Made by a program: the position numbers and the translations under genes | Shown: positions 1 through 64,000 of the stretch, piece after piece | How the letters are laid out: the number at the start of each line of letters is the position of its first letter | Numbering within the stretch: the stretch's first letter is position 1 | The notes under the pieces: model-generated | The model's database searches: none | Seen by the model: only the letters and a program-made list of their open reading frames with translations | What the model was told of the DNA's origin: nothing | From: a virus | IMG/VR virus record: IMGVR_UViG_3300028833_000003 | DNA: 64,000 nt | Strand: one strand, 5' to 3'

Positions 1-1299
1 TATTGTTGCCGCGCCATTAGCAGGAACAAAAGAACATAATTTAGTAAATAATTTACTGTAATGACCAGTTAAAACATCATAAAATTTTCTATTAGCCCAA
101 AATTTATATGATACTTCTGGTCCGCCGCAAATAGGTGTTATACGATATTCATTATAAATCTATTCTAAAGTACGTGTTTTTGCATATTTGGCTTTAAATT
201 GTAGCCAAGCCTAAATGATATTATCACGTACTTCATCACTTACTCCTTCTGTTGTGACCATAGCAAGCATATCTGGATAAGCTAAGTCTCTCGTTAATTT
301 TTTCCAATCAAACACTTTAGTATTTAATGATTCCCATTTAGAAGTTAAATTTGTAATAAAATTATTAATGCTAGCATACTAATGTGCAGCATTTTTAATT
401 GTATGTAATGTGCCATTTTCTAAATAGTTATAATCAGCATTATCATCTATATTCGTTGTATCAGAAAATTTTGCATATTCTTGTTGATAGTATGCGGATA
501 ATCTAGCATTATCTTCCTATAACCAAGCAATACATTGCTCGCGAGTGTTTTCTGTATAAGCCGGATCGGCTTCAATTGCACGTCCAACTTGCGCGACCAA
601 TATTTGTAATTCTGATAACGTATAATATGGTGCATGATTCTAACTCAAATTATTAACAGCATTAGTTAAAGCAGCATATTCGTGGTGTATGCAATCATAA
701 ATCGTATTCACATTATCAAAAGCGATAAAATTATTCATACGCTATTGAATAATAGCAATTTTTTCTTCACGCATAGTTTCGATTATACGAGTACATTCAT
801 ATGGAGTTATACCCCATACATATTCTTTATCTTGATTCTACTCATAACGATGCTATTTTTTTAATTCAATATCTTCTTCTGCGTTGCCTAAAGCCGCTAA
901 ATCAGCAATATAAACAGGAACACAACCAGTTAATAAGCTATATAAATCTTCAACCTCAAGCGCAGCAACCTAAACGAAATCATCAAAAGGCCATTTAAAA
1001 TTATACGCCGCACTGCTACCTGTCATTAAACGACTTACAATGCGTTTCTAATTGTCCCAATTATTCTATGGAACTAAAACTTGTACCTATTCGCCCGCGA
1101 AAAATGACTATTCTGAGTATGCTTCAAAACGAGTATTTTCATATTCACAAGTGTAAATATTTTTATCCTCTTCCGAACGCGAAATGATAGTACAAGGCGA
1201 ATAAGTTTTATCAAATTTTAAATCACTTAATGCTTTTTTAGTCAATAAATCAACTGCACTTAAAACGCCATTTGCAACACTATCATTAAAATTAGCCAT
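1..1299 (-). CDS. tail structural protein encoded directly downstream of the tape measure gene (possibly distal tail protein); C-terminus runs off the left edge; uses TAG as sense codon
   Basis: ATG 1299 behind AAGGAG; frame open to position 1 (433 codons) with 13 in-frame TAG and no TAA/TGA in AT-rich DNA; position after tape measure. Confidence 0.7.
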
Positions 1300-1341
1300 A
1301 TCTTCACACTCCTTTTACTCTATAACTCTATAACATAATGT

Positions 1342-1375
1342 AAAAAGGGCCGGATTCTTTAATAGAATCCGGCCC
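1342..1375 (-). terminator. intrinsic terminator after the tape measure gene
   Basis: 11-bp stem GGGCCGGATTC/GAATCCGGCCC (1347-1375) followed on the minus strand by a U-run (AAAAA 1342-1346 on plus), 8 nt after TAA 1383-1385. Confidence 0.7.
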
Positions 1376-1382
1376 TATATTT

Positions 1383-4300
1383 TTATCTATAATTATTAAT
1401 ATATTGTGACGCACGATTATTAAGTTCATCAAACGCCGCAATAATTTCGTTTCTATCAGTTGCATTCGGGAACTCAGCGGAAATATGAACATTCTATTCT
1501 AGCCCGCCTAGACCAGAGAAAATGCTAGCACCATTGGCTGAAACTCCACTACTTGACATAGCGGCAGCCAAACCACCAATAAATCCTAACAAATTTTGAA
1601 CAGCAGATGTATCAATAGAATGTAACAGATCAATCGTATTTAGCAAATTAGGCGTGTCTGCCGCATTAAGCATAAGCTCTGGTTTATTTGGTGTGCCATC
1701 AACCCAAGCAGGTCCAGTATAATCAACCAAACCGCCAGAAGCATACCCACTTAATTTTGAATTATATCTCATTGCAGCAGCCTTTGCCGCTTCAATTTTT
1801 GATTGCCAATCACTTGAAACCTTTTTACTTTTAGTAGATGATACTGTTGTACCGTTAGAACTAGCAACCGTACCATCAGTATAACCAACCATATTATTTT
1901 GTACTGGTACTAAACGATATTGAATAAAACCAGTAGCATTAGGTGTTGCAATGTCTCCTTCGGTACCACCAATCTGCCATAATAATTCTAAATTTTTTGT
2001 ATTTGCTGCTTCAATAGTAGCAAAAATATCTGAAATAACTTGTTTTTGTCTATACCAAGCATCAGTCACTGCATCAACTTTAGCCGCTTCATCGCCCAAT
2101 TCCTCATTTAAAAGACTGACTTGCGATGCAGCTAATGATGTAGTAGAACCAATGATTTCATCAAAATTGGTCATGTCTGCTAACCCAGTACGATAAAGAG
2201 ATGTATCTAAAGCATCACTGAATTCTTTTAATTTAGGTAATAACCAATCAATCTATTCTGCTAAACTCATTGCCATACTATCTTGTAATTCAATAGCAGC
2301 TTGAATAGTAGGATTGATACCTTCTGTTGGGTCTTTAAAAGCACTATAATAAGCATCGCTATATGCATCCATACAAGCTTCATTATTAGTGGTTAAATTA
2401 GCATATGCTTCTTTCATTTGATCGACAAAATATTTATCGTCTTGTTGAGCCATTTCATGTAATTCACGTAATTTTGCTGCTTTTTCTTCTTCATTCAATA
2501 AATCATCAAGAGCAATAGCTTTCGCCTATTCCACATACCATTTGCGCTTTTCTAACATTTGTTCTTCTAATTCCCGCACTCTGTCTAATGATAATTCATT
2601 AATTTCAATTAATACATCATTATATTCCTGCGTTGCTTCATCAACTTTTTCTTGGTCTGCAGTATATTGATACATATAATTACCATTTTCATCTCTTGTT
2701 AATCGTACAGTATCTTTTGCGTTCTATGCATCACGTAACGCTGTCTGTTTTTCTAATAGTTCATACTATTTTTGCATCATATCAACATCATATTGAGTTA
2801 ATTGACCACTTTTAGCTTTTTGATTAATAACATTCTATAGCTCTTCATATTGATTCTTTAAAGCCTTATCCATAGTATCTGCCATCGCTTGTTCAATTTG
2901 TCTATTTAATTTATTAATATTATATAACTAATGAGCTGTATTTAAATATCTATCTTGTACTTCAATGTCACGATCATATTTACCTTGTAAGTAATCTAAT
3001 GTCGTTTCTCCCATCGCCAATGCTCTATCTAATTCAGTGCCCATTTCTTCAACATCGGCTTCCCAACGTTGTCTAGCTAAATCCGCCATACTTGTTAAAT
3101 TTTCATAATAAGTATTTTGTGTATCTTTTAAGCGAGCTAATAAACTATAATAATCTGCCTATTGCTGTGCGTCTAAATTTTCTAGACCATCAGCTTCAAT
3201 AATTTTTTGATCAAATAATTCTTTTTGAGCTAAAACAGTTTCATATACATCTTTATAAATATTTGCCAATGCCTAAGTTTGATTATATTGTTCTGTCAAA
3301 TTTGCTCTTGTTGTTGTAAATGTTTTATGAACTCCTATTAAATCACTAATATCTTTAATAGTCTATAAAGCAGTAATATTCTTATCTAATAAATCAGTAT
3401 TTCTTGATAATTCGTCATCGTATTTAGACCACATATCTTCAAATAATTCCTATATTTCTTGACCTTTATCAAAGATGTCTGACATATCATCATTTAAAGC
3501 TTCCATAATATCCTATGAATGTTCTGCCATAGTTGCACCATCAATTTCGCCTGCTTTAAATGCTTGCTATAATTCATTTAATTTAGTCATTTCTTCATTA
3601 AGTTTAATAAAACTCGCACCATCTAAATTTACTCCATCACTACCAAATAGTGCCTCTGCTATTAAACTTGCTCTTGTGCTAAGATTAGTTAATATATCTT
3701 CGGTACGATCAAGTTGCCCTTCTAATGCATTTAATTCTAAATCTGCTAATTCAATTTTCCATTCGTGCGCAGTTTCTACGGTTTCAGCAGTTTTTTCAGA
3801 AATTTCATGTTGCTATTCAAGAATTTTTTCTTGATATTCTTCTATTTGAGCTAATGAATCTTCATAATCTTCAATGACTTTCAACATACGTTGATAGGCA
3901 TCATCAGGTCCTTCCATCCCGCTTTCTGCTTCATCATCTTTATGTTCATTATACCAATCTATTAATTTTTCCTAAAGAGCTTCCCAATTTTTAATAGTTC
4001 CATCTTCATCAAAATCAAGAGTAATACCAAGCTATGCTGCTAAGCCTTCAACATTTGATCTATCTTTGCTAGCATATGCCGCAGCTTCATTTAATCGTTC
4101 TTGATAATTGTCCATTTGTTTATTTAATTTTTCAATTTCTTCACGCATCAATTTAACTTTAGTTACACCAAATGCCATTTCTTCTTTTTTAGCGACCTAG
4201 CCTAATTTGGAATCATATCGTTTAATTGTTTCATCAACTTCATGGTAGCGTTTAAGATCGGCTTTGGATTTACCTTTCTTCTTCTTTTTGCCTCCACCGC

Positions 4301-7300
4301 CGCCGCCTCCGCCGCCACCACCAGGTGCAGAAGGTGCTCCGGCGCCAGGTCTTGCTCCAGTAGTACCAAAATCTGGTACGGCAAGACTAGTTGTACCTGA
4401 ACCTTGTAATTGACCTTCAGCAGTAGCAGTCATAGAGCCGCCACCTGGCATAGTAACTGTCATTGTTGAAGATGCAGGTACATCAATTTCGTTTTCTCCT
4501 GTAACTGTCTTTAAACTAGGAGGAGGAGGAGCTTGTACAGTATATGTGATTGTGCCATCTTGATTTAATACTGCGGTTATAGCATCTGCATTTTGAATTA
4601 AGTATTCTACAGGTATCTATACAGCCTAGCCTGTTTGTTCGCTTAAAGTTGCACTTAACTAATCTGCTAAACCTTGCATATCAGTTCCCATCATTGCCGC
4701 AGCGCCTTGGGCATTTGTTGCTACATACTAAAAACCATCACCAACTTGCTAAACTGCAAGTCCCATATCATTTAATACTTCATTTGCTTCATCTAAGTTA
4801 TCAAACTAACTAACAAATTCTTCAGCAGTTTGTTGAGTTTTTTCTCCCCACTTTGAAGCTAGACCCATTGTATCCATTAACTATCGCATTTGTTTATTGG
4901 TTAAGTTTAAATCTTTTTGCAATTGTCGTAATGCTTTGCTATCTTCTTTTCCAAGTTTTTCACCAAATTTTAACCCGTTACCAATTTTGTTAAATTCTGC
5001 TAACTGTTCTGTACAATCTTCTATAGATTGACCTGTTTCTTGGAACATCTCATCTAATTGTTTAGTTAAAATTTTTGCTTCTAACTATTCCATTGCTTCA
5101 ACAGAACCATTAGCCCATTGTGAAATTAAATCTTTATTGTCTTTGATAAAATCCATGCCAACTTCTGCATCTTTAAAGAAATTATTAACTATATCTACTA
5201 AATCTTGATAAGCTGCCATTTGTTCTTTAATAGATTTTGTTTGATCATCAATAGTAGCTAAAGACCCATTTTCTTCTCTAGCTTTTTGTAATGCATCTAA
5301 TGCTTCTGTCGCTTTATTATATTCAACAGCTGCTTCAGACATTAATAACTTGTCATCAGCTTCTAAATCTTGCCATTCAAGCATTACTCCTTCATAAGCT
5401 GCAATACTTTCAACATAATTTTCCATTTCTTGTGCTTCAATACCAAGCTATTGCGCATAATTAGATAATAAATCTGTTAATGCTTGTACATCACCATGTA
5501 ATGCCGCAGTCACTTTGTCTCCTGCAAATGCTTCATTAGCTAAATCTGTACCCAATTCTACTTCATCAGTATTAAATAAAATTGGATGTTCTAATAGATA
5601 TTGATCTACAGCTTCTTGTTGTGCTTGCTGAATTGCAGCAGCTCTTTTATTCATATATGCAAGTTCACTTTTTGTAACTGCATTACCATTATCATCTAAA
5701 AGTAATAAATCAGGTTTATTCGGGTTACTTATTGGTTTAGGATTAGTTTTATCAAATTCTGCACCTGCTTGTCTTGCTGCATCTGCTTGTATTCTTGCGA
5801 TTTGGTCCATCTAGGCCTAATTTACTGCAGTATAACCCTTTTCCTAAAATTGCTTTAATTCCTCTGCGCTATTAGCGTAATCCTAGTTTTTAACAGTAAC
5901 TTTTCCAGTCTTTTGATCAATTTCAAAACTACTTGCAGTACCATCTTGTAACATTTTCATTGCTGCCATAATCTGTGCCGCTGCAGCAGCCATAGCGGCG
6001 GCTAACTGCATGGTTGCACTTTCCAATTGCACTAAACCGATAGAAGCAACTGTGGCATCTTCACCAACAATTCCCATGTCCTATAAAGTTTTTAGTACCG
6101 CTGCCTAATCTGCTTCTGACATACCTGCGAGAGTGCCTTTTTCAATCATTTGCTATTGAGCAGTCTATAATAATGTCATTTTTTGCTATTGACTATCTAT
6201 ATATTGCTCACCTTCTTGTCGAGCTTTGTCAGCCATATTAGTTCGTTTGGTTTCTACTTCTGTAAATGCTGCCGCTAAGATTTCAGCCAATTCAGAATCA
6301 GAATGTACATACATTGAGTCTTTTATCAAAGATAATACCGCCTCGAAATCCTCTTGTTTAAGTGTATAACCTTGCGCAGCTTCACTAACATGATAATTAC
6401 CAGTCTAATCTGCAAAAACAAGACCATGACGTTCTAATCCTGCCAAAATTGCTATACTATTTGCGTCTCCGGCTTTAGCTTTATCATTATATTCCCCAAT
6501 TAATTTAGGATTTAATGATTTTCCAATAACATCACGCAATTCACCGGCTAAATATTTATCTACATATTTTCTAACATTTTCATTATATTGATCTTTTGTA
6601 GTATCTAAATATTCACCATTTTCACTATTTAAAAATCTTTGTCGCCCTGATTTATTATAAGTATCAAAATCAAATGGTCTATAATCAACTCTTGCATCAG
6701 GATTGTTTATATGTTCTTTAATTTCTTGTAATGTTTTACCTGCTTCTAATAATGTTTGCACATATGCTGCTAATTCATCAGGACTACCGAACATTGATTC
6801 TAAGATACTTTTTCCTTCTGCTAATCCTGCTCTCATATCAGCAATTGCTTGGAATGTTTGCTCCCATAATTCTAGTACTGCTTGTGCAGTAGCTTGTTCC
6901 TAAGCATATATCGCCTGTAAACCACTTGCCCATACATCTTTAATAGTATTCCATGCTTCTTCAACGGCAAATTCAATTTCCGTTCCGCTATGATTTAAAG
7001 CTTGTTGTACGGCAGCTATAAATTCTTCGTTATGATTATTAATTGCATCTGCTAAATCTGTTGCTCCAACTGTAGCAATTGCAGAATTAACTGCAGCGTC
7101 TATATAAGATTTTTGAGCATCAGACAATTTATCACTTTGAGCATATTCTTTATTACGATAATAATCTTTTTCACGTTCAGCAATTGCTTTTTGCATTTCT
7201 TCATTGAAGTTCTCATTCATTTTTACCAAAGCATCAGCCCGAGCTTGTGCAATATCTTTTGGACGTTTAGAATCTTTTTCTGCCTACGCTTTTAATGCTT

Positions 7301-10300
7301 TTAAAGCTGATTGATATTCATGTTCAAATTCTGCTGTCCATTCTCTTCCAGGCATTTCTTGTGAAACCAATTGTTTTGCTTTTTGTTGCAATTTTTGTTC
7401 TTCATCTTTCCATTTAGCTTCTGCATCATCTTGAACTTTTTGTTCATAAGCCTTCCAAATTTCCTAATCAGTTAATTTATCTTTATTATCTGGATTGGCA
7501 ATATAATTATCTCTAAAAGCTGCGTAATCATATAATGTACTATACTTTTGATGATCCGCATCAGTACCACCTAACAAGCTATCTAAAACATCTGTAATAG
7601 ATGTATCTTCAGAAATTTTTCCAATAGCATTTTGAATTTCATCTAAAATACTTCGTGCAATTTTATCTCCTAAACCATCAACATTTGGCTCCCAACCAGC
7701 AATAGACTATGACAAACCAACTTGTAGACCTTGGATTAAGAATGGAGCCAAAGCCATAGTTAGTTTTGATGGTGATGCAATACCAAGAGCATGAGCAAAT
7801 GCTGCAATAATTTCATTACCAATTGGCGCAAAATACGCTGCCCAATCTACATCTGTATTTTGTAATCCAACAATTAAGCCATCCATTAAATGCATAGCTA
7901 ATGACGCCGTTGCGGAATCAGAAGATTGAGATGCTTCATCTAATGCTCTAAAATAATTATTTAAAACATCAGGTGCCAAATCTTTAAAATCATCTGGAGA
8001 CATGGCTAAAATTTTATTATACATAAGTTGAGCCTTATATTTTTGTTCATTTGACCAAGTATTATGGCTACCTTCAGCATTAAATTCGAACATAGCACTT
8101 TGTATATCTTGTATACTCTATAAATTATTATGTCGCTATCTAAAGTTTGTCACATGCTATTTTTCATTATTAGCAATAAATGGTATATCAATTCCACCTA
8201 AATAAGAATACATTTTATCAAGATCTTCTGCGCCCTTTTGCTATAAATTGCTTTTATCCATCAAAGCTTTAACTTTAACAAAATATTCTTGTCCTTGTAA
8301 CTGTTGTTGAATAGTGTTATTTCCAAGACTCGCATCAGCTTTAACATGATATTCATTTGGTTTATCTTCTGCTCCATCAATTGCTCCCTATAATTCTGCA
8401 GCTAAAGTTACTTCTGTACCATTTGCTAATCTTACTTTAATTTCTTTGCCTTTTCCATCTGCTCCTTGTAATATTTGAGAAATTTGCGATTCAATAATAC
8501 CAACATCTGTTTGAATTTTTAGTTTTCGTGGTTGACCATTTTCATCTGTTTCCATTTCCCATGCGCTTATTTTAGATGCTAAATTAAATTCTTCGCCTTT
8601 ATCATCAACGCAATTAATTTTAATATTATGACCAGTTGCATCAGTTTCATAACTTTTAATCGTTGCCGCAAAATCTTCGTCATCTTTTCGAATTAAAATA
8701 GTTTTAGTGCCTGGAAGCATTAAAGCTGCGACCGTTACCGTAAAACCTAATGTATTACCTGCATTAATTGCAATTTTCTTTTCCTCTGGAACACTATCTA
8801 ATAAAGTAGTATAAGTTACTTCAAAAGTGCCATTTTCGCCATCAAACATAATAGTTTTATGGTCTGTAGTAATTGCTGTATTATATTTTGCAGTATAAGT
8901 ACCAAATTCACCTTGGAAAGTAATAGTTTTATCTTCTCCTGCAATTGCTGTATCATATGTTGCAGTATAGGTACCAAATTCACCTTGGAAAGTAATAGTT
9001 TTATTTTCTGTAGCGGTTGCTTCTTTAACTGCAAAAGTATAAGTGCCACCATCACCTAAAAACGTAATCGTTTTATTCTCATTCATTATAGCTTCTTTTA
9101 CTGTATCTGTATAAGTTCCAAATTCGCCCTAAAATATAATTGTTTTATTGTCATCTAAAGTTGCAGATGTATAAGCCGCCTAATAAGTTCCATCTTTAGC
9201 ATAAAAAACAATATTCTTTTCTCCATCAATCTGTACAGCTTCTAATGAAGAAGTATATTCACTACCTGTTTCACCAACAAATGTAATTATTTTTGAACCA
9301 GGATGACTTTCAATAGCAGCAATTGTATCACTGTATTCTTTATCATCAACAGAAAAAGTTACTTGTCCATCAGGATGTAAATTAAAATTCTCAACTGCCT
9401 AAACTACTTCTTTACCATCAACGGTATAATAAACTTGACCATCTTGATAAAGCCAAGTCTAAATTTCATCTTCATTTTCCATCTCGGCTTCAACTTCAAT
9501 TACACTATGGTCAACTGGAGTTGTATCTAATTCTGTTACTAATCCAACATATTCTTGTTGCCGTTTTTCTAAAGTACTTAATTGCATTAATGCTGCTTCT
9601 GTTGCGGCTACCATGCCAGCCTTAATTTGCTCTTTATCTCCATCAGCATTTTGAATATCTTCAATAATTTCTTTAACTCTTTCAGCTGCAACACCAGCTC
9701 TAATTAAAGATTGTTCTAATTCACCAATTGAAGAAAAAGATAAATTATCTAATGAAGTTAAATTTGATTGAATGAACTAAATCGCACTTTTAGCCGCGTT
9801 AATTTTTTCATCGTCCTAACTAGTTTGACTATCAACTCGAGACTATATTTGTTCCATACGCTAGTCATTTAATGCACGCTCTTGAGCTTCGATTTTTCTC
9901 TACTAAATTTGAACCTGAGTATCATCATATCCTTTTTCATCGCGCATGTTCTATAATTCTTCTAGCTTTTGTTTCATTTGTTCCAATCTATATGTTTCTC
10001 GTTCTAGATCAGACATTCCTAGCCATTCCTCAAATGAGGGAGTATCAGCCTTATTTAAGCCCAATAATAATTGATTCATTGCTAATTCAGTATCTTTCCA
10101 TTTTGTCGGGTCTAATTCTGCACCAGATAACCATTCTAACTATTGCGATTTACCAGACGCAGTTTCAATAAATTTAGTTGCAGTTTGTAACGCCGTAGTA
10201 ATATTAGTATATTCTGCTTCTTCATCACTTAAACTTGTTAATAATCCTCTAAAATCACTATTGTTATTTACTGTACCTTTATAAGATATACCCCAATCAT

Positions 10301-13300
10301 TCATATATGTACGTAAAATATCACTTGCAGAACCTGCAGTAGCATATTTGTCACCAAACATAGCAAGCATAGTATTACGTGTATCTTCGTTGTTTAATAA
10401 TTTTCCATTTTCATCTATGTTTTCTGATAAAAAACGCTAAAAAGTACGCTAATGCTCCCATTGCTATTTAGCCTAATCAACATCTTCTACACCCATTCGT
10501 TCTTGCATAAAAGCATTCTATGAATCTGTAATAATAGTATTTAAATCTACCATTCCATCTTCATATTGTTGCCACCAATTATCATAACCTGTGCTTATTT
10601 GCTCCATTAAAGTCGCCATTTGTGCGGCTTTTTCAGAAGAAGACATTTTATTCCATTCTTGAGTATTAAAAATTTCTCCTAATCCTAATAAATCACTTAC
10701 TATTGGTAGCTATGCCGCAAAACTATCTATATCAAATTCACCAGAATATCTATTACCCCATTGAGCCAATAAGCCTGTTGCAGTTTGTGCTTTTGCTTGT
10801 TGCTATAATAATTGAGGAACTCGTTTGTCCATTAAATCACCATTATTATCTAAAAATGGTGCTATATTAGCCATATAAGACCAATCTTTATCAGTAAAAC
10901 CCCACTGCTCTAATTTTTTCTACGCTTCTTCTTTTGTCATTTTTTTATTACGAGTTGTCATTGCAGTTACAGCAGATTCTTTATTAGCAACCGTTGCATC
11001 TGCCGCAGCTATATCACTTTCTGATACACCGACTAATCCTCTGGCATAAGTAGTTACTAATTGACTAGCTTGTTTTTTAGCTGCTCGAGTAATAGCATCA
11101 TTTTTATTACTATCTATGCCCCAGTCTGCTAATAAACCTTCAACTAAACTCTCCTATACATCAGAACTCCATCCTTCAACATTTTGTTGTTTTAGCCAAT
11201 CCTAGCCTTTTAATTCTCTCATACTCTTAATAGCATTAAGATATGGAGAAATCATTTCAGTGATCATGTAATCAATATCTTCAAATGATTGATCATGTAC
11301 TAAAGCTTCTAACTATGATTTCATTCCAGGGTCTTCAATAGTTTTTGCTGCTTCTTTAATTGCTTGTAGCTAATTATAATAATGTAACAATGAATCTAAA
11401 TCAGATTCAATAACTAAGTCATCGGCAGTTCGTGCCATCCCTGTTCCACCCGCGCGCGCACTACCGCCTAAGAATGATTGAATCAAATTATTTTCTTGAT
11501 CGCCTGTTGCATTACCACTAAGCCAATAATCATATTTTCGACTACCAGCATAATCAATATTAATACCATATTGATTAGCTAACATATCTCTTATATTTGC
11601 ATTCTATAAACTTTTTAATAAACCAGATTGTTTCATATTAGTATTAAATGAACTTAATATGTCATTATAAACAACTCCGGTTTTATTCCCTTCATTATTA
11701 TCTCTATATTTGTCTCCCATATTTTCTTTTGCTATTTTAGTAACCTAATTTTCTAAACCATGTTCTGCGCGTCTAACATCAGATTCTGCAGTTTCAATTT
11801 GTTGTTCACGTGCAGCCTCAATAGATTCTTGAATAGCTGCAGTTAATCCTTGATAATTACCAGTAAGTGCCATAACTGCAGCACCCTAAATGCCTAAACT
11901 AGATGCGATATCAGCTAAAGCACTACTATATTCTTGAACAGATAATGCACCTTCTGCAAACTATTTGTTTAATGAGTCAAAAGCATTACTATTAGTCATT
12001 AATTCTTGATTTGATTGTTGATGTTCTTCTAAAATTTTATTTGTAGTTTCTGCCATTTTAACCATTTCTTGTTCACGTTTTTCTTGCTAATCTTTCATAT
12101 ACGTAAATACACCAGCAATTGCCATACCAGCCGCTTGAATGCCTGCCATCAATGGTCCTTGTGTTGCAAATGTATTAAGTAATGAACCACCTGCACTAAC
12201 AATAGAAGTTACACCTGCTAATGTATCACCACTTTCAAATGACTTCATAATACCTTGCATAGAAGTAAAACCTTGAACTGCAGCCATGGCTCCTTCTGCA
12301 ACTGTTGCCAAACCCTTAGACAATTTTTGAGCTGCAGCTTCACGAGCATTCAATGCTTGCTCTTCTTCATCTTCCATATCAAAGCCTGCAGTAATCTCTT
12401 CTTGGCCTACCTAACGACCATATTCCTAAGCTCTATGAGCAGAATCTTCACCAACAATGCTACGCATTTCCTGATAAGCTTCATCTAAGTCATCATCAAT
12501 TTGATCACGTAAATGCTCTGCAATAACTCTTCCACGATCAGCTTTAGTAGCTTGATTTTGTTCATTAAAACCAGCACTTTCAAGCCAATCATTCATTTCA
12601 TTTTCGTCTTGCGGTAAAAAATCACGTACTGCTTGAGCCATTGGATTATTCTCATCCATCATAACAGACTCAAAACGCTCTGCAGCCGCTGTACTATCTG
12701 TGTCCTCATTAAAAATTTGATCTATCTATTGATTTACTGCACCACGTAAAGCATTTCCTCTAGCTTCTTCTTGTACTCTATTACCTAATCCACGTATCGC
12801 TGTATTTTGTACATTCTTATCATCTGATTTAAAATCTGCTACCATGTCATCAAGATCACTACCACTATAACCCTGATCAGCATAATAATTTAAAGCATTA
12901 ATATAAGCATCATCACGTAATTTATCAGCAGTACCTGTACCTTCTAATTCAACTAAAGAACCAATTGATAATTCTCTACGAGCTTCATCTGTAATATTGG
13001 CTAAATTAGTTTCATGACCTGCCATGGTTTGCTAACGCTAATTTAAATAATCAATATGCTATTGTAAACGCGCAGCTTCTTGTCCACTCATATGCCCTTG
13101 TCGTAATAATAATTCTTGTTTAGCTATCGCACTTTCACTTCTTGCGTCTGCACTTAATAAACGCATTGTATTTGCAGTATTTGCACTTGTATCTGGTGTT
13201 AATTCACTTTCTCGTCTATCTAAAGCGCTATTATATTCCATATCTGCCGATCTACGTAAAGTTGTTAGATTATCAAATAAATTTCGCTATTGAGTGCCTT

Positions 13301-15041
13301 GTGCAAATTTTTGAGCACCATACTAAGAAATTGCTTGCATCCTTCCGCCATAATTATTTGAATTATTTTGCATATAAGCATTAAATTTTCTATAAGTAGG
13401 AATACCACCAATTGGATGCCCTTCTGAGCCTTTTGCTGCTTTCATGTTGCCCCATGCAGTCCGCAACGTACCACCTTTGCCAAAGAAATTTCCAAATGCC
13501 ATGCTAATACCTGTTAATTTATCTAACATCTATGGTTTAAATGCAGTCATCATCATCTAAGAAATTTTTGCTAATATACCAGGGATACCTCCAAGACCAT
13601 TAACTAAACCTCTAACTGCAGATAACGCTGTTGCCAATGCATTATTAAATCCAACAAGGAATTTATCATTAATTAAATCACCGAAAATAGCTTCTTTACT
13701 TGCTTGTACTCTTTGTTTAGATGCTTTAACAGAATCTTCATAAATTTTCTGCATTTTTTCTAAGCTGCCAGCTGAATTTTGAGCATTTTGCAAATCTTTT
13801 TGATACGTATCCCAGTTTTCAAATAATGCCATTAATTGCGTATATTGACGTTTACCAGCAACAACCTGCGCGATAGCAGTTTTTTGCGCACTGCCCATGG
13901 TCTACCATTTATTACCAAGATCAGTAATAACATCGCCCATATCACGCATATTACCAGTAGCATCTAAAACCTATACACCAATAGAATTTAATGAGCTTGA
14001 AACTTTACCTAAATTAACACCGTCTTCTAATGTTTCACCTAATTTTAAGTCACCCATACGTGCTAAAATAGTTTTAAAAGATGTACCAATTGATTCAGCA
14101 CTTTCACGAGTAACAGAAGATACAGTTGCAACAATAGAAGACATTTGTTCCATACCGACACCAACAGTACTAGCAGTCGCGGCAACTTTCTATAAAGCTG
14201 TTGCAATTTCTTCCATGCTAGTAGCAGTAGTAGAACCTAATTTTGCCATTACATCTACATAACCTTCAAGCTAATCACCGCCTGCTTTATAAGAATTCCA
14301 AACGGCGGTTAGCATTTCTGACATTTCCGCAGCATTAGCTTTGAATGCAGTATTTGCAGCCTTTAAAGTAATTTGTGCTTTCTTTTGTACATCTCTATCA
14401 TTATCACCCTATTGATAATAAATTAATGCTGCATCAGCATATGCTTTTGTTGATGTACTTAAACTTTTTGCCATTACATTTGCTTCTTTTGCAAAATTGC
14501 TCATATCAGAAATAGATTTGCCAGTAACAACACGAATATTATTTAATGAAGTATTTAAATTTTCAATATAGCTAACTGCTCCACTCATAGCAGACTATAA
14601 GCCATGAACCATTTGACTAGCTGCTTGCCATTTCACAGTATTCATTAAAGTTGTGCCAAACTATGCAATAAGACCAGTCGCTTTTTGCGCGGGAATAGTT
14701 GCCTAAGTTAGAACAGAAGACAACTATGAAATTGCCTATTGTCCAGTTGTACCGGCGCGCTAGAAACTGGCAATTAACGTTTGAACATTTGTATTAGCAC
14801 TCGCCAAGCTATTACTTAATGCACTAAAATTAATTTGCCCAGTATTAACATTAACTGCCTATTGTAATGCCTACTATAATTTTGCTGCTTGCTACGCGGC
14901 ATCTGCCATATTTGTATCAATTTTTAAATTTAATCTACTGTTTTGCTGCAATCTTTGTAATGAAGAACTTAATTGTTCAACCTACCGCTATGCAGCACTG
15001 GCATCAGCCTAAATATTAATTTTATACTATACACCAGCCAC
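1383..15041 (-). CDS. giant tail tape measure protein, 4,552 aa, read with TAG as sense codon
   Basis: 19 ORF-track fragments (1494..2174 through 13971..14153) share one frame. I walked every gap codon by codon and found only TAG, never TAA/TGA. GTG 15041 lies 8 nt after AAAGGAG; an in-frame TAA sits upstream at 15063; the first non-TAG stop is TAA 1383. N-terminal part (SIGTSFKTILARMGDLKLGE, AQVVAGKRQYTQLMALFENW) looks like a TP901-type tape measure core. Sits after the major tail protein and chaperone. Confidence 0.85.
8800..9400 (-). repeat. tandem 72-nt (24-aa) beta-type repeat array inside the tape measure gene, at least 8 units
   Basis: Units K-T-I-T-F-x-G-E-F-G-T-Y-T recur with exact 72-nt phase (x codons at 9131, 9059, 8987, 8915, 8843; diverged units further upstream at 9203, 9275, 9347). 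Confidence 0.8.
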
Positions 15042-15070
15042 GTTGCAAACTCCTTTCTCTCTTTATATAA

Positions 15071-15104
15071 TAAAAAAATCGTCTAATATTATGTATTAGA
15101 CGAT
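15071..15104 (-). terminator. intrinsic terminator/attenuator between chaperone gene and tape measure start
   Basis: Perfect 11-bp stem ATCGTCTAATA/TATTAGACGAT (15078-15104), 5-nt loop, followed on the minus strand by U7 (A-run 15072-15078 on plus); lies between TAA 15116 and RBS/GTG 15041. Confidence 0.6.
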
Positions 15105-15115
15105 TTCATTTTTTC

Positions 15116-15640
15116 TTAACCTATTTTATCTAAAATTTCTTTAACCGTAGTTAATTTTTCTGGGTCTTCAATTTTTTCAATTGTTTTATCAATATCATCT
15201 TTTGCAATCGCATAATCTGCATTAATCATATTAATCATACCAGCTAATGAATTATTATAAGAAACAATATTATTCGCACATTTCTAAGCAGCGTCCCATA
15301 ATAATTCATGTTCTCTTGTGGGAATTGCTTTAATTACACTATCATAAACATGATTAAGTTCTAATGCATCAAATACTTTACTAATATTTTCTAATTGCTT
15401 ATCAGTAATATTAATATTAGTATAATAACGAATTAATAAAACTTTAAACCAAATTTCTAATCGCATTGGGTTATAAGCACCAGTAGAATCAATAGTATAT
15501 GATAATAATTCACTAATCAACTGTGCTTTATCATCTACTGATAAATACTAAATTACATTAATTTCTGTATCTCCTATTTTTATAATCACAGGTTCAACTG
15601 ATTTAATGGGTGTTACTTTTGAAAAAGCAACTTTCGCCAT
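15116..15640 (-). CDS. tail assembly chaperone-like protein (174 aa), contains TAG sense codons
   Basis: ATG 15640 behind AAGGAG; in-frame TAG at 15548 and 15284; ends TAA 15116; assignment by position immediately upstream of tape measure. Confidence 0.65.
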
Positions 15641-15702
15641 AATAACATCTCCTTTATCTCAATACTTATTTATAATATACCATATTTTTTTTATTTTGTC
15701 AA

Positions 15703-16944
15703 TTATGAATCTGCGATAGACGCTAAAGTAGATTTTGAAATTTCAGTTATCCAATCTCCTTTTTGTTTATGTATCATTTCATTAACTTGAGTATAGATTT
15801 TGCTAATAATTTCTGCTGTACTAATAACATAAATGTTTGCACTACCAGGATCATTATATACTAAATAATTAGCACCTAAATCACCAATACCATCTTTCTT
15901 TAATTCATTTCTAATAATTTCGTCTACATAAGTTTGACCTCGACCTGTTAATTCATAAATAACACGTAACTACTATAAAGCTAATCGTACATCTTCACGA
16001 TGAGTATTACGAGCATAATAAAAAATACTAATTGAAACACCATAAGGAAATCGAGTATTAAGCAGATCTAAATAAACACGTTTACTTTTTGTCTAACCAA
16101 AATGAACTGAACGTACTCTTGACTAAATGGCATTTGTAATACCTGTCGCGGCGTCTTTAATATATGATAAACTATTATAGTTTTTTGCAGTAAAATAAGC
16201 TTTATGCAATAATTTAGCAATATGCATTAATTTAGATCCGGCGGTTGCAGTAATTGTTAATTCAACTGCATGTCCATTCACATCGACTTTACCATTAACA
16301 GTAGTTGTTACAAAATCATCGGCAGATGTTCGTTCATCAAACAGGCGTTTAATTTTATCTGCTTCCTCTTGTACTGCAGCATTAGCAAGATCACTTATTG
16401 CTCCATCAATCATACTACGCAATGGAGTATGCGCACCTTTCGTACTTACTGAATGCCCCATAACATTTACTTTTGCGGCACCAAAAATAACATCATTTAA
16501 ATTGGCATTTTTTGCTCCTCCAAACTACTAAGTCGCCATACTGATAGCCGCCAATTCGCCTTCTAAAACATCACCTTGCGTCCAACCTTTAGACTTCAAA
16601 CCAGTGCGAGTAAAAAAACCTCTGCCACTAGCGCCAATAACAGAACCCGCTTCTTGTAAAATCTAACTTAAAGCTTGTTGCTAAATACCACTTTTTAATG
16701 ATATATTCTCAAAACCCTTATTACCTTTATTAGATAAATTTTTTAAATCACGAAAAAAATCTTGCAATTCTCTTGCTTCAGCAGCACTACCTGCTCCTTC
16801 AACTGCTCCGTGACTATTACCAAGACCATTCATAATATTATTATACTCGCTCATTAATTCATCACGCATCGCAGTTAATGCTTGATAAGGATCTAATCCT
16901 TCATATGCTTTATATCGTTCACCTAAGTGTAATAATCTTGGCAT
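15703..16944 (-). CDS. hypothetical tail-associated structural protein (413 aa), contains TAG sense codons
   Basis: ATG 16944; ORF-track fragments 16681..16944 and 16123..16461 are in one frame; gaps contain only TAG; ends TAA 15703. Confidence 0.7.
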
Positions 16945-16962
16945 TTATGTCACCCGCTTAAT

Positions 16963-16997
16963 AAAAAAAATGGGGACGAGCTTTTTTGCTCGTCCCC
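16963..16997 (-). terminator. intrinsic terminator after major tail protein gene
   Basis: Stem GGGGACGAGC/GCTCGTCCCC (16972-16997), T6 loop, followed on minus strand by U8 (A8 16963-16970 on plus). Confidence 0.7.
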
Positions 16998-17016
16998 ATT
17001 TGTATTATATCAATAA

Positions 17017-18099
17017 TTATTCACCAAAACGCTTTGGAGGTTCCTTACCAGAATCTTCATAAATGTCGCCTGGGAATTTAGTATCACCCTCAACTGCGCC
17101 ACGAGTTGAACCATCATAAAGTGCAGTATCTTCAACAATCTGAAGAGCAGCAATTACTTTCTTGGTCTTATCAAACTTAGTATAGTCTGGGAAAGCATCC
17201 ATTGTGAAAGTAAAGGTAGAAGGATCACCAGTAGGTGCCATTGTGAAGGTAAAGTTAGACTGAACCTTGCAGTTAGGAATGATAAATTCAGCAGGATAGT
17301 CTTCACCAGTTGCTTCATCACGGAACAAAGTAGAAGCTTCAAGATAATAAGAACCACCGAACTTACCAGCTTCAATATCAATCTGCTTTACATACTGAGT
17401 GCTCTTTACATAATAGTCAATATAAAGAACAGAACCTGGATCATCGCCCATGCCATTAACGTAGTCATATACTTCCTGTGGATTCTTAGCATCCTTATAA
17501 GCATCTACGTTTGCTTGGAACTCAGTGCCAATAGGAGCATGAGCATCCATGATCTTACCAGCGACCAATAATTCATTATGAGCAGCATTATAAGCAGCAG
17601 CCCAATGAGCAAAGATTTCTTCAACGTTCATTTCCTTAGCAATATCATCACGTTGAATTTCCATAGGAATACGATTGGTATTAATAGAACCATCAGCATT
17701 CTTCAACATAATATACATGCTACCACCCTTGGCTGGCTCATGAGCAAGAGTAATCTTACCTGCTTTAATCTGAACCTGCTCAGTAGTATGTACATAAATA
17801 GGATGATCTTCATCAGCATCCATGAAACCAGCACCAGAAAGAATTGAGAAGCTTTCTGGACTAATCAAAGCATCTTCCATTGTAAATGTTACAGTACGGT
17901 CGCCTTCCCAAGCTACCAAGCGAGGATTACCTTTACCGCCCTGAGCATAAACAGTTGTGCTCTGGCCTTCCAAAGAAGAAGTCTTCAATGTTTCAAAATA
18001 TAACACAGGCATATCCTTGTCAAGATACAACTTACCGAAGAAACCTGCTGCCTTACGACGAAGTACAACATCGCAAATTTCGCGTACGCCAAATCTCAT
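17017..18099 (-). CDS. major tail (tube) protein, 360 aa, TAG-free
   Basis: ATG 18099 8 nt after AGGAGG (the ORF-track start 18138 is upstream of the RBS); GC-richer codon usage; flanked by a strong terminator; upstream of chaperone and tape measure; product by position and beta-rich sequence. Confidence 0.7.
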   Translation of the reverse strand: MRFGVREICDVVLRRKAAGFFGKLYLDKDMPVLYFETLKTSSLEGQSTTVYAQGGKGNPRLVAWEGDRTVTFTMEDALISPESFSILSGAGFMDADEDHPIYVHTTEQVQIKAGKITLAHEPAKGGSMYIMLKNADGSINTNRIPMEIQRDDIAKEMNVEEIFAHWAAAYNAAHNELLVAGKIMDAHAPIGTEFQANVDAYKDAKNPQEVYDYVNGMGDDPGSVLYIDYYVKSTQYVKQIDIEAGKFGGSYYLEASTLFRDEATGEDYPAEFIIPNCKVQSNFTFTMAPTGDPSTFTFTMDAFPDYTKFDKTKKVIAALQIVEDTALYDGSTRGAVEGDTKFPGDIYEDSGKEPPKRFGE

Positions 18100-18116
18100 A
18101 TGCGTTTCCTCCTTAA

Positions 18117-18875
18117 TTAATGTAAACTTTTCATCCAATCGTCTGGTTTACTGTCGGGTTTTCCGCCAGCCAAACGTGATCTTATATCTAAATCCCACCC
18201 GACATATAAGCCGTATCTCTCAATCAAATCATAGAGCTGATAGACCGTAAGATTAAGGCAATCATCCAGACTCATGGATTCCAGAGCAATGGTGAGAATA
18301 GAAACATATCTAGATAAAACACCATCATTACCACCCGAGCCTCTACGCCGAGCAGCTTCACTACGACCCTTCATTAATTTCGCCGCAATTGCAGCAGCTT
18401 TATTACCTTTTGGATTATAATTTGAGTTCTAACCACCAGTCGCATTATTTAATCCACACACTTCTGTTAGAATTGCTTGCACAGTATCAAAATTATTTTC
18501 ATCAAGAGTAAAAGAATGTTTTGTCGTAGCGTTATTAAAAAAAACTCCCATAGGTAAAAACTATGCAGTATATCCTGGGAAAAACAACATAAACAGTTGT
18601 TCGATGGTATTTTTCCGCTTCCCCGAATCCTAAATATTCGGGTTAGCTACTAATGTCATAAATATCTAAAAATTATTAAGGGCGGCTAAACTAGAAGCGC
18701 CCTATCCTGTCTAAGATGCTAAAAGCACTTTTCGATTAAAACACACTAACTATAAGGCTAAAAAATATTCTTCTTCACCAATTAATGCAATTTCCGCGAT
18801 TTTAGGCTAGTGGATTGTAGTCTATAACTCAACTACTGGGATATTAGTCCCAGCCATTAAAGCTAATGAATTCAT
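18117..18875 (-). CDS. hypothetical neck/tail-completion protein (252 aa), contains TAG sense codons
   Basis: ATG 18875 overlaps the TGA of the preceding gene (ATGA coupling); alternative ATG 18857; frame has only TAG interruptions; ends TAA 18117. Confidence 0.65.
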
Positions 18876-19405
18876 AATAATGGGTTCCGCTAATCTTCTT
18901 CTCCGTGAATAGCTTCATAAGTTAAACATAAACCCATCAACTAATCATTAAGTAAAAGATTGCGCCCAGTTAAGAATTGAGTTTCCCCAATTCCAGTTAA
19001 TTTTTTCTTATTGAAAAGACTATCAATTTCACCAGCAATCTTATAAGGACGTAACTAAAAATTGCCTAAATTCCAATGATCAGGATGACAAAGAATGTCA
19101 AATTCAATAATACAATCTCGATACACTGGATTCTTTTTATTTGGCTAAAAATTATCCATTGAAATTAATACGTAATTAGGACACTCAGTAGAAACTTCTA
19201 GCTAAGGAACTATACGTATCTACTTATGAATCATAGAATATTTTTGTTCTTGTGTTAAATCATTTGCTTTTAAACAATCTTTTTCAGTATAATAAAGTAA
19301 TTTCATTAAACGTTGATCTTCCATCATTTTTTGAATAATCAACGCCAAATCTTTATCGACCGCCAAGAAACTTGATTTAGGAAAATAATCTTGCCCAACA
19401 ATCAT
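18872..19405 (-). CDS. hypothetical head-tail joining/neck protein (177 aa), contains TAG sense codons
   Basis: ATG 19405 behind AAGGAGGAG; fragment 19220..19405 continues in frame through TAGs to TGA 18872. Confidence 0.7.
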
Positions 19406-19422
19406 ATTAACTCCTCCTTTAA

Positions 19423-20388
19423 TTAAAACAATGATTCAACAACAATAGTTTTATGTAAATCTTCAATTAGCATATCATTATGAAATACAATTTCAAATTC
19501 ACCACTAACCATTGGCAACCATTTTACAATTAAACCATTATCTTGTTCATCTACTCGCCATTCAACTACATCATCAATATCTTTATTCTAAGATGTTGAT
19601 ACTACTGACCAGTCACCGCGAATACGACGATTTACATTATATTTAACTTCCTATCTTGGCTTAATAAATACTTCACCATCAATAGAAACATCAAATATAT
19701 TCTGCTTAGGAGGATTAGGATCGGTAGGCTCAATTATATATTCATCTCCATGACATTCATAATCTTCTTCTGCGACTATTTCTAAAATACCGGGTGTACT
19801 AATACTGTCAGGAGCCTGAACTTTCCAATATCTACCTTCAAATTCAAAGCGTTGATAACGTTCTAGCGCACGTATTGTTTCCTCAGTGCGTTTTACATAT
19901 ATGTCAAGAGTTAAATTAGGTACATCAGCAGCAATACCGTGCTTTTGAATTGTATTAATTTTAGTTTCAACAGGCCCGCGCACAGCCATCCATAAACCAA
20001 ATTTTTCTTTAGTTTCTGGATCAGTAACTTCAACCCACTAGGCTCTGCGGCAATTTCCTCTAAAATATGCCAATTCAGTTAATTCTTGTTTGAGTATTAG
20101 CCAATGAATACCAGACTCTTTTGGCCATTCAAAACTATCTCCTGGCTTAAAATCATATCGCCAATCAACAGAGATAATCTTTTCATCATAGTCAAATTTT
20201 ACTTTATCAGGATTAATTAATGCTAATACCCATTCACTGTCTTCTTCATCTTTTTTAATCCAAGCATGTTGATAAGAATAAAGAAGCGCACGATGGAATG
20301 AACGTCTTTTATCTCGAACCATGCGGTCATGTTGGCGGTCATTAACCGCGGCACGTGCGCGAGCGCGCAAATTATCTAGTGCGTCCAT
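19423..20388 (-). CDS. hypothetical structural protein (321 aa), contains TAG sense codons
   Basis: Fragments 20038..20388 and 19651..19989 are in the same frame, joined by TAG; ends TAA 19423. Confidence 0.7.
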
Positions 20389-20644
20389 CTAACTAATTCG
20401 CTAAATCAGTTAATAGTGAAATTGCACTAAAAACTGTTTTGCGATATATCATAAAATCGGCTTCGTCAAGCAGACCATACAATTCAGTAACAAATACTAA
20501 AAAGTCTAATTCACCGCCAAATATTTTGTCTAACCCACGAAGTTCAAGTAATACAGTTTTAATCTATCCTTGCCAATCCTCTTGATTTTCACGCATCGGC
20601 AATAATTTCCAAATCTGATTGACCAGACGACGCAAATCGGTCAC
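20372..20644 (-). CDS. small hypothetical protein (90 aa), one TAG
   Basis: GTG 20644 after AGGTG; fills the gap between flanking genes; overlaps the next start by 17 nt; weak support. Confidence 0.4.
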
Positions 20645-20669
20645 TACAACACCTGGTTCAAATTTGAAC

Positions 20670-21251
20670 TCAGTTGTTTCTGATTGCTTCCCACTTGCCA
20701 TAATCAATACCATTATCGCTATCTGCGTCGCCAGATCCTTCATGAATAATCTTAACAGTACCAGCTAATGCAGCTTCTTCTTGCTTTGGAATAGCACTAT
20801 CATTAAGCATATGCCAATTAGACATAACATGTCCAGTTTCTGGTACAATTTTACGCCGCTTATATAAACGTTGTGCGTGAATATTCTCGCGCCACACCTC
20901 AGTCTTTAAATTTAAAAGCTTCGCAAGATGATTAGCTTGCGAAGTAAATTTAAAATCTGAACCGCTATATTTCATGCGTGTATTTTCAATAGAAGAAATC
21001 TGTCGGTCCAACCATACGACTTTCATTAAAATAGCGAAAATATTAATTTCTTCTCTGGTTAAATCAACATTGTATTGCTCTTGATCTGCGTCATAATCAT
21101 ATAGAGCAAATCTTGGAAATTCAAAGTAGGATATGGCATCTAATAGAATCTATTTACAATCACGAATAGTATCTTCCTCAGTCAATTCCAAATACTAATC
21201 ATCTGTAATTTTACCAAGGAAGGCATTATAAATAGTTTCAAATGATGTCAT
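20670..21251 (-). CDS. head-tail connector/adaptor-like protein (193 aa), contains TAG sense codons
   Basis: ATG 21251 behind GGGGGAG; fragment 20670..21026 extends upstream through two TAGs; N-terminus MTSFETIYNAFLGKITDD resembles gp6-type adaptor N-termini (recall only); ends TGA 20670. Confidence 0.6.
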
Positions 21252-21252
21252 A

Positions 21253-21852
21253 TTACTCCCCCTTTGCCTCTTCTTTCTGCACTACTTTATACTGAGGAGT
21301 AGTGCGGCGACCACTAGTTTTAGTTTCGGCCTATACTCTACGGGTAGGTGCAGCCTTTACTTCCATACCACTATCAGTAGTATTTGCTTCTTCAGCCTGC
21401 GCAGCTTCAACTTCTGCCTTATGCTGCAAAGCAAGCGTTATATCAAAACCAGTCTTTGCTTTAAGAGCTTCGCGCTTACGCGCATCATTGCAAGGCAATT
21501 CATAAGAATATTTCTTGATTAAATCTATTACACCATCAGGCGCAAAATCAAGGCAATCAAGGAATGCTTCAACGCTACCATTTTGAATTAAATCAATAAC
21601 GCCTTTTTCATCCAAATAATATTCAGGTTCAATCCGAATAGGCATTTCCTTCACTACTTCTGTATCTTCAATAAATAGACTATCACGAAGCATTACAGTA
21701 CCACCTGGAACAAAACTTAAAGCATCCAACTCTTCACGAGTAAGATTTTTTACTTCGCCAGGCTACCATTCGCGGCGAATGCCCATATCTGGAATCGTAT
21801 AAATAAGCATTCTACTACTGCGATTACGCACTTTAATTTTATTGTCTGCCAT
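21253..21852 (-). CDS. hypothetical head-associated protein (199 aa), contains TAG sense codons
   Basis: ATG 21852 behind AAGGAG; in-frame TAG at 21763 and 21331; ends TAA 21253 inside the RBS of the next gene. Confidence 0.65.
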
Positions 21853-21884
21853 ATTTTTTTACTCCTTTTTCTCTTAAATTAGGA

Positions 21885-21902
21885 CCGCCGCACTGGCGGC
21901 GG
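21885..21902 (-). terminator. GC hairpin after capsid gene (possible partial terminator or RNA stabiliser)
   Basis: 7-bp all-GC stem CCGCCGC/GCGGCGG with 4-nt loop, 17 nt after the capsid gene stop; no clear U-run. Confidence 0.35.
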
Positions 21903-21918
21903 CCCTTATATATGATTA

Positions 21919-22974
21919 TTAATCGCCCGTTTCATTTGCAGAACGTGTAACATTCAATTGACCTTTAAGAGCATCGTCGATATATACGCAGATGTCTGGA
22001 GTCATAACAACACCAACGCCTACTTTCTTATAGACCTGAATTTCACGGCTGCGATCCTTATTGACATATTCATCAACAATAGTGCTACCTTCCATAACAA
22101 CCTTGGCAGGCTTTACAGCACCTGGAAGAATATAGCAATAACCTGGGTCAATAACCTTTGTCTGATGAGTTGCATCAGTGAAGCCCTGTGGAAGAATAGT
22201 AATAGGATGATTCTTATAAGAAGCAAAACGACCATTATTCCAAATAGTATCCTTCATATTGTCAGAATACATAGCAGCATTAGCAGGACGAATCTTAGAA
22301 GCAAATTCTTCAGTGCAATAAATGGTAGGAGTACCATAAGCTGCAGCGATAGAAATTAAACGATCAAATGCTGCTTCATCCCAACCAGTAACTTCAGCAG
22401 TATTAAGAGCTGGAAGCTGATTCAAACCAGTCTTCAAAGCCTGACCGATTTCCCAATAAATGAGTTCGTCAAGACCTTCCATAACAATACGAGTTACCTC
22501 AGCAAAATCAGCACGACCATCAAGGAACTCTTCCAAACCAATCTGAGCGGCACCGCCGATAGCACTGGTCTGTACTTCGATAGGCGTATCTTTACCAAGC
22601 TTAAATACTTCGTAAATACCAGCCAAACCGACCTTGGTGATGAACTGCTTTGCACGCTGACGATCATGCCAACGCATAAAGATAGCCTTGTCACCCTGAG
22701 CCATGGTCTTTACTTCGGCAAACTTGCCATATTCCTGCTCAACTTTACGAGGAAGAACATCATCCATGGTCTGTTCGATTAATTCAAAGATAGTATTCTT
22801 ATTTTCACGATAAAGAGCAAAAGTGCCTGCATACTCATTGAGTTCTTTACGAAGGGTCTCATTGAGTGCATCATAGGTGAGATTCTCACCATTAAATGAA
22901 TATGCAACAGGAGCAGAGCGATCGGCCTTAGCTGTTGCCTTCATCAATTGAAGAAGTTCTTTCTTATCCAACAT
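21919..22974 (-). CDS. major capsid protein (351 aa), TAG-free
   Basis: ATG 22974 9 nt after GGAG; GC-richer codon usage; size and position after portal/protease-scaffold; followed by hairpin; ends TAA. Confidence 0.6.
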   Translation of the reverse strand: MLDKKELLQLMKATAKADRSAPVAYSFNGENLTYDALNETLRKELNEYAGTFALYRENKNTIFELIEQTMDDVLPRKVEQEYGKFAEVKTMAQGDKAIFMRWHDRQRAKQFITKVGLAGIYEVFKLGKDTPIEVQTSAIGGAAQIGLEEFLDGRADFAEVTRIVMEGLDELIYWEIGQALKTGLNQLPALNTAEVTGWDEAAFDRLISIAAAYGTPTIYCTEEFASKIRPANAAMYSDNMKDTIWNNGRFASYKNHPITILPQGFTDATHQTKVIDPGYCYILPGAVKPAKVVMEGSTIVDEYVNKDRSREIQVYKKVGVGVVMTPDICVYIDDALKGQLNVTRSANETGD

Positions 22975-22994
22975 TGTCAATCTCTCCTTTCCTA

Positions 22995-23744
22995 TTACTG
23001 AAGTCTCATAATTTTAACAGCTGGTTGCATATCGCCAAGATTATAAACCTTAACTACCTGCCATACCATACCAGCAGGAAGAGCAGGAGCATTTTCACCA
23101 CTAGGAGCGGTAACCTTAACAAGATAACCATCTTCGCCTGGGGCCAAAAGATCACCACGAGCTAAAGAACCTGGATCTGCTTTAATGCAGTTAGTAGTAA
23201 AAATATCACCCTCATGAGTCTTAAAGAGACGAGGTACCATAATACCCTGGGTATCAGTAAAGAGCTGTGGCTGATTTAATACTTCAACTTCATACTTGTT
23301 ACCAATAGCAAAATGATTACGACCAAAATCTTCACCAGGATAGGTTTCGGTATGTCCATCTGGATAAATCTCACTATTAGCACCAATAGTCTTCATCAAA
23401 GGATTAAGATCAACATTATTAGCACCGGTTACACCAACTGGGCTATAAACAGAGCCGGTATAGTCACGACGGATCATTGCGAAGTCCTGATCGGTTTCGC
23501 CCTTGGCATAAACCTTTACTTCGTTATAAACTAACATCCACTCGCCCTTGCCGGTAAAATTGACTACATTATTAGCATAGTCATACTTTGCAAACTGACC
23601 ATTCTCAAGAATCTTAATATTCTTAGCTGCTGGCAACTGTGCATAAATCTCGCCAGTGCGCTGTGCAGACAAATGGTTAGGTTCAACCTGACCGAAGCCA
23701 TAAGTTACATAAGTGGCTACCGGTGAAAGTCTTTTAAAAGCCAT
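22995..23744 (-). CDS. capsid-associated protein (decoration or second head component), 249 aa, TAG-free
   Basis: ATG 23744 behind AAGGAGGAAG; between scaffold/protease and capsid genes; beta-rich sequence; ends TAA. Confidence 0.55.
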   Translation of the reverse strand: MAFKRLSPVATYVTYGFGQVEPNHLSAQRTGEIYAQLPAAKNIKILENGQFAKYDYANNVVNFTGKGEWMLVYNEVKVYAKGETDQDFAMIRRDYTGSVYSPVGVTGANNVDLNPLMKTIGANSEIYPDGHTETYPGEDFGRNHFAIGNKYEVEVLNQPQLFTDTQGIMVPRLFKTHEGDIFTTNCIKADPGSLARGDLLAPGEDGYLVKVTAPSGENAPALPAGMVWQVVKVYNLGDMQPAVKIMRLQ

Positions 23745-23765
23745 TGTAGCTTCCTCCTTTATTTA

Positions 23766-25103
23766 TTACATATTTTTGGCGGTTTCGCGCACGGCCTTAA
23801 TCCAGGCAGGAGCGTTATCTGACTCGCCCGTTTCATCTAAATTGAAAGTGAAGTCTTTTTCAGGCTTCTTTTCAGTATCAAGGTCGAAACTTACCTTGTT
23901 ACGAACACAAAGAATACATAATTTAGCTTCAATATCGTCCAAAGAATATTCATCAATCTTTGAAACTACATCAGCCTTATCGGCATCTGTAAGCATATAG
24001 AAACTATCAATCATGTCTTGCTTAGCCTTGCGATCGGCATCAGCCTTGAACTTGCGCAATGGCTCAAGTTCAGCAGTAAGAGAATTTACCTGCTCTTGAA
24101 GAGAAGCGAACTGTGATTGAAGATCCTTGTAAAGTTCAGACTCAGTAATCTCTTCATCAGAAAGAGAATGCTTGGTCTTTTTCTTCTTTTTATCTTCGTC
24201 TTCATCATCTTCTGGTTCAGACTTGTCATCCTCACCATCGCCTTTATCAGATGCGGGCTTGTCTTCTTCCTTCTTCTTTTCATCAGAAGGATCTTCGCCT
24301 TTATCTTCTGGCTTGTCCTCGTTTTCTTCCTCGTCCTTGGGCTTCTTCTTAAATTCAGTATCATCGTCCAAGGGGAGGTTCTCTTCAACAGGAGGATTTA
24401 ATTTTTCATTCTCATTGTCCATGTGAGCATTTCCTCCTTTTTCCAGCATTGCTTTAATTTCCCCGACCATAGCATACATTGTCTGCTTAAAGTCATCATC
24501 TAGGGAGAATGTTGCAGCAATTCCGGCGCCTTCAAAGCAAGGTTCGCAATCCTCACCGAGAATGCAAAGTTTGGAAATTACTGCCTCATTGATTATAAAA
24601 AATTCAGGCCATCCATTATCGTCAAATGACCAATCTCCGTTAGTAAGACTTTCATCTAACTCCATTGATTGATTATTCCCATTTGTTAAAATACGCTTAG
24701 ATTCTGGATATGCCCCAGTCCAAATCCACCCTTCGGTCATTAGATACTCATGATCTACGCCATCATCAGTGAATGTTTGAAACCATACTTTTGCGTTCAT
24801 ATCTACAAATCCATAAGGACGTGTAGTATCAACAATTCTTATGCCATCGCCACGAATTTCTAAGTTCTTATTATGCTGCTCAAAATCATCTTTGTTTTCA
24901 TTATAAAAACCAACGATTGGGCAGCCCGGCAAAGACTTAGCCATTTCAGTCGCAACAGCCTTGGTGATAACACTACCATTGCGGTTAGGTTCATCACCCA
25001 CATAACATACTTTAATTTCACAATGTGAAATTAAAGGATTAACGGGAGTAAAATTCAATAATGAAATTGTATTTTCCCGCGGTATGCTTATATGACGAGC
25101 CAT
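23766..25103 (-). CDS. prohead protease/scaffold-type fusion protein (445 aa), TAG-free
   Basis: ATG 25103 behind AAGGAGGGAG. The N-terminal ~200 aa globular domain resembles XkdF-type phage proteins (recall). It is followed by a long D/E/K-rich linker and a coiled-coil C-terminus typical of scaffolds. Sits directly after portal. Confidence 0.55.
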   Translation of the reverse strand: MARHISIPRENTISLLNFTPVNPLISHCEIKVCYVGDEPNRNGSVITKAVATEMAKSLPGCPIVGFYNENKDDFEQHNKNLEIRGDGIRIVDTTRPYGFVDMNAKVWFQTFTDDGVDHEYLMTEGWIWTGAYPESKRILTNGNNQSMELDESLTNGDWSFDDNGWPEFFIINEAVISKLCILGEDCEPCFEGAGIAATFSLDDDFKQTMYAMVGEIKAMLEKGGNAHMDNENEKLNPPVEENLPLDDDTEFKKKPKDEEENEDKPEDKGEDPSDEKKKEEDKPASDKGDGEDDKSEPEDDEDEDKKKKKTKHSLSDEEITESELYKDLQSQFASLQEQVNSLTAELEPLRKFKADADRKAKQDMIDSFYMLTDADKADVVSKIDEYSLDDIEAKLCILCVRNKVSFDLDTEKKPEKDFTFNLDETGESDNAPAWIKAVRETAKNM

Positions 25104-25115
25104 TTTACTCCCTCC

Positions 25116-26717
25116 TTAACCTTGTGAATTCTTATTAGCGATAGTTTTATCTGATTTTTCACTATCAGCTTTTTCTGGTCGCCCACCTGTATTACTATCA
25201 GATTTGGCCGTTTTACTCTAACTTACTTCGCCCGCAGTTTTACCACTAGAACCAACTGCTTTACCAGACATAGTAGAAGACATCATTGGCGGTATCATAA
25301 TATCAGACAAATGAAGTATCTCATTCTCGAAATGAGCAGTAGCTAAAATAGAACTCTGCCGTTGTCCCATAGCAACAAGAGGTAACATTTTAGAATAACC
25401 AATCTGCACTAATTCTTTATAGAATTTCGCAACTTCTTGGTAATTATAAATGGTAGTTTCTAACATATAGCTGCGGAAACTATACCGTTTATTTGGGGGA
25501 CACTTTTTAGTTATCATTTTATTAAGGAAGGCTTCATACTGTAACAATAAGTTACGCATAGTGGCTTCATCGTTTAAAATAGATGATTGCAAAGCGATGT
25601 TTCCATCACTATTGAATAAATTTTGTGAAACACCAAATTCATTATAGACTTGTCTCTCAATCTTCTCCAAACCATCCGCCGCGGCAGCAGTGCTATTTGA
25701 GTCAGCCATATCTGCAACATCAACGTCCGCAAAGGTAGTTAATACATCAACACCGACCGCACGTTTTAACATACTAACTGCATTATTATGAATATCACGT
25801 GCTTCATCAACGTCGAATATTAAATCACCATTTTTATCAAGAGGCAATTTCTAAATCAATACTTTTAATAACTATTGCATGGTCTTACGACGGTCTAAAT
25901 CCTGCGCCTAGTCTAAATCAATTAATGTAGGAATAGAATTAACCAAAATTGGCATATCCGACCCATTTAAATTAAATTTAAACGCGGCAGCTGTATCCAA
26001 CAAATACCAACCTTCACTATCACCAATGCCATCGCCCATTAGCTTATGCCGCTTATATAATAAATATCCTTCTTGGAAATCTTCTGGGAACATTTTCAAA
26101 ATCTTCATACGATAAACCGCATCAGGAAATTTATCATCAAAGAAGCGCATATTAAATTCAATAGCCGGCATCCCAGCTTTAAAATAGCGACTGCGGCAAT
26201 AATCAGTTGGTAGCTCTTGAATTGTCATACAGTCTTTGGTATCAACCCAATAACCATAATAACAACCATCTCGAATAACCTTTAATGCAATATCGCCAAA
26301 TACTTTTTTGAGATTAGAATTATCTAAATAAGTAAGTATTCGCGCAAATTCTGTCAGCACTTTATCTTCTTTTAATTTATCATCTTCGATAATATATGGC
26401 GTAACATAATAATCATAACGATAAAGGAAGGCGAAGTATTTACATAAACGTTCATAAATACCAGATATATCATAGAAATATTGTGATACTAAACGTTGAG
26501 TTGCATAATCTTTTTGCGCGAGTGCTTTTAAAATAAAATTCTTATCTGCATAAGTACGATTGTTTTTCTTTAATGAGCCAAGGTCCAATATAGCATCTTC
26601 CAAATTTTGTAAGCCGACTTTAATTTTACGGAAGTCTATACTGTCATAATGAGGTGCGACAACTGGCTCAGACATAGAAAATCCTTTGGCTTTAATTTCA
26701 TCCTAATTTCTTGGCAA
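25116..26717 (-). CDS. portal protein (about 533 aa), contains TAG sense codons
   Basis: Fragments 25908..26675 and 25218..25847 are in the same frame, joined by TAG-only gaps; TTG 26717 lies 8 nt after GGAGG (alternative ATG 26675); ends TAA 25116; size and position after terminase. Confidence 0.7.
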
Positions 26718-26730
26718 TCATCTCACCTCC

Positions 26731-27087
26731 TTAGTATCCAGCTTTTTTCATAATATAATCATAACTTAACAAATGTTCTTCTGTATAAGGAATTTCTATT
26801 AATTTATATCCATTCAAAGCACAAAAACGTCGTTTTAAATTATCATTATACTACTGTTGGAAAAATCCTTTTTTACCACCATATTTGGCAGAAGGCTAAT
26901 AATGCTATTTTCCTTGATACTCTATTAAAAAATCTATTTCTCCATCATCATCAAATACACAAAAATCAAATTTTAATGGTCTTCCACTTGTACTTACTAA
27001 TCCTGCAAATTGCTGCTCCATAGTAAAATTAGCATCAGCTGCTTCTAGGATTTCGCGGATAGTAATTTCTCCTCTACTTGCATTCAT
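26731..27087 (-). CDS. small PD-(D/E)XK-type endonuclease-like protein (118 aa), contains TAG sense codons
   Basis: ATG 27087; three in-frame TAG; read as Gln gives FDFCVFDDDGEIDFLIEYQGKQHYQPSAKYGG...LIEIPY, a pattern I recall from small endonuclease-like proteins; ends TAA 26731. Confidence 0.55.
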
Positions 27088-27091
27088 ATCT

Positions 27092-28828
27092 TTAACTCCC
27101 CTCAGTAAAAAACATCATATCACTAAGTCGCCCACGCTTACGTTTTTTACTATCCTCTTCCTACTTAATGTAGTATAATCCGTATTCAAATGCTGAAAAC
27201 TTATCCTTGCGGATAGTATTATTTGCACGCTTTAAAATGATATTAACACCTTCATTTTCTTCGCGCAAATTCATCATTTCTTCTTTCAATATGGAAGTCA
27301 AAGTAAATGGTTTAAGATATTCTGCCCTTTCTTCGGGTTTCATCTCTTGTCCGCGTTTTGTTCCCATTAATTTATTTTTAGCAGCTCGCTCACTAATTAA
27401 CATTTTTACACGCCCTGATGATAACTGAGTTTGTGCATTTGCGTGAGCCTCAGTGTTAATAGGCGCATTTGCTTTAATTAAATAAAGTGCATCATACTCG
27501 CAATTATTAGTTTGATACTTTTTATAATAATTATCTTCATCATTATAAACACCAAAATCTGGGTATGTATCATTTGTGTCTGGATCTACTTGACCTTTAA
27601 TCATATAATCGACTAGACCAATACCCAAACCGTTAGCATCAATTACTATACGCTTAGCTTTAAATTTATAATATAATTTCTTTAAATAAATTGCCTAATC
27701 TTCAAAGTGTTCATCTGACATTGTAAAAATATTTACTAATGTTTTAATAGATGCGCCAGCACTTTGCGGCGTTACTTTAAATACACAAACAACAGAATCA
27801 CAACCTTTGCGGCCAACATCAACAGAGAGTACATAATATGCTGTACTACGAGAACGTCCAGAATACTCATACTCTGGCTAATTTAATTTACGATTACGTT
27901 CAAATTGTTCGCTATTGAAGAAAGCATCTTCAACTGTGCCAGACCATTTAGACTCATACTCTCTATCAAAAGATGACTCATTAAATGTACCATCCATTTT
28001 TAAGTCTTTAATAAATGACTTAGAAAGCAAGCCCATGATAACTGGGATGCGCCAGGTTCCGCCCATAATAAATGCTTTATCTGGGTCGATAATCTATTGT
28101 ACCAATAGCGTCATCAACTTATCGTAAGCAAATGTATTCTTCCATCCTGCTGTTGTAATATATAATTGTGATTTATTTAAAGTTTCCTCTTCGCGCACCT
28201 CGCCGCTAGCGCAACGTCGCGCAACGTTCATTGTAGGAATTATAACTTCGTTTAAGATTGTACCATCAACACCAACGCACTCTTCAACAACACCGGCATG
28301 ACGACGCTTACCACGCGAGGTATCTCTTGCCGCAATATTGTCAAACCAAGAGCCATTGTAAAAAACGTATTTACAGTAGTCTTTGCCTTCCATTGTTTTT
28401 CCTCGGCGGAAATCAATTTCGTGCGCGAAAGCTGGTATTAATGTACAAATTTCAGAAACTTTTTCTTTCATAATGCCGCTGGCCTGCTCTTTACCGCCAG
28501 AGGTAACGAATAAATGCGCACCTGGGTACAAGATACAACGAATAATAAGTATCATAACGGCTAAGAATGATTTAGAATAAGCACGAGGGAATACTGCATA
28601 CACGTATTTTTTACGCATCGCCGCACGCATGAACACTCTTTGGTAATAAAATAACTAAAAATTATTAGGATTACCAAATTGTAGCATAAAATCTACAAAT
28701 AAATCTGGGTATTCACGCCAAAAAGCAACATATTGGCGCGCGATGGGTATAATAGCCCTTACGCGCTCCTCAGATAATCCTATTTTATTTAAATCATTGC
28801 GCAAATTGAGTAAATCACTTAATGCCAT
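27092..28828 (-). CDS. terL: terminase large subunit (578 aa), contains TAG sense codons
   Basis: ATG 28828 behind GAGGTGG. Fragments 28094..28636, 27878..28066 and 27161..27628 are in one frame, joined by TAG. ATPase part (PRAYSKSF..., ITTAGWKN) is followed by an RNaseH-like nuclease part (YVLSVDVGRKG, IVIDANGLGIGLVD). Ends TAA 27092. Confidence 0.85.
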
Positions 28829-28839
28829 TAGACCACCTC

Positions 28840-30009
28840 TTATTCATCTGTAAGAGATTGCATCCACTCTGCATCCTCTTCCTCTTGTTCTTCAAGGAAG
28901 TCGAAGTGATTTTCAAAATCTTCGTCCTTTAATTCTTCCAAATCTTCAATATCAAGTTCTTCATCGTCATCATCATCAGTCGTTAAGTCGGCTTCATTAG
29001 CATTAGATTTCTAAATTTCAATAATAGCCTGCTCAATACGGTCGCCTAAGTGCATCTCTTCGCGCACCAAGGTATCTGTATATTTTTGCATGTCCTTTAA
29101 TGTTTCATCAACGTGGTCTTTTGGACTATCAACATAATATTTTGGAATAAAACCTTCCTGCTCGCAAATACGCACAAGCTCACCGACCGCATTTACATAC
29201 TCGCCATTTTCATTTTTATTTTGCGCAGCAGTAAATTTAGCGGATTTCATTAACATGTCGTAGGTGCGCATTAGCTTTTGGAAGCCTTCAACATCGCCTA
29301 AGTCCAAAAGCTGATGCCCTTTAAGAGAGGTTTTACAAATAAACTTTAATTGGTCGATGTGCGCTGGTGTCTAAATGTCGAACGCTTCCATCATATCAGA
29401 GTAGAATTGTTCTAACTACACCCACTCATGTGGTCGATATGTTTTACCCCATTTAATAGATAGATATTTCTTATCTTCTTCTGTTAAATCATCCTAAAAA
29501 TCATCTGGTGTTAATAAATCAATTGGGGCTGGCGCAGCTTCTTCTTGTTTCGCCTACGGGTTGGCCCACTCAGGCTTCTCAGGCTTAAAATCTTTTTTAA
29601 GTTCATCGTCGATTTGTAATCCATCATAGCCCTATTCTTTCATGGCCGCAATTTTTTGCTATTCCAGTTCGGCCTAAATCCTCTCAGTATCCGCCCAACG
29701 ATAATCCTTAAATTGTTTGAGTTTCATCTTGGACAAATAACGGCCCAAAATTGTAACACCGGTTACTTTATTGCGGTCTTTGCCATATTTTTCTAGTAGT
29801 GAGTTCCACTCTTGCGGGATATATGGAACGTCGCATTCTTCTAATATCCATAAGTAAGTCTATGGATCCCAGTTATCAACATGTCGTGTAATACACTTTT
29901 TACACTCAAAAAGCTTACCATCTTTCGGGTATTTATCTAAACGGTATGATTGATAAAACTAATTGCCGTCCATGGTGCGGCCGCACGTTTTGCAATAATA
30001 ATCTGCCAT
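28840..30009 (-). CDS. packaging-associated protein, possibly terminase small subunit (389 aa), contains TAG sense codons
   Basis: ATG 30009; N-terminal CxxC...CxxC zinc ribbon and very acidic C-terminus; 13 in-frame TAG, no TAA/TGA; ends TAA 28840, 11 nt before the terL start. Confidence 0.55.
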
Positions 30010-30011
30010 AA

Positions 30012-31082
30012 TTAAGTCGCCTTCTTTCGGTTCTTAGCGTTGCGGCACTCCTTGCAGATAGAATACCATCCATCTTTTGAAGTGTTATTTACCGAAAAAT
30101 AACGTTGATGTGCTAACTTAATTTGCCCACAGCGACTACACCGCTTCCACTTGCCCTTTTCCACGAACGTATAGTGCCACATCAAAAATTCATCTTGGGC
30201 GTATTGCGCGATGAGTTTAGGGATTTTATTGCGCCATAAAGACGAGATATATTCAACTGAGTGGGTGGTGCCGAATTCTTTTTCTAGTTGCGCCTTAATT
30301 TCTTCATTGGAGAAGTAAGACATTTTACATTCAGCGATGCGGCGATACATAGGAAATTTATCAAGAGCCGCCGCATAATAGCGGTCGAAATCCTAGATGG
30401 TCGCCCACAGGTCAGTTTGCATATGATCCCAAACTTTATCTTTAATTTTGTGATAGTTGCACATAATTGCGGAAATAACTTTGTAGTCACATAAAGAAAT
30501 ACCGCTCCAGCGCACCCCTTTTGTCTAAGGGTCAATCCACTCATCAAAGGGCAGCGTAATTGGGAACCGAGTGCCACTATTCACATTCGTAAATTTAATG
30601 GGCGTCTTGTATGCGTTTTTGATTAAATACTAATCTTTCCGCATCTCGATCAATGTGCGCTTAATGATGTAAGCGTCACGCCCAGTTGCGACTTTCTACT
30701 TGGCTTCCCAGCGCTTTATTCCTTCTCTAAGTTCGCGCAAGAACGGTATTGTATCTACGTCTTCCTGAGTTATCATTACTTTTGGTTGAAAAATTACATT
30801 TTTATTATTTTCTACTAATAAATTATATACACCATCTTCGCCGTTCTCAAATTGCCCGACCAACCCCTCAAATGAGGTTTCGCGTTTAGTTATAGTTGCC
30901 ATGCGGTTCTCGGTGAGGAGGCGGCGCTATTTGCGTTCTTCTTTTTCCATACAGAGAACTAGGTAATCGGCCAATGCTTCAAGATACTGCGGAGTTGGGT
31001 CTTCCACTTCGGAGAGTATCTATTCAACTAATTTTAAACGCTCTTCTGGAGCTTCAATAGTATAGTCTAATTTTGTTGCCAT
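30012..31082 (-). CDS. first gene of the late operon: putative DNA-binding protein with HTH-like segment and C-terminal zinc ribbon (356 aa), contains TAG sense codons
   Basis: ATG 31082 8 nt after AAGGAG. Fragments 30696..30902 and 30012..30350 are in the same frame, joined by TAGs. C-terminus reads CSRCGQ...CKEC. Product speculative (regulator or small terminase). Confidence 0.6.
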
Positions 31083-31107
31083 CCTATCAAACTCCTTTCA
31101 TAGCTAC

Positions 31108-31136
31108 ATTATAGCAAAAATTTTTTGTAAAGTCAA
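31108..31136 (-). promoter_or_regulatory. sigma-A type promoter of the leftward late operon
   Basis: On the minus strand TTGACT-17 nt-TATAAT, about 25 nt upstream of the RBS of 30012..31082; divergent from the plus-strand promoter at 31145. Confidence 0.7.
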
Positions 31137-31185
31137 GTCCAGTATTGACAGAACAAAAAAAATATGTTAAAATAATATAAAGGAG

Positions 31186-31467
31186 ATGATAGCATTGGTT
31201 TGGTTATTTGTAATAATTGTCGCGCTGTTACTGCCGATTTGGTATAATACAATTCCTATACCGGATATGAATGAAGTGAATGTTGTATGGCATCAAAAAT
31301 ATATAGGCTGGACATGGTGCGACAAGGATAAAAATGAACACCGCATTGGCCGATTGACTGCGTGGAAAATGTTATTAGATTATCCTGCTCGTTTGGTTGT
31401 ATATACTTGGAACACAGACGATGATGATGAAGAAGATGAGGATGATAGGAATACTATTGAATTATAA
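31186..31467 (+). CDS. small membrane protein with acidic tail (93 aa)
   Basis: Promoter at 31145; AAGGAG abuts ATG 31186, so the in-frame TTG 31195 is the more likely start; TM segment then DDDDEEDEDD. Confidence 0.6.
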   Translation: MIALVWLFVIIVALLLPIWYNTIPIPDMNEVNVVWHQKYIGWTWCDKDKNEHRIGRLTAWKMLLDYPARLVVYTWNTDDDDEEDEDDRNTIEL

Positions 31468-31589
31468 GGAATGCTTTTTCTATTGTTTTCCCAAAAATAT
31501 GGGGTGGTAAGAGGTTCCAGGCAAAAAAAATTTTTCACTTTAAAACCAATTAATTCCTGAAACATACGCCCCCCATTTCATTCTCACGC

Positions 31590-31616
31590 CGGCGCGCCAG
31601 CGGCCATGGCGCGCCG
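31590..31616 (+). terminator. GC-rich hairpin (GCGCGC-core class)
   Basis: 9-bp stem CGGCGCGCC/GGCGCGCCG with 9-nt loop; weak U-run. Confidence 0.45.
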
Positions 31617-31851
31617 AGTTTGCCTGTATTTTTACCCCACAAAAAATTAATTGTCTATTGTCGCCTTTCTGGTAAATAGCGACGGTGCCCGAAACTTTGA
31701 CCCCGAGAAAATGTATAAGTAGTGCATACTTATACATTTATTTTGTATATAAAAAAAATTATGATACCCCAGAAAAATTTTTAAAAAAAGTATTGACAAT
31801 AGTAAATTGGTGTGCTATAATAAGTACATCAAGAGAAAGGAGCTAACCGCT

Positions 31852-32181
31852 ATGAAGAACAACGACTGGTGGTCCATCGCGTGCATTATTACATTAGTTA
31901 TCATCACTGTTATTGTGAGCCTGGGTGTGGGCATGTCAATCCAGAAAAGAGACATGGTAAATCGGCTTTACCCCAATGTGGCTTATGTGGTTGAGATAGA
32001 CCGCGCAACAGATACCCTAACAGTGGAAGACTCAATAGGCCATCTGTGGAGCGTGCAAGGTGTAGAAGACTACATACTGGGCGACTTGGTAGGCATGGTC
32101 ATGGACAGTATGGGCACAGACTTAGTGTATGATGATGAAGTGGTCAAGATGCACTATTGTGGAGGATGGAACGAAGTATAA
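31852..32181 (+). CDS. small membrane-anchored protein (109 aa)
   Basis: Promoter -35 at 31793, AAGGAG RBS, ATG 31852 (ORF-track start 31807 lies inside the promoter); N-terminal TM helix. Confidence 0.75.
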   Translation: MKNNDWWSIACIITLVIITVIVSLGVGMSIQKRDMVNRLYPNVAYVVEIDRATDTLTVEDSIGHLWSVQGVEDYILGDLVGMVMDSMGTDLVYDDEVVKMHYCGGWNEV

Positions 32182-32286
32182 TAAAAAAATTTTTAAAAAA
32201 GTATTGACATTAATATTCATTTGTGATATACTTTAATCAAGGTAAGGGAAGTGCTTACCGGAAACAGTTAAGAGGAGGACATTACA

Positions 32287-32493
32287 ATGACAGTTTATCG
32301 CATGTTCGCTACCGAATACAATCATCGCTCCTGTGTCCGCATCTTCAAGCCCGAACAGCTTCCAACTGTTAAGCCCTTCCTGCGTCGGTATTGTGCTGAA
32401 AGCGCACCAAATACCATTGTTGAACTTGTCAAGTATGTCAATGGCAAAGCCGAAAAGTGTGTTTATAAGGTACAGAAACCTGGCAATAAATAA
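32287..32493 (+). CDS. hypothetical early protein (68 aa)
   Basis: Promoter -35 at 32204, GAGGAGG RBS. Confidence 0.7.
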   Translation: MTVYRMFATEYNHRSCVRIFKPEQLPTVKPFLRRYCAESAPNTIVELVKYVNGKAEKCVYKVQKPGNK

Positions 32494-32575
32494 AAAAAAT
32501 TAAAAAAACCTATTGACAAATCCCGAAACCCGTGTTATAATGAGCATGTAAAAAGGAAACAGGGAGGACAAACAA

Positions 32576-32761
32576 ATGACTAACATCTTGACAATCATCT
32601 TCGTCGCTATCATCGCTTTTGAAGTCTTTGCGGTATCACCCTTTGGATTATACTTTGCATCAAAAGATTATGACAATGGCAAGCCGATGCGTGTGTTGAT
32701 TGCGGCGTTTGTCCTTGCCATTCCAGCGATAGTCATTGCAGAAATTTTAGGAATAGCGTAA
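32576..32761 (+). CDS. small two-TM membrane protein (61 aa)
   Basis: Promoter -35 at 32513, GGGAGG RBS; hydrophobic throughout. Confidence 0.7.
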   Translation: MTNILTIIFVAIIAFEVFAVSPFGLYFASKDYDNGKPMRVLIAAFVLAIPAIVIAEILGIA

Positions 32762-32828
32762 AAAAAGTATTGACAAAAAGAACGTTGTGTGTTATAATAA
32801 GACCATCAAGAGAGAGGAGACTAAGACA

Positions 32829-33029
32829 ATGATGTACGAACTGGTTCTCACCTATGACGATGGAGCGATGAAGAAAGAAACTGCCAAACTGCCGAACCTG
32901 ATGAGCGCATTGGGCATCTACATGGAGGACGACAGCTGGTGCTACGCACAGATAACGAACTGCCAGACTGGCGAGGTCATCGCCATCTGGGAGAACAACA
33001 GCGAGTATGGTGTCACAACTGCGGGCTGA
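32829..33029 (+). CDS. hypothetical early protein (66 aa)
   Basis: Promoter -35 at 32770, GAGGAG RBS, ATG 32829. Confidence 0.7.
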   Translation: MMYELVLTYDDGAMKKETAKLPNLMSALGIYMEDDSWCYAQITNCQTGEVIAIWENNSEYGVTTAG

Positions 33030-33048
33030 CCGAAAGGCCAGCCTTTTT
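33024..33048 (+). terminator. intrinsic terminator
   Basis: Stem GGCTGACC/GGCCAGCC (one mismatch), GAAA loop, T5; overlaps the TGA of 32829..33029. Confidence 0.65.
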
Positions 33049-33057
33049 CCTTTCGCC

Positions 33058-33083
33058 GGCGCGCGCACGAACGTTTGCGCGCC
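33058..33083 (+). terminator. GC-rich hairpin (GCGCGC-core class)
   Basis: 7-bp stem GGCGCGC/GCGCGCC, 12-nt loop. Confidence 0.4.
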
Positions 33084-33221
33084 GAATTCGCGCACAACTA
33101 TACCCAGCACAATTCACGCGCCAAAAAGTGCAGAAAAAAAATTGCAAAAAATTTTCCTAAAACTATTGACAAGCTCGGCACGGTATGCTATAATAAGTAC
33201 AACAAAGCAAGGGAGGACACG

Positions 33222-33533
33222 ATGATGATTAACATCCGCACTATCCGCAAGCTGAGCAACAACGATGGGCTGACACTCAAAGCAGGTAAGGCTATCACAT
33301 ACAAAACAGGTTATCAGGTAGCAACAGAAGGCATGGAATGCACCACAGCAGAGCAGGCTATCAAAGCGGTTAAGCAGTACGGCGGAAACTGTGGCGTGTG
33401 GTTCTCTGATGGTGTGTATTACATTGACAAGAGCCACAGAGTAAGCACCAAGCGCGAAGCGCTCACAGTGGGCAAGGCACACAATCAAATCTCTGTGCTT
33501 AAATGGTCTAACATGAGTTTGATTTATTGCTAA
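33222..33533 (+). CDS. hypothetical early protein (103 aa)
   Basis: Promoter -35 at 33166, GGGAGG RBS, ATG 33222. Confidence 0.75.
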   Translation: MMINIRTIRKLSNNDGLTLKAGKAITYKTGYQVATEGMECTTAEQAIKAVKQYGGNCGVWFSDGVYYIDKSHRVSTKREALTVGKAHNQISVLKWSNMSLIYC

Positions 33534-33610
33534 AAAAGTTTTAAAAAGTGCTTGACAACAACAGCCAAACGTGATATAATTAAGCCATCAAAGAGAGGGA
33601 GGACGACACC

Positions 33611-33796
33611 ATGATGAAGCACAGCAGAGAGATGACCGCAGAACAGCACCTGATGATTCTGGAAGAGCGCTATGAGGTCAAGGTCAAGGGCACAACTATT
33701 ATCGTTTATACTGATGAAGATGGAGAGACCACGCAGGTAGTGAAAGATTACATGGTGCATTTTTCGCGCAAGGGTTATAAAATAATTTACAAATAA
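33611..33796 (+). CDS. hypothetical early protein (61 aa)
   Basis: Promoter -35 at 33552, GGGAGG RBS. Confidence 0.7.
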   Translation: MMKHSREMTAEQHLMILEERYEVKVKGTTIIVYTDEDGETTQVVKDYMVHFSRKGYKIIYK

Positions 33797-33858
33797 CCCT
33801 TGACAAATAGAACCAACGGTGCTATAATAGAGACATCAAAAGACAGGGAGGCGAAACG

Positions 33859-34023
33859 ATGGCAAAGCGGTACGTAACTCGGCAGTATCTCTGGAATACA
33901 TTCTACACTTGGGGAGTGTGGGATAAAAAAGAATGTAAATGGATTGTTAATGATAGATTGTACAGAAGAAACGTCATAGAAATCGCTGACAAATTAAACA
34001 AAGAAGAACAAAAAAAGTATTGA
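33859..34023 (+). CDS. hypothetical early protein (54 aa, below ORF-track cutoff)
   Basis: Promoter -35 at 33800, GGGAGG RBS, ATG 33859; its TGA (34021-34023) lies inside the -35 TTGACA of the next cassette. Confidence 0.6.
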   Translation: MAKRYVTRQYLWNTFYTWGVWDKKECKWIVNDRLYRRNVIEIADKLNKEEQKKY

Positions 34024-34077
34024 CAAATAACCGCGCGTATGTTATAATTGAGCCATCAAATGAAGGAGGTCATGCAG

Positions 34078-34287
34078 ATGACTGTTAAGGAACTGATGAA
34101 GAAGCTGGCAAAGATGGATCCTGAAATGAAAGTGTGCTTCCCTGATACTTATGAACAAAACGAAGGTTGGGGCCAATATCCTGAGTATTGCATTGTCGGC
34201 GGTGCCGAAGTGGAAGATGGGCGCGTGATGTTGTGGGCAGGTGAAGACACTGCACGCGAAGAAAAAGATAATGATGAAATCGAATAA
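34078..34287 (+). CDS. hypothetical early protein (69 aa)
   Basis: Promoter -35 at 34020, GAAGGAGG RBS, ATG 34078 at 8-nt spacing. Confidence 0.7.
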   Translation: MTVKELMKKLAKMDPEMKVCFPDTYEQNEGWGQYPEYCIVGGAEVEDGRVMLWAGEDTAREEKDNDEIE

Positions 34288-34351
34288 AAAGTATTGACAA
34301 ATCCTAAAACCCGTGCTATAATAAAAACATCAAATGAAGGGAGCCACAACA

Positions 34352-34522
34352 ATGAAGAAAGAAATCACTTACACTGAGCAGGAGCTAAAAAAGTGGTTCG
34401 AAGAAATGAAAAAGAAATATCCGCACTCGATGGCCGAAGAACATTTTAGTTTTGTTGAAATGAACATGTTTGACCATCAATGGCACGAAGAAAATAATTT
34501 GAAAATAGTGCTTGACAAATAA
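34352..34522 (+). CDS. hypothetical early protein (56 aa)
   Basis: Promoter -35 at 34294, AGGGAG RBS, ATG 34352. Confidence 0.65.
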   Translation: MKKEITYTEQELKKWFEEMKKKYPHSMAEEHFSFVEMNMFDHQWHEENNLKIVLDK

Positions 34523-34569
34523 TCAAACGTGTGCTATAATTAAACTATCAAATGAGGGAGGGCAAGGCA

Positions 34570-34794
34570 ATGAAGTTTTGGAAGAAAGAAAACAAAAAGG
34601 AAGAGGGATACAAAATTGCTTTTTGTGACACGCCTGATCTTTCAACTAAGTTTGGTGAATGGAAAGGAACTTTTGATAGTTATTCTTCGGCCGACCATTG
34701 CATCAGAATGGGATGGGGAAAAGCTATCAAATCAAAAGCAACTGACGCATACGAAATTGATAGTGCATGGCTTGTTATCGAAAAAATTTCTTGA
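34570..34794 (+). CDS. hypothetical early protein (74 aa)
   Basis: Promoter -35 at 34512, GGGAGGG RBS, ATG 34570. Confidence 0.7.
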   Translation: MKFWKKENKKEEGYKIAFCDTPDLSTKFGEWKGTFDSYSSADHCIRMGWGKAIKSKATDAYEIDSAWLVIEKIS

Positions 34795-34892
34795 AAATTT
34801 TTTCAAAAAAGGATTGACAAACCCACCAGACCGTGTTATAATAGAGACACAAAAGGGAAAGGAAAATCCCCAACACCAGAAAGGAAACTACA

Positions 34893-35111
34893 ATGACGAA
34901 GATCTACACCGTGGCTGTGATGAACCGCTTTGAGAATGACCACACTGAAACCAAGTATTTCACCACCAAAGAAAAAGCCATCAAGTATGCGGAAAAGATC
35001 AACGCCAAATACGAAGAAGCAAGAGCTAACAAAAATTATTTCGAGATGGTCTATCATGTGGCGATGGACTGGGGCATCAAAGAGGTTATGGCCGATGAAG
35101 AAGAGGAATAA
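34893..35111 (+). CDS. hypothetical early protein (72 aa)
   Basis: Promoter -35 at 34814, AAAGGAAA RBS-like, ATG 34893. Confidence 0.7.
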   Translation: MTKIYTVAVMNRFENDHTETKYFTTKEKAIKYAEKINAKYEEARANKNYFEMVYHVAMDWGIKEVMADEEEE

Positions 35112-35197
35112 AAATCCTCTTCTTTTTTTCAAAAACCTATTGACAAATCCCGAAACGTATGTTATAATTAAGCCATCAAATGAAGGAGGACGAAACG

Positions 35198-35350
35198 ATG
35201 ATGAAGGTTTATCTGGTCTGGTATTTCAACCCTGAGGTGAGCGAAAATCAGGCGATGCTGTGGGGACTTTACACCACGAAAGAGAAGGCCGAGAAAGCGC
35301 TGACTGAGTGCGGATTTCATGGATGGATTAATGAAGAGGTCGCGGAGTAA
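35198..35350 (+). CDS. hypothetical early protein (50 aa, below ORF-track cutoff)
   Basis: Promoter -35 at 35140, GAAGGAGG RBS, ATG 35198, TAA 35348; followed by GC hairpins. Confidence 0.6.
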   Translation: MMKVYLVWYFNPEVSENQAMLWGLYTTKEKAEKALTECGFHGWINEEVAE

Positions 35351-35371
35351 TCCGCGGCCCTTTGCTTTGGG

Positions 35372-35399
35372 CCGGTCGCGCGCGGGCGTGCGCGACCGG
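35372..35399 (+). terminator. GC-rich hairpin (GCGCGC-core class)
   Basis: 9-bp stem CCGGTCGCG/CGCGACCGG, 10-nt loop, at the end of the 33.2-35.35 kb gene block. Confidence 0.5.
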
Positions 35400-35404
35400 A
35401 GTTG

Positions 35405-35650
35405 GCCTGCGTAATAGTCTTGTAATAATTTTGTAACAAATTCGTAACACTTTTGTAACAAAATTGTAATCCCGAAATTGTTACGAAAGTATTAAATTTT
35501 TATTACAAAAATTTAATACTTTTTTAATAATATTTAATAATTATAAGAAAAGAATAAAAAATCGTGGAAAAATGCGATTTAACATAATCTTAATACTTTT
35601 GTAACACTTTTGTAACAAAAAAAGTGATTTTGTAACACTTTTTTAACAAA
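35405..35650. repeat. iteron array 1: repeated (T/C)GTAA(C/T)A / TGTTAC motifs in AT-rich non-coding DNA
   Basis: At least 10 copies, e.g. TTTTGTAACA at 35429, 35451, 35596, 35607, 35627; shares a ~45-nt block (CCCGAAATTGTTACGAAAGTATTAAATTTTTATTACAAA) with 46586-46629. Confidence 0.8.
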
Positions 35651-35734
35651 AAACGCTTGACAAGTGCCCGTGTAGGGTGTATAATGAAGTCACAAAAGAG
35701 GTCAAGGACAGACCGAAAAACCAGAAGGGGCAAA

Positions 35735-36241
35735 ATGATGATGAACCGGAATTACAATCCCGCGTGCGCGATGAACAGCCTGTCTTATATGGTTACCAAA
35801 TACCACAAGCTCTCCGCGTCTCACATTTACTTCTTCGGTTTTGAGTTTAACGGCGCTGTTTATGCCTACACCAGCAAGAACCTGCCCCGTAAAGTCCTCC
35901 GCACTGAAAAGGCTTCCTCTAAGAACGGCGGTTTCCGGCAAGTCAAGTTCCGCCCCACTAAGTTCTGGAAGATGGACATGATCCTCTCCGGCAAAGCTAT
36001 CAAGGTCGCTGATATGGCCGACTTTATGGCTCTTGCTCCTAAGAACAAGGGTTGCAAGTTTGAAATGTGGGTAACTGAAACCTACACCAGCGAAAAGTGG
36101 GTCAAGGATAGCGTCCGGTTTGACAAGGCTGGCGATGTGGTCATCAACGGCGAAAACGTCCAGGTCAAGTTTGAAGGCGCCGAAGTCATCAACGAACGTT
36201 CTCTCCGCAATGCTTACTATGATGCGATGGGGCTGGCCTAA
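35735..36241 (+). CDS. hypothetical early protein (168 aa)
   Basis: Promoter -35 at 35657; ATG 35735 after a purine-rich leader (ORF-track start 35657 is the promoter itself); followed by a hairpin. Confidence 0.7.
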   Translation: MMMNRNYNPACAMNSLSYMVTKYHKLSASHIYFFGFEFNGAVYAYTSKNLPRKVLRTEKASSKNGGFRQVKFRPTKFWKMDMILSGKAIKVADMADFMALAPKNKGCKFEMWVTETYTSEKWVKDSVRFDKAGDVVINGENVQVKFEGAEVINERSLRNAYYDAMGLA

Positions 36242-36332
36242 GCCCCATCCATCCCGGGCCCTATATGAAAAAAACTATTGACAAAATCCAAATTATATGA
36301 TATAATCCAAATGTACCAAGAGAAAGGAAGTA

Positions 36333-36776
36333 ATGAGAATGACAAAGGCAATTTGGTTCGATATGGATGGCACAATCGCTGACCTATATGCGGTGGATGG
36401 CTGGCTGGCTGACCTGCAAGCGGAAAATACAAGGCCCTATGATGAAGCGAAAGTGATGCACAATATGGCAAGGCTGGCGCGATTGCTGAACACTTTACAG
36501 CGCAATGGCTACACCATCGGCATTATCAGCTGGACCAGCAAATGCGGTTCTGACCTCTACAATGGCGCGGTCGCTCTGTCAAAACTCTGCTGGCTGAACA
36601 AACACTTGCACAGTGTCCAGTGGGATGAAATCAAGATTGTAAAGTATGGCACTAACAAGCGTGAAACCTGCGGAGATGGTATCTTGTTTGATGATGAAGA
36701 AGGAAACCGCAAGGCATGGGGCGAAAATGCTTATACACCTGACAAGATTTGGGAAGTGCTGACTGCTCTGCGGTGA
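36333..36776 (+). CDS. HAD-superfamily phosphatase, 5'(3')-deoxyribonucleotidase-like (147 aa)
   Basis: Promoter -35 at 36278; WFDMDGTIADL is HAD motif I (DxDxT); later ILFDDEEGN; start at ATG 36333 or 36339. Confidence 0.65.
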   Translation: MRMTKAIWFDMDGTIADLYAVDGWLADLQAENTRPYDEAKVMHNMARLARLLNTLQRNGYTIGIISWTSKCGSDLYNGAVALSKLCWLNKHLHSVQWDEIKIVKYGTNKRETCGDGILFDDEEGNRKAWGENAYTPDKIWEVLTALR

Positions 36777-37157
36777 AGCACTCCCAAACCCGGGCGCGAA
36801 AAAAAATTTTTAAAAACCTATTGACAAAATCGCAATCATGCCTTATAATAATAACTGTCAAGAGGACGAGGGCGCGTCCCTGAGAGAAAAAAATCTCTTC
36901 AAACCCTCTTGACAAACCCTCAAAAGTATGGTACAATGAACAAGACGAAAGGGGATGAGCCAAATGGTCTAAGCAAGCGTGGTGTGGGTGTGGGATGAGA
37001 AGCCCAACACAACAAGACCGCAAAAGTTCTCAAAAAAAGTTTCAAAAACCTCTTGACAAACCCAACCAACCATGATATAATAAAGATGTTCCAAGGGAAC
37101 AACAAAAACAAAAGGCAAGCGGATAAGCCCCACAAACCGCAGAAAGGAATTGATACT

Positions 37158-37532
37158 ATGACTACCACCATCACCAACATCTCTGCTCTGAACACTGCTA
37201 TCGAAACTCTGACCGCTGTCGAAGGTATGGAAGAGGTTGTAACCAAGCTGACCAACATCAAGGCTTCTTATGAGAAGCGTGCGTCTGCGGAGCGCAAGCC
37301 CACCAAGGCGCAGATTGCCAAGAAGGAAGAGAACGCCGCTTTTGCGGAGGAAGTCTTTGAAGCAATCAAGGAAACTCCTGCGACTGCCAAGGCTCTGGCT
37401 GAGCGGTTCGCTGTCACTCCGCAGAAGATGACTTCTGCTCTGGTCGCTCTGCGCAAGGCTGGGCGCATCAATGACAAGGAACAGGAAAAGAAGTCCTGGC
37501 CTCACATCTGGCAGGTGGCTGTGGGCGCGTAA
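37158..37532 (+). CDS. paralog family A member 1: helical N-terminus, basic KPTKAQ linker, winged-helix-like C-terminus (124 aa)
   Basis: ATG 37158 after AGAAAGGAATTGATACT leader; three stacked promoters upstream (36821, 36909, 37053); paralogous to 38452, 42897, 44509, 55953. Confidence 0.75.
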   Translation: MTTTITNISALNTAIETLTAVEGMEEVVTKLTNIKASYEKRASAERKPTKAQIAKKEENAAFAEEVFEAIKETPATAKALAERFAVTPQKMTSALVALRKAGRINDKEQEKKSWPHIWQVAVGA

Positions 37533-37621
37533 GCGCCCCAGCCCTGGGCCCGGGCGAAAAAACTTCTTGACAAATCAATAGCAACATGATATAATAATCA
37601 TGTTGAAAGGAGCTGAACCAA

Positions 37622-38095
37622 ATGAACGCTATTCCCTCTCTTGACATTGTAAAAGAACTTGAACCGCTGACCGCTGTAGTGCGCGAGTTCGTAAAGAGCT
37701 TTGATGAAGAGTATGATGCTGTGCTTGGCCCTGGCTTCATGGCTAACATGGACGAAGATGTAGTTGTCTATTCAATCGCAATGTCTGATGCTGGCGGGCA
37801 ATCCTTCCGCGACAACTTTGTAAAGCGCTTTCCTAAGTGCGATTGTCTTTCAACCTTTGCGCTGTCTCTGTTCCATGAGGTTGGACACCTTGAAACAGAA
37901 TGGGACATGGACGATGATGTGGAATTGCGCAACAGCGACAAGATGGACGATGAAACATACTATAATTTGCACAATGAGTGGATAGCTACACAATTCGCTG
38001 GTGAATGGGCCACTTCTCATTTGGAAAAAGCAAAACAATTTGATTTGAAATTCAATGAGGTTGCCCGCGCGATTATTGGCCGACTTTTGGATTGA
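37622..38095 (+). CDS. hypothetical protein with HExxH motif (157 aa), possible small zinc metallopeptidase
   Basis: Promoter -35 at 37567, AAGGAG RBS; LFHEVGHLE motif; followed by a canonical terminator. Confidence 0.6.
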   Translation: MNAIPSLDIVKELEPLTAVVREFVKSFDEEYDAVLGPGFMANMDEDVVVYSIAMSDAGGQSFRDNFVKRFPKCDCLSTFALSLFHEVGHLETEWDMDDDVELRNSDKMDDETYYNLHNEWIATQFAGEWATSHLEKAKQFDLKFNEVARAIIGRLLD

Positions 38096-38105
38096 AAATT
38101 GAAAC

Positions 38106-38127
38106 CGCCCTTTTGTAGGGCGTTTTT
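38106..38127 (+). terminator. intrinsic terminator
   Basis: CGCCC-TTTTGTA-GGGCG followed by T5, 10 nt after TGA 38095. Confidence 0.65.
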
Positions 38128-38451
38128 CATTTTCATTTTCCCATTGCCCTCGGCCGGGCCGCGCGCGGTCGCCCAGGCTGCGTGCGGGCCGCATTTGCGC
38201 ACCAACAGGCCCAACACAAAACCAAAACCAAAATCAGCGAGCGAAAAAAATTTTAAAAAAATCCTAAAAACCTATTGACAGGCACCCCATTTGGTGATAT
38301 ACTTATATTGTTCCTGAGGGGAACAGAAACGAAAAACCAAAAATGAAATTAAAAAAAATTTCAAAATGGTCTTGACAAACTGCTCACCCTCTGGTATAAT
38401 AAAAGAGAAGAAAGGGAAGGACACCCTACAAACCAGAAAGGAATTGATACC

Positions 38452-38817
38452 ATGACTAACAAAATGACTTACTCTGATGCCCTCCGCAACGCTATCGCCA
38501 CTGTCACTGATGAAGCTACCAAGTCCCGCCTTGAAGATTTGCTGGTTTCCATTGAAAAGCGTTCCAACTCTGAGCGCAAGCCCACCAAGGCCCAGCTGGA
38601 AAAGCAGGAAGAAAACAAGGCCCTGGCTGAGGTTGTGTTCAAGGTGCTGTCTGCTCACAGGGTTGAAGCTTCTGTCGCTGAGCTGAAAAAGCTGGACGAT
38701 CAGCTTGTCGATCTGTCCTCCCCTAAGCTGACCGCTGTGCTGAAAATCCTGATCGACCAGAACAAGGTTTCTAAGGATGACAGTGGAAGGGTTGCCAAGT
38801 ACATCGCCCTTGACTAA
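38452..38817 (+). CDS. paralog family A member 2 (121 aa)
   Basis: ATG 38452 after AGAAAGGAATTGATACC leader; two stacked promoters (38275, 38372); ERKPTKAQLEKQEENKALAE shared with members 1 and 4. Confidence 0.75.
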   Translation: MTNKMTYSDALRNAIATVTDEATKSRLEDLLVSIEKRSNSERKPTKAQLEKQEENKALAEVVFKVLSAHRVEASVAELKKLDDQLVDLSSPKLTAVLKILIDQNKVSKDDSGRVAKYIALD

Positions 38818-38945
38818 CAAACAGAGGGCAGGGGAAACCCTGCCCTCCTCCCGCCCCGGGCCGAGAACCTTAAAAAAACTATTGACAAGCTGACAATCCT
38901 GTGCTATAATCTTATTGAAATCAATACGAAAGAGATGATGACAAA

Positions 38946-39521
38946 ATGACAAGAGCAGAAATTATCGCCAATAATAATTTTGAAATCGCCAAAGAAAAAT
39001 TTGAAAATGCAAGTCTGAGATGGTCTAATTATTGGTGGGAAGCTTGCGAAAAAATTTATAATGCAAGTAAAGAATGGGCAGAAAAATATATTCTTGATCC
39101 AGTAAAGCGTATTATCAAAAGAATTAAAAGAGTTTTAGGTGGCATTGATTGGAATGGTTTTGAACCCTTCCCGCATGGAGTACAGCAATTTTATTTGATT
39201 AGATTATTAAATGCCGAAGGTGAAAATGTTTGGAATAAAATCGGCACTACATCTCGAGCAACATACATTCGCATGAAAGACCATCTAAAAAACGCTGACT
39301 ATCGTAAGCATGGAGTAAAAACTATTCAAATCATCGGCCTGTGGGATTGTAAAAATGTAGACGCTGAAATTATTGAAAATCGCGTGCGCAAATATTTACG
39401 CAAAGATTACGAACAGCAATTCGTCCCAAATGATCGTTTTGAAATAGAATTTGATATTCCCTCCCTGTCTAAAATGATAGAAGAGACAATTGCATTTGAA
39501 AATAGTTTTATGTATAATTAA
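38946..39521 (+). CDS. T5orf172/GIY-YIG-superfamily-like protein (191 aa) in an AT-rich island
   Basis: Promoter -35 at 38882; FYLIRLLNAEGENVWNKIGTTSRATYIRMKDH resembles the T5orf172 core (recall); markedly more AT-rich than neighbours. Confidence 0.55.
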   Translation: MTRAEIIANNNFEIAKEKFENASLRWSNYWWEACEKIYNASKEWAEKYILDPVKRIIKRIKRVLGGIDWNGFEPFPHGVQQFYLIRLLNAEGENVWNKIGTTSRATYIRMKDHLKNADYRKHGVKTIQIIGLWDCKNVDAEIIENRVRKYLRKDYEQQFVPNDRFEIEFDIPSLSKMIEETIAFENSFMYN

Positions 39522-39584
39522 AAAAGGGATTGACAAATCCCTTCCCATGTAGTATAATAATGGTGTTGAAAGGAGCTGATAAAC

Positions 39585-39734
39585 ATGGCGAACAAGAGCA
39601 AAAGCAAAGTCAAGAATAGCTATGAAATCAACAAAGGCATTCGGCGCGATTGGGGCAACATCAACCCTGTTACAAAAATCATACCAGACAAGCGCAACAA
39701 GAAACCTAAGCACAAAAAAAATTGGGAAGAGTGA
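39585..39734 (+). CDS. small very basic protein (49 aa, below ORF-track cutoff)
   Basis: Promoter -35 at 39530, AAGGAG RBS, ATG 39585, TGA 39732. Confidence 0.55.
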   Translation: MANKSKSKVKNSYEINKGIRRDWGNINPVTKIIPDKRNKKPKHKKNWEE

Positions 39735-39805
39735 TACACACCTATTGACAAATTTAAAAAAATGTGATATAATAATTATAGAAAATCAGAAAGGAAGTGT
39801 GCGTA

Positions 39806-40255
39806 ATGGCAAAGCAACAGCGGCAACCCACTCCACCTACCAGAGAATGGATTGATGAATGGATTGACAAGTATTTGGAAGAGCATCCAAATGAAATCAT
39901 TGAAGATTTCCAAGGGCTGGAAGATCAAGCTGACTATGAGTGGTGGTGCAAAGAGATTGACGCAGGACGCCCCACACCTTACGACTTGACCAAAGAGCAA
40001 GAAAAGGAAAGCCACAAAGCAAGAGTAACGCCTGGCGGAAGTGGCAAGCCCAAGGCAAACACTGAGCGCAAGCGCAAGCCCAATGACACAAAGAGAACCA
40101 TTATCGGCTGGGTTCAAACCTTGTTTGAAGGTTTCGCTCTTAATGACAAAGTGGCTAATGTGATTGTCTCCAATGTTGAAAGGTCAATAGATTTTGAAAT
40201 GGATGGCAAGCATTATACATTGAGCCTGACAGAGCATCGCCCACCTAAAAAGTGA
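39806..40255 (+). CDS. paralog family B member 1 (149 aa)
   Basis: Promoter -35 at 39745, AAGGAAG RBS, ATG 39806; shares ...YDLTKEQEKE...HRPPK with 45008..45436. Confidence 0.7.
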   Translation: MAKQQRQPTPPTREWIDEWIDKYLEEHPNEIIEDFQGLEDQADYEWWCKEIDAGRPTPYDLTKEQEKESHKARVTPGGSGKPKANTERKRKPNDTKRTIIGWVQTLFEGFALNDKVANVIVSNVERSIDFEMDGKHYTLSLTEHRPPKK

Positions 40256-40367
40256 GCGGTGCTTTTTTTCGGCCCGGGCCAAAAATTTTTTTCGCAAACC
40301 TATTGACAAACCTCTTTCAGAGTGCTATAATAACATTGTTCCAAGGGAACAGAAAGGAAGTAAAATT

Positions 40368-40604
40368 ATGAAACCTATCAAAATTGCTGGCACTGTCTTT
40401 GATGCTGATGCACTTTCTATTGAAGCAATTGATGCGTTAATTGAAAAACTTGAAGAAGCAAAATGCACACAACGCCGCAAAAAGGCAGAAGAATACGCAG
40501 AGAAAATTCATAACTTAATTATCGAAGCAAAACAGCAAGATTTAAATGTGATGATTGACAATGAATGGATCCCTGATGATTTCAGAGTTGATGTTTATAT
40601 CTGA
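40368..40604 (+). CDS. hypothetical early protein (78 aa)
   Basis: Promoter -35 at 40303, AAGGAAG RBS; first of a five-gene AT-richer operon. Confidence 0.7.
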   Translation: MKPIKIAGTVFDADALSIEAIDALIEKLEEAKCTQRRKKAEEYAEKIHNLIIEAKQQDLNVMIDNEWIPDDFRVDVYI

Positions 40605-40639
40605 TAATACAAATAAGCAATAGAAAGGAAATAAAAGCA

Positions 40640-40855
40640 ATGTATAAAACAACTTGGATGATCACTGATGAAAGTGATGAAGGCACATTCCAGACAGAGC
40701 TGACCTTGTATCATTTTGGCAAGCGTCCCAAGTTCCCTCGCTGGTACATGGGAGAAAATCATTCTTATCAGATTGAAATGATTTGGAATTTCCATCTGAT
40801 TGTTCGCCCTTCTATTTTCTTTAAATGCCTGACCCATCAATACATTATCAGATGA
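40640..40855 (+). CDS. hypothetical early protein (71 aa)
   Basis: AAAGGAAA RBS-like 8 nt upstream of ATG. Confidence 0.55.
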   Translation: MYKTTWMITDESDEGTFQTELTLYHFGKRPKFPRWYMGENHSYQIEMIWNFHLIVRPSIFFKCLTHQYIIR

Positions 40856-40870
40856 AAGGAAGTATCCACA

Positions 40871-41155
40871 ATGAGAGACGCGAAAAAAGGAACTTATAAT
40901 GATAGTTATACTTATTGCCCTGTTAATGCGTATGGAGATTGTCCTTACTGTGACCAAAGTGATGTATGCCACATCGATGATCCTCTCAAAGATTGCGATG
41001 ACTGGGGCGCGTTTTGGGAGAGCTGGGAAGACTGGCTAAACGCTGATGATGCAAACCCTGATGCACCAGAGGATTTTGCGGAAGATGAAATCCGCTGGGC
41101 TGGTGATGTGTATGGCTATGAAGATACAATGGAGGACAACAATGAATACTTATGA
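40871..41155 (+). CDS. acidic Cys-containing hypothetical protein (94 aa)
   Basis: AAGGAAG RBS; CPVNAYGDCPYCDQSDVCH. Confidence 0.65.
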   Translation: MRDAKKGTYNDSYTYCPVNAYGDCPYCDQSDVCHIDDPLKDCDDWGAFWESWEDWLNADDANPDAPEDFAEDEIRWAGDVYGYEDTMEDNNEYL

Positions 41156-41315
41156 AATCATGATTAATTATCTTAACTATGTATTTCCAAACAGAAAATT
41201 TAGTAAAGAATATTTAGACATCCTTTACGCTATCTTTATAAAGGGATATGGCGAAGGCGAACTCGCGGGAGAAATTGAAGCAAATAAATATTGGAGCGAA
41301 AGGAAAGAAAAATAA
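41142..41315 (+). CDS. hypothetical early protein (57 aa)
   Basis: ATG 41142 behind GGAGGA, overlaps the end of the previous gene; ORF-track start 41046 is unlikely. Confidence 0.55.
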   Translation: MNTYEIMINYLNYVFPNRKFSKEYLDILYAIFIKGYGEGELAGEIEANKYWSERKEK

Positions 41316-41319
41316 ATAA

Positions 41320-41535
41320 ATGTATAATTATAATAATGACCCATTTGCGAAGGGCACACAAAAATATCAACAAGAGATAGTCGCAAAAGCATTAAATGAC
41401 CATTTGCTCAAATGTGTTAAAAATAGTTATTGGTGCGCTCATTGCTCTCTAAATCATAGTGGCATCTGCTTTTTTGCAAAAGAATGTTTTGAGAATGATC
41501 GAAAATATTATAGAGAAGATGATGAGGAGGAATAA
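41320..41535 (+). CDS. hypothetical early protein (71 aa)
   Basis: Contiguous with the previous gene; ends before CCCGGG motif and next promoter. Confidence 0.6.
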   Translation: MYNYNNDPFAKGTQKYQQEIVAKALNDHLLKCVKNSYWCAHCSLNHSGICFFAKECFENDRKYYREDDEEE

Positions 41536-41633
41536 ACTTCTCATTTTGCCCGGGCCAAAAAATTTCAAAAAAGTATTGACAAGCTGAAACAAATGCTGTA
41601 TAATAGCTATGTAATCAAGAGGAGGTAATCAAG

Positions 41634-41786
41634 ATGAAGACTTTGAAGGTGCTGGCTGTGATTGGTTGCTTACTGACTATCTGGGGTCTGGTGTGGGGTA
41701 TCTTCATCAAAGATTTCATTTGGGGTGCGTTTGTTGGTCTGGCGCTAATAATGCCTTATCTGGTTTGGGGAGATGAGGAAGAATGA
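41634..41786 (+). CDS. small membrane protein (50 aa, below ORF-track cutoff)
   Basis: Promoter -35 at 41576, GAGGAGG RBS, ATG 41634; two hydrophobic helices. Confidence 0.6.
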   Translation: MKTLKVLAVIGCLLTIWGLVWGIFIKDFIWGAFVGLALIMPYLVWGDEEE

Positions 41787-41941
41787 AAAGAAGTCTTTAC
41801 AAGCGTTATGATGATTTAGCCTGCTGGGATTTGGACAAAGGATGTAGGCGCATCATTGACCAGTCTCGACCTGGTAGGCGTCGCCTGAAAAAGGTTCTTC
41901 GGCGTCAAGCGCGCAAGCGGTTAAATCAGCGGGAAGAATAA
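41783..41941 (+). CDS. small basic protein (52 aa, below ORF-track cutoff)
   Basis: ATG 41783 overlaps the previous TGA (ATGA); Arg/Lys-rich. Confidence 0.45.
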   Translation: MKRSLYKRYDDLACWDLDKGCRRIIDQSRPGRRRLKKVLRRQARKRLNQREE

Positions 41942-42031
41942 CCGCCCGGGCGAAAAAAATTTCTAAAAAGCTATTGACAACCTATCAAGATGGTGCTATA
42001 ATAAGCATGTAATCAAGAGGAGGTAATCAAA

Positions 42032-42547
42032 ATGACTAAGAACACTTACGAAGCTCGCGCCTATAAGTTCGCCACTTTCCTTGCTCGTCTGTTTGCTGGT
42101 TGCTCTTCTCTGGAAGATTTCATGTGGGCGCTGGACTATTACAACGCTACGCACTCTCGCAAACTGCGCTGGGCGCATGGTGTTTCTCGCATTGCGATTA
42201 TCCGCTCTGACTATGTTATCAAGTTTAACATGGTGCCTGATGAAGAATGGGAAGATGGTCGCGCTGGCAACTGCGAAAGCGAAGAAGCGGTCTATGAGCG
42301 CGCCTGCGAAGATGGCTTTGAGTATCTGCTGGCTAAAACCACTGTTTGCACCATCGAAGAACACACTTTCTCTATCATGCCTCGCATTAACCATGTGAAT
42401 GATTGGACACGCGACTGGACAGAGTATTGCACTGATGAAGAATATAACTGGCTGGTGCAAAATGTGAATGACTTGCATGAAGGTAATGTGGGATACAGAA
42501 ATCGAAAAGTGTGCGTAATCGACTACGCCTGGGACGCGGAAATGTAA
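42032..42547 (+). CDS. putative atypical protein kinase-fold protein (171 aa)
   Basis: Promoter -35 at 41974, GAGGAGG RBS; order VIKFN ... NCESEEAVY ... DLHEGNVG ... VIDYAWD matches Lys / alphaC-Glu / catalytic D-x4-N / metal-binding Asp of small kinases (by eye). Confidence 0.6.
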   Translation: MTKNTYEARAYKFATFLARLFAGCSSLEDFMWALDYYNATHSRKLRWAHGVSRIAIIRSDYVIKFNMVPDEEWEDGRAGNCESEEAVYERACEDGFEYLLAKTTVCTIEEHTFSIMPRINHVNDWTRDWTEYCTDEEYNWLVQNVNDLHEGNVGYRNRKVCVIDYAWDAEM

Positions 42548-42568
42548 TCCGCGCCCTTTTGCGTTCGA

Positions 42569-42595
42569 CCGCGCGCTGCCGGATGTGGCGCGCGG
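42569..42595 (+). terminator. GC-rich hairpin (GCGCGC-core class)
   Basis: 8-bp stem CCGCGCGC/GCGCGCGG, 11-nt loop, after 42032..42547. Confidence 0.5.
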
Positions 42596-42896
42596 CATTT
42601 GCCCCACAGCATACCCCACACAATTTTCGGCGCGAAAAAAAGTTCAAAAAAAACTTCAAAAAAATTCCTAAAACCTATTGACAAGACCAGCGAAAGCGAG
42701 TATAATAATAACTGTCAGGAGGGCAAGAGAACATCCTCTCCCCTGATGGCACTGGCAAGGACGCTCTGACAAGATGCGGAAACTTCAAAAAAAAGTTTGA
42801 AAAACCCCTTGACAAAGCGCTGAAAGTGTGATACAATAAGGATGTCAAATGAAGGGGAGCTGATAAACCCCACAAACAGAGAAAGAGGTAGATACC

Positions 42897-43280
42897 ATGA
42901 TGAACACCAAGATGACTAACAAGAGCGCTCTGTCCTTTGTCCTGACCAACTGCGAAGTGCCTGCGGATGTCAAGGAGCGTCTGGAAGCGATGCTGGCTTC
43001 CCTTGAAAAGCGTTCTGAGAACGCCAAGGGCAAGGAGCGCAAGCTGTCTCCCAAGCAGGAGCAGGAGCGCAAGGAGCGTGAGGAGTTCCGCTCCAAGGTG
43101 TATGAGACTATGTGTGAGAACCTGAACTTCGAATACACCTGCAAGGGTCTGGCTGACCTGTTCGCTGTCTCTTCTCCCAAGATGGCGAACGCTCTGACCA
43201 AGCTGGTTGAAGCTGGCAAGGTTGAGCGTCTGGTTTCCACCACCAACAAGTCCAAGGTGTGGTTCAAGGTGGTAGCGTAA
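42897..43280 (+). CDS. paralog family A member 3 (127 aa)
   Basis: ATG 42897 after AGAAAGAGGTAGATACC leader; two stacked promoters (42678, 42809). Confidence 0.75.
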   Translation: MMNTKMTNKSALSFVLTNCEVPADVKERLEAMLASLEKRSENAKGKERKLSPKQEQERKEREEFRSKVYETMCENLNFEYTCKGLADLFAVSSPKMANALTKLVEAGKVERLVSTTNKSKVWFKVVA

Positions 43281-43412
43281 GCTACCACCGCCCCACCTGG
43301 GGCGCGCCGGGGCCGAAAAAAAATTTTTAAAAACCTATTGACAAAGCTTTAAAACCGCTGTATAATAAACATGTTCCAAGTGAGAACAAAAGAAAGAAAG
43401 GATTTGATAACA

Positions 43413-44069
43413 ATGGCTTCTAAGTATAATGACATTTTTGGTGATACTGAGACGCTGGGTCCGCTGGATAGCCCCATCATTTACAATGGTTACATGCATT
43501 GCAGGGAAACAGATGAAGAAGTAAATGCACTGATTAATGAATATTTCTTCAACCTTGAAAAATTCGCCACAGCGTATTATGCAAACAAGCGTCCGCAATA
43601 TTTGGACGATTTGTGGGACAGCAAAATCTTTGCTGAAAATTTTTGGGACTTCCGCAAAAAAGTGCTTGCCATGCTCAACCCCAATAAAAAGAACAGATTT
43701 TTCGCTCACAATGCGAGATTTGATGTTATGGCATTGAATAACACTTGCAGAGCGTTAAGCGATGGAAAAGTGAAATATTTCTTCCCCTATGAAGTTGAAG
43801 TTTGTGATACTCTCAAAATGGCGCGTCAAGTTGTCGCAAAAATGCCCACCTACATCAAATACTGTCAAGAGAATGGATACATGACCAAGCACAAGACGCC
43901 CAGGGTTCGCCTGACCGCTGAAATTCTTTACAGATTTATTACAAAAGATGAAGAATTTAATGAAGAGCACAGAGGGAAAGAAGATGTTCTGATCGAAGAA
44001 AAAATTTATGACTACATCAAGAGACAGCATAAAAAGTGCAATCCTGCGCTCTACGCCCGCAAGGCATGA
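43413..44069 (+). CDS. DEDDh (DnaQ-like) 3'-5' exonuclease (218 aa)
   Basis: Promoter -35 at 43338; FGDTETLG (Exo I), FFAHNARFDVMAL (Exo II), EEHRGKEDVLIE (Exo III, H-x4-D). Confidence 0.7.
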   Translation: MASKYNDIFGDTETLGPLDSPIIYNGYMHCRETDEEVNALINEYFFNLEKFATAYYANKRPQYLDDLWDSKIFAENFWDFRKKVLAMLNPNKKNRFFAHNARFDVMALNNTCRALSDGKVKYFFPYEVEVCDTLKMARQVVAKMPTYIKYCQENGYMTKHKTPRVRLTAEILYRFITKDEEFNEEHRGKEDVLIEEKIYDYIKRQHKKCNPALYARKA

Positions 44070-44508
44070 GCGCAGGCGGCCCGGGCCGAAAATTGTATAC
44101 AAAAAAAATTTCAAAAACCTATTGACAAGAACCTGAATCAGCAGTATAATATAAGTGTCCCAAGGGGCAAGGGACAGTCAAGGCCAGGTTGCCGAAAGTC
44201 AACAGAGACAATACGCATGGACTACAGAAACATTTGGCCATTAGCAAACACAATGTGCGAAAAAAGTTTGCGAAACCCCTTGACAAAGCCCACAACCTGT
44301 GGTATAATGCAAATGTAAGATAAAGGAAAGGGGAAAAATAAAAAGCCACCCCAATCCCAATGCGCAAAAATGCAAGGCTTTGCTTCCATGTGCTTCTTAC
44401 AAAGTCAAGAAATAAAAAATAAAAAAAGTTCTTGACAAACACCACAAAGCATGATATAATAAAGATGTTCCAAGAGAACAAAAGGAAAAAAAGAAAGAGG
44501 TAATGAAA

Positions 44509-44898
44509 ATGACTAACATCACCAAGAACATGAAGTACGCTGACATCCTCTCCATCCTGCATGGCGAAAATCCTGCCTATGGTTGCTCCATCGAAACTCT
44601 GACCGCTTTCATCGAACATGAAATGGAACTGACCGCGAAAAAGAACGCGGCTCCCAAGAAGCCTTCCAAGGCTCAGGTGGAGAAGCAGGAGGAGAACAAG
44701 GTTCTCGCTCAGACGCTGTTTGAAGTCCTCGCGGCTCATGGTAAGGATGTAAGCGTCGCGGAAATCAAGAAACTGGATGATCGCTTTGTGGATCTGTCCT
44801 CTCCCAAAATCACTGCGCTGTTGAAAATCCTGATGGATGAAAACCGCATGGTCAAAGATGATAGCGGAAGGGTGGCAAGGTATCAGGTTCTCGCCTGA
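44509..44898 (+). CDS. paralog family A member 4 (129 aa)
   Basis: ATG 44509 8 nt after AAAGAGG (in-frame ATG 44503 too close to RBS); three stacked promoters (44122, 44280, 44432); closest to member 2. Confidence 0.75.
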   Translation: MTNITKNMKYADILSILHGENPAYGCSIETLTAFIEHEMELTAKKNAAPKKPSKAQVEKQEENKVLAQTLFEVLAAHGKDVSVAEIKKLDDRFVDLSSPKITALLKILMDENRMVKDDSGRVARYQVLA

Positions 44899-45007
44899 TA
44901 CCTCCGCCCCTCGCGGGCCCGGGCGCGAAAAAAACATTTTCAAAAAGGTATTGACAAGCTGATTGCAAGGTGCTATAATAGAACCATCGAAAGGAGCTGA
45001 TGACAGT

Positions 45008-45436
45008 ATGACGAAGGAACAGTACATTGAACAGTATCTCGATGAGTATGAGCGCAAGCACCCTGATGAACGAATTGATTATGAAAAGTTGCGTGAGCAG
45101 GCTGACTGTGAATGGTATGACAAGCAGGTAGATGCAGGCAAGAAGACTGAATACGATTTGACCAAGGAGCAAGAGAAGGAAGCCAAGAAGGCTCGACAGT
45201 ATGCCAAGTCTGACAAGGAGCGCAAGAAGGTTGTGCGGGAGCGCAAGCCTGATGAGGACAAGCGCGAAATCATCGAAGTCATTGCACAGAATTTGAAGCG
45301 CGTTTGTACTGAGGATGACCAAATGGCAAAGGAAATCACTGTTGTAAATCCTGAGCGTGAAGTCACCTTTATTTTGCGGGGCGTTGAATACAGCGTCCAG
45401 GTTATCAAGCATAGACCGCCCAAGGCCCCTCAGTGA
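45008..45436 (+). CDS. paralog family B member 2 (142 aa)
   Basis: Promoter -35 at 44951, AAGGAG RBS, ATG 45008; paralog of 39806..40255. Confidence 0.7.
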   Translation: MTKEQYIEQYLDEYERKHPDERIDYEKLREQADCEWYDKQVDAGKKTEYDLTKEQEKEAKKARQYAKSDKERKKVVRERKPDEDKREIIEVIAQNLKRVCTEDDQMAKEITVVNPEREVTFILRGVEYSVQVIKHRPPKAPQ

Positions 45437-45540
45437 GGGGCCGCCCGGGCGAAAAAAAATTTTTAAAAAGTATTGACAAGTGCGCGAATGGATGCTATAA
45501 TAATGGTGTTCCAAGAGAGAACAGAAAGGGCTGATAAAGA

Positions 45541-45771
45541 ATGTGTGATTGTGTAGCAAGTGCAATGTTAAATGATTACGAGCGACAAGCATGGACCTTT
45601 ATCGAAAAGGGAACCCGCATCATTAAACTTTGCACAGAATTAAGACAATTAAATTGTAACAAAGAAACTGTTGATTTTGCTTTGGTGTGGTTAGAACGCT
45701 CAAAGAAAACTCCTGAGGAAATTATTCAAATGGTCAAGCTCTATCACAAAGATTTGGAGGATGAAAAATGA
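45541..45771 (+). CDS. hypothetical early protein (76 aa)
   Basis: Promoter -35 at 45473. Confidence 0.65.
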   Translation: MCDCVASAMLNDYERQAWTFIEKGTRIIKLCTELRQLNCNKETVDFALVWLERSKKTPEEIIQMVKLYHKDLEDEK

Positions 45772-45977
45772 ATATTGTGGCGCGTGGGTATAGCATTTCA
45801 CTGAACAAAGAGGAAGAAAATTTTACAAACAAGATAGTCGATTTTGTTGATAAGCTGGAAAAGGAAATCTTTGAAGCTGGTGCATTACCTCCTGATGATT
45901 TGCAAACAGTTTTTGATGCTTTAAGAGATAACGCCTGCAAGCTCAGAGACAATGAATTTTATGATGAAGGAGAATAA
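45768..45977 (+). CDS. hypothetical early protein (69 aa)
   Basis: ATGA overlap with the previous gene, GGAGGA RBS. Confidence 0.65.
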   Translation: MNIVARGYSISLNKEEENFTNKIVDFVDKLEKEIFEAGALPPDDLQTVFDALRDNACKLRDNEFYDEGE

Positions 45978-46056
45978 AAAAAGTATTGACAATCCTTCCC
46001 ACCTGTGTTATAATGAACATGTTCCAAGAGAGAACAAAAGAAAGGAAAGATAAACT

Positions 46057-46257
46057 ATGAATGAAGAGCGTTGCCCATATTGCCAATCTGAAAACTTCAT
46101 CACTGATGATTATGAAGAAGATTATGCCGAACAGGATAAAATCACCTTGTACTGGAAATGCAAATGCAACAACTGCGGTAAAGAATTTCACATCCAAGAA
46201 TGGTACAAGTTACAGCGCAAAACCATCTCGACCGCGGAACAGTGGGAGGAAGAATAA
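46057..46257 (+). CDS. zinc-ribbon protein (66 aa)
   Basis: Promoter -35 at 45986; CPYCQS...CKCNNCGKEF. Confidence 0.7.
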   Translation: MNEERCPYCQSENFITDDYEEDYAEQDKITLYWKCKCNNCGKEFHIQEWYKLQRKTISTAEQWEEE

Positions 46258-46458
46258 ATGACTATCCAGCGTCGCATTGTATTAGATGATGAAGAACAGA
46301 ACCTGATTACTCAGGTGGATGATTTGATTACTCAGGTTTATAATGAATTAGATTCCTCTGATAAGGAGGGCCTCAAAAAGATAATGGCTTTAACAAATGC
46401 GTTAGCCGATTTCGCCTATGATTATGGGTCTGATGACTATCGAAGTGGGTGCCTGTGA
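46258..46458 (+). CDS. hypothetical early protein (66 aa)
   Basis: TAAATG junction with the previous gene; last gene before the non-coding region. Confidence 0.6.
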   Translation: MTIQRRIVLDDEEQNLITQVDDLITQVYNELDSSDKEGLKKIMALTNALADFAYDYGSDDYRSGCL

Positions 46459-46480
46459 CCGCAGGCGCCCGCTTGTTTTT
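46449..46480 (+). terminator. terminator-like hairpin at end of early region
   Basis: GCCTG-TGACCG-CAGGC followed by GCCCGCTTGTTTTT. Confidence 0.45.
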
Positions 46481-46539
46481 CGCCCGGCCGAGCACCATAC
46501 GTGCGCAGGCCGCAATTTTGTCAAGACTAACCCCACACA

Positions 46540-46790
46540 ATTTTTACGCAAATTTTACGATTTTGTTACAATTCTGTTAATTTTCCCGAAACTTTTGTTA
46601 CAAAAGTATTAAATTTTTGTTACAAATTATTAAATTTTTATTAAATTTTTGTAATAATTGTAATAATTTTGTAATATTTTAAATTGTTACGAAAGTATTG
46701 CGAAATTGTTACAGATTTATTACGAAATTGTTACAAAACTTAACAAAATCGTAACATTTTTGTAACATTTGACCCACTTTTGTAAAAATT
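46540..46790. repeat. iteron array 2: TGTTAC(A/G) / (T/C)GTAA(C/T)A motifs, second copy of the array at 35.4 kb
   Basis: At least 13 copies in both orientations (e.g. TGTTACA at 46565, 46596, 46618, 46707, 46729; TGTAATA x3 at 46650-46676; GTAACA at 46751, 46763). Confidence 0.8.
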
Positions 46791-46796
46791 TGGCCC

Positions 46797-47153
46797 CATA
46801 TGCACCTGGGCGGCGCGTTCACGCGCCATATGCGCCGCGCCCACGAATTAATGCTAATGCTACACTCATATGCGCCGAAAATGCGGCATCCGCGGGCACG
46901 CAGATAATTTCCCTTAATCCATATGAAATCGCCGCGTTTTTTCTTGCGCACGATTACAGAATCGCAAGAAGCACCAATGACCCTCATATGCTCTCATTTC
47001 CTGACCACGGGCGTAGCAAAATCTTCCCCTCTCTGAGCCCATTTTAAGACAAAGGGAGCGACCCGACCGGGTTTTCCACTTATCTATTAATAACCCGACC
47101 GGTGCGCATACTTTTTTCCACACTACCGACCGGGTTTTCCATAGTCCCATATG
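46797..47153. repeat. dispersed CATATG(C) motif repeats in GC-rich non-coding DNA
   Basis: CATATG at 46797, 46827, 46867, 46920, 46985, 47148 (five followed by C), plus one in the hairpin loop at 47359. Confidence 0.6.
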
Positions 47154-47335
47154 CCTAACCCGACCGCATTCTATATATTTATTCACTTTGCTCACAATTC
47201 TTTAATAAATATACACCTACCCGACCGGGTTATACACAAAAAAGCGGGCTATCTACAATACTGTAAATAACCCGTTCCACTTTATATATGTAATTTTACT
47301 CAGATAACTCAAAGTATTGTGAATAACCCGACCGG
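47061..47335 (+). repeat. seven direct copies of (A/T)ACCCGACCGG-type motif
   Basis: Copies at 47061, 47092, 47123, 47157, 47218, 47269 (diverged), 47324; several followed by GTTTTCCA. Confidence 0.75.
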
Positions 47336-47351
47336 TCTGCACATTATTAAA

Positions 47352-47375
47352 AGGAGCCACATATGTGTGGCTCCT
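47352..47375. terminator. bidirectional terminator hairpin
   Basis: 10-bp stem AGGAGCCACA/TGTGGCTCCT, TATG loop, T-runs on both sides; directly after TAA 47379 of the minus-strand gene. Confidence 0.65.
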
Positions 47376-47378
47376 CTT

Positions 47379-47906
47379 TTATATGCCCTTCTCTTTTAAC
47401 TTCTCAGTCAGTGTCTTCTCTTTTACGTCCGTATCAGTCTTGGCCTTATTCGCCTCAATCACCTTTAACGCATCCAACATCTTCTGCCGCATCTCTGGTG
47501 TGAGCGTTCGATCTTTCTTTGTACCAGACCATGCTGGCATTGGCATCGCTTGCCAAGATTGCATATGTGTAGGCGAGAATGTAGTCGCAGGTGCAGTTGT
47601 ATCTTGTGCTTTTAATGACCGAATAGCAGTATCAATCCGCGCATCATTGTACATATCTTTCCAATTCCGGTGCTCAGCTAGTGCTAGCCAGTAAGCCAGA
47701 AAGGATCTAAGCGTGGTTTCTTCCCCACCCCGACCATTTTTAATAAGCTCTATAATTACATCTGCATAGTCCTTCATCTGCTAATCAGCTTGTAGTTTCT
47801 GTGCCGCATTACGCAGAGAAGTATTCATCATATTAAGGAAGTCATCTTCCTTAGGATACTGCTTCATTAGTTCATATAGTGTTTGCTAAAACATTGTATT
47901 ATCCAT
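47379..47906 (-). CDS. hypothetical protein (175 aa), contains TAG sense codons
   Basis: ATG 47906 10 nt after GGAG; two in-frame TAG (47886, 47781) upstream of ORF-track fragment 47379..47777; ends TAA. Confidence 0.65.
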
Positions 47907-47985
47907 ATTGTCATATCTCCTTATTACGAATTACGGTAACGATTAAATTCAAGGGGTCGCATATAGCAGTGTGCAGCGATCGCAC

Positions 47986-48062
47986 GACACATCCACAATT
48001 TTTAAGGACACATCCACAATTTTTAGATATGTATCCACAATTCTTAAAGATACATCCATAAC
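47986..48062. repeat. 21-22 bp direct repeats (CA(C/T)ATCCACAATT(T/C)TTA), 3 good plus 1 partial copy
   Basis: Units start near 47986, 48007, 48029, 48050, between the stop of 48082..48528 and the start of 47379..47906. Confidence 0.7.
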
Positions 48063-48081
48063 ATGTTCAATAGCTAACTGC

Positions 48082-48528
48082 TTAAATATGTATATCTGTA
48101 TCTACTTCTTTAACAATCTTCGGCTTCCCCGTCGGTATCCAATGTGGATCAAAATGCCAAAAGTCCTCATTCCTCAACCTAGCATATTCCAATAGCACAT
48201 CATCCCACTCTTTGGACCCAACCCACTGCCCAAGATAATTCAACTCATCCAAATAACTATGAACCAATATCCAATTCTTACTATACTTTATATGATCCAG
48301 CCCACACATTTGCACACGAGCCAACTGTTCAATAACACTTTGATCCCAACCAATATAATATCCAAAACCACTGAAATCACTATCAGGAACTTCATGATTA
48401 CCAAGCACATTCCATATATAGTCTCTTTCAGTAATATACTCCTCTTTCTACGTGCCGTGCAATAGCGCCGCAATCAAAATTCCCAGAAATGTAAAAACAA
48501 AAGCCAACAGTACATAACTATACCACAT
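48082..48528 (-). CDS. membrane-anchored hypothetical protein (148 aa), one TAG sense codon
   Basis: ATG 48528 after GGGAGG; N-terminal TM (YVLLAFVFTFLGILIAALL); TAG at 48448; ends TAA 48082. Confidence 0.65.
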
Positions 48529-48545
48529 CGCGCAATTAGCCTCCC

Positions 48546-48920
48546 TTAGTCTAAATTAACATATACACCATCATAAGTGCCGATTTTGTTAAATCTTCCA
48601 TCATACATGCTATTATCATTCAATACAAAATATTGCTGCGCTCGTTCATCACTCGCATCAACTATTTTGCGCAAAGTCTCACTAATCTCAATTGTATCTT
48701 GCGCTTTCATCCAAGGTATCAAATATATAGGCAGCTTTTTATAAGTCCCAATGTAAAATATCGACCCACTATAACGAAACTCAGTTGGTACTTCCTTATT
48801 ACTCTCATAGTACAAATTCGGTGTGTCTTCGACAGTCTCAAACTCAATCTTTTCCTTCAATATATATAAATACTTACGCTTATTTTCAGTTGTAACAGCG
48901 TAAGTTAATTCCATCATCAT
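48546..48920 (-). CDS. hypothetical protein (124 aa)
   Basis: Uninterrupted ORF, ends TAA 48546, 18 nt before the next gene's start. Confidence 0.6.
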   Translation of the reverse strand: MMMELTYAVTTENKRKYLYILKEKIEFETVEDTPNLYYESNKEVPTEFRYSGSIFYIGTYKKLPIYLIPWMKAQDTIEISETLRKIVDASDERAQQYFVLNDNSMYDGRFNKIGTYDGVYVNLD

Positions 48921-48986
48921 ACTTAAATCACTAGCCTTTTTCTATCTTTCATATATATTATACCAAAAATTTTTAAAAAAATCAAT

Positions 48987-49091
48987 TTTTTGAAATCATT
49001 TTTTGAAATGCTCCTTGGGCTTACGTGCCAATTTTTGAAATGAAATTTTGAAACCCCTACTCGGCCCCATTTTGAAATCATTTTTTGAAAT
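48987..49091 (+). repeat. six copies of TTTTGAAA(T/C)
   Basis: At 48987, 49000, 49033, 49046, 49070, 49083 in AT-rich non-coding DNA. Confidence 0.7.
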
Positions 49092-49103
49092 GTATCCACC
49101 CCA

Positions 49104-49138
49104 GGGTATAATTCATCACAAAGTGATGAATTATACCC
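49104..49138. repeat. perfect 16-bp inverted repeat
   Basis: GGGTATAATTCATCAC-AAA-GTGATGAATTATACCC. Confidence 0.85.
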
Positions 49139-49175
49139 CTTATTTAGATTTTTTATTTCGCTATTATTTAGATAT

Positions 49176-49243
49176 TGGTAGATGTTTTACCCAAGTATGG
49201 TAGATTTTTTACCCATAAGTATGGTAGATTTTTTACCCAATCG
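49176..49243 (+). repeat. three tandem ~23-bp iterons GGTAGAT(N)TTTTACCCA(N)AGTAT, with a fourth copy at 49887-49915
   Basis: Units start at 49176, 49199, 49222; the related copy TTTTTTTACCCAAGTATGGTAGAT lies upstream of the 49233..49838 gene, so the gene is bracketed. Confidence 0.75.
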
Positions 49244-49838
49244 GCATTTTAGTCTACATATAATGCTCAGACCAATTTAACAAACGATAACGCGGTGCTT
49301 TTCCATCGAAAAAATTTTCAAATGAAATCAAACCATTATTCTATAACACATCAAGAGCATTATGAATGGCCTATCTAGCCCGCGGATTACCCCCTAATTT
49401 TACACCCAAATGTTCTGCTATTTCTTCCTATGTAAATACATAACCAGGTTTATATTTCCAACGTTGCCCTAAATAAATATATGTTTTAATAACTGCTTCT
49501 TTAACTGTATCAGTTAAAAACTAAACAGTAGCCAAAGGTAATAATAAATAAATTTCTTCTACATTCGGCATAATATATCTATTATCTTCTTCAATTAAAT
49601 AACCAATTTCCAACAAATAATTTAAATGAACACGCAACGTCTTTGCACTTTTTATTCCAATTTTTTTACATATTGCAGCCTATGTCGGTAAATCACTCTT
49701 CAAAACAATAGTGACCCCATCTTCTGGATACGACATAGACTATAAATAAGCATATAATTCAGCATCAATGCGTGGGTCTTTCAAGAACGTAATCTCCTTT
49801 GTTAAATTAGTGTCAGCTGGAAAGCGTTTTTGAACCAT
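49233..49838 (-). CDS. winged-helix/HTH DNA-binding protein, candidate iteron-binding replication initiator or regulator (201 aa), six TAG sense codons
   Basis: ATG 49838 after GGAGGTG; six in-frame TAG, no TAA/TGA until TAA 49233; ...VFT(TAG)EEIAEHLGVKLGGNPRAR(TAG)AIHNALDVL(TAG)NNGLISF is HTH-like; invisible in the ORF track. Confidence 0.6.
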
Positions 49839-49965
49839 ACTTGTTTTCACCTCCTTCATAATCTACTGAAAGAGAAATAAGTAAAAATAACTTTTTTTAC
49901 CCAAGTATGGTAGATATTTTTCCCAAAAATTTTACCCATATATAATATAAAAACGGAGTGAATAA

Positions 49966-50196
49966 TCACTCCGCATCAGTATCGTTTGCAATAGTTACAT
50001 ATTTAGGCGCGCGAGGTGGTCTCTCAGCCAAAATTGTATTCAAATCCTTTTCAAACTTAGGATTGTTGGCAAACACCCAGCAAAGAAACTCCGGCTTACT
50101 AGGATTTGGCGTAGTAGCAACCGGTAAATTACCCATTTCAATCAACTTAGTCGCGATGCGGCGTGTGTAAATAATCTTATTAACATTCTCAGCCAT
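49966..50196 (-). CDS. small hypothetical protein (76 aa)
   Basis: ATG 50196 8 nt after GGAGG (ORF-track start 50211 overlaps the RBS); followed by hairpin GCGGAGTGATTATTCACTCCGT plus T-run. Confidence 0.65.
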   Translation of the reverse strand: MAENVNKIIYTRRIATKLIEMGNLPVATTPNPSKPEFLCWVFANNPKFEKDLNTILAERPPRAPKYVTIANDTDAE

Positions 50197-50273
50197 TTTA
50201 AATTCCTCCATTATGCGTCTGGGCGCACTTCGTTAATGTATTTGAAAGTTTTTTTGTCTCACTTTCTACATAT

Positions 50274-50302
50274 ATTATACCAAAAATTTTTCCGTCCGTC
50301 AA
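50274..50302 (-). promoter_or_regulatory. sigma-A type promoter for the minus-strand cluster
   Basis: Minus strand TTGACG-17 nt-TATAAT; back-to-back with the first class II promoter at 50304. Confidence 0.6.
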
Positions 50303-50365
50303 GTTGATTTTTTCAAAAAAATTTGTTATAATATACATATACGATGAAAGAAGGAGGAATACCCC

Positions 50366-50539
50366 GTGATTAAAACAGAACGCATTGATAATTTAATTCA
50401 CACATATAGTGATTAGGGCTTTATGATTAAGGCGCCAGATGGCTCAATAGTAAGTGAAGCCTTTGACCTGCGGCCGCAGACATATACCGAGACAAACGTC
50501 AAAGCGCCCGCACACGAAGAAATTGACGAAGAAGCATAA
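50366..50539 (+). CDS. small hypothetical protein (57 aa), one TAG sense codon
   Basis: GTG 50366 after AAGGAGGA; TAG at 50414; TAA 50537; below the ORF-track cutoff because of the TAG. Confidence 0.5.
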
Positions 50540-50605
50540 AACTTGATTTTTTAATAAAAATATTATATAATATATATATAAGATAAAGAAAGGGTTGGTG
50601 GCAAA

Positions 50606-51361
50606 ATGGTAGCAAAGTCTTATCAGAACAAAGAAATCGTCGGTGAGCCCTACACTGTGATGCTTGACAAACGTGGCGCCGTCCAGTATGTAAAGATTAA
50701 GACGGGCCGCACCAATCCGGATGGCTCTCCCGTTATCAAAGAAGTGCGCTGGTATTCCGAAGAGGAATACTATAAAATGTATCCCCAGGAGATGCCGCAA
50801 ATCGTCTTTGATGCTAAGAAGGGCTTTGGCTTCGATAAAGGTTATATTTGGATTTTCGGTGGCGATACTTATAGCGAACTGGAATGGTTCCGCGCATGCC
50901 CTGTAACTCGTTACGCTCGCCATTTCGGTTGGTATGTTGTAAGTACCGATGAGCTGCCCAACGATATTCCCGAAGGCGTTGAACCCATTAAGCTGATGTG
51001 GGAACAGGTGTCGGATGGCAACGACAACATCCTCGATGAAGATAAAATCAAGTCGATTGTGCGTGACATCCTTCATCCTATTGATACGCGCAGCACCTAT
51101 CAGGGCGAAATTGGCGGTAAGATTACTGTAACGGCCAAATGCACGATGTGCCGTGAGGTTTATGGACCGTATGGTATTTCTGTGCTGCACAATTTCGTCG
51201 ATGCTAATGGTAATGTCTATGTCTGGTTCACTCAAAAGAGCCTTGAATCTGGCAAGACCTACACTTTCAGCGCGAAAGTAAAAGACCATAAGGAATATCG
51301 TAACCAGCAGCAGACTATTATCTACTATCTGCGTAATATTAAGGAGGTAGAAAATGCCTAA
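50606..51361 (+). CDS. hypothetical protein (251 aa), C-terminal part possibly OB-fold-like
   Basis: Class II promoter at 50543; uninterrupted GC-richer ORF. Confidence 0.75.
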   Translation: MVAKSYQNKEIVGEPYTVMLDKRGAVQYVKIKTGRTNPDGSPVIKEVRWYSEEEYYKMYPQEMPQIVFDAKKGFGFDKGYIWIFGGDTYSELEWFRACPVTRYARHFGWYVVSTDELPNDIPEGVEPIKLMWEQVSDGNDNILDEDKIKSIVRDILHPIDTRSTYQGEIGGKITVTAKCTMCREVYGPYGISVLHNFVDANGNVYVWFTQKSLESGKTYTFSAKVKDHKEYRNQQQTIIYYLRNIKEVENA

Positions 51362-51704
51362 TTATAACATTACGTCTGAATGTATGAGTGCAAAAGATGC
51401 AGTTGCTCTTTCTAATAAGGAATACCAGCGCCTGCGGGACCTGGTATTCCAGCTTTTGCGTAAAACTTTTAACGATGAAGTGCGCAAGGCCGCAACCACT
51501 GGCCTGCATTGGTTTAGATGGCGCGTCGTAGATAATAATTTGCATGTATCAACAGCCGTCACAGAAGAACTAAGTGATTTTGTGCGGCACCTGCGTGCGC
51601 TAGGATATGCGGCGGATGTAACTACTGGCCATTCTGGTGTAACGAATGGTTATATTTGCGCATGGGGCGAAGATGCTGCTAAATTGATTGAGGAGAATAT
51701 GTAA
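51354..51704 (+). CDS. hypothetical protein (116 aa)
   Basis: AAGGAGGTAG RBS, overlaps the previous stop. Confidence 0.7.
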   Translation: MPNYNITSECMSAKDAVALSNKEYQRLRDLVFQLLRKTFNDEVRKAATTGLHWFRWRVVDNNLHVSTAVTEELSDFVRHLRALGYAADVTTGHSGVTNGYICAWGEDAAKLIEENM

Positions 51705-51907
51705 TGGATGTATTAAAAATGACGGTCGGGCATCTTTCAGAAACTGAAAGTGAAGCTCTTAAAACTGCGGTTGATGTATTAGAAGAAGTCATGGCAACTG
51801 CGCAAGAATATAATTCTATTTATCATGATGCAGAGACAGCCAAAGATGCTATTGAGATGTTCATAATTAAATATGTTCGCAATAGAACGGACGTGTGGTT
51901 CAAATAA
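51704..51907 (+). CDS. hypothetical protein (67 aa)
   Basis: GGAGGAG RBS, TAATG junction. Confidence 0.65.
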   Translation: MDVLKMTVGHLSETESEALKTAVDVLEEVMATAQEYNSIYHDAETAKDAIEMFIIKYVRNRTDVWFK

Positions 51908-52380
51908 TGAAATTTTATACATCATATTTCTATCAAGTTAGGTTTTTTCCACCTAATTTAATTCCTCTATCAACAGCATGTTCAGACCCAAAATGGTTTC
52001 ACGACAATAAAGGTTTAAAATGGCAATTCAAAGATAAGCGCGGCGTGCTAAATGGACTGCGTGCCGAACCGTTTGTGCCCGGCTAGCAGTTATATGGATT
52101 GTGTCGCGGACCTGAATATTGTGAAACAATTAATCCTCAAACGTGTGATTTTTTACGTGCTTATAAAGCACAATTAGATGCGTTATACTATGATAGTATA
52201 ATGTATCGTTTCCAACAGTTGCATGATAAAATATGTCATGCAGAGAACCTTGACAATGTAGATTTTGCTCTTTTGGTCCATGAGGCACCGACAAACCAAT
52301 GTAGTGAAAGAAAAACTCTACAAAATTGGTTTCTTTCACATAACGTGCCAATTAGCGAATGGTCAAAAGATCAAATATAA
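51907..52380 (+). CDS. hypothetical protein (157 aa), one TAG sense codon
   Basis: ATG 51907 (TAATG overlap); ORF-track pieces 51895..52086 and 52099..52380 are in one frame, separated only by TAG 52084. Confidence 0.65.
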
Positions 52381-52405
52381 ATAATTTATTTAAAGGAGAA
52401 AGTGT

Positions 52406-53074
52406 ATGAAGAAGTTTGTAGTTTTCATTATGTCTATTCTCGTCGCGCTGTCAGTAGTAATGTCAGCATCTGCGCTGACGCTATCTGGTGAAGCATTGTG
52501 GGCCATTAGCACCGAACAGCATGTTATGGGCATTATTGACCCGGCTAAGGTAGAGCACTACTTTGGTCCGCAGGAACCTCCTAAGCCCTATGTGCGCGGG
52601 TTCCTTGAAAATGGCCTGGTGCGCGAGAAAGGTTTGCAGGCTTACACTATCAGCGCAAGCGGTCAGCTGGGTGGATTTACTACTCTGAAAACGACTGTTA
52701 CAATTTTCCCTCAGTTTGAGGAAGTCGTTTATGGCCTAGTAACTGATAAGTGCGGATATGAACCCAATAGTGTAACAGATTATATCCTTGCTACTATGTA
52801 TTTTACTGATGAGTATGTCGGTCACGTATTTATTAAGACTAACGTGCCGAAGTTCCATGTTGGTACAATTACTATTACCGATAAAAAGGATACTATTGAA
52901 CTTTATATGGGCGACTTTGATCTTGATGGAAATATGGAACTTGGATTTGCGCCTGGCTGGACTCCTTGTCAGCCCGCACCTAAGAAGTGCTGCGGCAAAT
53001 GGACAGTTAAGTGCATTACTGTAACTCAGATTTGTTATATTAAGCAGTGCTTCCAGAAGACTAAGTGTAAGTAA
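52406..53074 (+). CDS. secreted protein with signal peptide (222 aa)
   Basis: AAAGGAGAAAG RBS; MKKFVVFIMSILVALSVVMSASA then ALTLSG (signal peptidase I type); followed by terminator GGCCGGTGAAAATCCGGCC plus T-run. Confidence 0.75.
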   Translation: MKKFVVFIMSILVALSVVMSASALTLSGEALWAISTEQHVMGIIDPAKVEHYFGPQEPPKPYVRGFLENGLVREKGLQAYTISASGQLGGFTTLKTTVTIFPQFEEVVYGLVTDKCGYEPNSVTDYILATMYFTDEYVGHVFIKTNVPKFHVGTITITDKKDTIELYMGDFDLDGNMELGFAPGWTPCQPAPKKCCGKWTVKCITVTQICYIKQCFQKTKCK

Positions 53075-53192
53075 TTTATTTGGCCGGTGAAAATCCGGCC
53101 TATTTTTTTATGCAAAAATGAATCATCTATTTGAAAATTTTAAAAAAATATTATATAATATATATGTAAGATAAATAAAGGAGATGTGGCAA

Positions 53193-54995
53193 ATGAGCGT
53201 TTATGAAATCTTTAATGCTTATCGTATGCGTTACGCGACTGGTTCTGAAAATTGTGAGTGTTCTCCTGACGAAGTGTCTGAGGAAGTATTGCTGCAACCC
53301 TGGCGCAAAGCTAAGGGCGAATATCTGATGCAGTTGTTCGGGGATCAGCTTATCCTGGAACGTCCTTTCACCTATCGTCGTGGTGAGGACGAACTGCGCA
53401 ATGATATGTCTAATTTCCTTGATCGCAACATTGCCATGTCTTTCCGCAAGATGATGTGGTCTAAGGTTTGTGACCTGCTTGGTATTGAAAGCCGGCAGTG
53501 GTATTGGAATGATGGAGTTCTCTTTGGTGATGTAGAGGACCTTCCCAAAGAGTCTCAGGAGCGCGCTAAGCGTTATAAGGTGGCGCTGGCGCTTGAAAAT
53601 GCGTTCAGCTTTGATTCTCTGATGGAGAACCATATCGGTGTGGATAAGGCAGTCTCTTGCAAACTGGATGATGGTCGGCGTATTTCCATTGGTTTGAATG
53701 AAAAGCCTATGCGCGTTATCGGTAAGTTTGTTAAGCTGTTCCCTGACGATACTGACATGAAGGAACAATTTGATAAGTATTGTGTTATGCACTCTCAGGT
53801 GCTGAACCAGAAGACGCTGAAAGGCACCATCTGTCTGTCTATTCATCCTCTGGACTATGCTACCGCTTCTGACAATGCGAATGGCTGGTCTAGCTGTATG
53901 TCTTGGCAGGAGCAGGGATGCTATCGTATTGGTACTGTCGAAATGATGAATAGTCCTATGGTTATTTGCTGCTATGTCAAGAGCGATAATAACATGCTGG
54001 ATTGGAATTACGCGAATAAGCATTATGTTTGGAATAGCAAAAAGTGGCGCGCTTGGGCTATTCTGGATATTCATCAGTGCCTGATTAATAAGCAGTATCC
54101 TTATGACAATGATGATTTGGCCACTTTCTGCCTGAACTGGATTCGTGAGCTGGCGGCTGAAAAGCTGGGCTGGACTTTTGATGCTCCTAAGCTTATCTAT
54201 GGTGAAAATCCTTCTCATCATGGCGGTCGTGAGATTGATGGCGGTTATACTCTTGTGTATGACATGAATAAAATGTATAACGACATCAACATCAATGGTG
54301 AAGGTAATCTTTGCTGTCTGCGGCATAATTATGCTAAGCTGTGGAAAATGCCTCAGCGCGTTCATATTAACGTGAGTGGCGTAGATCAGTGCATGTGTTG
54401 CGGCAAGGTGTCTAACTGGGACGACCAGACCGAAGGTTCTCTGTTTGGCACTTGCTGCGATGCTGAAAATGGTTGCCATTGCGCTCGGTGCGGTGATTAC
54501 GTCAATGAAGATGACATCTATTATGGTCCTGATGATGTCGCTTATTGCCAGGATTGCTATAATGATATATTCGGTCATTGCGAAATTTGCGACAGTGATG
54601 TTGAGCGCGAATATATGAATGATGTAACTGTTCATATCCCCGAGGATATGATTAAGGAAGGTCTTGAAAAGATTAACGCCATGCCGGAAGTTGATGGATA
54701 TTTCGACCTGAGCGATTGGCAGATTACCGATTATAGCCTGCGCAGCTTCTCTGTGTGCGACCAGTGCTGTAAGGATTATCATTGGAGAATTGTGCATGAC
54801 CCTCGTCTCAATGGTCATCAGTTCTTTGGCGATTTTATTGATACTACGAACAAGCAGATGGATGAAATTGATATTAGCATGTTACTGAGACATTGCGACC
54901 TGCCTGGCACTCATTATAACTTCCGTTTCAACCACTCCACTCGCGAAAAGATGCAGGCTGTGTGGATGGACCTGTGGGATAAATACATGAAGTAA
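53193..54995 (+). CDS. large Cys-rich protein of unknown function (600 aa), paralog of 58174..59511
   Basis: Class II promoter at 53131, AAGGAG RBS, ATG 53193. Shares core SIHPLDY-x8-W-SCM and NSKKWRAW with the paralog, then multiple CxxC pairs. Followed by a terminator hairpin. Confidence 0.8.
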   Translation: MSVYEIFNAYRMRYATGSENCECSPDEVSEEVLLQPWRKAKGEYLMQLFGDQLILERPFTYRRGEDELRNDMSNFLDRNIAMSFRKMMWSKVCDLLGIESRQWYWNDGVLFGDVEDLPKESQERAKRYKVALALENAFSFDSLMENHIGVDKAVSCKLDDGRRISIGLNEKPMRVIGKFVKLFPDDTDMKEQFDKYCVMHSQVLNQKTLKGTICLSIHPLDYATASDNANGWSSCMSWQEQGCYRIGTVEMMNSPMVICCYVKSDNNMLDWNYANKHYVWNSKKWRAWAILDIHQCLINKQYPYDNDDLATFCLNWIRELAAEKLGWTFDAPKLIYGENPSHHGGREIDGGYTLVYDMNKMYNDININGEGNLCCLRHNYAKLWKMPQRVHINVSGVDQCMCCGKVSNWDDQTEGSLFGTCCDAENGCHCARCGDYVNEDDIYYGPDDVAYCQDCYNDIFGHCEICDSDVEREYMNDVTVHIPEDMIKEGLEKINAMPEVDGYFDLSDWQITDYSLRSFSVCDQCCKDYHWRIVHDPRLNGHQFFGDFIDTTNKQMDEIDISMLLRHCDLPGTHYNFRFNHSTREKMQAVWMDLWDKYMK

Positions 54996-55091
54996 TATAA
55001 CTATCCTCACTCTACAACAAGAGTGAGGATTTTTTATTTGAAAATTTTAAAATATTTTGATATAATATATATAGAAAGTGAGGGGTGATGA

Positions 55092-55331
55092 ATGATGTTT
55101 GTAAGTTTTGAAGATGTTTTTAACGCTGAAAAACAAGAGATGTTAGCTAATAAAATTCATGAACGTGCCATTAAGGAGCATTGGTGCTGCACGTGTCGTC
55201 ATTGTAAATGCGAACATGATGGTGATTGGTGCGAATTCCGTAACACTGTTGCTGATGGCCCTTGCTTATTTTATGAACTTGAACCAAGTCATTGGACTAT
55301 ATATATTACAGAAGGAGGCAACGATAAATGA
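55092..55331 (+). CDS. Cys-rich small protein (79 aa)
   Basis: Class II promoter at 55038; HWCCTCRHCKCEHDGDWC. Confidence 0.7.
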   Translation: MMFVSFEDVFNAEKQEMLANKIHERAIKEHWCCTCRHCKCEHDGDWCEFRNTVADGPCLFYELEPSHWTIYITEGGNDK

Positions 55332-55579
55332 AAAGTCAAAGATGGTATGAAGATAATCCTGAACCGTATTATGAAAAATTTAGAGTTATTGACCAAGAGC
55401 TGGCTAATTTACGTATTGAAAATGAATTACTGCGGTATCAAAATATACGGCTGCGTGACCAGCTCTCTGCCTTTCAAGCCAGATATGGCCCATTGACATT
55501 GGATGATGATACCAGTGGTCCGCCCGAAGGACATGAGCGCCACGATACTGGCGTCTGGACGCCTGCTAACAAATGGTAA
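55328..55579 (+). CDS. hypothetical coiled-coil protein (83 aa)
   Basis: GAAGGAGG RBS, ATGA overlap. Confidence 0.65.
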   Translation: MKSQRWYEDNPEPYYEKFRVIDQELANLRIENELLRYQNIRLRDQLSAFQARYGPLTLDDDTSGPPEGHERHDTGVWTPANKW

Positions 55580-55645
55580 GCACAAACTTGAAAATTTTAA
55601 AAAAATTTGATATAATATATATGTAAGATGAAGGGAGGCAATCGA

Positions 55646-55879
55646 GTGCGTGATGTAGATTATGGCATAATCGACAAGGATGAGTTAATGCGATTACTAA
55701 TCGACTTGCAAGAAGGACTAATTGAAGAACGGCGCATGCGTGATAAAATGTGTGAGCTATATGAGCGACAATTAAAAATTCAAGACGCTGAAATTAAACG
55801 GTTGCAATCTGAATTAGCCTTAGCTCATGAAAAAACAAAAACATCTTTTATAAAACGACCGGCTCCCTTGAGAAAATAA
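55646..55879 (+). CDS. hypothetical coiled-coil protein (77 aa)
   Basis: Class II promoter at 55588; GTG 55646 7 nt after GGGAGG (ORF-track ATG 55628 precedes the RBS). Confidence 0.55.
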   Translation: MRDVDYGIIDKDELMRLLIDLQEGLIEERRMRDKMCELYERQLKIQDAEIKRLQSELALAHEKTKTSFIKRPAPLRK

Positions 55880-55952
55880 AAAAAATTTGATATAATATAT
55901 ATGTAAGGTAAGGAAAGAAATCCTACCAAATAAAGAAAGGAAGTAATTCACA

Positions 55953-56342
55953 ATGACGAAGCGCGAAATGTTTGAGAAGGCTATTGCTATCCTGTCCAAC
56001 GACAATGCCAATGACGAAGTTGTTGCTATGATGCAGCATGAGATTGAGATGCTCGATAAGCGTGCGGAGAGTGCGAAGGCTGGTTCCGAGAAGCGGAAGG
56101 CAAAGCGTGCGGAAACTTCTGACACCATCCGGAACTCTGTGTATGATGCCGTAGCCAATGCGGGTGCGCCGGTTGATGTATTCGCGATTGTTGGTGCGAT
56201 GGATAACGCTCTTACTAAGGGCCAGGTAGTTGCTTATCTGACTCAGCTGGTGCGGGATGGTCGTATCACTCGTGATGCCATCAAGTATAAGGATGCTGAT
56301 GGTCATACCAAGAACGGCTCCGTATACTCTGTCGTAGCGTAA
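55953..56342 (+). CDS. paralog family A member 5 (129 aa), diverged
   Basis: Class II-type promoter at 55868; same architecture (helical N-terminus, basic KRKAKRAE linker, winged-helix-like C-terminus ...LTQLVRDGRITRD...). Confidence 0.7.
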   Translation: MTKREMFEKAIAILSNDNANDEVVAMMQHEIEMLDKRAESAKAGSEKRKAKRAETSDTIRNSVYDAVANAGAPVDVFAIVGAMDNALTKGQVVAYLTQLVRDGRITRDAIKYKDADGHTKNGSVYSVVA

Positions 56343-56401
56343 TAAGAGTGTAAGCGATGGGGAGCGATGTGTTGTCGCTCCCCATTTTTAGGAGTGATTT
56401 A

Positions 56402-57220
56402 ATGAAATATATAATAAATAAACAATGTAGTATGCCATATAAACGTAATGATAATTGCGGTGGGATTGAGTATTATTGGCGTGATTTAAAAGATGCGCTG
56501 GAAGATAATGTCAATCTCAATGGCGAAAAAAATATTTATTTAATGTTTCCATCTGATTATGATTTCTCAGATATAGATGAAATCTTAAACACAATGGAAC
56601 GGTTGCCTAATTCTTGGTTTTTGCTGCCTTCAATTGAAGCTATTAATGTTGTAGTAACTGCCGCAAAAGCAAAAGGCATTGAACCTCGGTGCGGTTTCCG
56701 TTATATGATTACAACTTGGAAATTGTTTTTGCGAGCACAGCAAGCTGGCGCCACATATTTCTTATTTGGTGAGCCCCTCACATTTATGATGCGCCGGCTA
56801 CATGAAGTTAAAAAGGATAATTACATTTATTCTATGATACCATGTGCGTGTGATGAATCTCATTATATCAAAGACATTTGTCAATTCTGGGTATTGCCGC
56901 AGCATATGTATCTTTATGAAGGCTTCATAGATTATGCGGTAATTCCTTTTACGACGCTTAATCAAACTCAGACTGTAATTGATAGTTATTGGTCTGATAA
57001 AGATTATGTTTATCCTTTGTATTTGTTAATTTATAATATGGAATCGAAATATAAATTGCCAGCTAATTGGTTCACAGATAAATTTGCAAAGCTGCGTTTG
57101 GATTGTGAGCAAGAGTGTATAGTTGGTAATCCAAGATGTCATTATTGCGAACGAGAGTGCCACTGGTGGGACTTTGTAAGGGAGAATAGAAATGACTTCA
57201 AAATGGTTAAAACTGTATAA
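56402..57220 (+). CDS. hypothetical protein with Cys-rich C-terminus (272 aa)
   Basis: ATG 56402 after AGGAG; C-terminus DCEQECIVGNPRCHYCERECHWW. Confidence 0.7.
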   Translation: MKYIINKQCSMPYKRNDNCGGIEYYWRDLKDALEDNVNLNGEKNIYLMFPSDYDFSDIDEILNTMERLPNSWFLLPSIEAINVVVTAAKAKGIEPRCGFRYMITTWKLFLRAQQAGATYFLFGEPLTFMMRRLHEVKKDNYIYSMIPCACDESHYIKDICQFWVLPQHMYLYEGFIDYAVIPFTTLNQTQTVIDSYWSDKDYVYPLYLLIYNMESKYKLPANWFTDKFAKLRLDCEQECIVGNPRCHYCERECHWWDFVRENRNDFKMVKTV

Positions 57221-58226
57221 AAATCTTTGTGGCATGAATCAAGTTCAAACTCGTCAATTTATGGCGCAGTTTCTACGACATCAAGATTACAAAAATGTCA
57301 CATTGACAAATAACTATGTGTATGCGGAAGGTGATATTCCTATCGCGCTAGTTGCACATAGTGACACTGTGTTTAAAACTTTGCCAAGAGAGATTTTTCA
57401 TGACCAAGAGAAGAATGTCATTTGGAGCCCAGAAGGCATGGGCGCTGATGATAAAGCTGGTATTCTAATGATGATTGCGATTATTAAGAAGTATGATTTA
57501 AAACCGCATATCATTGTTACTGCTAACGAAGAAATTGGATGTCTTGGTGCATCGAGCCTGGTAAAGAAAGTTCCGAATTGTCCGTTTGCTGAATGTAAGT
57601 ATCTCATTCAGTTAGATCGTAGAGGAGCAGATGACTGCGTATTTTATGATTTAGATGATATTGAGTTTGAAAAGTATATAGAGTCATTTGGTTTTAAAAC
57701 TCAATGGGGTAGTTTTAGTGATATTTCTACTATTGCTCCTGCTTGGGGTATTGGTGCGGTAAATCTCTCTGTTGGGTATGAGGATGAACATAGTTATCAA
57801 GAGCGGTTGTATGTAAATTGGTGGCAGGCCACGCTTGAAAAAGTTGTAAAGATGTTAAATGATGCTGGTAATACTTGCCAGTGGGGCTATACTGAACGAG
57901 CCTATTCTTATCATTATAGCGGCTATCCTTATGGTTGCAACGATTGGGAAGATACTTGTGATTGTTGCCATAACCCCACTCCTTATGCAGATATGCTGCC
58001 AGTATATACAAAAGATAATCCTACTTATGGTATGGATATTTGTCCAGACTGCTTTGCAAAAATTTGTTTGGAAATGTCCTGGTGTAGCAAATGTAATAAA
58101 GGCTGGTATGGTTTTGGCCAACAGCCAAAAAATTGGGTGTGCCCAACTTGCGCTGGAAAGGAAGTAAATACCAATGCAGCAACTAAACTCAATAAAAGAC
58201 CTTCAAAAGATACATATAAGTTTTAA
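57192..58226 (+). CDS. clan MH (M20/M28/M42-like) metallopeptidase-fold protein with C-terminal zinc-ribbon tail (344 aa)
   Basis: AAGGGAG RBS; ordered motifs LVAHSDTV, GMGADDKAGILMM, TANEEIGCLGA, LIQLDRRG, GYEDEHS; then CDCCH...CPDC...CSKC...CPTC. Confidence 0.65.
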   Translation: MTSKWLKLYKNLCGMNQVQTRQFMAQFLRHQDYKNVTLTNNYVYAEGDIPIALVAHSDTVFKTLPREIFHDQEKNVIWSPEGMGADDKAGILMMIAIIKKYDLKPHIIVTANEEIGCLGASSLVKKVPNCPFAECKYLIQLDRRGADDCVFYDLDDIEFEKYIESFGFKTQWGSFSDISTIAPAWGIGAVNLSVGYEDEHSYQERLYVNWWQATLEKVVKMLNDAGNTCQWGYTERAYSYHYSGYPYGCNDWEDTCDCCHNPTPYADMLPVYTKDNPTYGMDICPDCFAKICLEMSWCSKCNKGWYGFGQQPKNWVCPTCAGKEVNTNAATKLNKRPSKDTYKF

Positions 58227-59511
58227 TTACGTGTATGACTGGCTGTATGAACAGCGCCACGGCACTGTTCATACAGACCATCTATTTAATACTTGGGTCG
58301 AAGAAAAGAAACGTTTTTATAGCGCTTGGGGAGATAAGTTAATCTGGGAATATCCTAAGCGCGTTAGTTTTGATTTGTCCGAGCGTGAGCGCGAACAGCG
58401 CTTGACTGAGTTTATTGGCCACGTATATGATGATTTGTGCTGCGACCTTGGAAAATTTCTGGAAGATAATAAAAAAGGTATTCTGGAAAATAAAATGGTG
58501 TCTAATCAATTTATAGATATTAATGGTAGGCCGCACACATTCCCAGAGCATCTTAAATTAAGTCGTGCTATTCTACAAATGGCATCAAAAGAAAAACTGT
58601 GTGAGCCATCAGAAGCTGAATATGTGCGGTGCCGCATCGCGGAACTTATTCAAGAGACTAAGATTACAGGAAAACTTTGTTTTTCTGTGCATCCTCTTGA
58701 TTATATTAGTATTAGCGAAAATCAGTCGAACTGGCGCAGCTGTCATGCTCTTGATGGTGAGTTCGCTAGTGGCAATTTATCATATATGCTAGATCCTTAT
58801 ACTGTTGTAGCATATCTTCGCAGTGATAAGCCTGAACGACTGCCGCGCTTCCCAGATGATGTGCCGTGGAATAATAAGAAATGGCGTATGCTGCTTTGTT
58901 TTGACAACATTCATCATATGGTATGGGCTAATCGACAGTATCCTTTTTATAGCAAGAGCGCATTAGATACAATTGGTGAAATTTTAAATGATCATATGCA
59001 TGATTGGAAATTCTTCGATAAAAATTTTGATGTAGCAGATTTATTACATATACCGCGTTTTTGTTCAAATTCTTTTAAGAGTTTTAAAAAGAACACTGCT
59101 AATAGTGATACTTTTAATTTGAATGAAACATGGATGTTTTGGAAAGGCGATATTTGTAAGGTAGAAGAGTTGGTTGGCAACGAATCAGGGAGTTTGAATT
59201 TTAATGATTTAATTGATTCAAGCACTTATGTACCAGACTTTTTAAGTTATGATAGTTATACAGATTTAGATAAATTGCGGAAATATCCTAAGATGCTTTT
59301 AGGCGGGGTACCACATTGTATCTTCTGTGATAACCAACCAATAGCATATACATCAATTCCGCTTTGTCCGGACTGCCTTCAAGAAAGTAAAATCGAGACG
59401 GAGTATATTACATATTGTTCATGTTGCGGAAAGAGGATTCTCTCAGAGGATGCACAATATGATTGCGGCGATCCATACTGCGATGATTGCTATGCGCGGT
59501 TATATAATTGA
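58174..59511 (+). CDS. large Cys-rich protein of unknown function (445 aa), paralog of 53193..54995
   Basis: AAGGAAG RBS 9 nt before ATG 58174 (53-nt overlap with the previous gene); SVHPLDY-x8-W-SCH, NNKKWRML; C-terminal CIFC...CPDC...CSCC...CDDC. Confidence 0.75.
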   Translation: MQQLNSIKDLQKIHISFNYVYDWLYEQRHGTVHTDHLFNTWVEEKKRFYSAWGDKLIWEYPKRVSFDLSEREREQRLTEFIGHVYDDLCCDLGKFLEDNKKGILENKMVSNQFIDINGRPHTFPEHLKLSRAILQMASKEKLCEPSEAEYVRCRIAELIQETKITGKLCFSVHPLDYISISENQSNWRSCHALDGEFASGNLSYMLDPYTVVAYLRSDKPERLPRFPDDVPWNNKKWRMLLCFDNIHHMVWANRQYPFYSKSALDTIGEILNDHMHDWKFFDKNFDVADLLHIPRFCSNSFKSFKKNTANSDTFNLNETWMFWKGDICKVEELVGNESGSLNFNDLIDSSTYVPDFLSYDSYTDLDKLRKYPKMLLGGVPHCIFCDNQPIAYTSIPLCPDCLQESKIETEYITYCSCCGKRILSEDAQYDCGDPYCDDCYARLYN

Positions 59512-59567
59512 TTTTTTTAAAAATATATGATATACTATATATAGAAAATAAGAGGAGGATTTGAGCT

Positions 59568-59852
59568 ATGGCCAAGGGTTCTATTGCTAAGGGTAATCTT
59601 ATTAAACGATTTGCGGACGCCGTGGGCGCCGATTATGTAGGTGAGTATGATAAGAAATGGTATTTTTGGAGCACTGAGAATGGCGAGCGCGTTCAGGTTG
59701 CTGTCTCATTGACATGCCCAAAGACGCCGGTCGGTGAATCTAATGTTAATACTTTTGGTGGAGAGGAAGTAGCGCCAGCTGCTGCACCAGCAACAATGTC
59801 TGAAAGTGAGCAAGCGCAGTTGGATAAGCTCATGGTCGAGTTAGGGCTATGA
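59568..59852 (+). CDS. hypothetical protein (94 aa)
   Basis: Class II promoter at 59508, GAGGAGGA RBS. Confidence 0.7.
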   Translation: MAKGSIAKGNLIKRFADAVGADYVGEYDKKWYFWSTENGERVQVAVSLTCPKTPVGESNVNTFGGEEVAPAAAPATMSESEQAQLDKLMVELGL

Positions 59853-60082
59853 TTATTCAAAGCGAAAAAGAATTTTTAGATTGGCTAAGTGGTGCTTCCA
59901 CAGATGAATAGGATAAAGCAGTTTGTTAGTATTATCAAGATGAAACACTTGTTTCTCTTGCTGATGCTATGTGGGATTTAAATCCTAATGATTTTTGGTG
60001 GTATTTAGATAATGGCGATATAAGAGTATTCACAGTTGAACCTACTAAGGAGGAATTAGATTCGCCATGGCTGAGCCAATAA
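59849..60082 (+). CDS. hypothetical protein (77 aa), two TAG sense codons
   Basis: ATG 59849 overlaps the previous TGA (ATGA); in-frame TAG at 59909 and 59927; TAA 60080; absent from the ORF track. Confidence 0.55.
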
Positions 60083-60606
60083 GAGGAGAAATAAAAATTA
60101 CTGTATCTGAGCCAGCAAGAAAACCATCTCCATTAGAAGCAGGTGAGCCACAACCAGTATGGTTAGGCACAGAAGAAGATAAATTAGCTCCGCTTGATGA
60201 AGATAAATATTATAATACTTCTACAGTGTTAATGCCAGATGGTTCGTATAGACATGTAAGTGTTGCTTATGAGAAATATTTACATGAAGATTTGGTATGG
60301 CAGATAAAATATACTGATTATAATGGTAGAAGCAAACGTTTTAAAGAACAACAAGAGAAGAGAAATATAGAAAATAAGTATTATAAGTTTTGTTTGGGCG
60401 AAGAAGGACAAAAGAAATTTGATGATTTTATAAAAAAATACAGAAATTATGAGAACAAGAGCGGTATGTATCCTCCTGGTGCATATTACGTGTTTATTAT
60501 ACATCCGACATATTTGGGCGATGTTGTGACATGTGAAGTGCGGCAGTCGGATAAATACGGCGACGAGACTATTATTGATAGTTGCGAAGTTTATAATGAA
60601 ATATAA
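60067..60606 (+). CDS. hypothetical protein (179 aa)
   Basis: ATG 60067, AAGGAGG 13 nt upstream; uninterrupted ORF. Confidence 0.7.
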   Translation: MAEPIRGEIKITVSEPARKPSPLEAGEPQPVWLGTEEDKLAPLDEDKYYNTSTVLMPDGSYRHVSVAYEKYLHEDLVWQIKYTDYNGRSKRFKEQQEKRNIENKYYKFCLGEEGQKKFDDFIKKYRNYENKSGMYPPGAYYVFIIHPTYLGDVVTCEVRQSDKYGDETIIDSCEVYNEI

Positions 60607-60672
60607 TCCTTATAGTTGAAAATTTAAAAAAAATTTGATATAATATATATGTAAGATGAAGGGAGGAAGTAA

Positions 60673-60828
60673 ATGATGGATTTTGAAAATGCTAAGCAAC
60701 AGCTGATGGATTGGATTGGTGCGTCACCTTTCTCTTGGAAACTTGCGGTTTTAGCTGAGATAGAGCAAATTCAAACTTGGGATGAATTGCAGCGTATGGC
60801 TCGGCAGTGGGGTGTTACTTTTCAGTGA
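60673..60828 (+). CDS. small hypothetical protein (51 aa, below ORF-track cutoff)
   Basis: Class II promoter at 60616, GGGAGGAAG RBS, ATG 60673, TGA 60826. Confidence 0.55.
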   Translation: MMDFENAKQQLMDWIGASPFSWKLAVLAEIEQIQTWDELQRMARQWGVTFQ

Positions 60829-60906
60829 TACCAAAGGCGGGTAAATAAATTGGGGCCAATATTCCGCCACCCCTGAATATATTTAATGGCAAAGGAGGCA
60901 AAAAGT

Positions 60907-61113
60907 ATGGAAGCTTTGCAAAAGAATAAGATTATATTCACCTATAAGAACAACGATAATGTCTATGCGCATGATATTAATCTGGAATTTTCTATCGGAG
61001 AACCTAAGTTAAGTGAAATTCATTCGATGTGCAAGGATTTTGCACGAGTAATGGGTTTCTCGTCTGAACAGGTTGAAGAGTATTTTGGAGAGGACGTGTG
61101 GGACATTGACTAA
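60907..61113 (+). CDS. hypothetical protein (68 aa)
   Basis: ATG 60907 8 nt after AAGGAGG (ORF-track start 60886 precedes the RBS). Confidence 0.6.
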   Translation: MEALQKNKIIFTYKNNDNVYAHDINLEFSIGEPKLSEIHSMCKDFARVMGFSSEQVEEYFGEDVWDID

Positions 61114-61258
61114 ATTGTTGCGGCTGGACCTGGATATAAATCAGTTGATGCAGAAGTTGCAGGATGGCGATTGCTCTGAATCTGAGCTGAATTTTCTTAA
61201 GAACCTGTATCATGATTTGGACGAACTCTTTAAAGACCTCAAAAACTTGAAAAATTAA
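61073..61258 (+). CDS. possible small coiled-coil protein (start uncertain)
   Basis: Overlapping ORF with no clear RBS; ends in the UP region of the next promoter. Confidence 0.3.
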   Translation: MKSILERTCGTLTKLLRLDLDINQLMQKLQDGDCSESELNFLKNLYHDLDELFKDLKNLKN

Positions 61259-61289
61259 AAAATTTTTGATATAATATATATGTAAGGTT

Positions 61290-61458
61290 GAGAGAGAAAT
61301 CAATCAATCCTGGATGACAAGAGATTACCACCTACGCTGTGCATAGTGTAGGATGGAGTGTGAAGTCGCCCACGGTAATGGGGTCTGGGTAAAGAAATGG
61401 AGCGCCAGATAGTAGGAGTTGATCGCCCTATAAGACTCACTAAGTCATCTGCTTTAAT
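61290..61458 (+). ncRNA. structured non-coding leader between class II promoter (61247) and tRNA-Thr
   Basis: No ORF; nested pairings ATTACC(61334)...GGTAAT(61385) enclosing CCTAC...GTAGG; GC-richer than surroundings. Confidence 0.35.
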
Positions 61459-61531
61459 GCCGGTATAGCTCAGTAGGTAGAGCGTTTCCTTGGTAAGGAA
61501 AAGGTCCCCAGTTCAAATCTGGGTACCGGCT
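61459..61531 (+). tRNA. tRNA-Thr (anticodon GGT), CCA encoded (to 61534)
   Basis: Cloverleaf by hand: GCCGGTA/TACCGGC acceptor, GCTC/GAGC D stem, TTTCC-TTGGTAA-GGAAA, CCCAG-TTCAAAT-CTGGG. Confidence 0.9.
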
Positions 61532-61534
61532 CCA

Positions 61535-61730
61535 TTACGCGCTGCTCGCGCCGTTTAAGAGGTGGCAAGGAACCCAGTCGCCAGAGCAAAACATGGGCAA
61601 GCCCCACGAAACTGAGGCCGTAGAGCCGAGCACGTGAATCGCGATAAGTCGTGCGAAGGGAGTACTGGGATACAGGGCTGAGGTCACTCGCGAAGGTGGC
61701 GAAACCTTAACCATACGTGCGATTTTATAT
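61535..61730 (+). ncRNA. GC-rich non-coding spacer, probably structured RNA
   Basis: No ORF; several local stems (e.g. GGTGGC...GTCGCC, TCGC-GAAGGTG-GCGA); co-transcribed with tRNAs. Confidence 0.3.
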
Positions 61731-61885
61731 GGGAAGTGATTGACACATCAGGGTAGTGTCCGCTGTGATAAATCACCGACTCCGGGCAAACAGGAGCTAA
61801 TGCGTAAGGGCAATAGAGCATTTAATTGCACGCGCCGAAGTGGATCCGCACATCCACTGGGGTTCAAATCCCCCACTTTCCACCA
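61731..61885 (+). ncRNA. 155-nt tRNA-like RNA: acceptor stem with G3:U70 and A73-CCA, T-arm, but five internal hairpins instead of D and anticodon arms
   Basis: GGGAAGT pairs with ACTTTCC (G-T at the third pair), then A and CCA. GGGG-TTCAAAT-CCCC T-arm. Internal hairpins at 61742-61760, 61765-61776, 61780-61796, 61802-61833, 61840-61857. Confidence 0.45.
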
Positions 61886-61888
61886 TAT

Positions 61889-61961
61889 ACCCCTATAGCT
61901 CAACTGGCAGAGCATCTGACTCTTAATCAGAGGGTTCAGGGTTCAAGTCCCTGTGGGGGTA
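61889..61961 (+). tRNA. tRNA-Lys (anticodon CTT), CCA encoded
   Basis: ACCCCTA/TGGGGGT acceptor, TCTGA-CTCTTAA-TCAGA, CAGGG-TTCAAGT-CCCTG. Confidence 0.9.
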
Positions 61962-62044
61962 CCAGTTCGCCTTTGGCGATGTATTCATCTGAACAAAAGC
62001 GATGATTAAACTGATGTGTGGTTGGCTGACCTCAAAGCTATTAT

Positions 62045-62117
62045 GCCGTTATGGCGCAATAGGTAGCGCGAGTCTTTCGTAAAGACTAGGTTCTGAGTTC
62101 AAGTCTCAGTAACGGCC
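62045..62117 (+). tRNA. tRNA-Thr (anticodon CGT), CCA encoded
   Basis: GCCGTTA/TAACGGC acceptor, AGTCT-TTCGTAA-AGACT, CTGAG-TTCAAGT-CTCAG. Confidence 0.9.
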
Positions 62118-62124
62118 CCATTAT

Positions 62125-62197
62125 GCCGCGTTAGCTCAGTTGGGAGAGCATTTGCCTTACAAGCAAGGGGTCGGCGGTTCGAGCCCGTCACGCGGTA
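62125..62197 (+). tRNA. tRNA-Val (anticodon TAC), CCA encoded
   Basis: GCCGCGT/ACGCGGT acceptor (G1-U72), GCTC/GAGC D stem, TTTGC-CTTACAA-GCAAG, GGCGG-TTCGAGC-CCGTC. Confidence 0.85.
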
Positions 62198-62201
62198 CCA
62201 T

Positions 62202-62272
62202 AGGCGATTGATGTAACGGTAACATACCGGACTCTGACTCCGTTGTTCAAGGTTCGAATCCTTGATCGCCTG
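62202..62272 (+). tRNA. tRNA-Gln (anticodon CTG), CCA encoded
   Basis: AGGCGAT/ATCGCCT acceptor, CGGA-CTCTGAC-TCCG anticodon arm, CAAGG-TTCGAAT-CCTTG; the anticodon is CTG, not CTA. Confidence 0.85.
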
Positions 62273-62278
62273 CCATAT

Positions 62279-62352
62279 CGGAACTTAACTCAGTCGGTTA
62301 GAGTTCTGGTCTTATAAACCAGCGGTCCTGGGTTCGAGTCCCAGAGTTCCGA
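62279..62352 (+). tRNA. tRNA-Ile (anticodon TAT), CCA encoded
   Basis: CGGAACT/AGTTCCG acceptor, CTGGT-CTTATAA-ACCAG, CTGGG-TTCGAGT-CCCAG. Confidence 0.85.
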
Positions 62353-62381
62353 CCATACAAAATTCAATAGGAGATGATGTT

Positions 62382-62789
62382 GTGTATCAGAATGGTCAGC
62401 GTCTTAATAGACATGCGCGGAAGCGTCGGCACATTGATAATTTGAAGCGTCGATCTACTCCTTATGAGTTTAGTAGCTATGAAAGTTTTGTTGAGTATGA
62501 ACGTTATTGGGATGCATTCCGTGATGGTATGTTCGCGGCAATGTATGGTGATTATTATCCTCGTAGAACTCCTACTGGTCGTCCTTGGTATGAACGCTAT
62601 TGGGAGGCTTATACAGGATATGTCTCTCCTGGTTGGAAAAAGAATCTGAAAACGCAGGCGCACCGCGATGAGCGGCGTTACTGGCGTGAGCACCTTGGCG
62701 ATGTCATGAAAATGGAAGACATCGAAGATGAAGAAACTCCGCATGAGCGGCGTGGTCGTCGGCATAGTGACCCTTGGCACTGGGATTAA
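62382..62789 (+). CDS. Arg/Tyr/Trp-rich hypothetical protein (135 aa)
   Basis: GTG 62382 after AGGAG; uninterrupted ORF between the tRNA cluster and the next class II promoter. Confidence 0.6.
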   Translation: MYQNGQRLNRHARKRRHIDNLKRRSTPYEFSSYESFVEYERYWDAFRDGMFAAMYGDYYPRRTPTGRPWYERYWEAYTGYVSPGWKKNLKTQAHRDERRYWREHLGDVMKMEDIEDEETPHERRGRRHSDPWHWD

Positions 62790-62856
62790 CTTCCTTGAAA
62801 ATTTACAAAAAATATTATATAATATATATGTAAGATAAAGAAAGGGGATGCGCTCA

Positions 62857-63048
62857 ATGAAGTGGGATTGGTGTGATGAGTATAGCACTGGCGTTGATAA
62901 TTATCATGGCCAGATGGATTCTTTCGTATGTGATCTAACCGCAGAAGATATGTATGCGTATGATTATGCAATGCACGATACTTGGCAGGATGTTGAGCGT
63001 GAGTGGGCTGAGGAACTTGGCGTTGAGTTGGAAGTTTATGAAGATTAA
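62857..63048 (+). CDS. acidic hypothetical protein (63 aa)
   Basis: Class II promoter at 62795; ATG 62857 after AAAGGGGA. Confidence 0.6.
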   Translation: MKWDWCDEYSTGVDNYHGQMDSFVCDLTAEDMYAYDYAMHDTWQDVEREWAEELGVELEVYED

Positions 63049-63300
63049 ATCCCTGACCGCGAACTTGAAAAATTAAAAAAAATTTGATATAATATATAAG
63101 TAAGGTTAAGAAAAAAAGTAAAAGAAAAAAATGCTGGAAAACCTCACAACCTTGACAAAATAAAAAAAATATGATATAATAATTAAGGAGAAGGAAAACT
63201 CCATAAACCCCACAAACTACGACAATGTGGTTAAAAAGTCGAAACTGGGTCCCGCGGCCAGGATAAAGACACGTGGGGTAGATTGGTGAGAACGTAGTGT

Positions 63301-63317
63301 AGGGGTTCGAATCCCCT
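63301..63317 (+). other. orphan tRNA-type T-arm without a recognisable cloverleaf
   Basis: AGGGG-TTCGAAT-CCCCT; I could not pair a 7-bp acceptor stem or find D/anticodon arms in the flanking 90 nt; no CCA. Confidence 0.4.
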
Positions 63318-63413
63318 TGCGGTGGCTCGAAGTAACAAGTTGGTCACTTGTGCTCGCCGCACGGATATAGGCGATACCGCGTTTGGCAAGATCACCGCTT
63401 GCATCACTTTTAT

Positions 63414-63486
63414 GACCTGTTCGTCTAGTGGTTTAGGACGCGGCCCTCTCAAGGCTGGGACATAGGTTCGAATCCTGTACAGGCCA
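63414..63486 (+). tRNA. tRNA-Glu (anticodon CTC), CCA encoded
   Basis: GACCTGT/ACAGGCC acceptor (A2-C71 mismatch), Glu-type D arm TCGTCTAGTGGTTTAGGAC, CGGCC-CTCTCAA-GGCTG, ATAGG-TTCGAAT-CCTGT. Confidence 0.8.
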
Positions 63487-63496
63487 CCACGTATAA

Positions 63497-63568
63497 TGCG
63501 GCGAGGGCAAACGGTAAGCCACCTGGCTCATAACCAGAAGATAGTGGGTTCAACTCCCACCGCCGCTA
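63497..63568 (+). tRNA. tRNA with CAT anticodon (elongator Met or Ile2), CCA encoded
   Basis: TGCGGCG/CGCCGCT acceptor (U1-U72 mismatch), CTGG-CTCATAA-CCAG, GTGGG-TTCAACT-CCCAC; lacks the three G-C pairs of initiators. Confidence 0.7.
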
Positions 63569-63650
63569 CCAGGACTGGCACTGTCCGAAATAAGTGCTGT
63601 GGGGAACGCCAGCGCACATCTGGTGAGGGTGAAAAGGTAGAAGGCATTGT

Positions 63651-63667
63651 CCGGGTTCGACTCCCGG
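63651..63667 (+). other. second orphan T-arm
   Basis: CCGGG-TTCGACT-CCCGG followed by CGGAGGAGGG; no acceptor partner found and no CCA. Confidence 0.4.
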
Positions 63668-63689
63668 CGGAGGAGGGTCGCGATGTCAG

Positions 63690-64000
63690 AAAACTCTGAT
63701 GCACTTAGAGTCTAGCCCCGCTCAAAGGGAGGCCACCCGAGAGCGCATACTGAGCCCATAACAGATAAGAGAGTGGGCAGTAGTCACGCTACTATAAAAA
63801 GGTGTAAGTTCCGCCTATGGAAAAGTATCGTAGGAGTCGGCAAGCAGGGCCAAACTGCTACAAGCTTGGTAGTCAGGCAAGCTATTTACACTCAGCCAGA
63901 GATCTGGTGGCGTAAAGGCATCGTCGTAATTAGTATAAATGTTGCGTAGCAACCACGCAACCCGTCCGTGGGCAGAATAGATGGGGTAAATTGAGTGTAA
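63690..64000 (+). ncRNA. GC-rich apparently non-coding region running off the right edge
   Basis: No standard-code ORF >=60 aa; local stems such as GTTGCGT-AGCAACC-ACGCAAC; continues the tRNA-cluster transcript. Confidence 0.3.

Follow-up and report, generated by a model that had tools for sequence, protein, structure and literature searches.

The window analysed here is a stretch of 64,000 nucleotides of viral DNA (IMG/VR record IMGVR_UViG_3300028833_000003), belonging to a large gut phage that is uncultured. Between positions 50304 and 63180 its plus strand carries repeated promoter-like sequences, called class II, which are followed by Cys-rich genes (52406-59511), two tRNA clusters (61459-62355 and 63414-63571) and small genes. 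A second family of promoters, class I, forms a separate block closed by a strong terminator (46443-46474). The preliminary description had counted twelve class II copies in 50304-63180. This number was reproduced by a search for exact or near-exact matches to TTGATATAATATATATGTAAG (10 matches versus 0.02 expected), a TTG-N20-TATAAT scan and a scan with a 42-nt position weight matrix (PWM); the plus-strand site list was drawn up from the two scans. Members scored 36-62 in the PWM scan, while the top scores of 30 shuffles averaged 2.5 and did not exceed 20.5. The twelfth copy, a hybrid, scored 26.1, and the end first reported for the region (63180) is the final -10 base of this copy. Two further copies on the minus strand (48985 and 50302) had been overlooked. 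The copy at 50302 lies back to back with 50304 on the plus strand, and its orthologous position is conserved in the IMG/VR contig L015. Past the end of the window, the source contig (L243) carries two more copies (17632 and 18177 in contig numbering). Sites are named by the first base of the -35 hexamer. The features are as follows.

31793-46014, plus: class I block of about 31-36 promoters with upstream A-tract, TTGACA, G/C-containing 17-nt spacer, TGn and TATAAT
39745-39793, plus: class II-like promoter lying within the class I block (TTGACA, aatttaaaaaaatgtga, TATAAT, AATTATAGAAAA; PWM 37.2), heading 39797-40255
48937-48985, minus: class II promoter and leader (TTGATT, AT spacer with TGg, TATAAT, ATATATGAAAG; PWM 51.0), heading a 124-aa ORF (48546-48920, minus)
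50254-50302, minus: variant class II promoter (TTGACG, TATAAT, ATATGTAGAAAGTGAG; PWM 36.0), heading 49966-50211 (minus)
50304-50352, plus: variant class II promoter (TTGATT, AT spacer, TATAAT, ATACATATACG; PWM 46.9)
50543-50591, plus: class II promoter (PWM 49.8), heading the unit 50606-53074
53131-53179, plus: class II promoter (PWM 57.8), heading a Cys-rich protein of 600-603 aa (53184/53193-54995)
55038-55086, plus: class II promoter, AGAAAGTGAG start subtype (PWM 51.7), heading 55092-55579
55588-55636, plus: class II promoter, consensus copy (PWM 61.4), heading 55628/55646-55879
55868-55916, plus: class II promoter, GTAAGG subtype with 50-nt leader (PWM 56.3), heading 55953-60606
55953-56342, plus: class II-driven winged-helix-like paralogue, candidate DNA-binding factor, from a five-paralogue family of about 125 aa
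59508-59556, plus: class II promoter with TATACT as -10 and ATATATAGAAAA start (PWM 43.5), internal promoter for 59568-59852
60616-60664, plus: class II promoter, consensus copy (PWM 62.0), heading small genes (60673-61258)
61247-61295, plus: class II promoter with GTAAGGTTGAGAGAGAAA leader (PWM 58.8), heading tRNA cluster 1
61459-62355, plus: tRNA cluster 1 (Thr, Lys, Thr, Val, Gln, Ile), read from the promoter at 61247
62795-62843, plus: class II promoter (PWM 55.8), heading a 63/66-aa ORF that starts at 62848 or 62857 and ends at 63048
63065-63113, plus: class II promoter (ATATAAGTAAGG; PWM 58.1), opening a tandem pair that precedes tRNA cluster 2
63152-63200, plus: hybrid promoter (TTGACA, AT-only spacer with TGa, TATAAT, AATTAAGG), second promoter of this pair, with downstream sequence unlike that of the other copies
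63414-63571, plus: tRNA cluster 2 (Glu, Met), followed in the source contig by 14 further tRNAs

Each class II copy lies in the correct orientation, 19-50 nt before an RBS-bearing start codon or before a tRNA cluster, and in most protein-coding units the leader is 19-30 nt long. The mapped units confirmed that class II heads the Cys-rich cluster, both tRNA clusters and several small genes. The unit at 50606-53074 extends from a 251-aa protein through a 222-aa Cys-rich protein and is closed by a terminator (53082-53100). The unit of promoter 53131 is flanked by terminators, one upstream and one after it (55003-55030). The unit at 55953-60606 contains Cys-rich proteins and an M28-like peptidase besides the winged-helix paralogue. 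An intrinsic terminator directly precedes two class II copies, and a terminator stem-loop adjoins no more than 2 of 13 copies.

The hexamers are separated by exactly 17 nt in all copies, including the additional ones, and TATAAT is perfect in 13 of 14 copies, the exception being 59508. The -35 hexamer varies (TTGAAA 8, TTGATT 4, TTGAGA 1, TTGACG 1, TTGACA 1). As first described, the spacer is essentially devoid of G and C (0-2, a single G usually being that of the extended -10 TG), except for the minus-strand copy at 50302, which has 6. The discriminator is ATATAT and the transcribed start usually reads GTAAG or AGAAAG. The 11 nt after the -10 had been reported as conserved. Indeed, ATATATGTAAG is exact in seven copies, with the variants ATATATAGAAAG/ATATATAGAAAA (55038, 59508), ATATGTAGAAAG (50302, minus), ATATATATAAG, ATATATGAAAG, ATATAAGTAAG and ATACATATACG; the purine-rich start, however, is shared with class I (purine fraction of +1..+20: class II 0.82, class I 0.76, background 0.54-0.57). 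The likeness among class II copies is confined to the stretch from the -35 through about +14. In pairwise comparison the spacers are 0.72 identical, the discriminators 0.92 and +1..+14 about 0.6, compared to ~0.3 upstream of the -35 and past +15.

Class II is sharply different from class I, as the preliminary description held. Class I spacers contain 2-11 G/C (median 8), the pairwise identity of class I spacers is 0.39 and that of class I discriminators 0.41, and class I promoters possess an upstream A-tract, which class II promoters lack. The distinctive -35 initially ascribed to class II (TTGAAA/TTGATT) is present in 12 copies, but it does not define the class because the class II-like promoters of phage phAss-1 use TTGACA. 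Class II is defined by the AT-only spacer, the ATATAT discriminator and the absent upstream A-tract. In both classes the match to the housekeeping consensus is nearly perfect.

The same arrangement of two classes, in the same order, is also seen in the distant relatives TAG-recoded phAss-1 and contig L015; the cultured Enterococcus phage EF1 has the class II-like design only. The genome of phAss-1, a distantly related code 15 gut phage (PMC10607447), contains about 26 copies of TTGACA-TAAAAAAATTTTTATGG-TATAAT-ATATATAGAAA, and class I-like promoters are clustered at one of its ends. The late genes of the window are likewise TAG-recoded, the stop codon TAG being read as an amino acid. In phAss-1 suppressor tRNAs are located in class II-like units, whereas none was found in the 70 kb examined here. 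For phAss-1 and other gut phages with code 15, promoters have not been described previously; the text of the phAss-1 genome paper (PMC10607447) contains none of the words sigma, RNA polymerase and promoter. Of 147 occurrences of the 17-mer TATAATATATATGTAAG in IMG/VR, 122 have a TTG placed 17 nt ahead of the -10, and this arrangement is found in more than 100 phage contigs. The TATAATATATATGTAAG loci encode homologues of class II genes of the window with 25-57% amino-acid identity. Moreover, a class II-like promoter precedes the paralogue 39797-40255 in the window (39745), in L015 (6114) and in contig L046 (9234), while its sister gene 44963-45436 lies behind a class I promoter, with the same ATCGAAAGGAGCTGATGA leader, in both the window and L015. 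Because the design is found in so many divergent contigs and two paralogues keep their class, these observations argue for selection on a distinct regulatory class. Judged from sequence comparison, the two classes are a conserved, non-accidental feature. The exact spacer differs between phages, the A-run of phAss-1 being displaced by 4 nt, which speaks against the polymerase making a fixed contact there. In the window the start nucleotide is G, in phAss-1 it is A; thus, initiating-nucleotide sensing does not define class II.

The host-takeover module of SPO1 has dense near-consensus sigma-A promoters before many tiny genes, with TG/TRTG upstream of the -10, and a -16 TRTG motif is typical of strong Gram-positive sigma-A promoters in general. 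Kayvirus has a comparable consensus, TTGACW-17-TRTGN-TATANT (PMC7698491). The SPO1 and general Gram-positive promoters resemble class I rather than class II, and none of them is known to have a fixed spacer, discriminator or start sequence. T4-type PeSL elements are mobile promoter/stem-loop cassettes, in which similar early promoters are repeated beside small genes of a plastic region. Class II repeats of ~40-50 nt could likewise support recombination. They differ from PeSL in the rarity of adjoining stem-loops and in that orthologues in distant relatives retain their promoter class, which points to regulation and not to shuffling. The closest precedent is T5, likewise a large siphovirus, whose early region contains tRNA clusters. 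All T5 classes have consensus-like -35 and -10 elements for the host holoenzyme and differ mainly in the discriminator. T5 early promoters all carry ATATT right after TATAAT, and gpT5.026 acts on the contacts between RNA polymerase and the discriminator (PMC7472727). The T5 promoters inspected include TTGACT-N17-TATAAT-ATATACATAAATTAG and TTGCAT-N17-TATAAT-ATATTCATAGATTGAGG, both with a purine-rich start containing an RBS, very similar to TATAAT-ATATAT-GTAAGATAAAG here. T5 differs in its host (E. coli versus Bacillota) and in spacers with G/C; in class II, the spacer is AT-only and +1..+6 is almost fixed. A way for a Firmicute phage to split sigma-A promoter sets by the upstream A/T element has been shown for gp67 (ORF67) of the S. 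aureus phages G1/K (PMC3694059; PMC7698491), where G1 gp67 blocks only UP-dependent promoters (PMC3694059). The parallel is that an element of this kind is present in class I and absent from class II. A Pfam search gave no match for any early ORF, and no gp67-like protein was identified. Kayvirus differs in its late class, which depends on a phage sigma factor and has no -35.

On balance, we favor the view that class II consists of host housekeeping-sigma promoters joined to a purine leader and marks a separately regulated gene set. The sequence signature agrees with the original promoter-like reading (near-consensus -35, 17-nt spacer, usually a T(R/T)TG extended -10, perfect TATAAT). The motif, where it begins and ends, its placement with respect to genes and its conservation are shown by the sequences, whereas sigma dependence, start site, timing and the means of discrimination are inferred. 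The reader would be the RNA polymerase of the host, predicted to be a member of Clostridia, with its housekeeping sigma factor, and the promoters should be strong. The A/T run is unbroken from -12 to -1 (TATAATATATAT), so that melting should be very easy. Transcription would probably start at a G or A seven nt past the -10. Each promoter appears fused to a fixed, very short purine-only leader, with the RBS inside the first 10-25 nt of the transcript, and purine-rich transcribed starts favor promoter escape (PMC12464699, PMC5961368). As class II lacks the upstream A-tract (UP-like element), it should not depend on the alpha C-terminal domain. As in T5, the set is probably regulated separately, with temporal classes that may be told apart by the discriminator under one host holoenzyme. 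Class I would then drive tiny host-takeover genes, and class II genes of delayed-early or middle timing (tRNA arrays, PhoH, accessory genes; in phAss-1 nucleotide-metabolism genes and suppressor tRNAs). A phage product could act on RNA polymerase, for instance by preventing UP-dependent or discriminator contacts; another option is that the classes intrinsically differ in sensitivity to template state.

Selection might also act on the RNA downstream of the -10, where a fixed, unstructured and purine-only 5' leader with an RBS near the 5' end could provide high translation and 5' protection or a handle for class-specific mRNA decay. SP82 polypurine and STAB-SD sequences are 5' stabilisers in Bacillus, and T4 RegB exemplifies class-specific mRNA decay. 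We regard this as a tentative possibility. It is in line with the short leaders of most coding units, their purine content above background, a leader consensus specific to each class and a separate subtype, GTAAGGTT(G/A)AG, in tRNA and non-coding units; many leaders of relatives could, judged by eye, form a hairpin from the first transcribed base (GTAAG...CTTAC). Yet the AT-only spacer and the ATATAT discriminator are untranscribed and hence left unexplained, and tRNA units, which need no RBS, still keep GTAAGG.

It is rather unlikely that the two classes are merely flavors of one temporal class, that is, strong early promoters used simultaneously by unmodified host polymerase, with separate module ancestry and copies homogenised by recombination or duplication, as has been suggested for the PeSL cassettes. 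Both classes resemble strong constitutive promoters and could therefore fire at once, and they sit in separate blocks. Likeness is also greater within than between genomes (spacer identity 0.72 in the window and 0.88 in phAss-1, with different consensus spacers), the pattern expected of concerted evolution. Against this, the layout persists across relatives at 25-57% protein identity, the discriminator and start 17-mer is exact in more than 100 contigs, orthologues keep their class inside the other block (39745 versus L015 6114 and L046 9234), and the adjacent stem-loop required by a cassette model is rare.

We are doubtful that a phage DNA-binding protein reads the class II spacer and discriminator and switches the set on or off through an operator superimposed on the promoter. 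Conservation of the spacer does exceed the need of RNA polymerase, and each phage has its own spacer flavor, as expected from co-evolution with a phage-specific binder. Five paralogues predicted to adopt a winged-helix fold of MarR/ArsR type (pLDDT 77.5; Foldseek top E 0.009-0.05, probability 1.0) would be available, and the family is multicopy in L015 and L046. The fold assignment is weak, however (TM 0.35-0.56; E 0.2 or worse in a PDB profile search; no Pfam match), and tblastn detected no homologue in phAss-1, which has the promoter class. The site itself lacks clear dyad symmetry, and AT-only tracts make poor specific operators.

It is highly improbable that class II depends on a sigma factor or RNA polymerase encoded by the phage. 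The inspected sequence covers 70 of 169 kb of the genome; the late genes lack obvious housekeeping-type promoters, so that some other transcription system may exist. However, TTGAnn, 17 nt and TATAAT with TG are the housekeeping signature, the early ORFs of the window have no sigma or polymerase domain, and the phAss-1 paper mentions none. A phage-encoded sigma, anti-sigma or RNAP modifier had been proposed as something to look for; a Pfam search of all early ORFs of the window returned none, nor any RNA-polymerase-binding domain, and a search for a gpT5.026 homologue was negative. The five winged-helix-like paralogues are the sole candidates for a phage factor. Four of them are predicted to be expressed from class I promoters and one from class II.

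When the window was searched with TTGATATAATATATATGTAAG at up to 3 mismatches, 10 sites were found against 0.02 expected. The class II family, a repeated promoter with an AT-only spacer and an ATATAT discriminator, was defined by a TTG-N20-TATAAT scan together with a 42-nt weight-matrix scan. Class II members scored 36-62 in the latter; in shuffled sequences the top score averaged 2.5 and never exceeded 20.5. The twelve plus-strand copies of the preliminary description were recovered, and its end coordinate, 63180, coincides with the final base of the twelfth -10 box, but two copies on the minus strand had been missed. Two further class II promoters lie on the source contig past the window end. 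Sites are named by the first base of the -35 hexamer.

Class II promoters in the window and the units they head
48985, minus strand: promoter of leftward genes
50302, minus strand: promoter of leftward genes, back to back with 50304
50304, plus strand: promoter back to back with 50302
50543, plus strand: promoter of 50606-53074
53131, plus strand: promoter of a 603-aa Cys-rich protein
55038, plus strand: promoter of small genes
55588, plus strand: promoter of small genes
55868, plus strand: promoter of 55953-60606 (winged-helix paralogue, Cys-rich proteins, M28-like peptidase)
59508, plus strand: internal promoter for 59568-59852
60616, plus strand: promoter of small genes
61247, plus strand: promoter of tRNA cluster 1
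62795, plus strand: promoter of a 63/66-aa ORF (62848 or 62857 to 63048)
63065, plus strand: promoter of tRNA cluster 2, in tandem with 63152
63152, plus strand: hybrid promoter of tRNA cluster 2, in tandem with 63065

All 14 copies carry the hexamers of a housekeeping promoter, TTGnnn and TATAAT (TATACT in one), and the 17-nt spacer described as invariant was present in each of them. The -35 hexamer matches the consensus at 4-6 of six positions, in most copies at five, and T(T/A)TG occupies -17 to -14. The claim that the spacer is essentially devoid of G and C also held: with one exception it contains 0-2 G+C, compared to 2-11 (median 8) in class I, the comparator family of the plus-strand block 31793-46014, and a sole G usually belongs to the TG of the extended -10. 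Directly after TATAAT follows a class-specific AT-rich discriminator, ATATAT in most copies; the six bases 3' of the -10 box hold 0-1 G/C in class II and 0-4 in class I. The A/T run is unbroken from -12 to -1. Two start subtypes were distinguished, ATATAT-GTAAG(A/G)T and ATATAT-AGAAA(G/A)TGAG, and units that begin with a non-coding RNA or a tRNA start with GTAAGGTT(G/A)AG. The class II repeat is real and statistically secure, and the copies are very probably promoters.

Pairwise identity between class II copies amounts to 0.80 in the -35, 0.72 in the spacer, 0.97 in the -10 and 0.92 in the discriminator. It is 0.66 over +1 to +6 and 0.59 over +7 to +14, and drops to 0.32 in the 25 nt upstream and to 0.33 past +15. 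Since the similarity is confined to ~45-50 nt, the repeat is a promoter-sized block and not a duplicated gene segment. Class I copies share only 0.39 identity in the spacer and 0.41 in the discriminator. Their consensus has an upstream A-tract (aaAaaA.tTt.AAAAA.cTa) before TTGACA; class II has no conserved A-tract and no conservation upstream of -38. A purine-rich start was rejected as a class difference because class I has one as well. Likewise, sensing of the initiating nucleotide was rejected as class-defining because the start is G in the window and A in phAss-1, a TAG-recoded human-gut phage. Within class I, the promoters at 37053, 40303, 43338, 44432, 45473 and 45986 form a subfamily whose predicted transcript start bears a conserved GTTCCAAG(n)GAAC inverted repeat, perhaps an operator or a 5' hairpin. 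The ~850 nt at 44122-44962 (plus strand) hold four class I promoters; hardly any recognisable coding sequence follows the first three, and one of the four, 44280, has a class II-like start, ATGTAAGATAAAGGAAAGGGG.

As had been proposed, class II heads the Cys-rich genes, both tRNA clusters and several small genes. The copies are oriented with the genes, and leaders of 19-50 nt extend either to tRNA clusters or to a start codon with a ribosome-binding site ahead of it. In most protein-coding units the leader measures only 19-30 nt, is ~82% purine and contains the ribosome-binding site. Intrinsic terminators lie immediately 5' of 53131 and 55038, and a strong terminator (46443-46474) ends the class I block. 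Other class II upstream regions are unrelated coding ends, and only 53131 and 55038 follow a terminator hairpin, unlike the mobile PeSL cassette, in which the promoter is paired with an adjacent conserved stem-loop that flanks each small gene. Pfam and PHROGs searches with the class II genes gave the M28-like peptidase and families of unknown function, and otherwise mostly no match. The proteins at 52406-59511 (plus strand) form a cluster with Cys-rich C-terminal tails and CxxC-type repeats, which encloses the peptidase gene (57192-58226); the Cys-rich paralogues 53184-54995 and 58174-59511 both match phrog_18912. Homologues of this cluster are widely distributed, both within the same clade of phages and among Enterococcus phages.

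An Rfam search (E<=1, 46-64 kb) detected tRNAs only, and no known leader, riboswitch or tmRNA. Between the tRNAs are G+C-rich non-coding stretches (61535-61888, 63190-63413, 63572-64000) with T-arm-like GGTTCRAATCC motifs, one 3' end reading ...CCACCA. Rfam at E<=1 and default ARAGORN called nothing in these stretches; relaxed ARAGORN proposed a tRNA-Cys(GCA) at 61731-61885 that is interrupted by a 58-nt intron. The stretches may represent unusual or intron-containing tRNAs, or elements for processing; theta ribozymes, described next to phage tRNAs (bioRxiv 10.1101/2023.06.13.544163), are a further candidate.

The window is 100% identical to part of ENA contig ERZ27257202 k141_292341 (168,974 bp), which past the window end carries 14 more tRNAs and a PhoH gene. 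Megablast found no GenBank phage that matched 50000-63500; the structural proteins are distant relatives (33-47% identity) of those of large Bacillota siphophages and phAss-1. The late and structural genes on the minus strand (1-31.1 kb) are TAG-recoded. When TAG is ignored, a 533-codon portal gene (25119-26717, 5 TAG), a 583-codon terminase-like gene (27095-28843, 5 TAG), a 4,559-codon ORF (1386-15062, 103 in-frame TAG) and ORFs at 28843-30033 (10 TAG) and 30015-31097 (6 TAG) become apparent. Long plus-strand early ORFs contain zero in-frame TAG. No suppressor tRNA was found among the 22 tRNAs in the 70 of 169 kb covered. phAss-1 is a TAG-to-Gln phage with 36 tRNAs, including three suppressors (PMC10607447). 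A simple scan of the minus strand revealed no convincing late promoter family. Two housekeeping-type sites were noticed there, TTGACT-ttacaaaaaatttttgc-TATAAT at 31108-31136 at the head of the recoded late operon and TTGACA-aaataaaaaaaatatgg-TATATT at 15674-15702 before the giant ORF; their spacers have a class II-like A/T run and the downstream sequence differs.

The complete phAss-1 genome contains ~26 copies of TTGAC(A/T)-TAAAAAAATTTTTATGG-TATAAT-ATATATAGAAA(A/G)TGAG, which span 55.8-125.8 kb with ribonucleotide reductase, ThyX, replication genes and tRNAs. Promoter 64042(-) is located upstream of its suppressor tRNAs at 62.4-62.6 kb, and 107093(-) upstream of the suppressor at 105.7 kb. 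Near one genome end (127.7-130.8 kb) there is a cluster of class I-like promoters with upstream A-tract and G/C-rich spacer. In the related IMG/VR locus L015 the order is that of the window: class I-like promoters come first, as a cluster, and class II promoters of both start subtypes come next. The 50302 (minus strand) promoter is conserved at the orthologous site of L015. A paralogue at 39797-40255 (plus strand) has a class II-like promoter (39745) despite its position inside the class I block, as do its orthologues in L015 (6114) and in a second locus, L046 (9234). Its sister at 44963-45436 (plus strand) has a class I promoter (44951) and the same ATCGAAAGGAGCTGATGA leader, in the window and in L015. 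The cultured Enterococcus phage EF1 carries similar promoters, e.g. TATAAT-ATATATGTAAGTTAATTAAGAAAGGAAG.

The 17-mer TATAATATATATGTAAG occurs in at least 118 viral loci of IMG/VR. TTG lies at 17-nt-spacer distance in 122 of 147 occurrences, with an AT-rich spacer, and the homologues of window class II genes encoded there share no more than 25-57% amino-acid identity with them. Among bacterial genomes and MAGs, TTG was present in only 55 of 126 occurrences of the 17-mer, chance matches elsewhere having no TTG. The full motif was seen solely on multi-copy, phage-like contigs from Clostridia bins (Ruminococcus, Acutalibacteraceae, Lachnospiraceae); we therefore treat it as phage-borne and not as a general host feature, and reject that it is the host's own strong promoter. 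Taken together, these comparisons argue for purifying selection on what appears to be a distinct promoter class, and against recent duplication as the source of similarity. Copies are uniform within a genome and the flavour of the spacer is phage-specific, a pattern that concerted evolution would produce, as would co-evolution with a phage-specific binder.

Judged by its sequence, class II would be a near-optimal promoter for the housekeeping sigma factor. The A/T run from -12 to -1 is expected to melt easily, and transcription likely starts at the purine 7 nt after the -10; in Kayvirus the start has been assigned to the 6th base after the -10, leaving a 5-bp gap (PMC7698491). Class I is near-optimal by other means, namely an UP-like tract, a consensus -35, TGn, and a spacer and discriminator that contain G/C. 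The conserved +1 to +14 may serve functions at the RNA level, e.g. translation or 5' stability. Promoter escape, too, should benefit from a purine-rich start (PMC12464699, PMC5961368), but class I has this property in common with class II.

We place class II with the known families of promoters for the host polymerase by which large lytic phages define gene classes, phage T5 being the closest. In T5 all three temporal classes use the host sigma-70 holoenzyme; the discriminator is the main difference between early and late promoters, all early ones having ATATT, and contacts with it are weakened by the T5 protein gpT5.026, which binds the beta subunit (PMC7472727). Those T5 early promoters that were inspected look very similar in design to class II; ATATT and ATATAT are both AT-rich and lie directly after TATAAT. 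A second precedent is gp67 of S. aureus phage G1, which blocks UP-dependent promoters only (PMC3694059); the UP-like upstream element, found in class I and absent from class II, is the very feature that separates our two classes. On these precedents we favour the reading that the immediate-early genes of host takeover would be driven by class I, and that class II would head a delayed-early or middle set under separate control, with discrimination presumably at the level of RNA polymerase or template state. This two-class interpretation is supported by the conservation of the putative classes, and on balance class II seems to form a distinct regulatory class.

A phage factor had been suggested as one possible means of discriminating the classes, and Pfam detected no sigma, anti-sigma or RNA-polymerase-binding domain in any early ORF of the window. 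For this search the early ORFs were joined by GS linkers, and since the only match was a Serglycin linker artefact, no sigma, anti-sigma or helix-turn-helix domain was seen. Tblastn with gpT5.026 against the window, the source contig past its end (L243) and phAss-1 found no homologue (best E 1.5; 70 of 169 kb of the genome). Sigma factor, RNA polymerase and promoters are nowhere mentioned in the phAss-1 paper. A family of ~125-aa proteins was predicted to adopt a winged-helix fold.

Winged-helix paralogues in the window
37155-37532, plus strand: winged-helix paralogue
38452-38817, plus strand: winged-helix paralogue
42897-43280, plus strand: winged-helix paralogue
44503-44898, plus strand: winged-helix paralogue
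55953-56342, plus strand: winged-helix paralogue

Four of the five lie behind class I promoters and one behind class II promoter 55868; several copies are also present in L015 and L046. The structural model (pLDDT 77.5) resembled MarR/ArsR-like winged helices in Foldseek (E ~0.01, probability 1.0). In a PDB profile search the lowest E was 0.23, and PHROGs gave only weak families of unknown function. The modelled fold makes these proteins candidates for regulators only, and the class II site showed no clear dyad symmetry when inspected as an operator.

A current idea holds that the supply of suppressor tRNA gates translation of late genes in stop-codon-recoded phages. A far-reaching version of our reading, which we consider rather unlikely, is that class II is a clade-wide, factor-controlled middle set of gut and rumen Clostridia phages whose firing sets the moment of TAG rereading. 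The near-invariant spacer, discriminator and start would then be read by an RNA polymerase modifier or by the winged-helix paralogues. Class II firing would time rereading because the set holds the tRNA arrays, in phAss-1 with suppressor tRNAs; recoded late genes would become translatable at that point, and the code switch would be wired to a promoter class. What goes beyond the routine is the clade-wide conservation of an exact promoter-plus-start, its occurrence in a stop-codon-recoded phage, and the presence of the phAss-1 suppressor tRNAs in the same class.

The analysis bears on how stop-codon-recoded phages time the switch from the standard to the recoded code. Two conserved and sharply different promoter classes of host type are present in a recoded phage and in its relatives, and as the tRNA arrays (in phAss-1 the suppressor tRNAs) fall in one of them, the 45-nt element offers a concrete handle. 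Enterococcus phages EF1, H1 and VRE9 carry similar promoters and are cultured proxies. Class II may also be of use in Clostridia and Bacillota as a short module of promoter plus leader that appears to be very strong, and TATAATATATATGTAAG with TTG 17 nt upstream of the -10 is a tag for a large phage clade in metagenomes.

Some relatives (L002, L012, L042, L059, L072, L080, L081, L086, L160, L200) have class II leaders of the form GTAAGATAAAGAAAG-GCAGAC-ACAGCAA...40-110 nt...GTCTGCC-TTG, of which no counterpart was seen in the window. GCAGAC and GTCTGCC pair in a long-range stem that ends just before the first tRNA, in some cases enclosing a tRNA-like T-arm, and this stem is possibly a small RNA or a conserved stalk for processing.

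Follow-up and report, generated by a model that had tools for sequence, protein, structure and literature searches.

Do the two large paralogs with cysteine-rich tails that this large gut phage carries in its early region form one functional system with the genes around them, and if so, of what kind? The window, a 64,000-nt stretch of viral record IMGVR_UViG_3300028833_000003, encodes them on the plus strand as paralog A (600 aa, 53193..54995) and paralog B (445 aa, 58174..59511). Also on the plus strand are p251 (50606..51361), a common upstream neighbour of the block, p129 (55953..56342), p272 (56402..57220), a 344-aa peptidase (57192..58226) and p94 (59568..59852). The gene coordinates and frames given in the original prediction were correct; the start of A at 53193 is preferred (GGAG 9 nt upstream; the database copy P0121 is likewise 600 aa) and that of p272 at 56402 is preceded by AGGAG.

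Comparison of 98 related loci (80 viral loci from IMG/VR and 18 from MAGs) revealed a gene order fixed in essentially all of them. The arrangement [p251]-A-p129-p272-peptidase-B-p94 was found in at least 52 of the 80 IMG/VR loci, most of the deviating ones ending at a contig edge, and in all full-length MAG loci, and it is kept although the member sequences are just 22–40% identical. By HMM, p251 lies 5' of A in 55 of the 80 viral loci; p129 is present in 73, p94 lies 3' of B in 77, and p272 is directly 5' of the peptidase in 77 on the first pass and was detected in all 80 on a six-frame pass. The reading frames of p272 and the peptidase overlap by 29 nt and those of the peptidase and B by 53 nt, overlaps which recur in relatives and suggest coupled translation. 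We conclude that the block is a conserved early protein module, real and widespread in a large clade of siphophages infecting Bacillota. The view that A, p272, the peptidase and B are not random ORFans is thus borne out, the genes occurring together across the viral and MAG loci, and the module also takes in p129 and p94, which had not been listed. One sub-lineage (L072, L074, L078, L080, L081 and L082) lacks A and the peptidase jointly and retains B, p272, p129 and p94, indicating that B is not strictly dependent on the peptidase. In relatives, folate and formate genes (among them a formate transporter) are inserted within or beside the block.

The proposed "class II promoter" is a genuine repeat: a 40-nt element, TTGAAA-N17-TATAAT-ATATATGTAAG, occurs in 10 copies, all on the plus strand, from 50.5 to 63.1 kb, against 0.27 expected by chance. 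The block promoters are strong and sigma-A-like, and the repeat precedes p251 (motif just 5', at 50565), A (53131..53170, plus strand), s79, s83b, p129 (55868..55907, plus strand) and p94 (promoter-like site at 59508..59543). A terminator-like hairpin (53082..53100) lies just 5' of A's copy and a terminator (55003..55030) follows the gene, A being monocistronic; the copy at 55868..55907 probably serves the p129-p272-peptidase-B unit. Between A and p129 the window has three insertions of its own on the plus strand, s79 (55092..55331), s83a (55328..55579) and s83b (55628..55879); in relatives p129 follows A directly, or other variable genes stand between. TAG is absent from all block genes and the late genes are TAG-recoded, the standard code of the block frames pointing to early expression, and the block sits among small early genes behind the ten promoter repeats, not among replication genes.

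It was too much to claim a zinc-ribbon tail for every product of this promoter class, p129, p94, s83a and s83b containing 0–1 Cys. A has 30 Cys and five strict CxxC (family-wide, about six Cys pairs are conserved), and B has 19 Cys and four CxxC, every one conserved (C382/385, C398/401, C415/418 and C436/439); the predicted number of pairs (four to eight) was therefore slightly too high. In the peptidase, which has 17 Cys, four CxxC are conserved. Shuffled versions of A, B and the peptidase reached the observed CxxC count in 0.5–1% of trials; for p272 (34%) and s79 (8%) the count was not significant. p272 has one CxxC, yet four Cys of its C-terminal Cys4 site are invariant in the family (C235, C239, C246 and C249; C-x3-C-x6-C-x2-C). 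The small proteins s79 and s66 (46057..46257), with two CxxC apiece, had been counted in the system and have to be left out of it: s79 has no phmmer match in the 80 related loci, and s66 is a generic Lar-like zinc ribbon 7–10 kb from the block. Zinc ribbons are frequent in this phage, s66 and a sigma-like gene being examples.

A and B are true paralogs, as their shared motifs had suggested (31% identity over 106 residues, BLASTP E=1e-14), with a common region of ~340 residues. The core (~53700..54149 in A, ~58552..58977 in B) is followed in A by a Cys-rich multi-zinc-finger region (~54381..54770) and an A-specific C-terminal region, and in B by two zinc fingers (~59317..59490). A core HMM picked out these two alone in the window, each at about E=3e-56. 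Within the core the motifs S-x-H-P-L-D, W-x-S-C and K-K-W-R are invariant, and 12 residues (in B numbering S171, H173, P174, L175, D176, W187, S189, C190, K235, K236, W237 and R238) are identical in 38 members of both families and unchanged from gut phages to Enterococcus phages, a degree of conservation that looks enzyme-like. The A/B family comprises 6,561 clusters at 50% identity, the weakest matches among which may be to the zinc finger only.

The core had not been recognised by the original prediction, and this held against Pfam, NCBIfam, PADLOC and PDB sequences, in none of which it had a match. Profile matches were obtained to phrog_18912 over the core (A 3.8e-9, B 3.1e-12) and to phrog_29713 (B, 3.8e-4), families that are catalogued with function "unknown" only. 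The AlphaFold model of the core is confident (pLDDT 89.6), with the W-R-S-C-H loop as its sole low-confidence segment; it matched no PDB fold, nucleases, methyltransferases, glycosylases and transferases included, and its structural matches were uncharacterised phage proteins only. As modelled, the core is a new fold. Homology to primases, helicase loaders or other housekeeping functions, against which the original prediction had been set, was found in neither sequence nor fold libraries: A and B had no Toprim, AEP, DnaB, DnaC or similar homology in Pfam, PHROGs, NCBIfam, PDB sequences or PDB folds, and no sigma/anti-sigma match in Pfam, PHROGs or NCBIfam. PADLOC defence models matched neither A, B nor p272. 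In the related phage phAss-1 (capsid 50% identical) B had no tblastn match, so not every phage of the lineage has the core.

Both A and B terminate in conserved double zinc fingers, two consecutive Cys4 fingers of treble-clef type whose profile matches the LIM domains of CRP1 and CRP2 (E=3e-8 to 1e-6; CRP1, 2.9e-8), Pfam LIM weakly matching 2 of 54 family members (~E=1e-3). LIM domains are protein-protein modules, defined here by eight ligands and a two-residue linker (C-x2-C-x16-23-H/C-x2-C-x2-C-x2-C-x16-21-C-x2-C/H/D). The tails have the eight Cys, but the fingers of B are 13 residues apart (C401 to C415), not 2, and LIM membership was rejected; judged by their ligand spacing, they are LIM-like double zinc ribbons.

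The hydrolase fold attributed to the 57192..58226 product was confirmed as M20/M28-type with a full set of metal ligands. Its catalytic domain is a PepT-like clan MH di-zinc domain homologous to Peptidase T/M20B (3rza and 3gb0), retaining the H-x-D, G-A-D-D, E-E, D and E-H motifs: the metal/catalytic residues H56, D58, D86, E113, E114, D142 and H200 align with both structures in canonical order, and the ligands are at least 90% conserved across 61 family members. Pfam M28 scored above its cut-off (23.8 against 21.3 bits), M20 (19.5 against 24.6) and M42 (20.9 against 23.2) below theirs, and NCBIfam PepT-like far below (26 against 274). The PDB chains cover residues 34–132 and 171–224 only, residues 132 to 171 corresponding to chain residues 181 to 318/343, so that a 38-residue linker replaces the lid/dimerisation domain of ~130 residues. 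The protein is thus not M20 proper but M28-like in architecture, and adds a C-terminal tail with the four conserved CxxC; a DrmB (PADLOC) match on this tail (E=0.05) is at chance level. By alignment, then, the site is intact and the lid missing, in what is a phage-specific branch (phrog_34186, 2e-52; phrog_4191, 3e-27).

Less can be said of the partner genes. p251 matches phrog_2319 and phrog_3628, both catalogued without function. The N-terminal half of p129 is helical and rich in Lys; for its C-terminal part a winged helix-turn-helix is predicted from the family profile, which matched the archaeal Lrp/AsnC-type regulators 7fby (E=6.7e-4) and 9w4v, more weakly Z-alpha domains, and nothing in Pfam. 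p272, a fast-evolving beta/alpha protein with a W-I-R-P-E-D motif, is possibly TIM-barrel-like: its profile matches designed TIM barrels (E=1e-4), and the best Foldseek matches are all TIM barrels, at E 0.026 or worse and from a poor model (pLDDT 45) of which the N-terminal beta/alpha half alone is credible (five beta/alpha units, residues 21–134, the rest unmodelled). In p94 an N-terminal domain beginning MAKGSIAK is joined by a variable linker to a C-terminal helix, which is conserved; the protein is 55–60% identical where A and B are ~35%, and has no match in PDB, Pfam or PHROG.

The module extends to the cultured Enterococcus phages EF1, EF5, H1 and VRE9, whose capsid protein is just 36% identical to that of the window and which have three core paralogs around the same peptidase. 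In H1 these are 623, 399 and 335 aa long, and the peptidase shares 39% identity with that of the window (E=4e-57). The H1 module is preceded by H1_4, a small gene of winged-helix-like type, and one of the core paralogs, H1_5, has a long acidic C-terminal tail. The H1 proteins score 1e-175 or better against phrog_18912/phrog_29713, of which the Enterococcus paralogs are founding members. Further afield, the gp10-gp11 pair of KP34-like, VP93-like and Kantovirus podophages (phrog_6980 or phrog_13313 with phrog_4191) has a homologous peptidase (hhalign 99.3%, E=1e-20). Its partner, of 560–710 aa, overlaps the peptidase translationally and ends in the same C-x2-C...[ED]D...C-x2-C finger, and start/stop overlap of the phrog_4191 peptidase with a large finger protein recurs in ~293 Autographiviridae records. 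The partner's G-x-S-S-C-M motif resembles the G-W-S-S-C-M of A, and there are weak fold matches to two representatives (E=0.019 and 0.047), but core homology is not demonstrated, a profile comparison that left out the zinc finger giving E=0.23. This pair also differs in that its peptidase has no zinc tail, there is one partner instead of two paralogs, and p272, p129 and p94 are missing. The podophage pair lies directly 5' of primase and helicase. In Thermus P23-45, Lactococcus P087 and Bacillus Tsamsa and FADO the peptidase is present and no core protein is detectable alongside.

We tentatively favour, at a probability of about 30%, an early exopeptidase complex assembled through zinc fingers for host takeover or counter-defence. 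At its centre would stand a di-zinc exopeptidase of PepT/M20-M28 type that has lost its lid/dimerisation domain. A and B would dock on or beside it via their double zinc fingers, as may the Cys4 protein p272, and could take over the role of the lost lid in substrate selection or supply a second catalytic step, for which the invariant Asp/Cys/Lys/Arg cluster around the flexible W-x-S-C loop might suffice. Soon after injection the complex would trim or process its targets (N-termini, or else small peptides or amide-linked molecules), with host takeover or counter-defence in the infected cell as the outcome. The physical complex, catalysis by the core, its substrate and a part in counter-defence are inferred. 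The proposal as a whole draws on several lines: the three-paralog Enterococcus module, the joint loss of A and the peptidase, the intact ligands, the podophage pair, gene order and overlaps, the invariance of the core, its low-confidence loop and the early promoters. Against a complex count the Thermus, Lactococcus and Bacillus phages with peptidase and no adjacent core, and the sub-lineage in which B, p272, p129 and p94 persist although the peptidase is gone. The conservation of the core, moreover, would be equally expected of an enzyme acting on its own and of a specificity subunit; zinc ribbons and a winged-helix protein would suit nucleic-acid binding just as well; and common ancestry, not joint function, could explain a gene order conserved inside a single phage lineage.

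Two known systems offer analogies for such a complex. Plant DA1, a LIM-peptidase protein, combines zinc fingers and a metallopeptidase in one polypeptide, its peptidase being a zincin (HEXXH) and not of clan MH; the window system may resemble it in having fingers accompany a metallopeptidase, but in separate polypeptides. The LysW/LysK amino-group carrier system pairs zinc-ribbon modules, small or tail-like, with a hydrolase of the M20 family, by which the product is released. Zinc-ribbon modules and an M20-type hydrolase are common to both, and the acidic tail of H1_5 is to be noted, but this is analogy only: no ATP-grasp ligase, kinase or reductase partners and no LysW sequence similarity were found, and the genes lie in the early region of a phage, not in a biosynthetic operon.

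The same parts could instead make up a nucleic-acid module, a possibility we consider unlikely, in which the core would be an enzyme of a new kind, directed at DNA or RNA and acting through its invariant Asp/Cys/Lys/Arg residues, the fingers and p129 would bind nucleic acid, p272 would be a metal-dependent barrel enzyme and the "peptidase" would serve as an amidohydrolase whose substrate is an adduct of a base or nucleotide, so that phage DNA is modified or host nucleic acid attacked. The predicted winged helix of p129 and the winged-helix-like H1_4, the podophage pair's position beside primase and helicase, and the folate and formate genes of relatives agree with this; zinc ribbons often bind nucleic acid, and many M20 enzymes are non-peptide amidohydrolases. 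However, no nucleic-acid enzyme family matched in Pfam, NCBIfam, PHROGs or PDB, the fold comparisons were equally negative, the best match of the fingers is to LIM (protein-protein) modules, and the window showed no genes of a modification pathway.

It is similarly doubtful that the block is no system at all but a set of separate early accessory proteins adjacent by inheritance, with Cys tails as generic stabilising zinc knuckles and A and B perhaps each inhibiting a different host protein. A does have its own promoter and terminators apart from the p129-B unit, the peptidase occurs alone in other phages, variants that lost A and the peptidase retain the remaining genes, variable genes interrupt the block (s79, s83a and s83b here, the formate transporter in relatives), and zinc ribbons are frequent in this phage. 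Separate proteins would not, however, be expected to keep their order at 22–40% identity and into Enterococcus phages, nor to overlap in reading frame, nor would unrelated podophages pair the peptidase with a protein of the same finger type. A housekeeping set of zinc-finger primase/helicase accessory factors or phage transcription regulators is highly improbable, for although zinc-binding domains are frequent in primases and loaders, the block includes a winged-helix protein and the Autographiviridae pair lies directly 5' of primase and helicase, A and B match no Toprim, AEP, DnaB/DnaC or sigma/anti-sigma family in any library, B has no tblastn match in phAss-1 and the block lies among small early genes.

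Returning to the exopeptidase complex, a more far-reaching version of it, which we regard as speculative, is that the core is an undescribed enzyme fold that, with the lidless M20-type peptidase, makes up a two-component early machine, shared in diverged form between podophages and siphophages and processing a host protein or peptide signal. At one end of its span would stand the T7-like podophages of Proteobacteria, with genomes of 43 kb (KP34, VP93), and at the other the Bacillota siphophages of 140–200 kb. If this is true, the two-component machine would represent a new class of system, widespread among phages, for host takeover or counter-defence.

In 80 IMG/VR loci sampled around homologues of the 445-aa paralog B (27–42% identity to B), the block genes follow a prevailing order, [p251]-A-p129-p272-peptidase-B-p94, with exceptions found mostly in loci that end at a contig edge. 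HMMs detected the 272-aa protein p272 in all 80 loci, p94 in 77, the peptidase and p129 in 73 each, and a second protein carrying the core common to A and B in 68; the order was unchanged in 18 loci on GTDB MAG contigs. A and the peptidase are jointly missing from one sub-lineage, which retains p129, p272, B and p94. A single divergent MAG locus has no B but carries A, p129, p272, the peptidase and p94. Co-occurrence across phage genomes, checked in these 80 IMG/VR and 18 MAG loci, bears out the original prediction that the genes form a functional system rather than a set of random ORFans. Counting the small cysteine-containing proteins as members is not supported. Of the small genes that separate A from p129, three in number and including the Cys-rich one at 55092..55331, none was found in relatives. 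In relatives (L002 12276..12863 and 5000..5818; L004 7232..7783) a formate/nitrite transporter gene is inserted on the opposite strand between p129 and p272, and a gene for FolD (methylene-THF dehydrogenase/cyclohydrolase) lies a few kb upstream, so that the module has genes of one-carbon metabolism as neighbours.

We conclude that the block is a real, conserved early-region module, centred on an apparently active exopeptidase and on a new protein family in two or three copies. Our favoured reading, held tentatively (probability of roughly 0.3), is that zinc fingers would assemble the peptidase and the paralogs into a complex, in which the paralogs would either lend specificity to the lidless peptidase or contribute a second activity, and that this complex would act on host targets early in infection. 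The reading that independent early genes have simply inherited their adjacency, and nothing more, strikes us as rather unlikely.

A (53193..54995, 600 aa) and B (58174..59511, 445 aa) are 31% identical over 106 residues (BLASTP, E=1e-14), both match phrog_18912 (function unknown), and an HMM of the shared core, run on the window proteins, picked up these two and nothing else. In a 38-sequence alignment of the two families 29 columns are invariant, among them (B numbering) S171, H173, P174, L175, D176, W187, S189, C190, K235-K236-W237-R238, N344-D345 and seven tail cysteines; S171, P174, D176, W187, C190, G195, G200, K235, R238, P257, N344 and D345 remain so when three Enterococcus paralogs are added. 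By these sequence criteria A and B are paralogs, as originally proposed. The likeness also takes in the helical part at the N-terminus (W41, K45, K128), which makes the homologous unit ~340 residues long; the shared-core motif stands, and its extent has to be enlarged beyond what had been claimed.

Searches of Pfam, NCBIfam, PADLOC and PDB sequences with the core, as single sequences, as 54 family members and as profiles, returned zinc-finger matches only. For B, AlphaFold2 gave a model from an alignment of 54 sequences in which confidence is high (pLDDT 89.6, pTM 0.85) everywhere but at residues 188–196, the invariant R-S-C-H-A-L-D-G-E loop. The core of this model was unmatched in the PDB (Foldseek, best E=0.33; zinc-finger fragments only), and among predicted viral structures the model matched only uncharacterised phage proteins, namely the paralogs from Enterococcus phages (E=9e-15 and 1e-9), one protein of an uncultured phage and a pair from Dickeya phage JA29. 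The predicted core fold is absent from the PDB at Foldseek sensitivity. An exhaustive profile search gathered 6,561 clusters (50% identity) at E<=0.001, the weakest of which may match through the zinc finger alone, and 2,558 at E<=1e-30; none of the members checked for names was named, and a literature search on the block genes found no paper. The core is a large, strongly conserved family, confined as far as seen to phage contexts. Resemblances noticed by eye to the E2 H-P-N...C, YkuD H...S-x-G-C, RluA H-R-L-D, kinase H-x-D-x4-N and AEP S-x-H motifs were dropped owing to disagreement in fold or spacing.

CxxC pairs in A, B and the peptidase are commoner than in shuffles of the same proteins (p about 0.005–0.01), with ~six conserved across the A family and four across the B family. 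The best match of the tails is to LIM domains (CRP1, E=2.9e-8); as the spacing between fingers differs from LIM spacing, we call the A and B tails LIM-like double zinc fingers rather than LIM domains. In the peptidase (57192..58226, 344 aa), residues 34–132 and 171–224 align with both halves of the catalytic domain of the tripeptidases 3rza and 3gb0, and every metal and catalytic residue is conserved. The lid/dimerisation domain is missing, and a tail with four conserved CxxC pairs follows the catalytic part. We therefore assign the protein, on this alignment, as a predicted PepT-like enzyme of clan MH.

Among the other block proteins, p129 (55953..56342) has a predicted C-terminal winged helix, and p94 (59568..59852), which is the best conserved of all, matched nothing searched. 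The search for p272 (56402..57220) homologues gave just two matches, explained by the fast evolution of this family (15–24% identity among relatives). A W-I-R-P-E-D motif and four invariant cysteines mark p272, whose N-terminal half is of beta/alpha type; its model, made from a shallow alignment, is poor, so that the fold search can be taken as suggestive at most. The possibility that p272 is a degenerate core paralog was rejected (hhalign probability 0.1%), and a likeness by eye to the EndoIII Fe-S loop was dropped because fold or spacing disagrees. We consider it rather unlikely that the module serves a nucleic-acid-directed pathway, and continue to favour, tentatively, the zinc-finger-assembled peptidase complex.

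The same association is found in cultured phages. In Enterococcus phage H1, a core protein (623 aa, multi-CxxC), a small zinc ribbon, a collagen-like and a small winged-helix-like protein are encoded in this order and are followed by a core protein (399 aa), a peptidase with a zinc ribbon (39% identical to that of the window, E=4e-57) and a further core protein (335 aa, zinc ribbon). Core and peptidase are carried together by Enterococcus phages EF1, EF5, H1 and VRE9_1-4, and the peptidase with a zinc-finger partner by KP34-like Klebsiella phages, VP93-like Vibrio phages and Shigella phage Buco. The peptidase family extends to many further phages; in Thermus P23-45, Lactococcus P087, Bacillus Tsamsa and FADO no core protein was detectable beside it. 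In Bacillus phage FADO (L110 13106..15473) the gene after the peptidase homologue is one that we take, from a sequence motif, to be DUF262/ParB-like, and a few kb further PRPP synthetase and nicotinamide phosphoribosyltransferase form an NAD-salvage pair. Such pairs are linked to counter-defence, and the surroundings of the FADO peptidase suggest an accessory, anti-defence neighbourhood.

In ~293 Autographiviridae GenBank records (Drulisvirus/KP34-like, Bucovirus, Maculvirus VP93/KF1 and Kantovirus) the peptidase directly follows a 557–713-aa protein (phrog_6980/13313, function unknown). Partner and peptidase genes overlap at start and stop (L090 3486..6756; L111 2919..5653; L112 2955..5674; L113 2448..5482; L115 1945..4768), and these peptidases are clearly homologous to that of the window (hhalign probability 99.3%, E=1e-20). 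Primase and helicase genes come right after the pair. For the module as a whole we regard a housekeeping role in replication as very improbable. The C-terminus of the podophage partner has the same C-x2-C...[ED]D...C-x2-C finger as A and B, and its G-x-S-S-C-M motif resembles G-W-S-S-C-M of A. Two members of the partner family are weak fold matches to the B model (E=0.019 and 0.047). Full-length partner and core profiles match at E=6e-5, a match that weakens to E=0.23 without the zinc finger (reversed control, 0.61), and because the similarity is gone once the finger is removed, homology of the partner to the core is unproven. What does hold is that this peptidase recurs beside a large protein with such a finger.

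Ten copies of a 40-nt promoter-like repeat, TTGAAAATTTTAAAAAAATTTGATATAATATATATGTAAG, occur between 50565 and 63100 on the plus strand only (0.27 expected), for example at 55588..55627 (+). Conservation well past both hexamers suggests that the host sigma factor is not alone in recognising the repeat. A has its own copy and is flanked by terminator-like hairpins (53082..53100 and 55003..55030), while another copy precedes p129, p272, the peptidase and B, among which p272 overlaps the peptidase gene and the latter overlaps B. The block genes contain no TAG codons, which fits expression before recoding would take effect. A 555-aa open frame antisense to A (53151..54818, minus strand), with no homologues or signals, is most likely a shadow ORF from the codon composition of A. 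Upstream, 52406..53074 (+) encodes a 222-aa early-region protein whose N-terminus resembles a signal peptide and whose C-terminus is basic and rich in Cys (CCGKWTVKCITVTQICYIKQCFQKTKCK); it may be secreted or membrane-bound.

The window belongs to a phage contig of ~169 kb, with an exact copy of paralog A on a contig of 168,974 bp; megablast of the region against GenBank phages gave no match. Between 1 and 31 kb, the late genes on the minus strand make sense only with TAG read as an amino acid. This reading joins the fragments of a 4,559-aa ORF with 103 in-frame TAG codons (1383..15062), probably a giant tape measure, and restores the portal (25116..26717), the terminase (27092..28843) and other minus-strand genes (within 1..31100); the capsid gene (21919..23013, minus strand) has no TAG. 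A sigma-factor-like gene (30012..31097, minus strand; phrog_5767, E=2e-47) has six TAG codons in frame, and its product carries a C-terminal zinc ribbon; for late transcription, host RNA polymerase is probably redirected by the phage. From 31 to 64 kb, small early-type genes in the standard code occupy the plus strand, along with a cluster of eight tRNA genes (61459..63571; Thr, Lys, Thr, Val, Gln-CUG, Ile-UAU, Glu, Met), none with a CUA anticodon, so that the suppressor for the recoded genes is not within the window. One early-region gene (51907..52380, +), called on the source contig as a single 157-aa product, has one in-frame TAG at 52084..52086, unusual amid otherwise standard-code early genes. 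A low-GC (0.33) minus-strand island with strongly negative GC skew (47379..50211), flanked by plus-strand early blocks, holds several ORFs that need TAG read-through, such as 49233..49859 with seven TAG codons.

At the protein level the capsid shares 50% identity with that of phAss-1, 36% with those of Enterococcus phages EF1, EF5, H1 and VRE9, and 26% with those of SPbeta-like phages. phAss-1 is described as a siphophage that recodes TAG, has a giant tape measure and is predicted to infect Clostridia (PMC10607447). A crAss-like origin was rejected, as phAss-1 and Enterococcus EF1-type siphophages provide the matches to the capsid, portal and sigma-factor genes. MAG-binned related contigs (mostly Lachnospiraceae, Clostridia, Bacillota), together with TTGAAA-N17-TATAAT-type promoters, point to a Bacillota host.

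The core family is without an assigned fold or function, yet accompanies a recognisable enzyme, which provides an experimental handle that is rare among phage 'dark matter'; cultured carriers already put knockouts, pull-downs and activity assays within reach. Should the module prove to serve takeover or counter-defence, it would represent a new class of mechanism, exopeptidase-based and assembled by zinc fingers, relevant to gut Bacillota phages and to therapeutic Klebsiella and Enterococcus phages.
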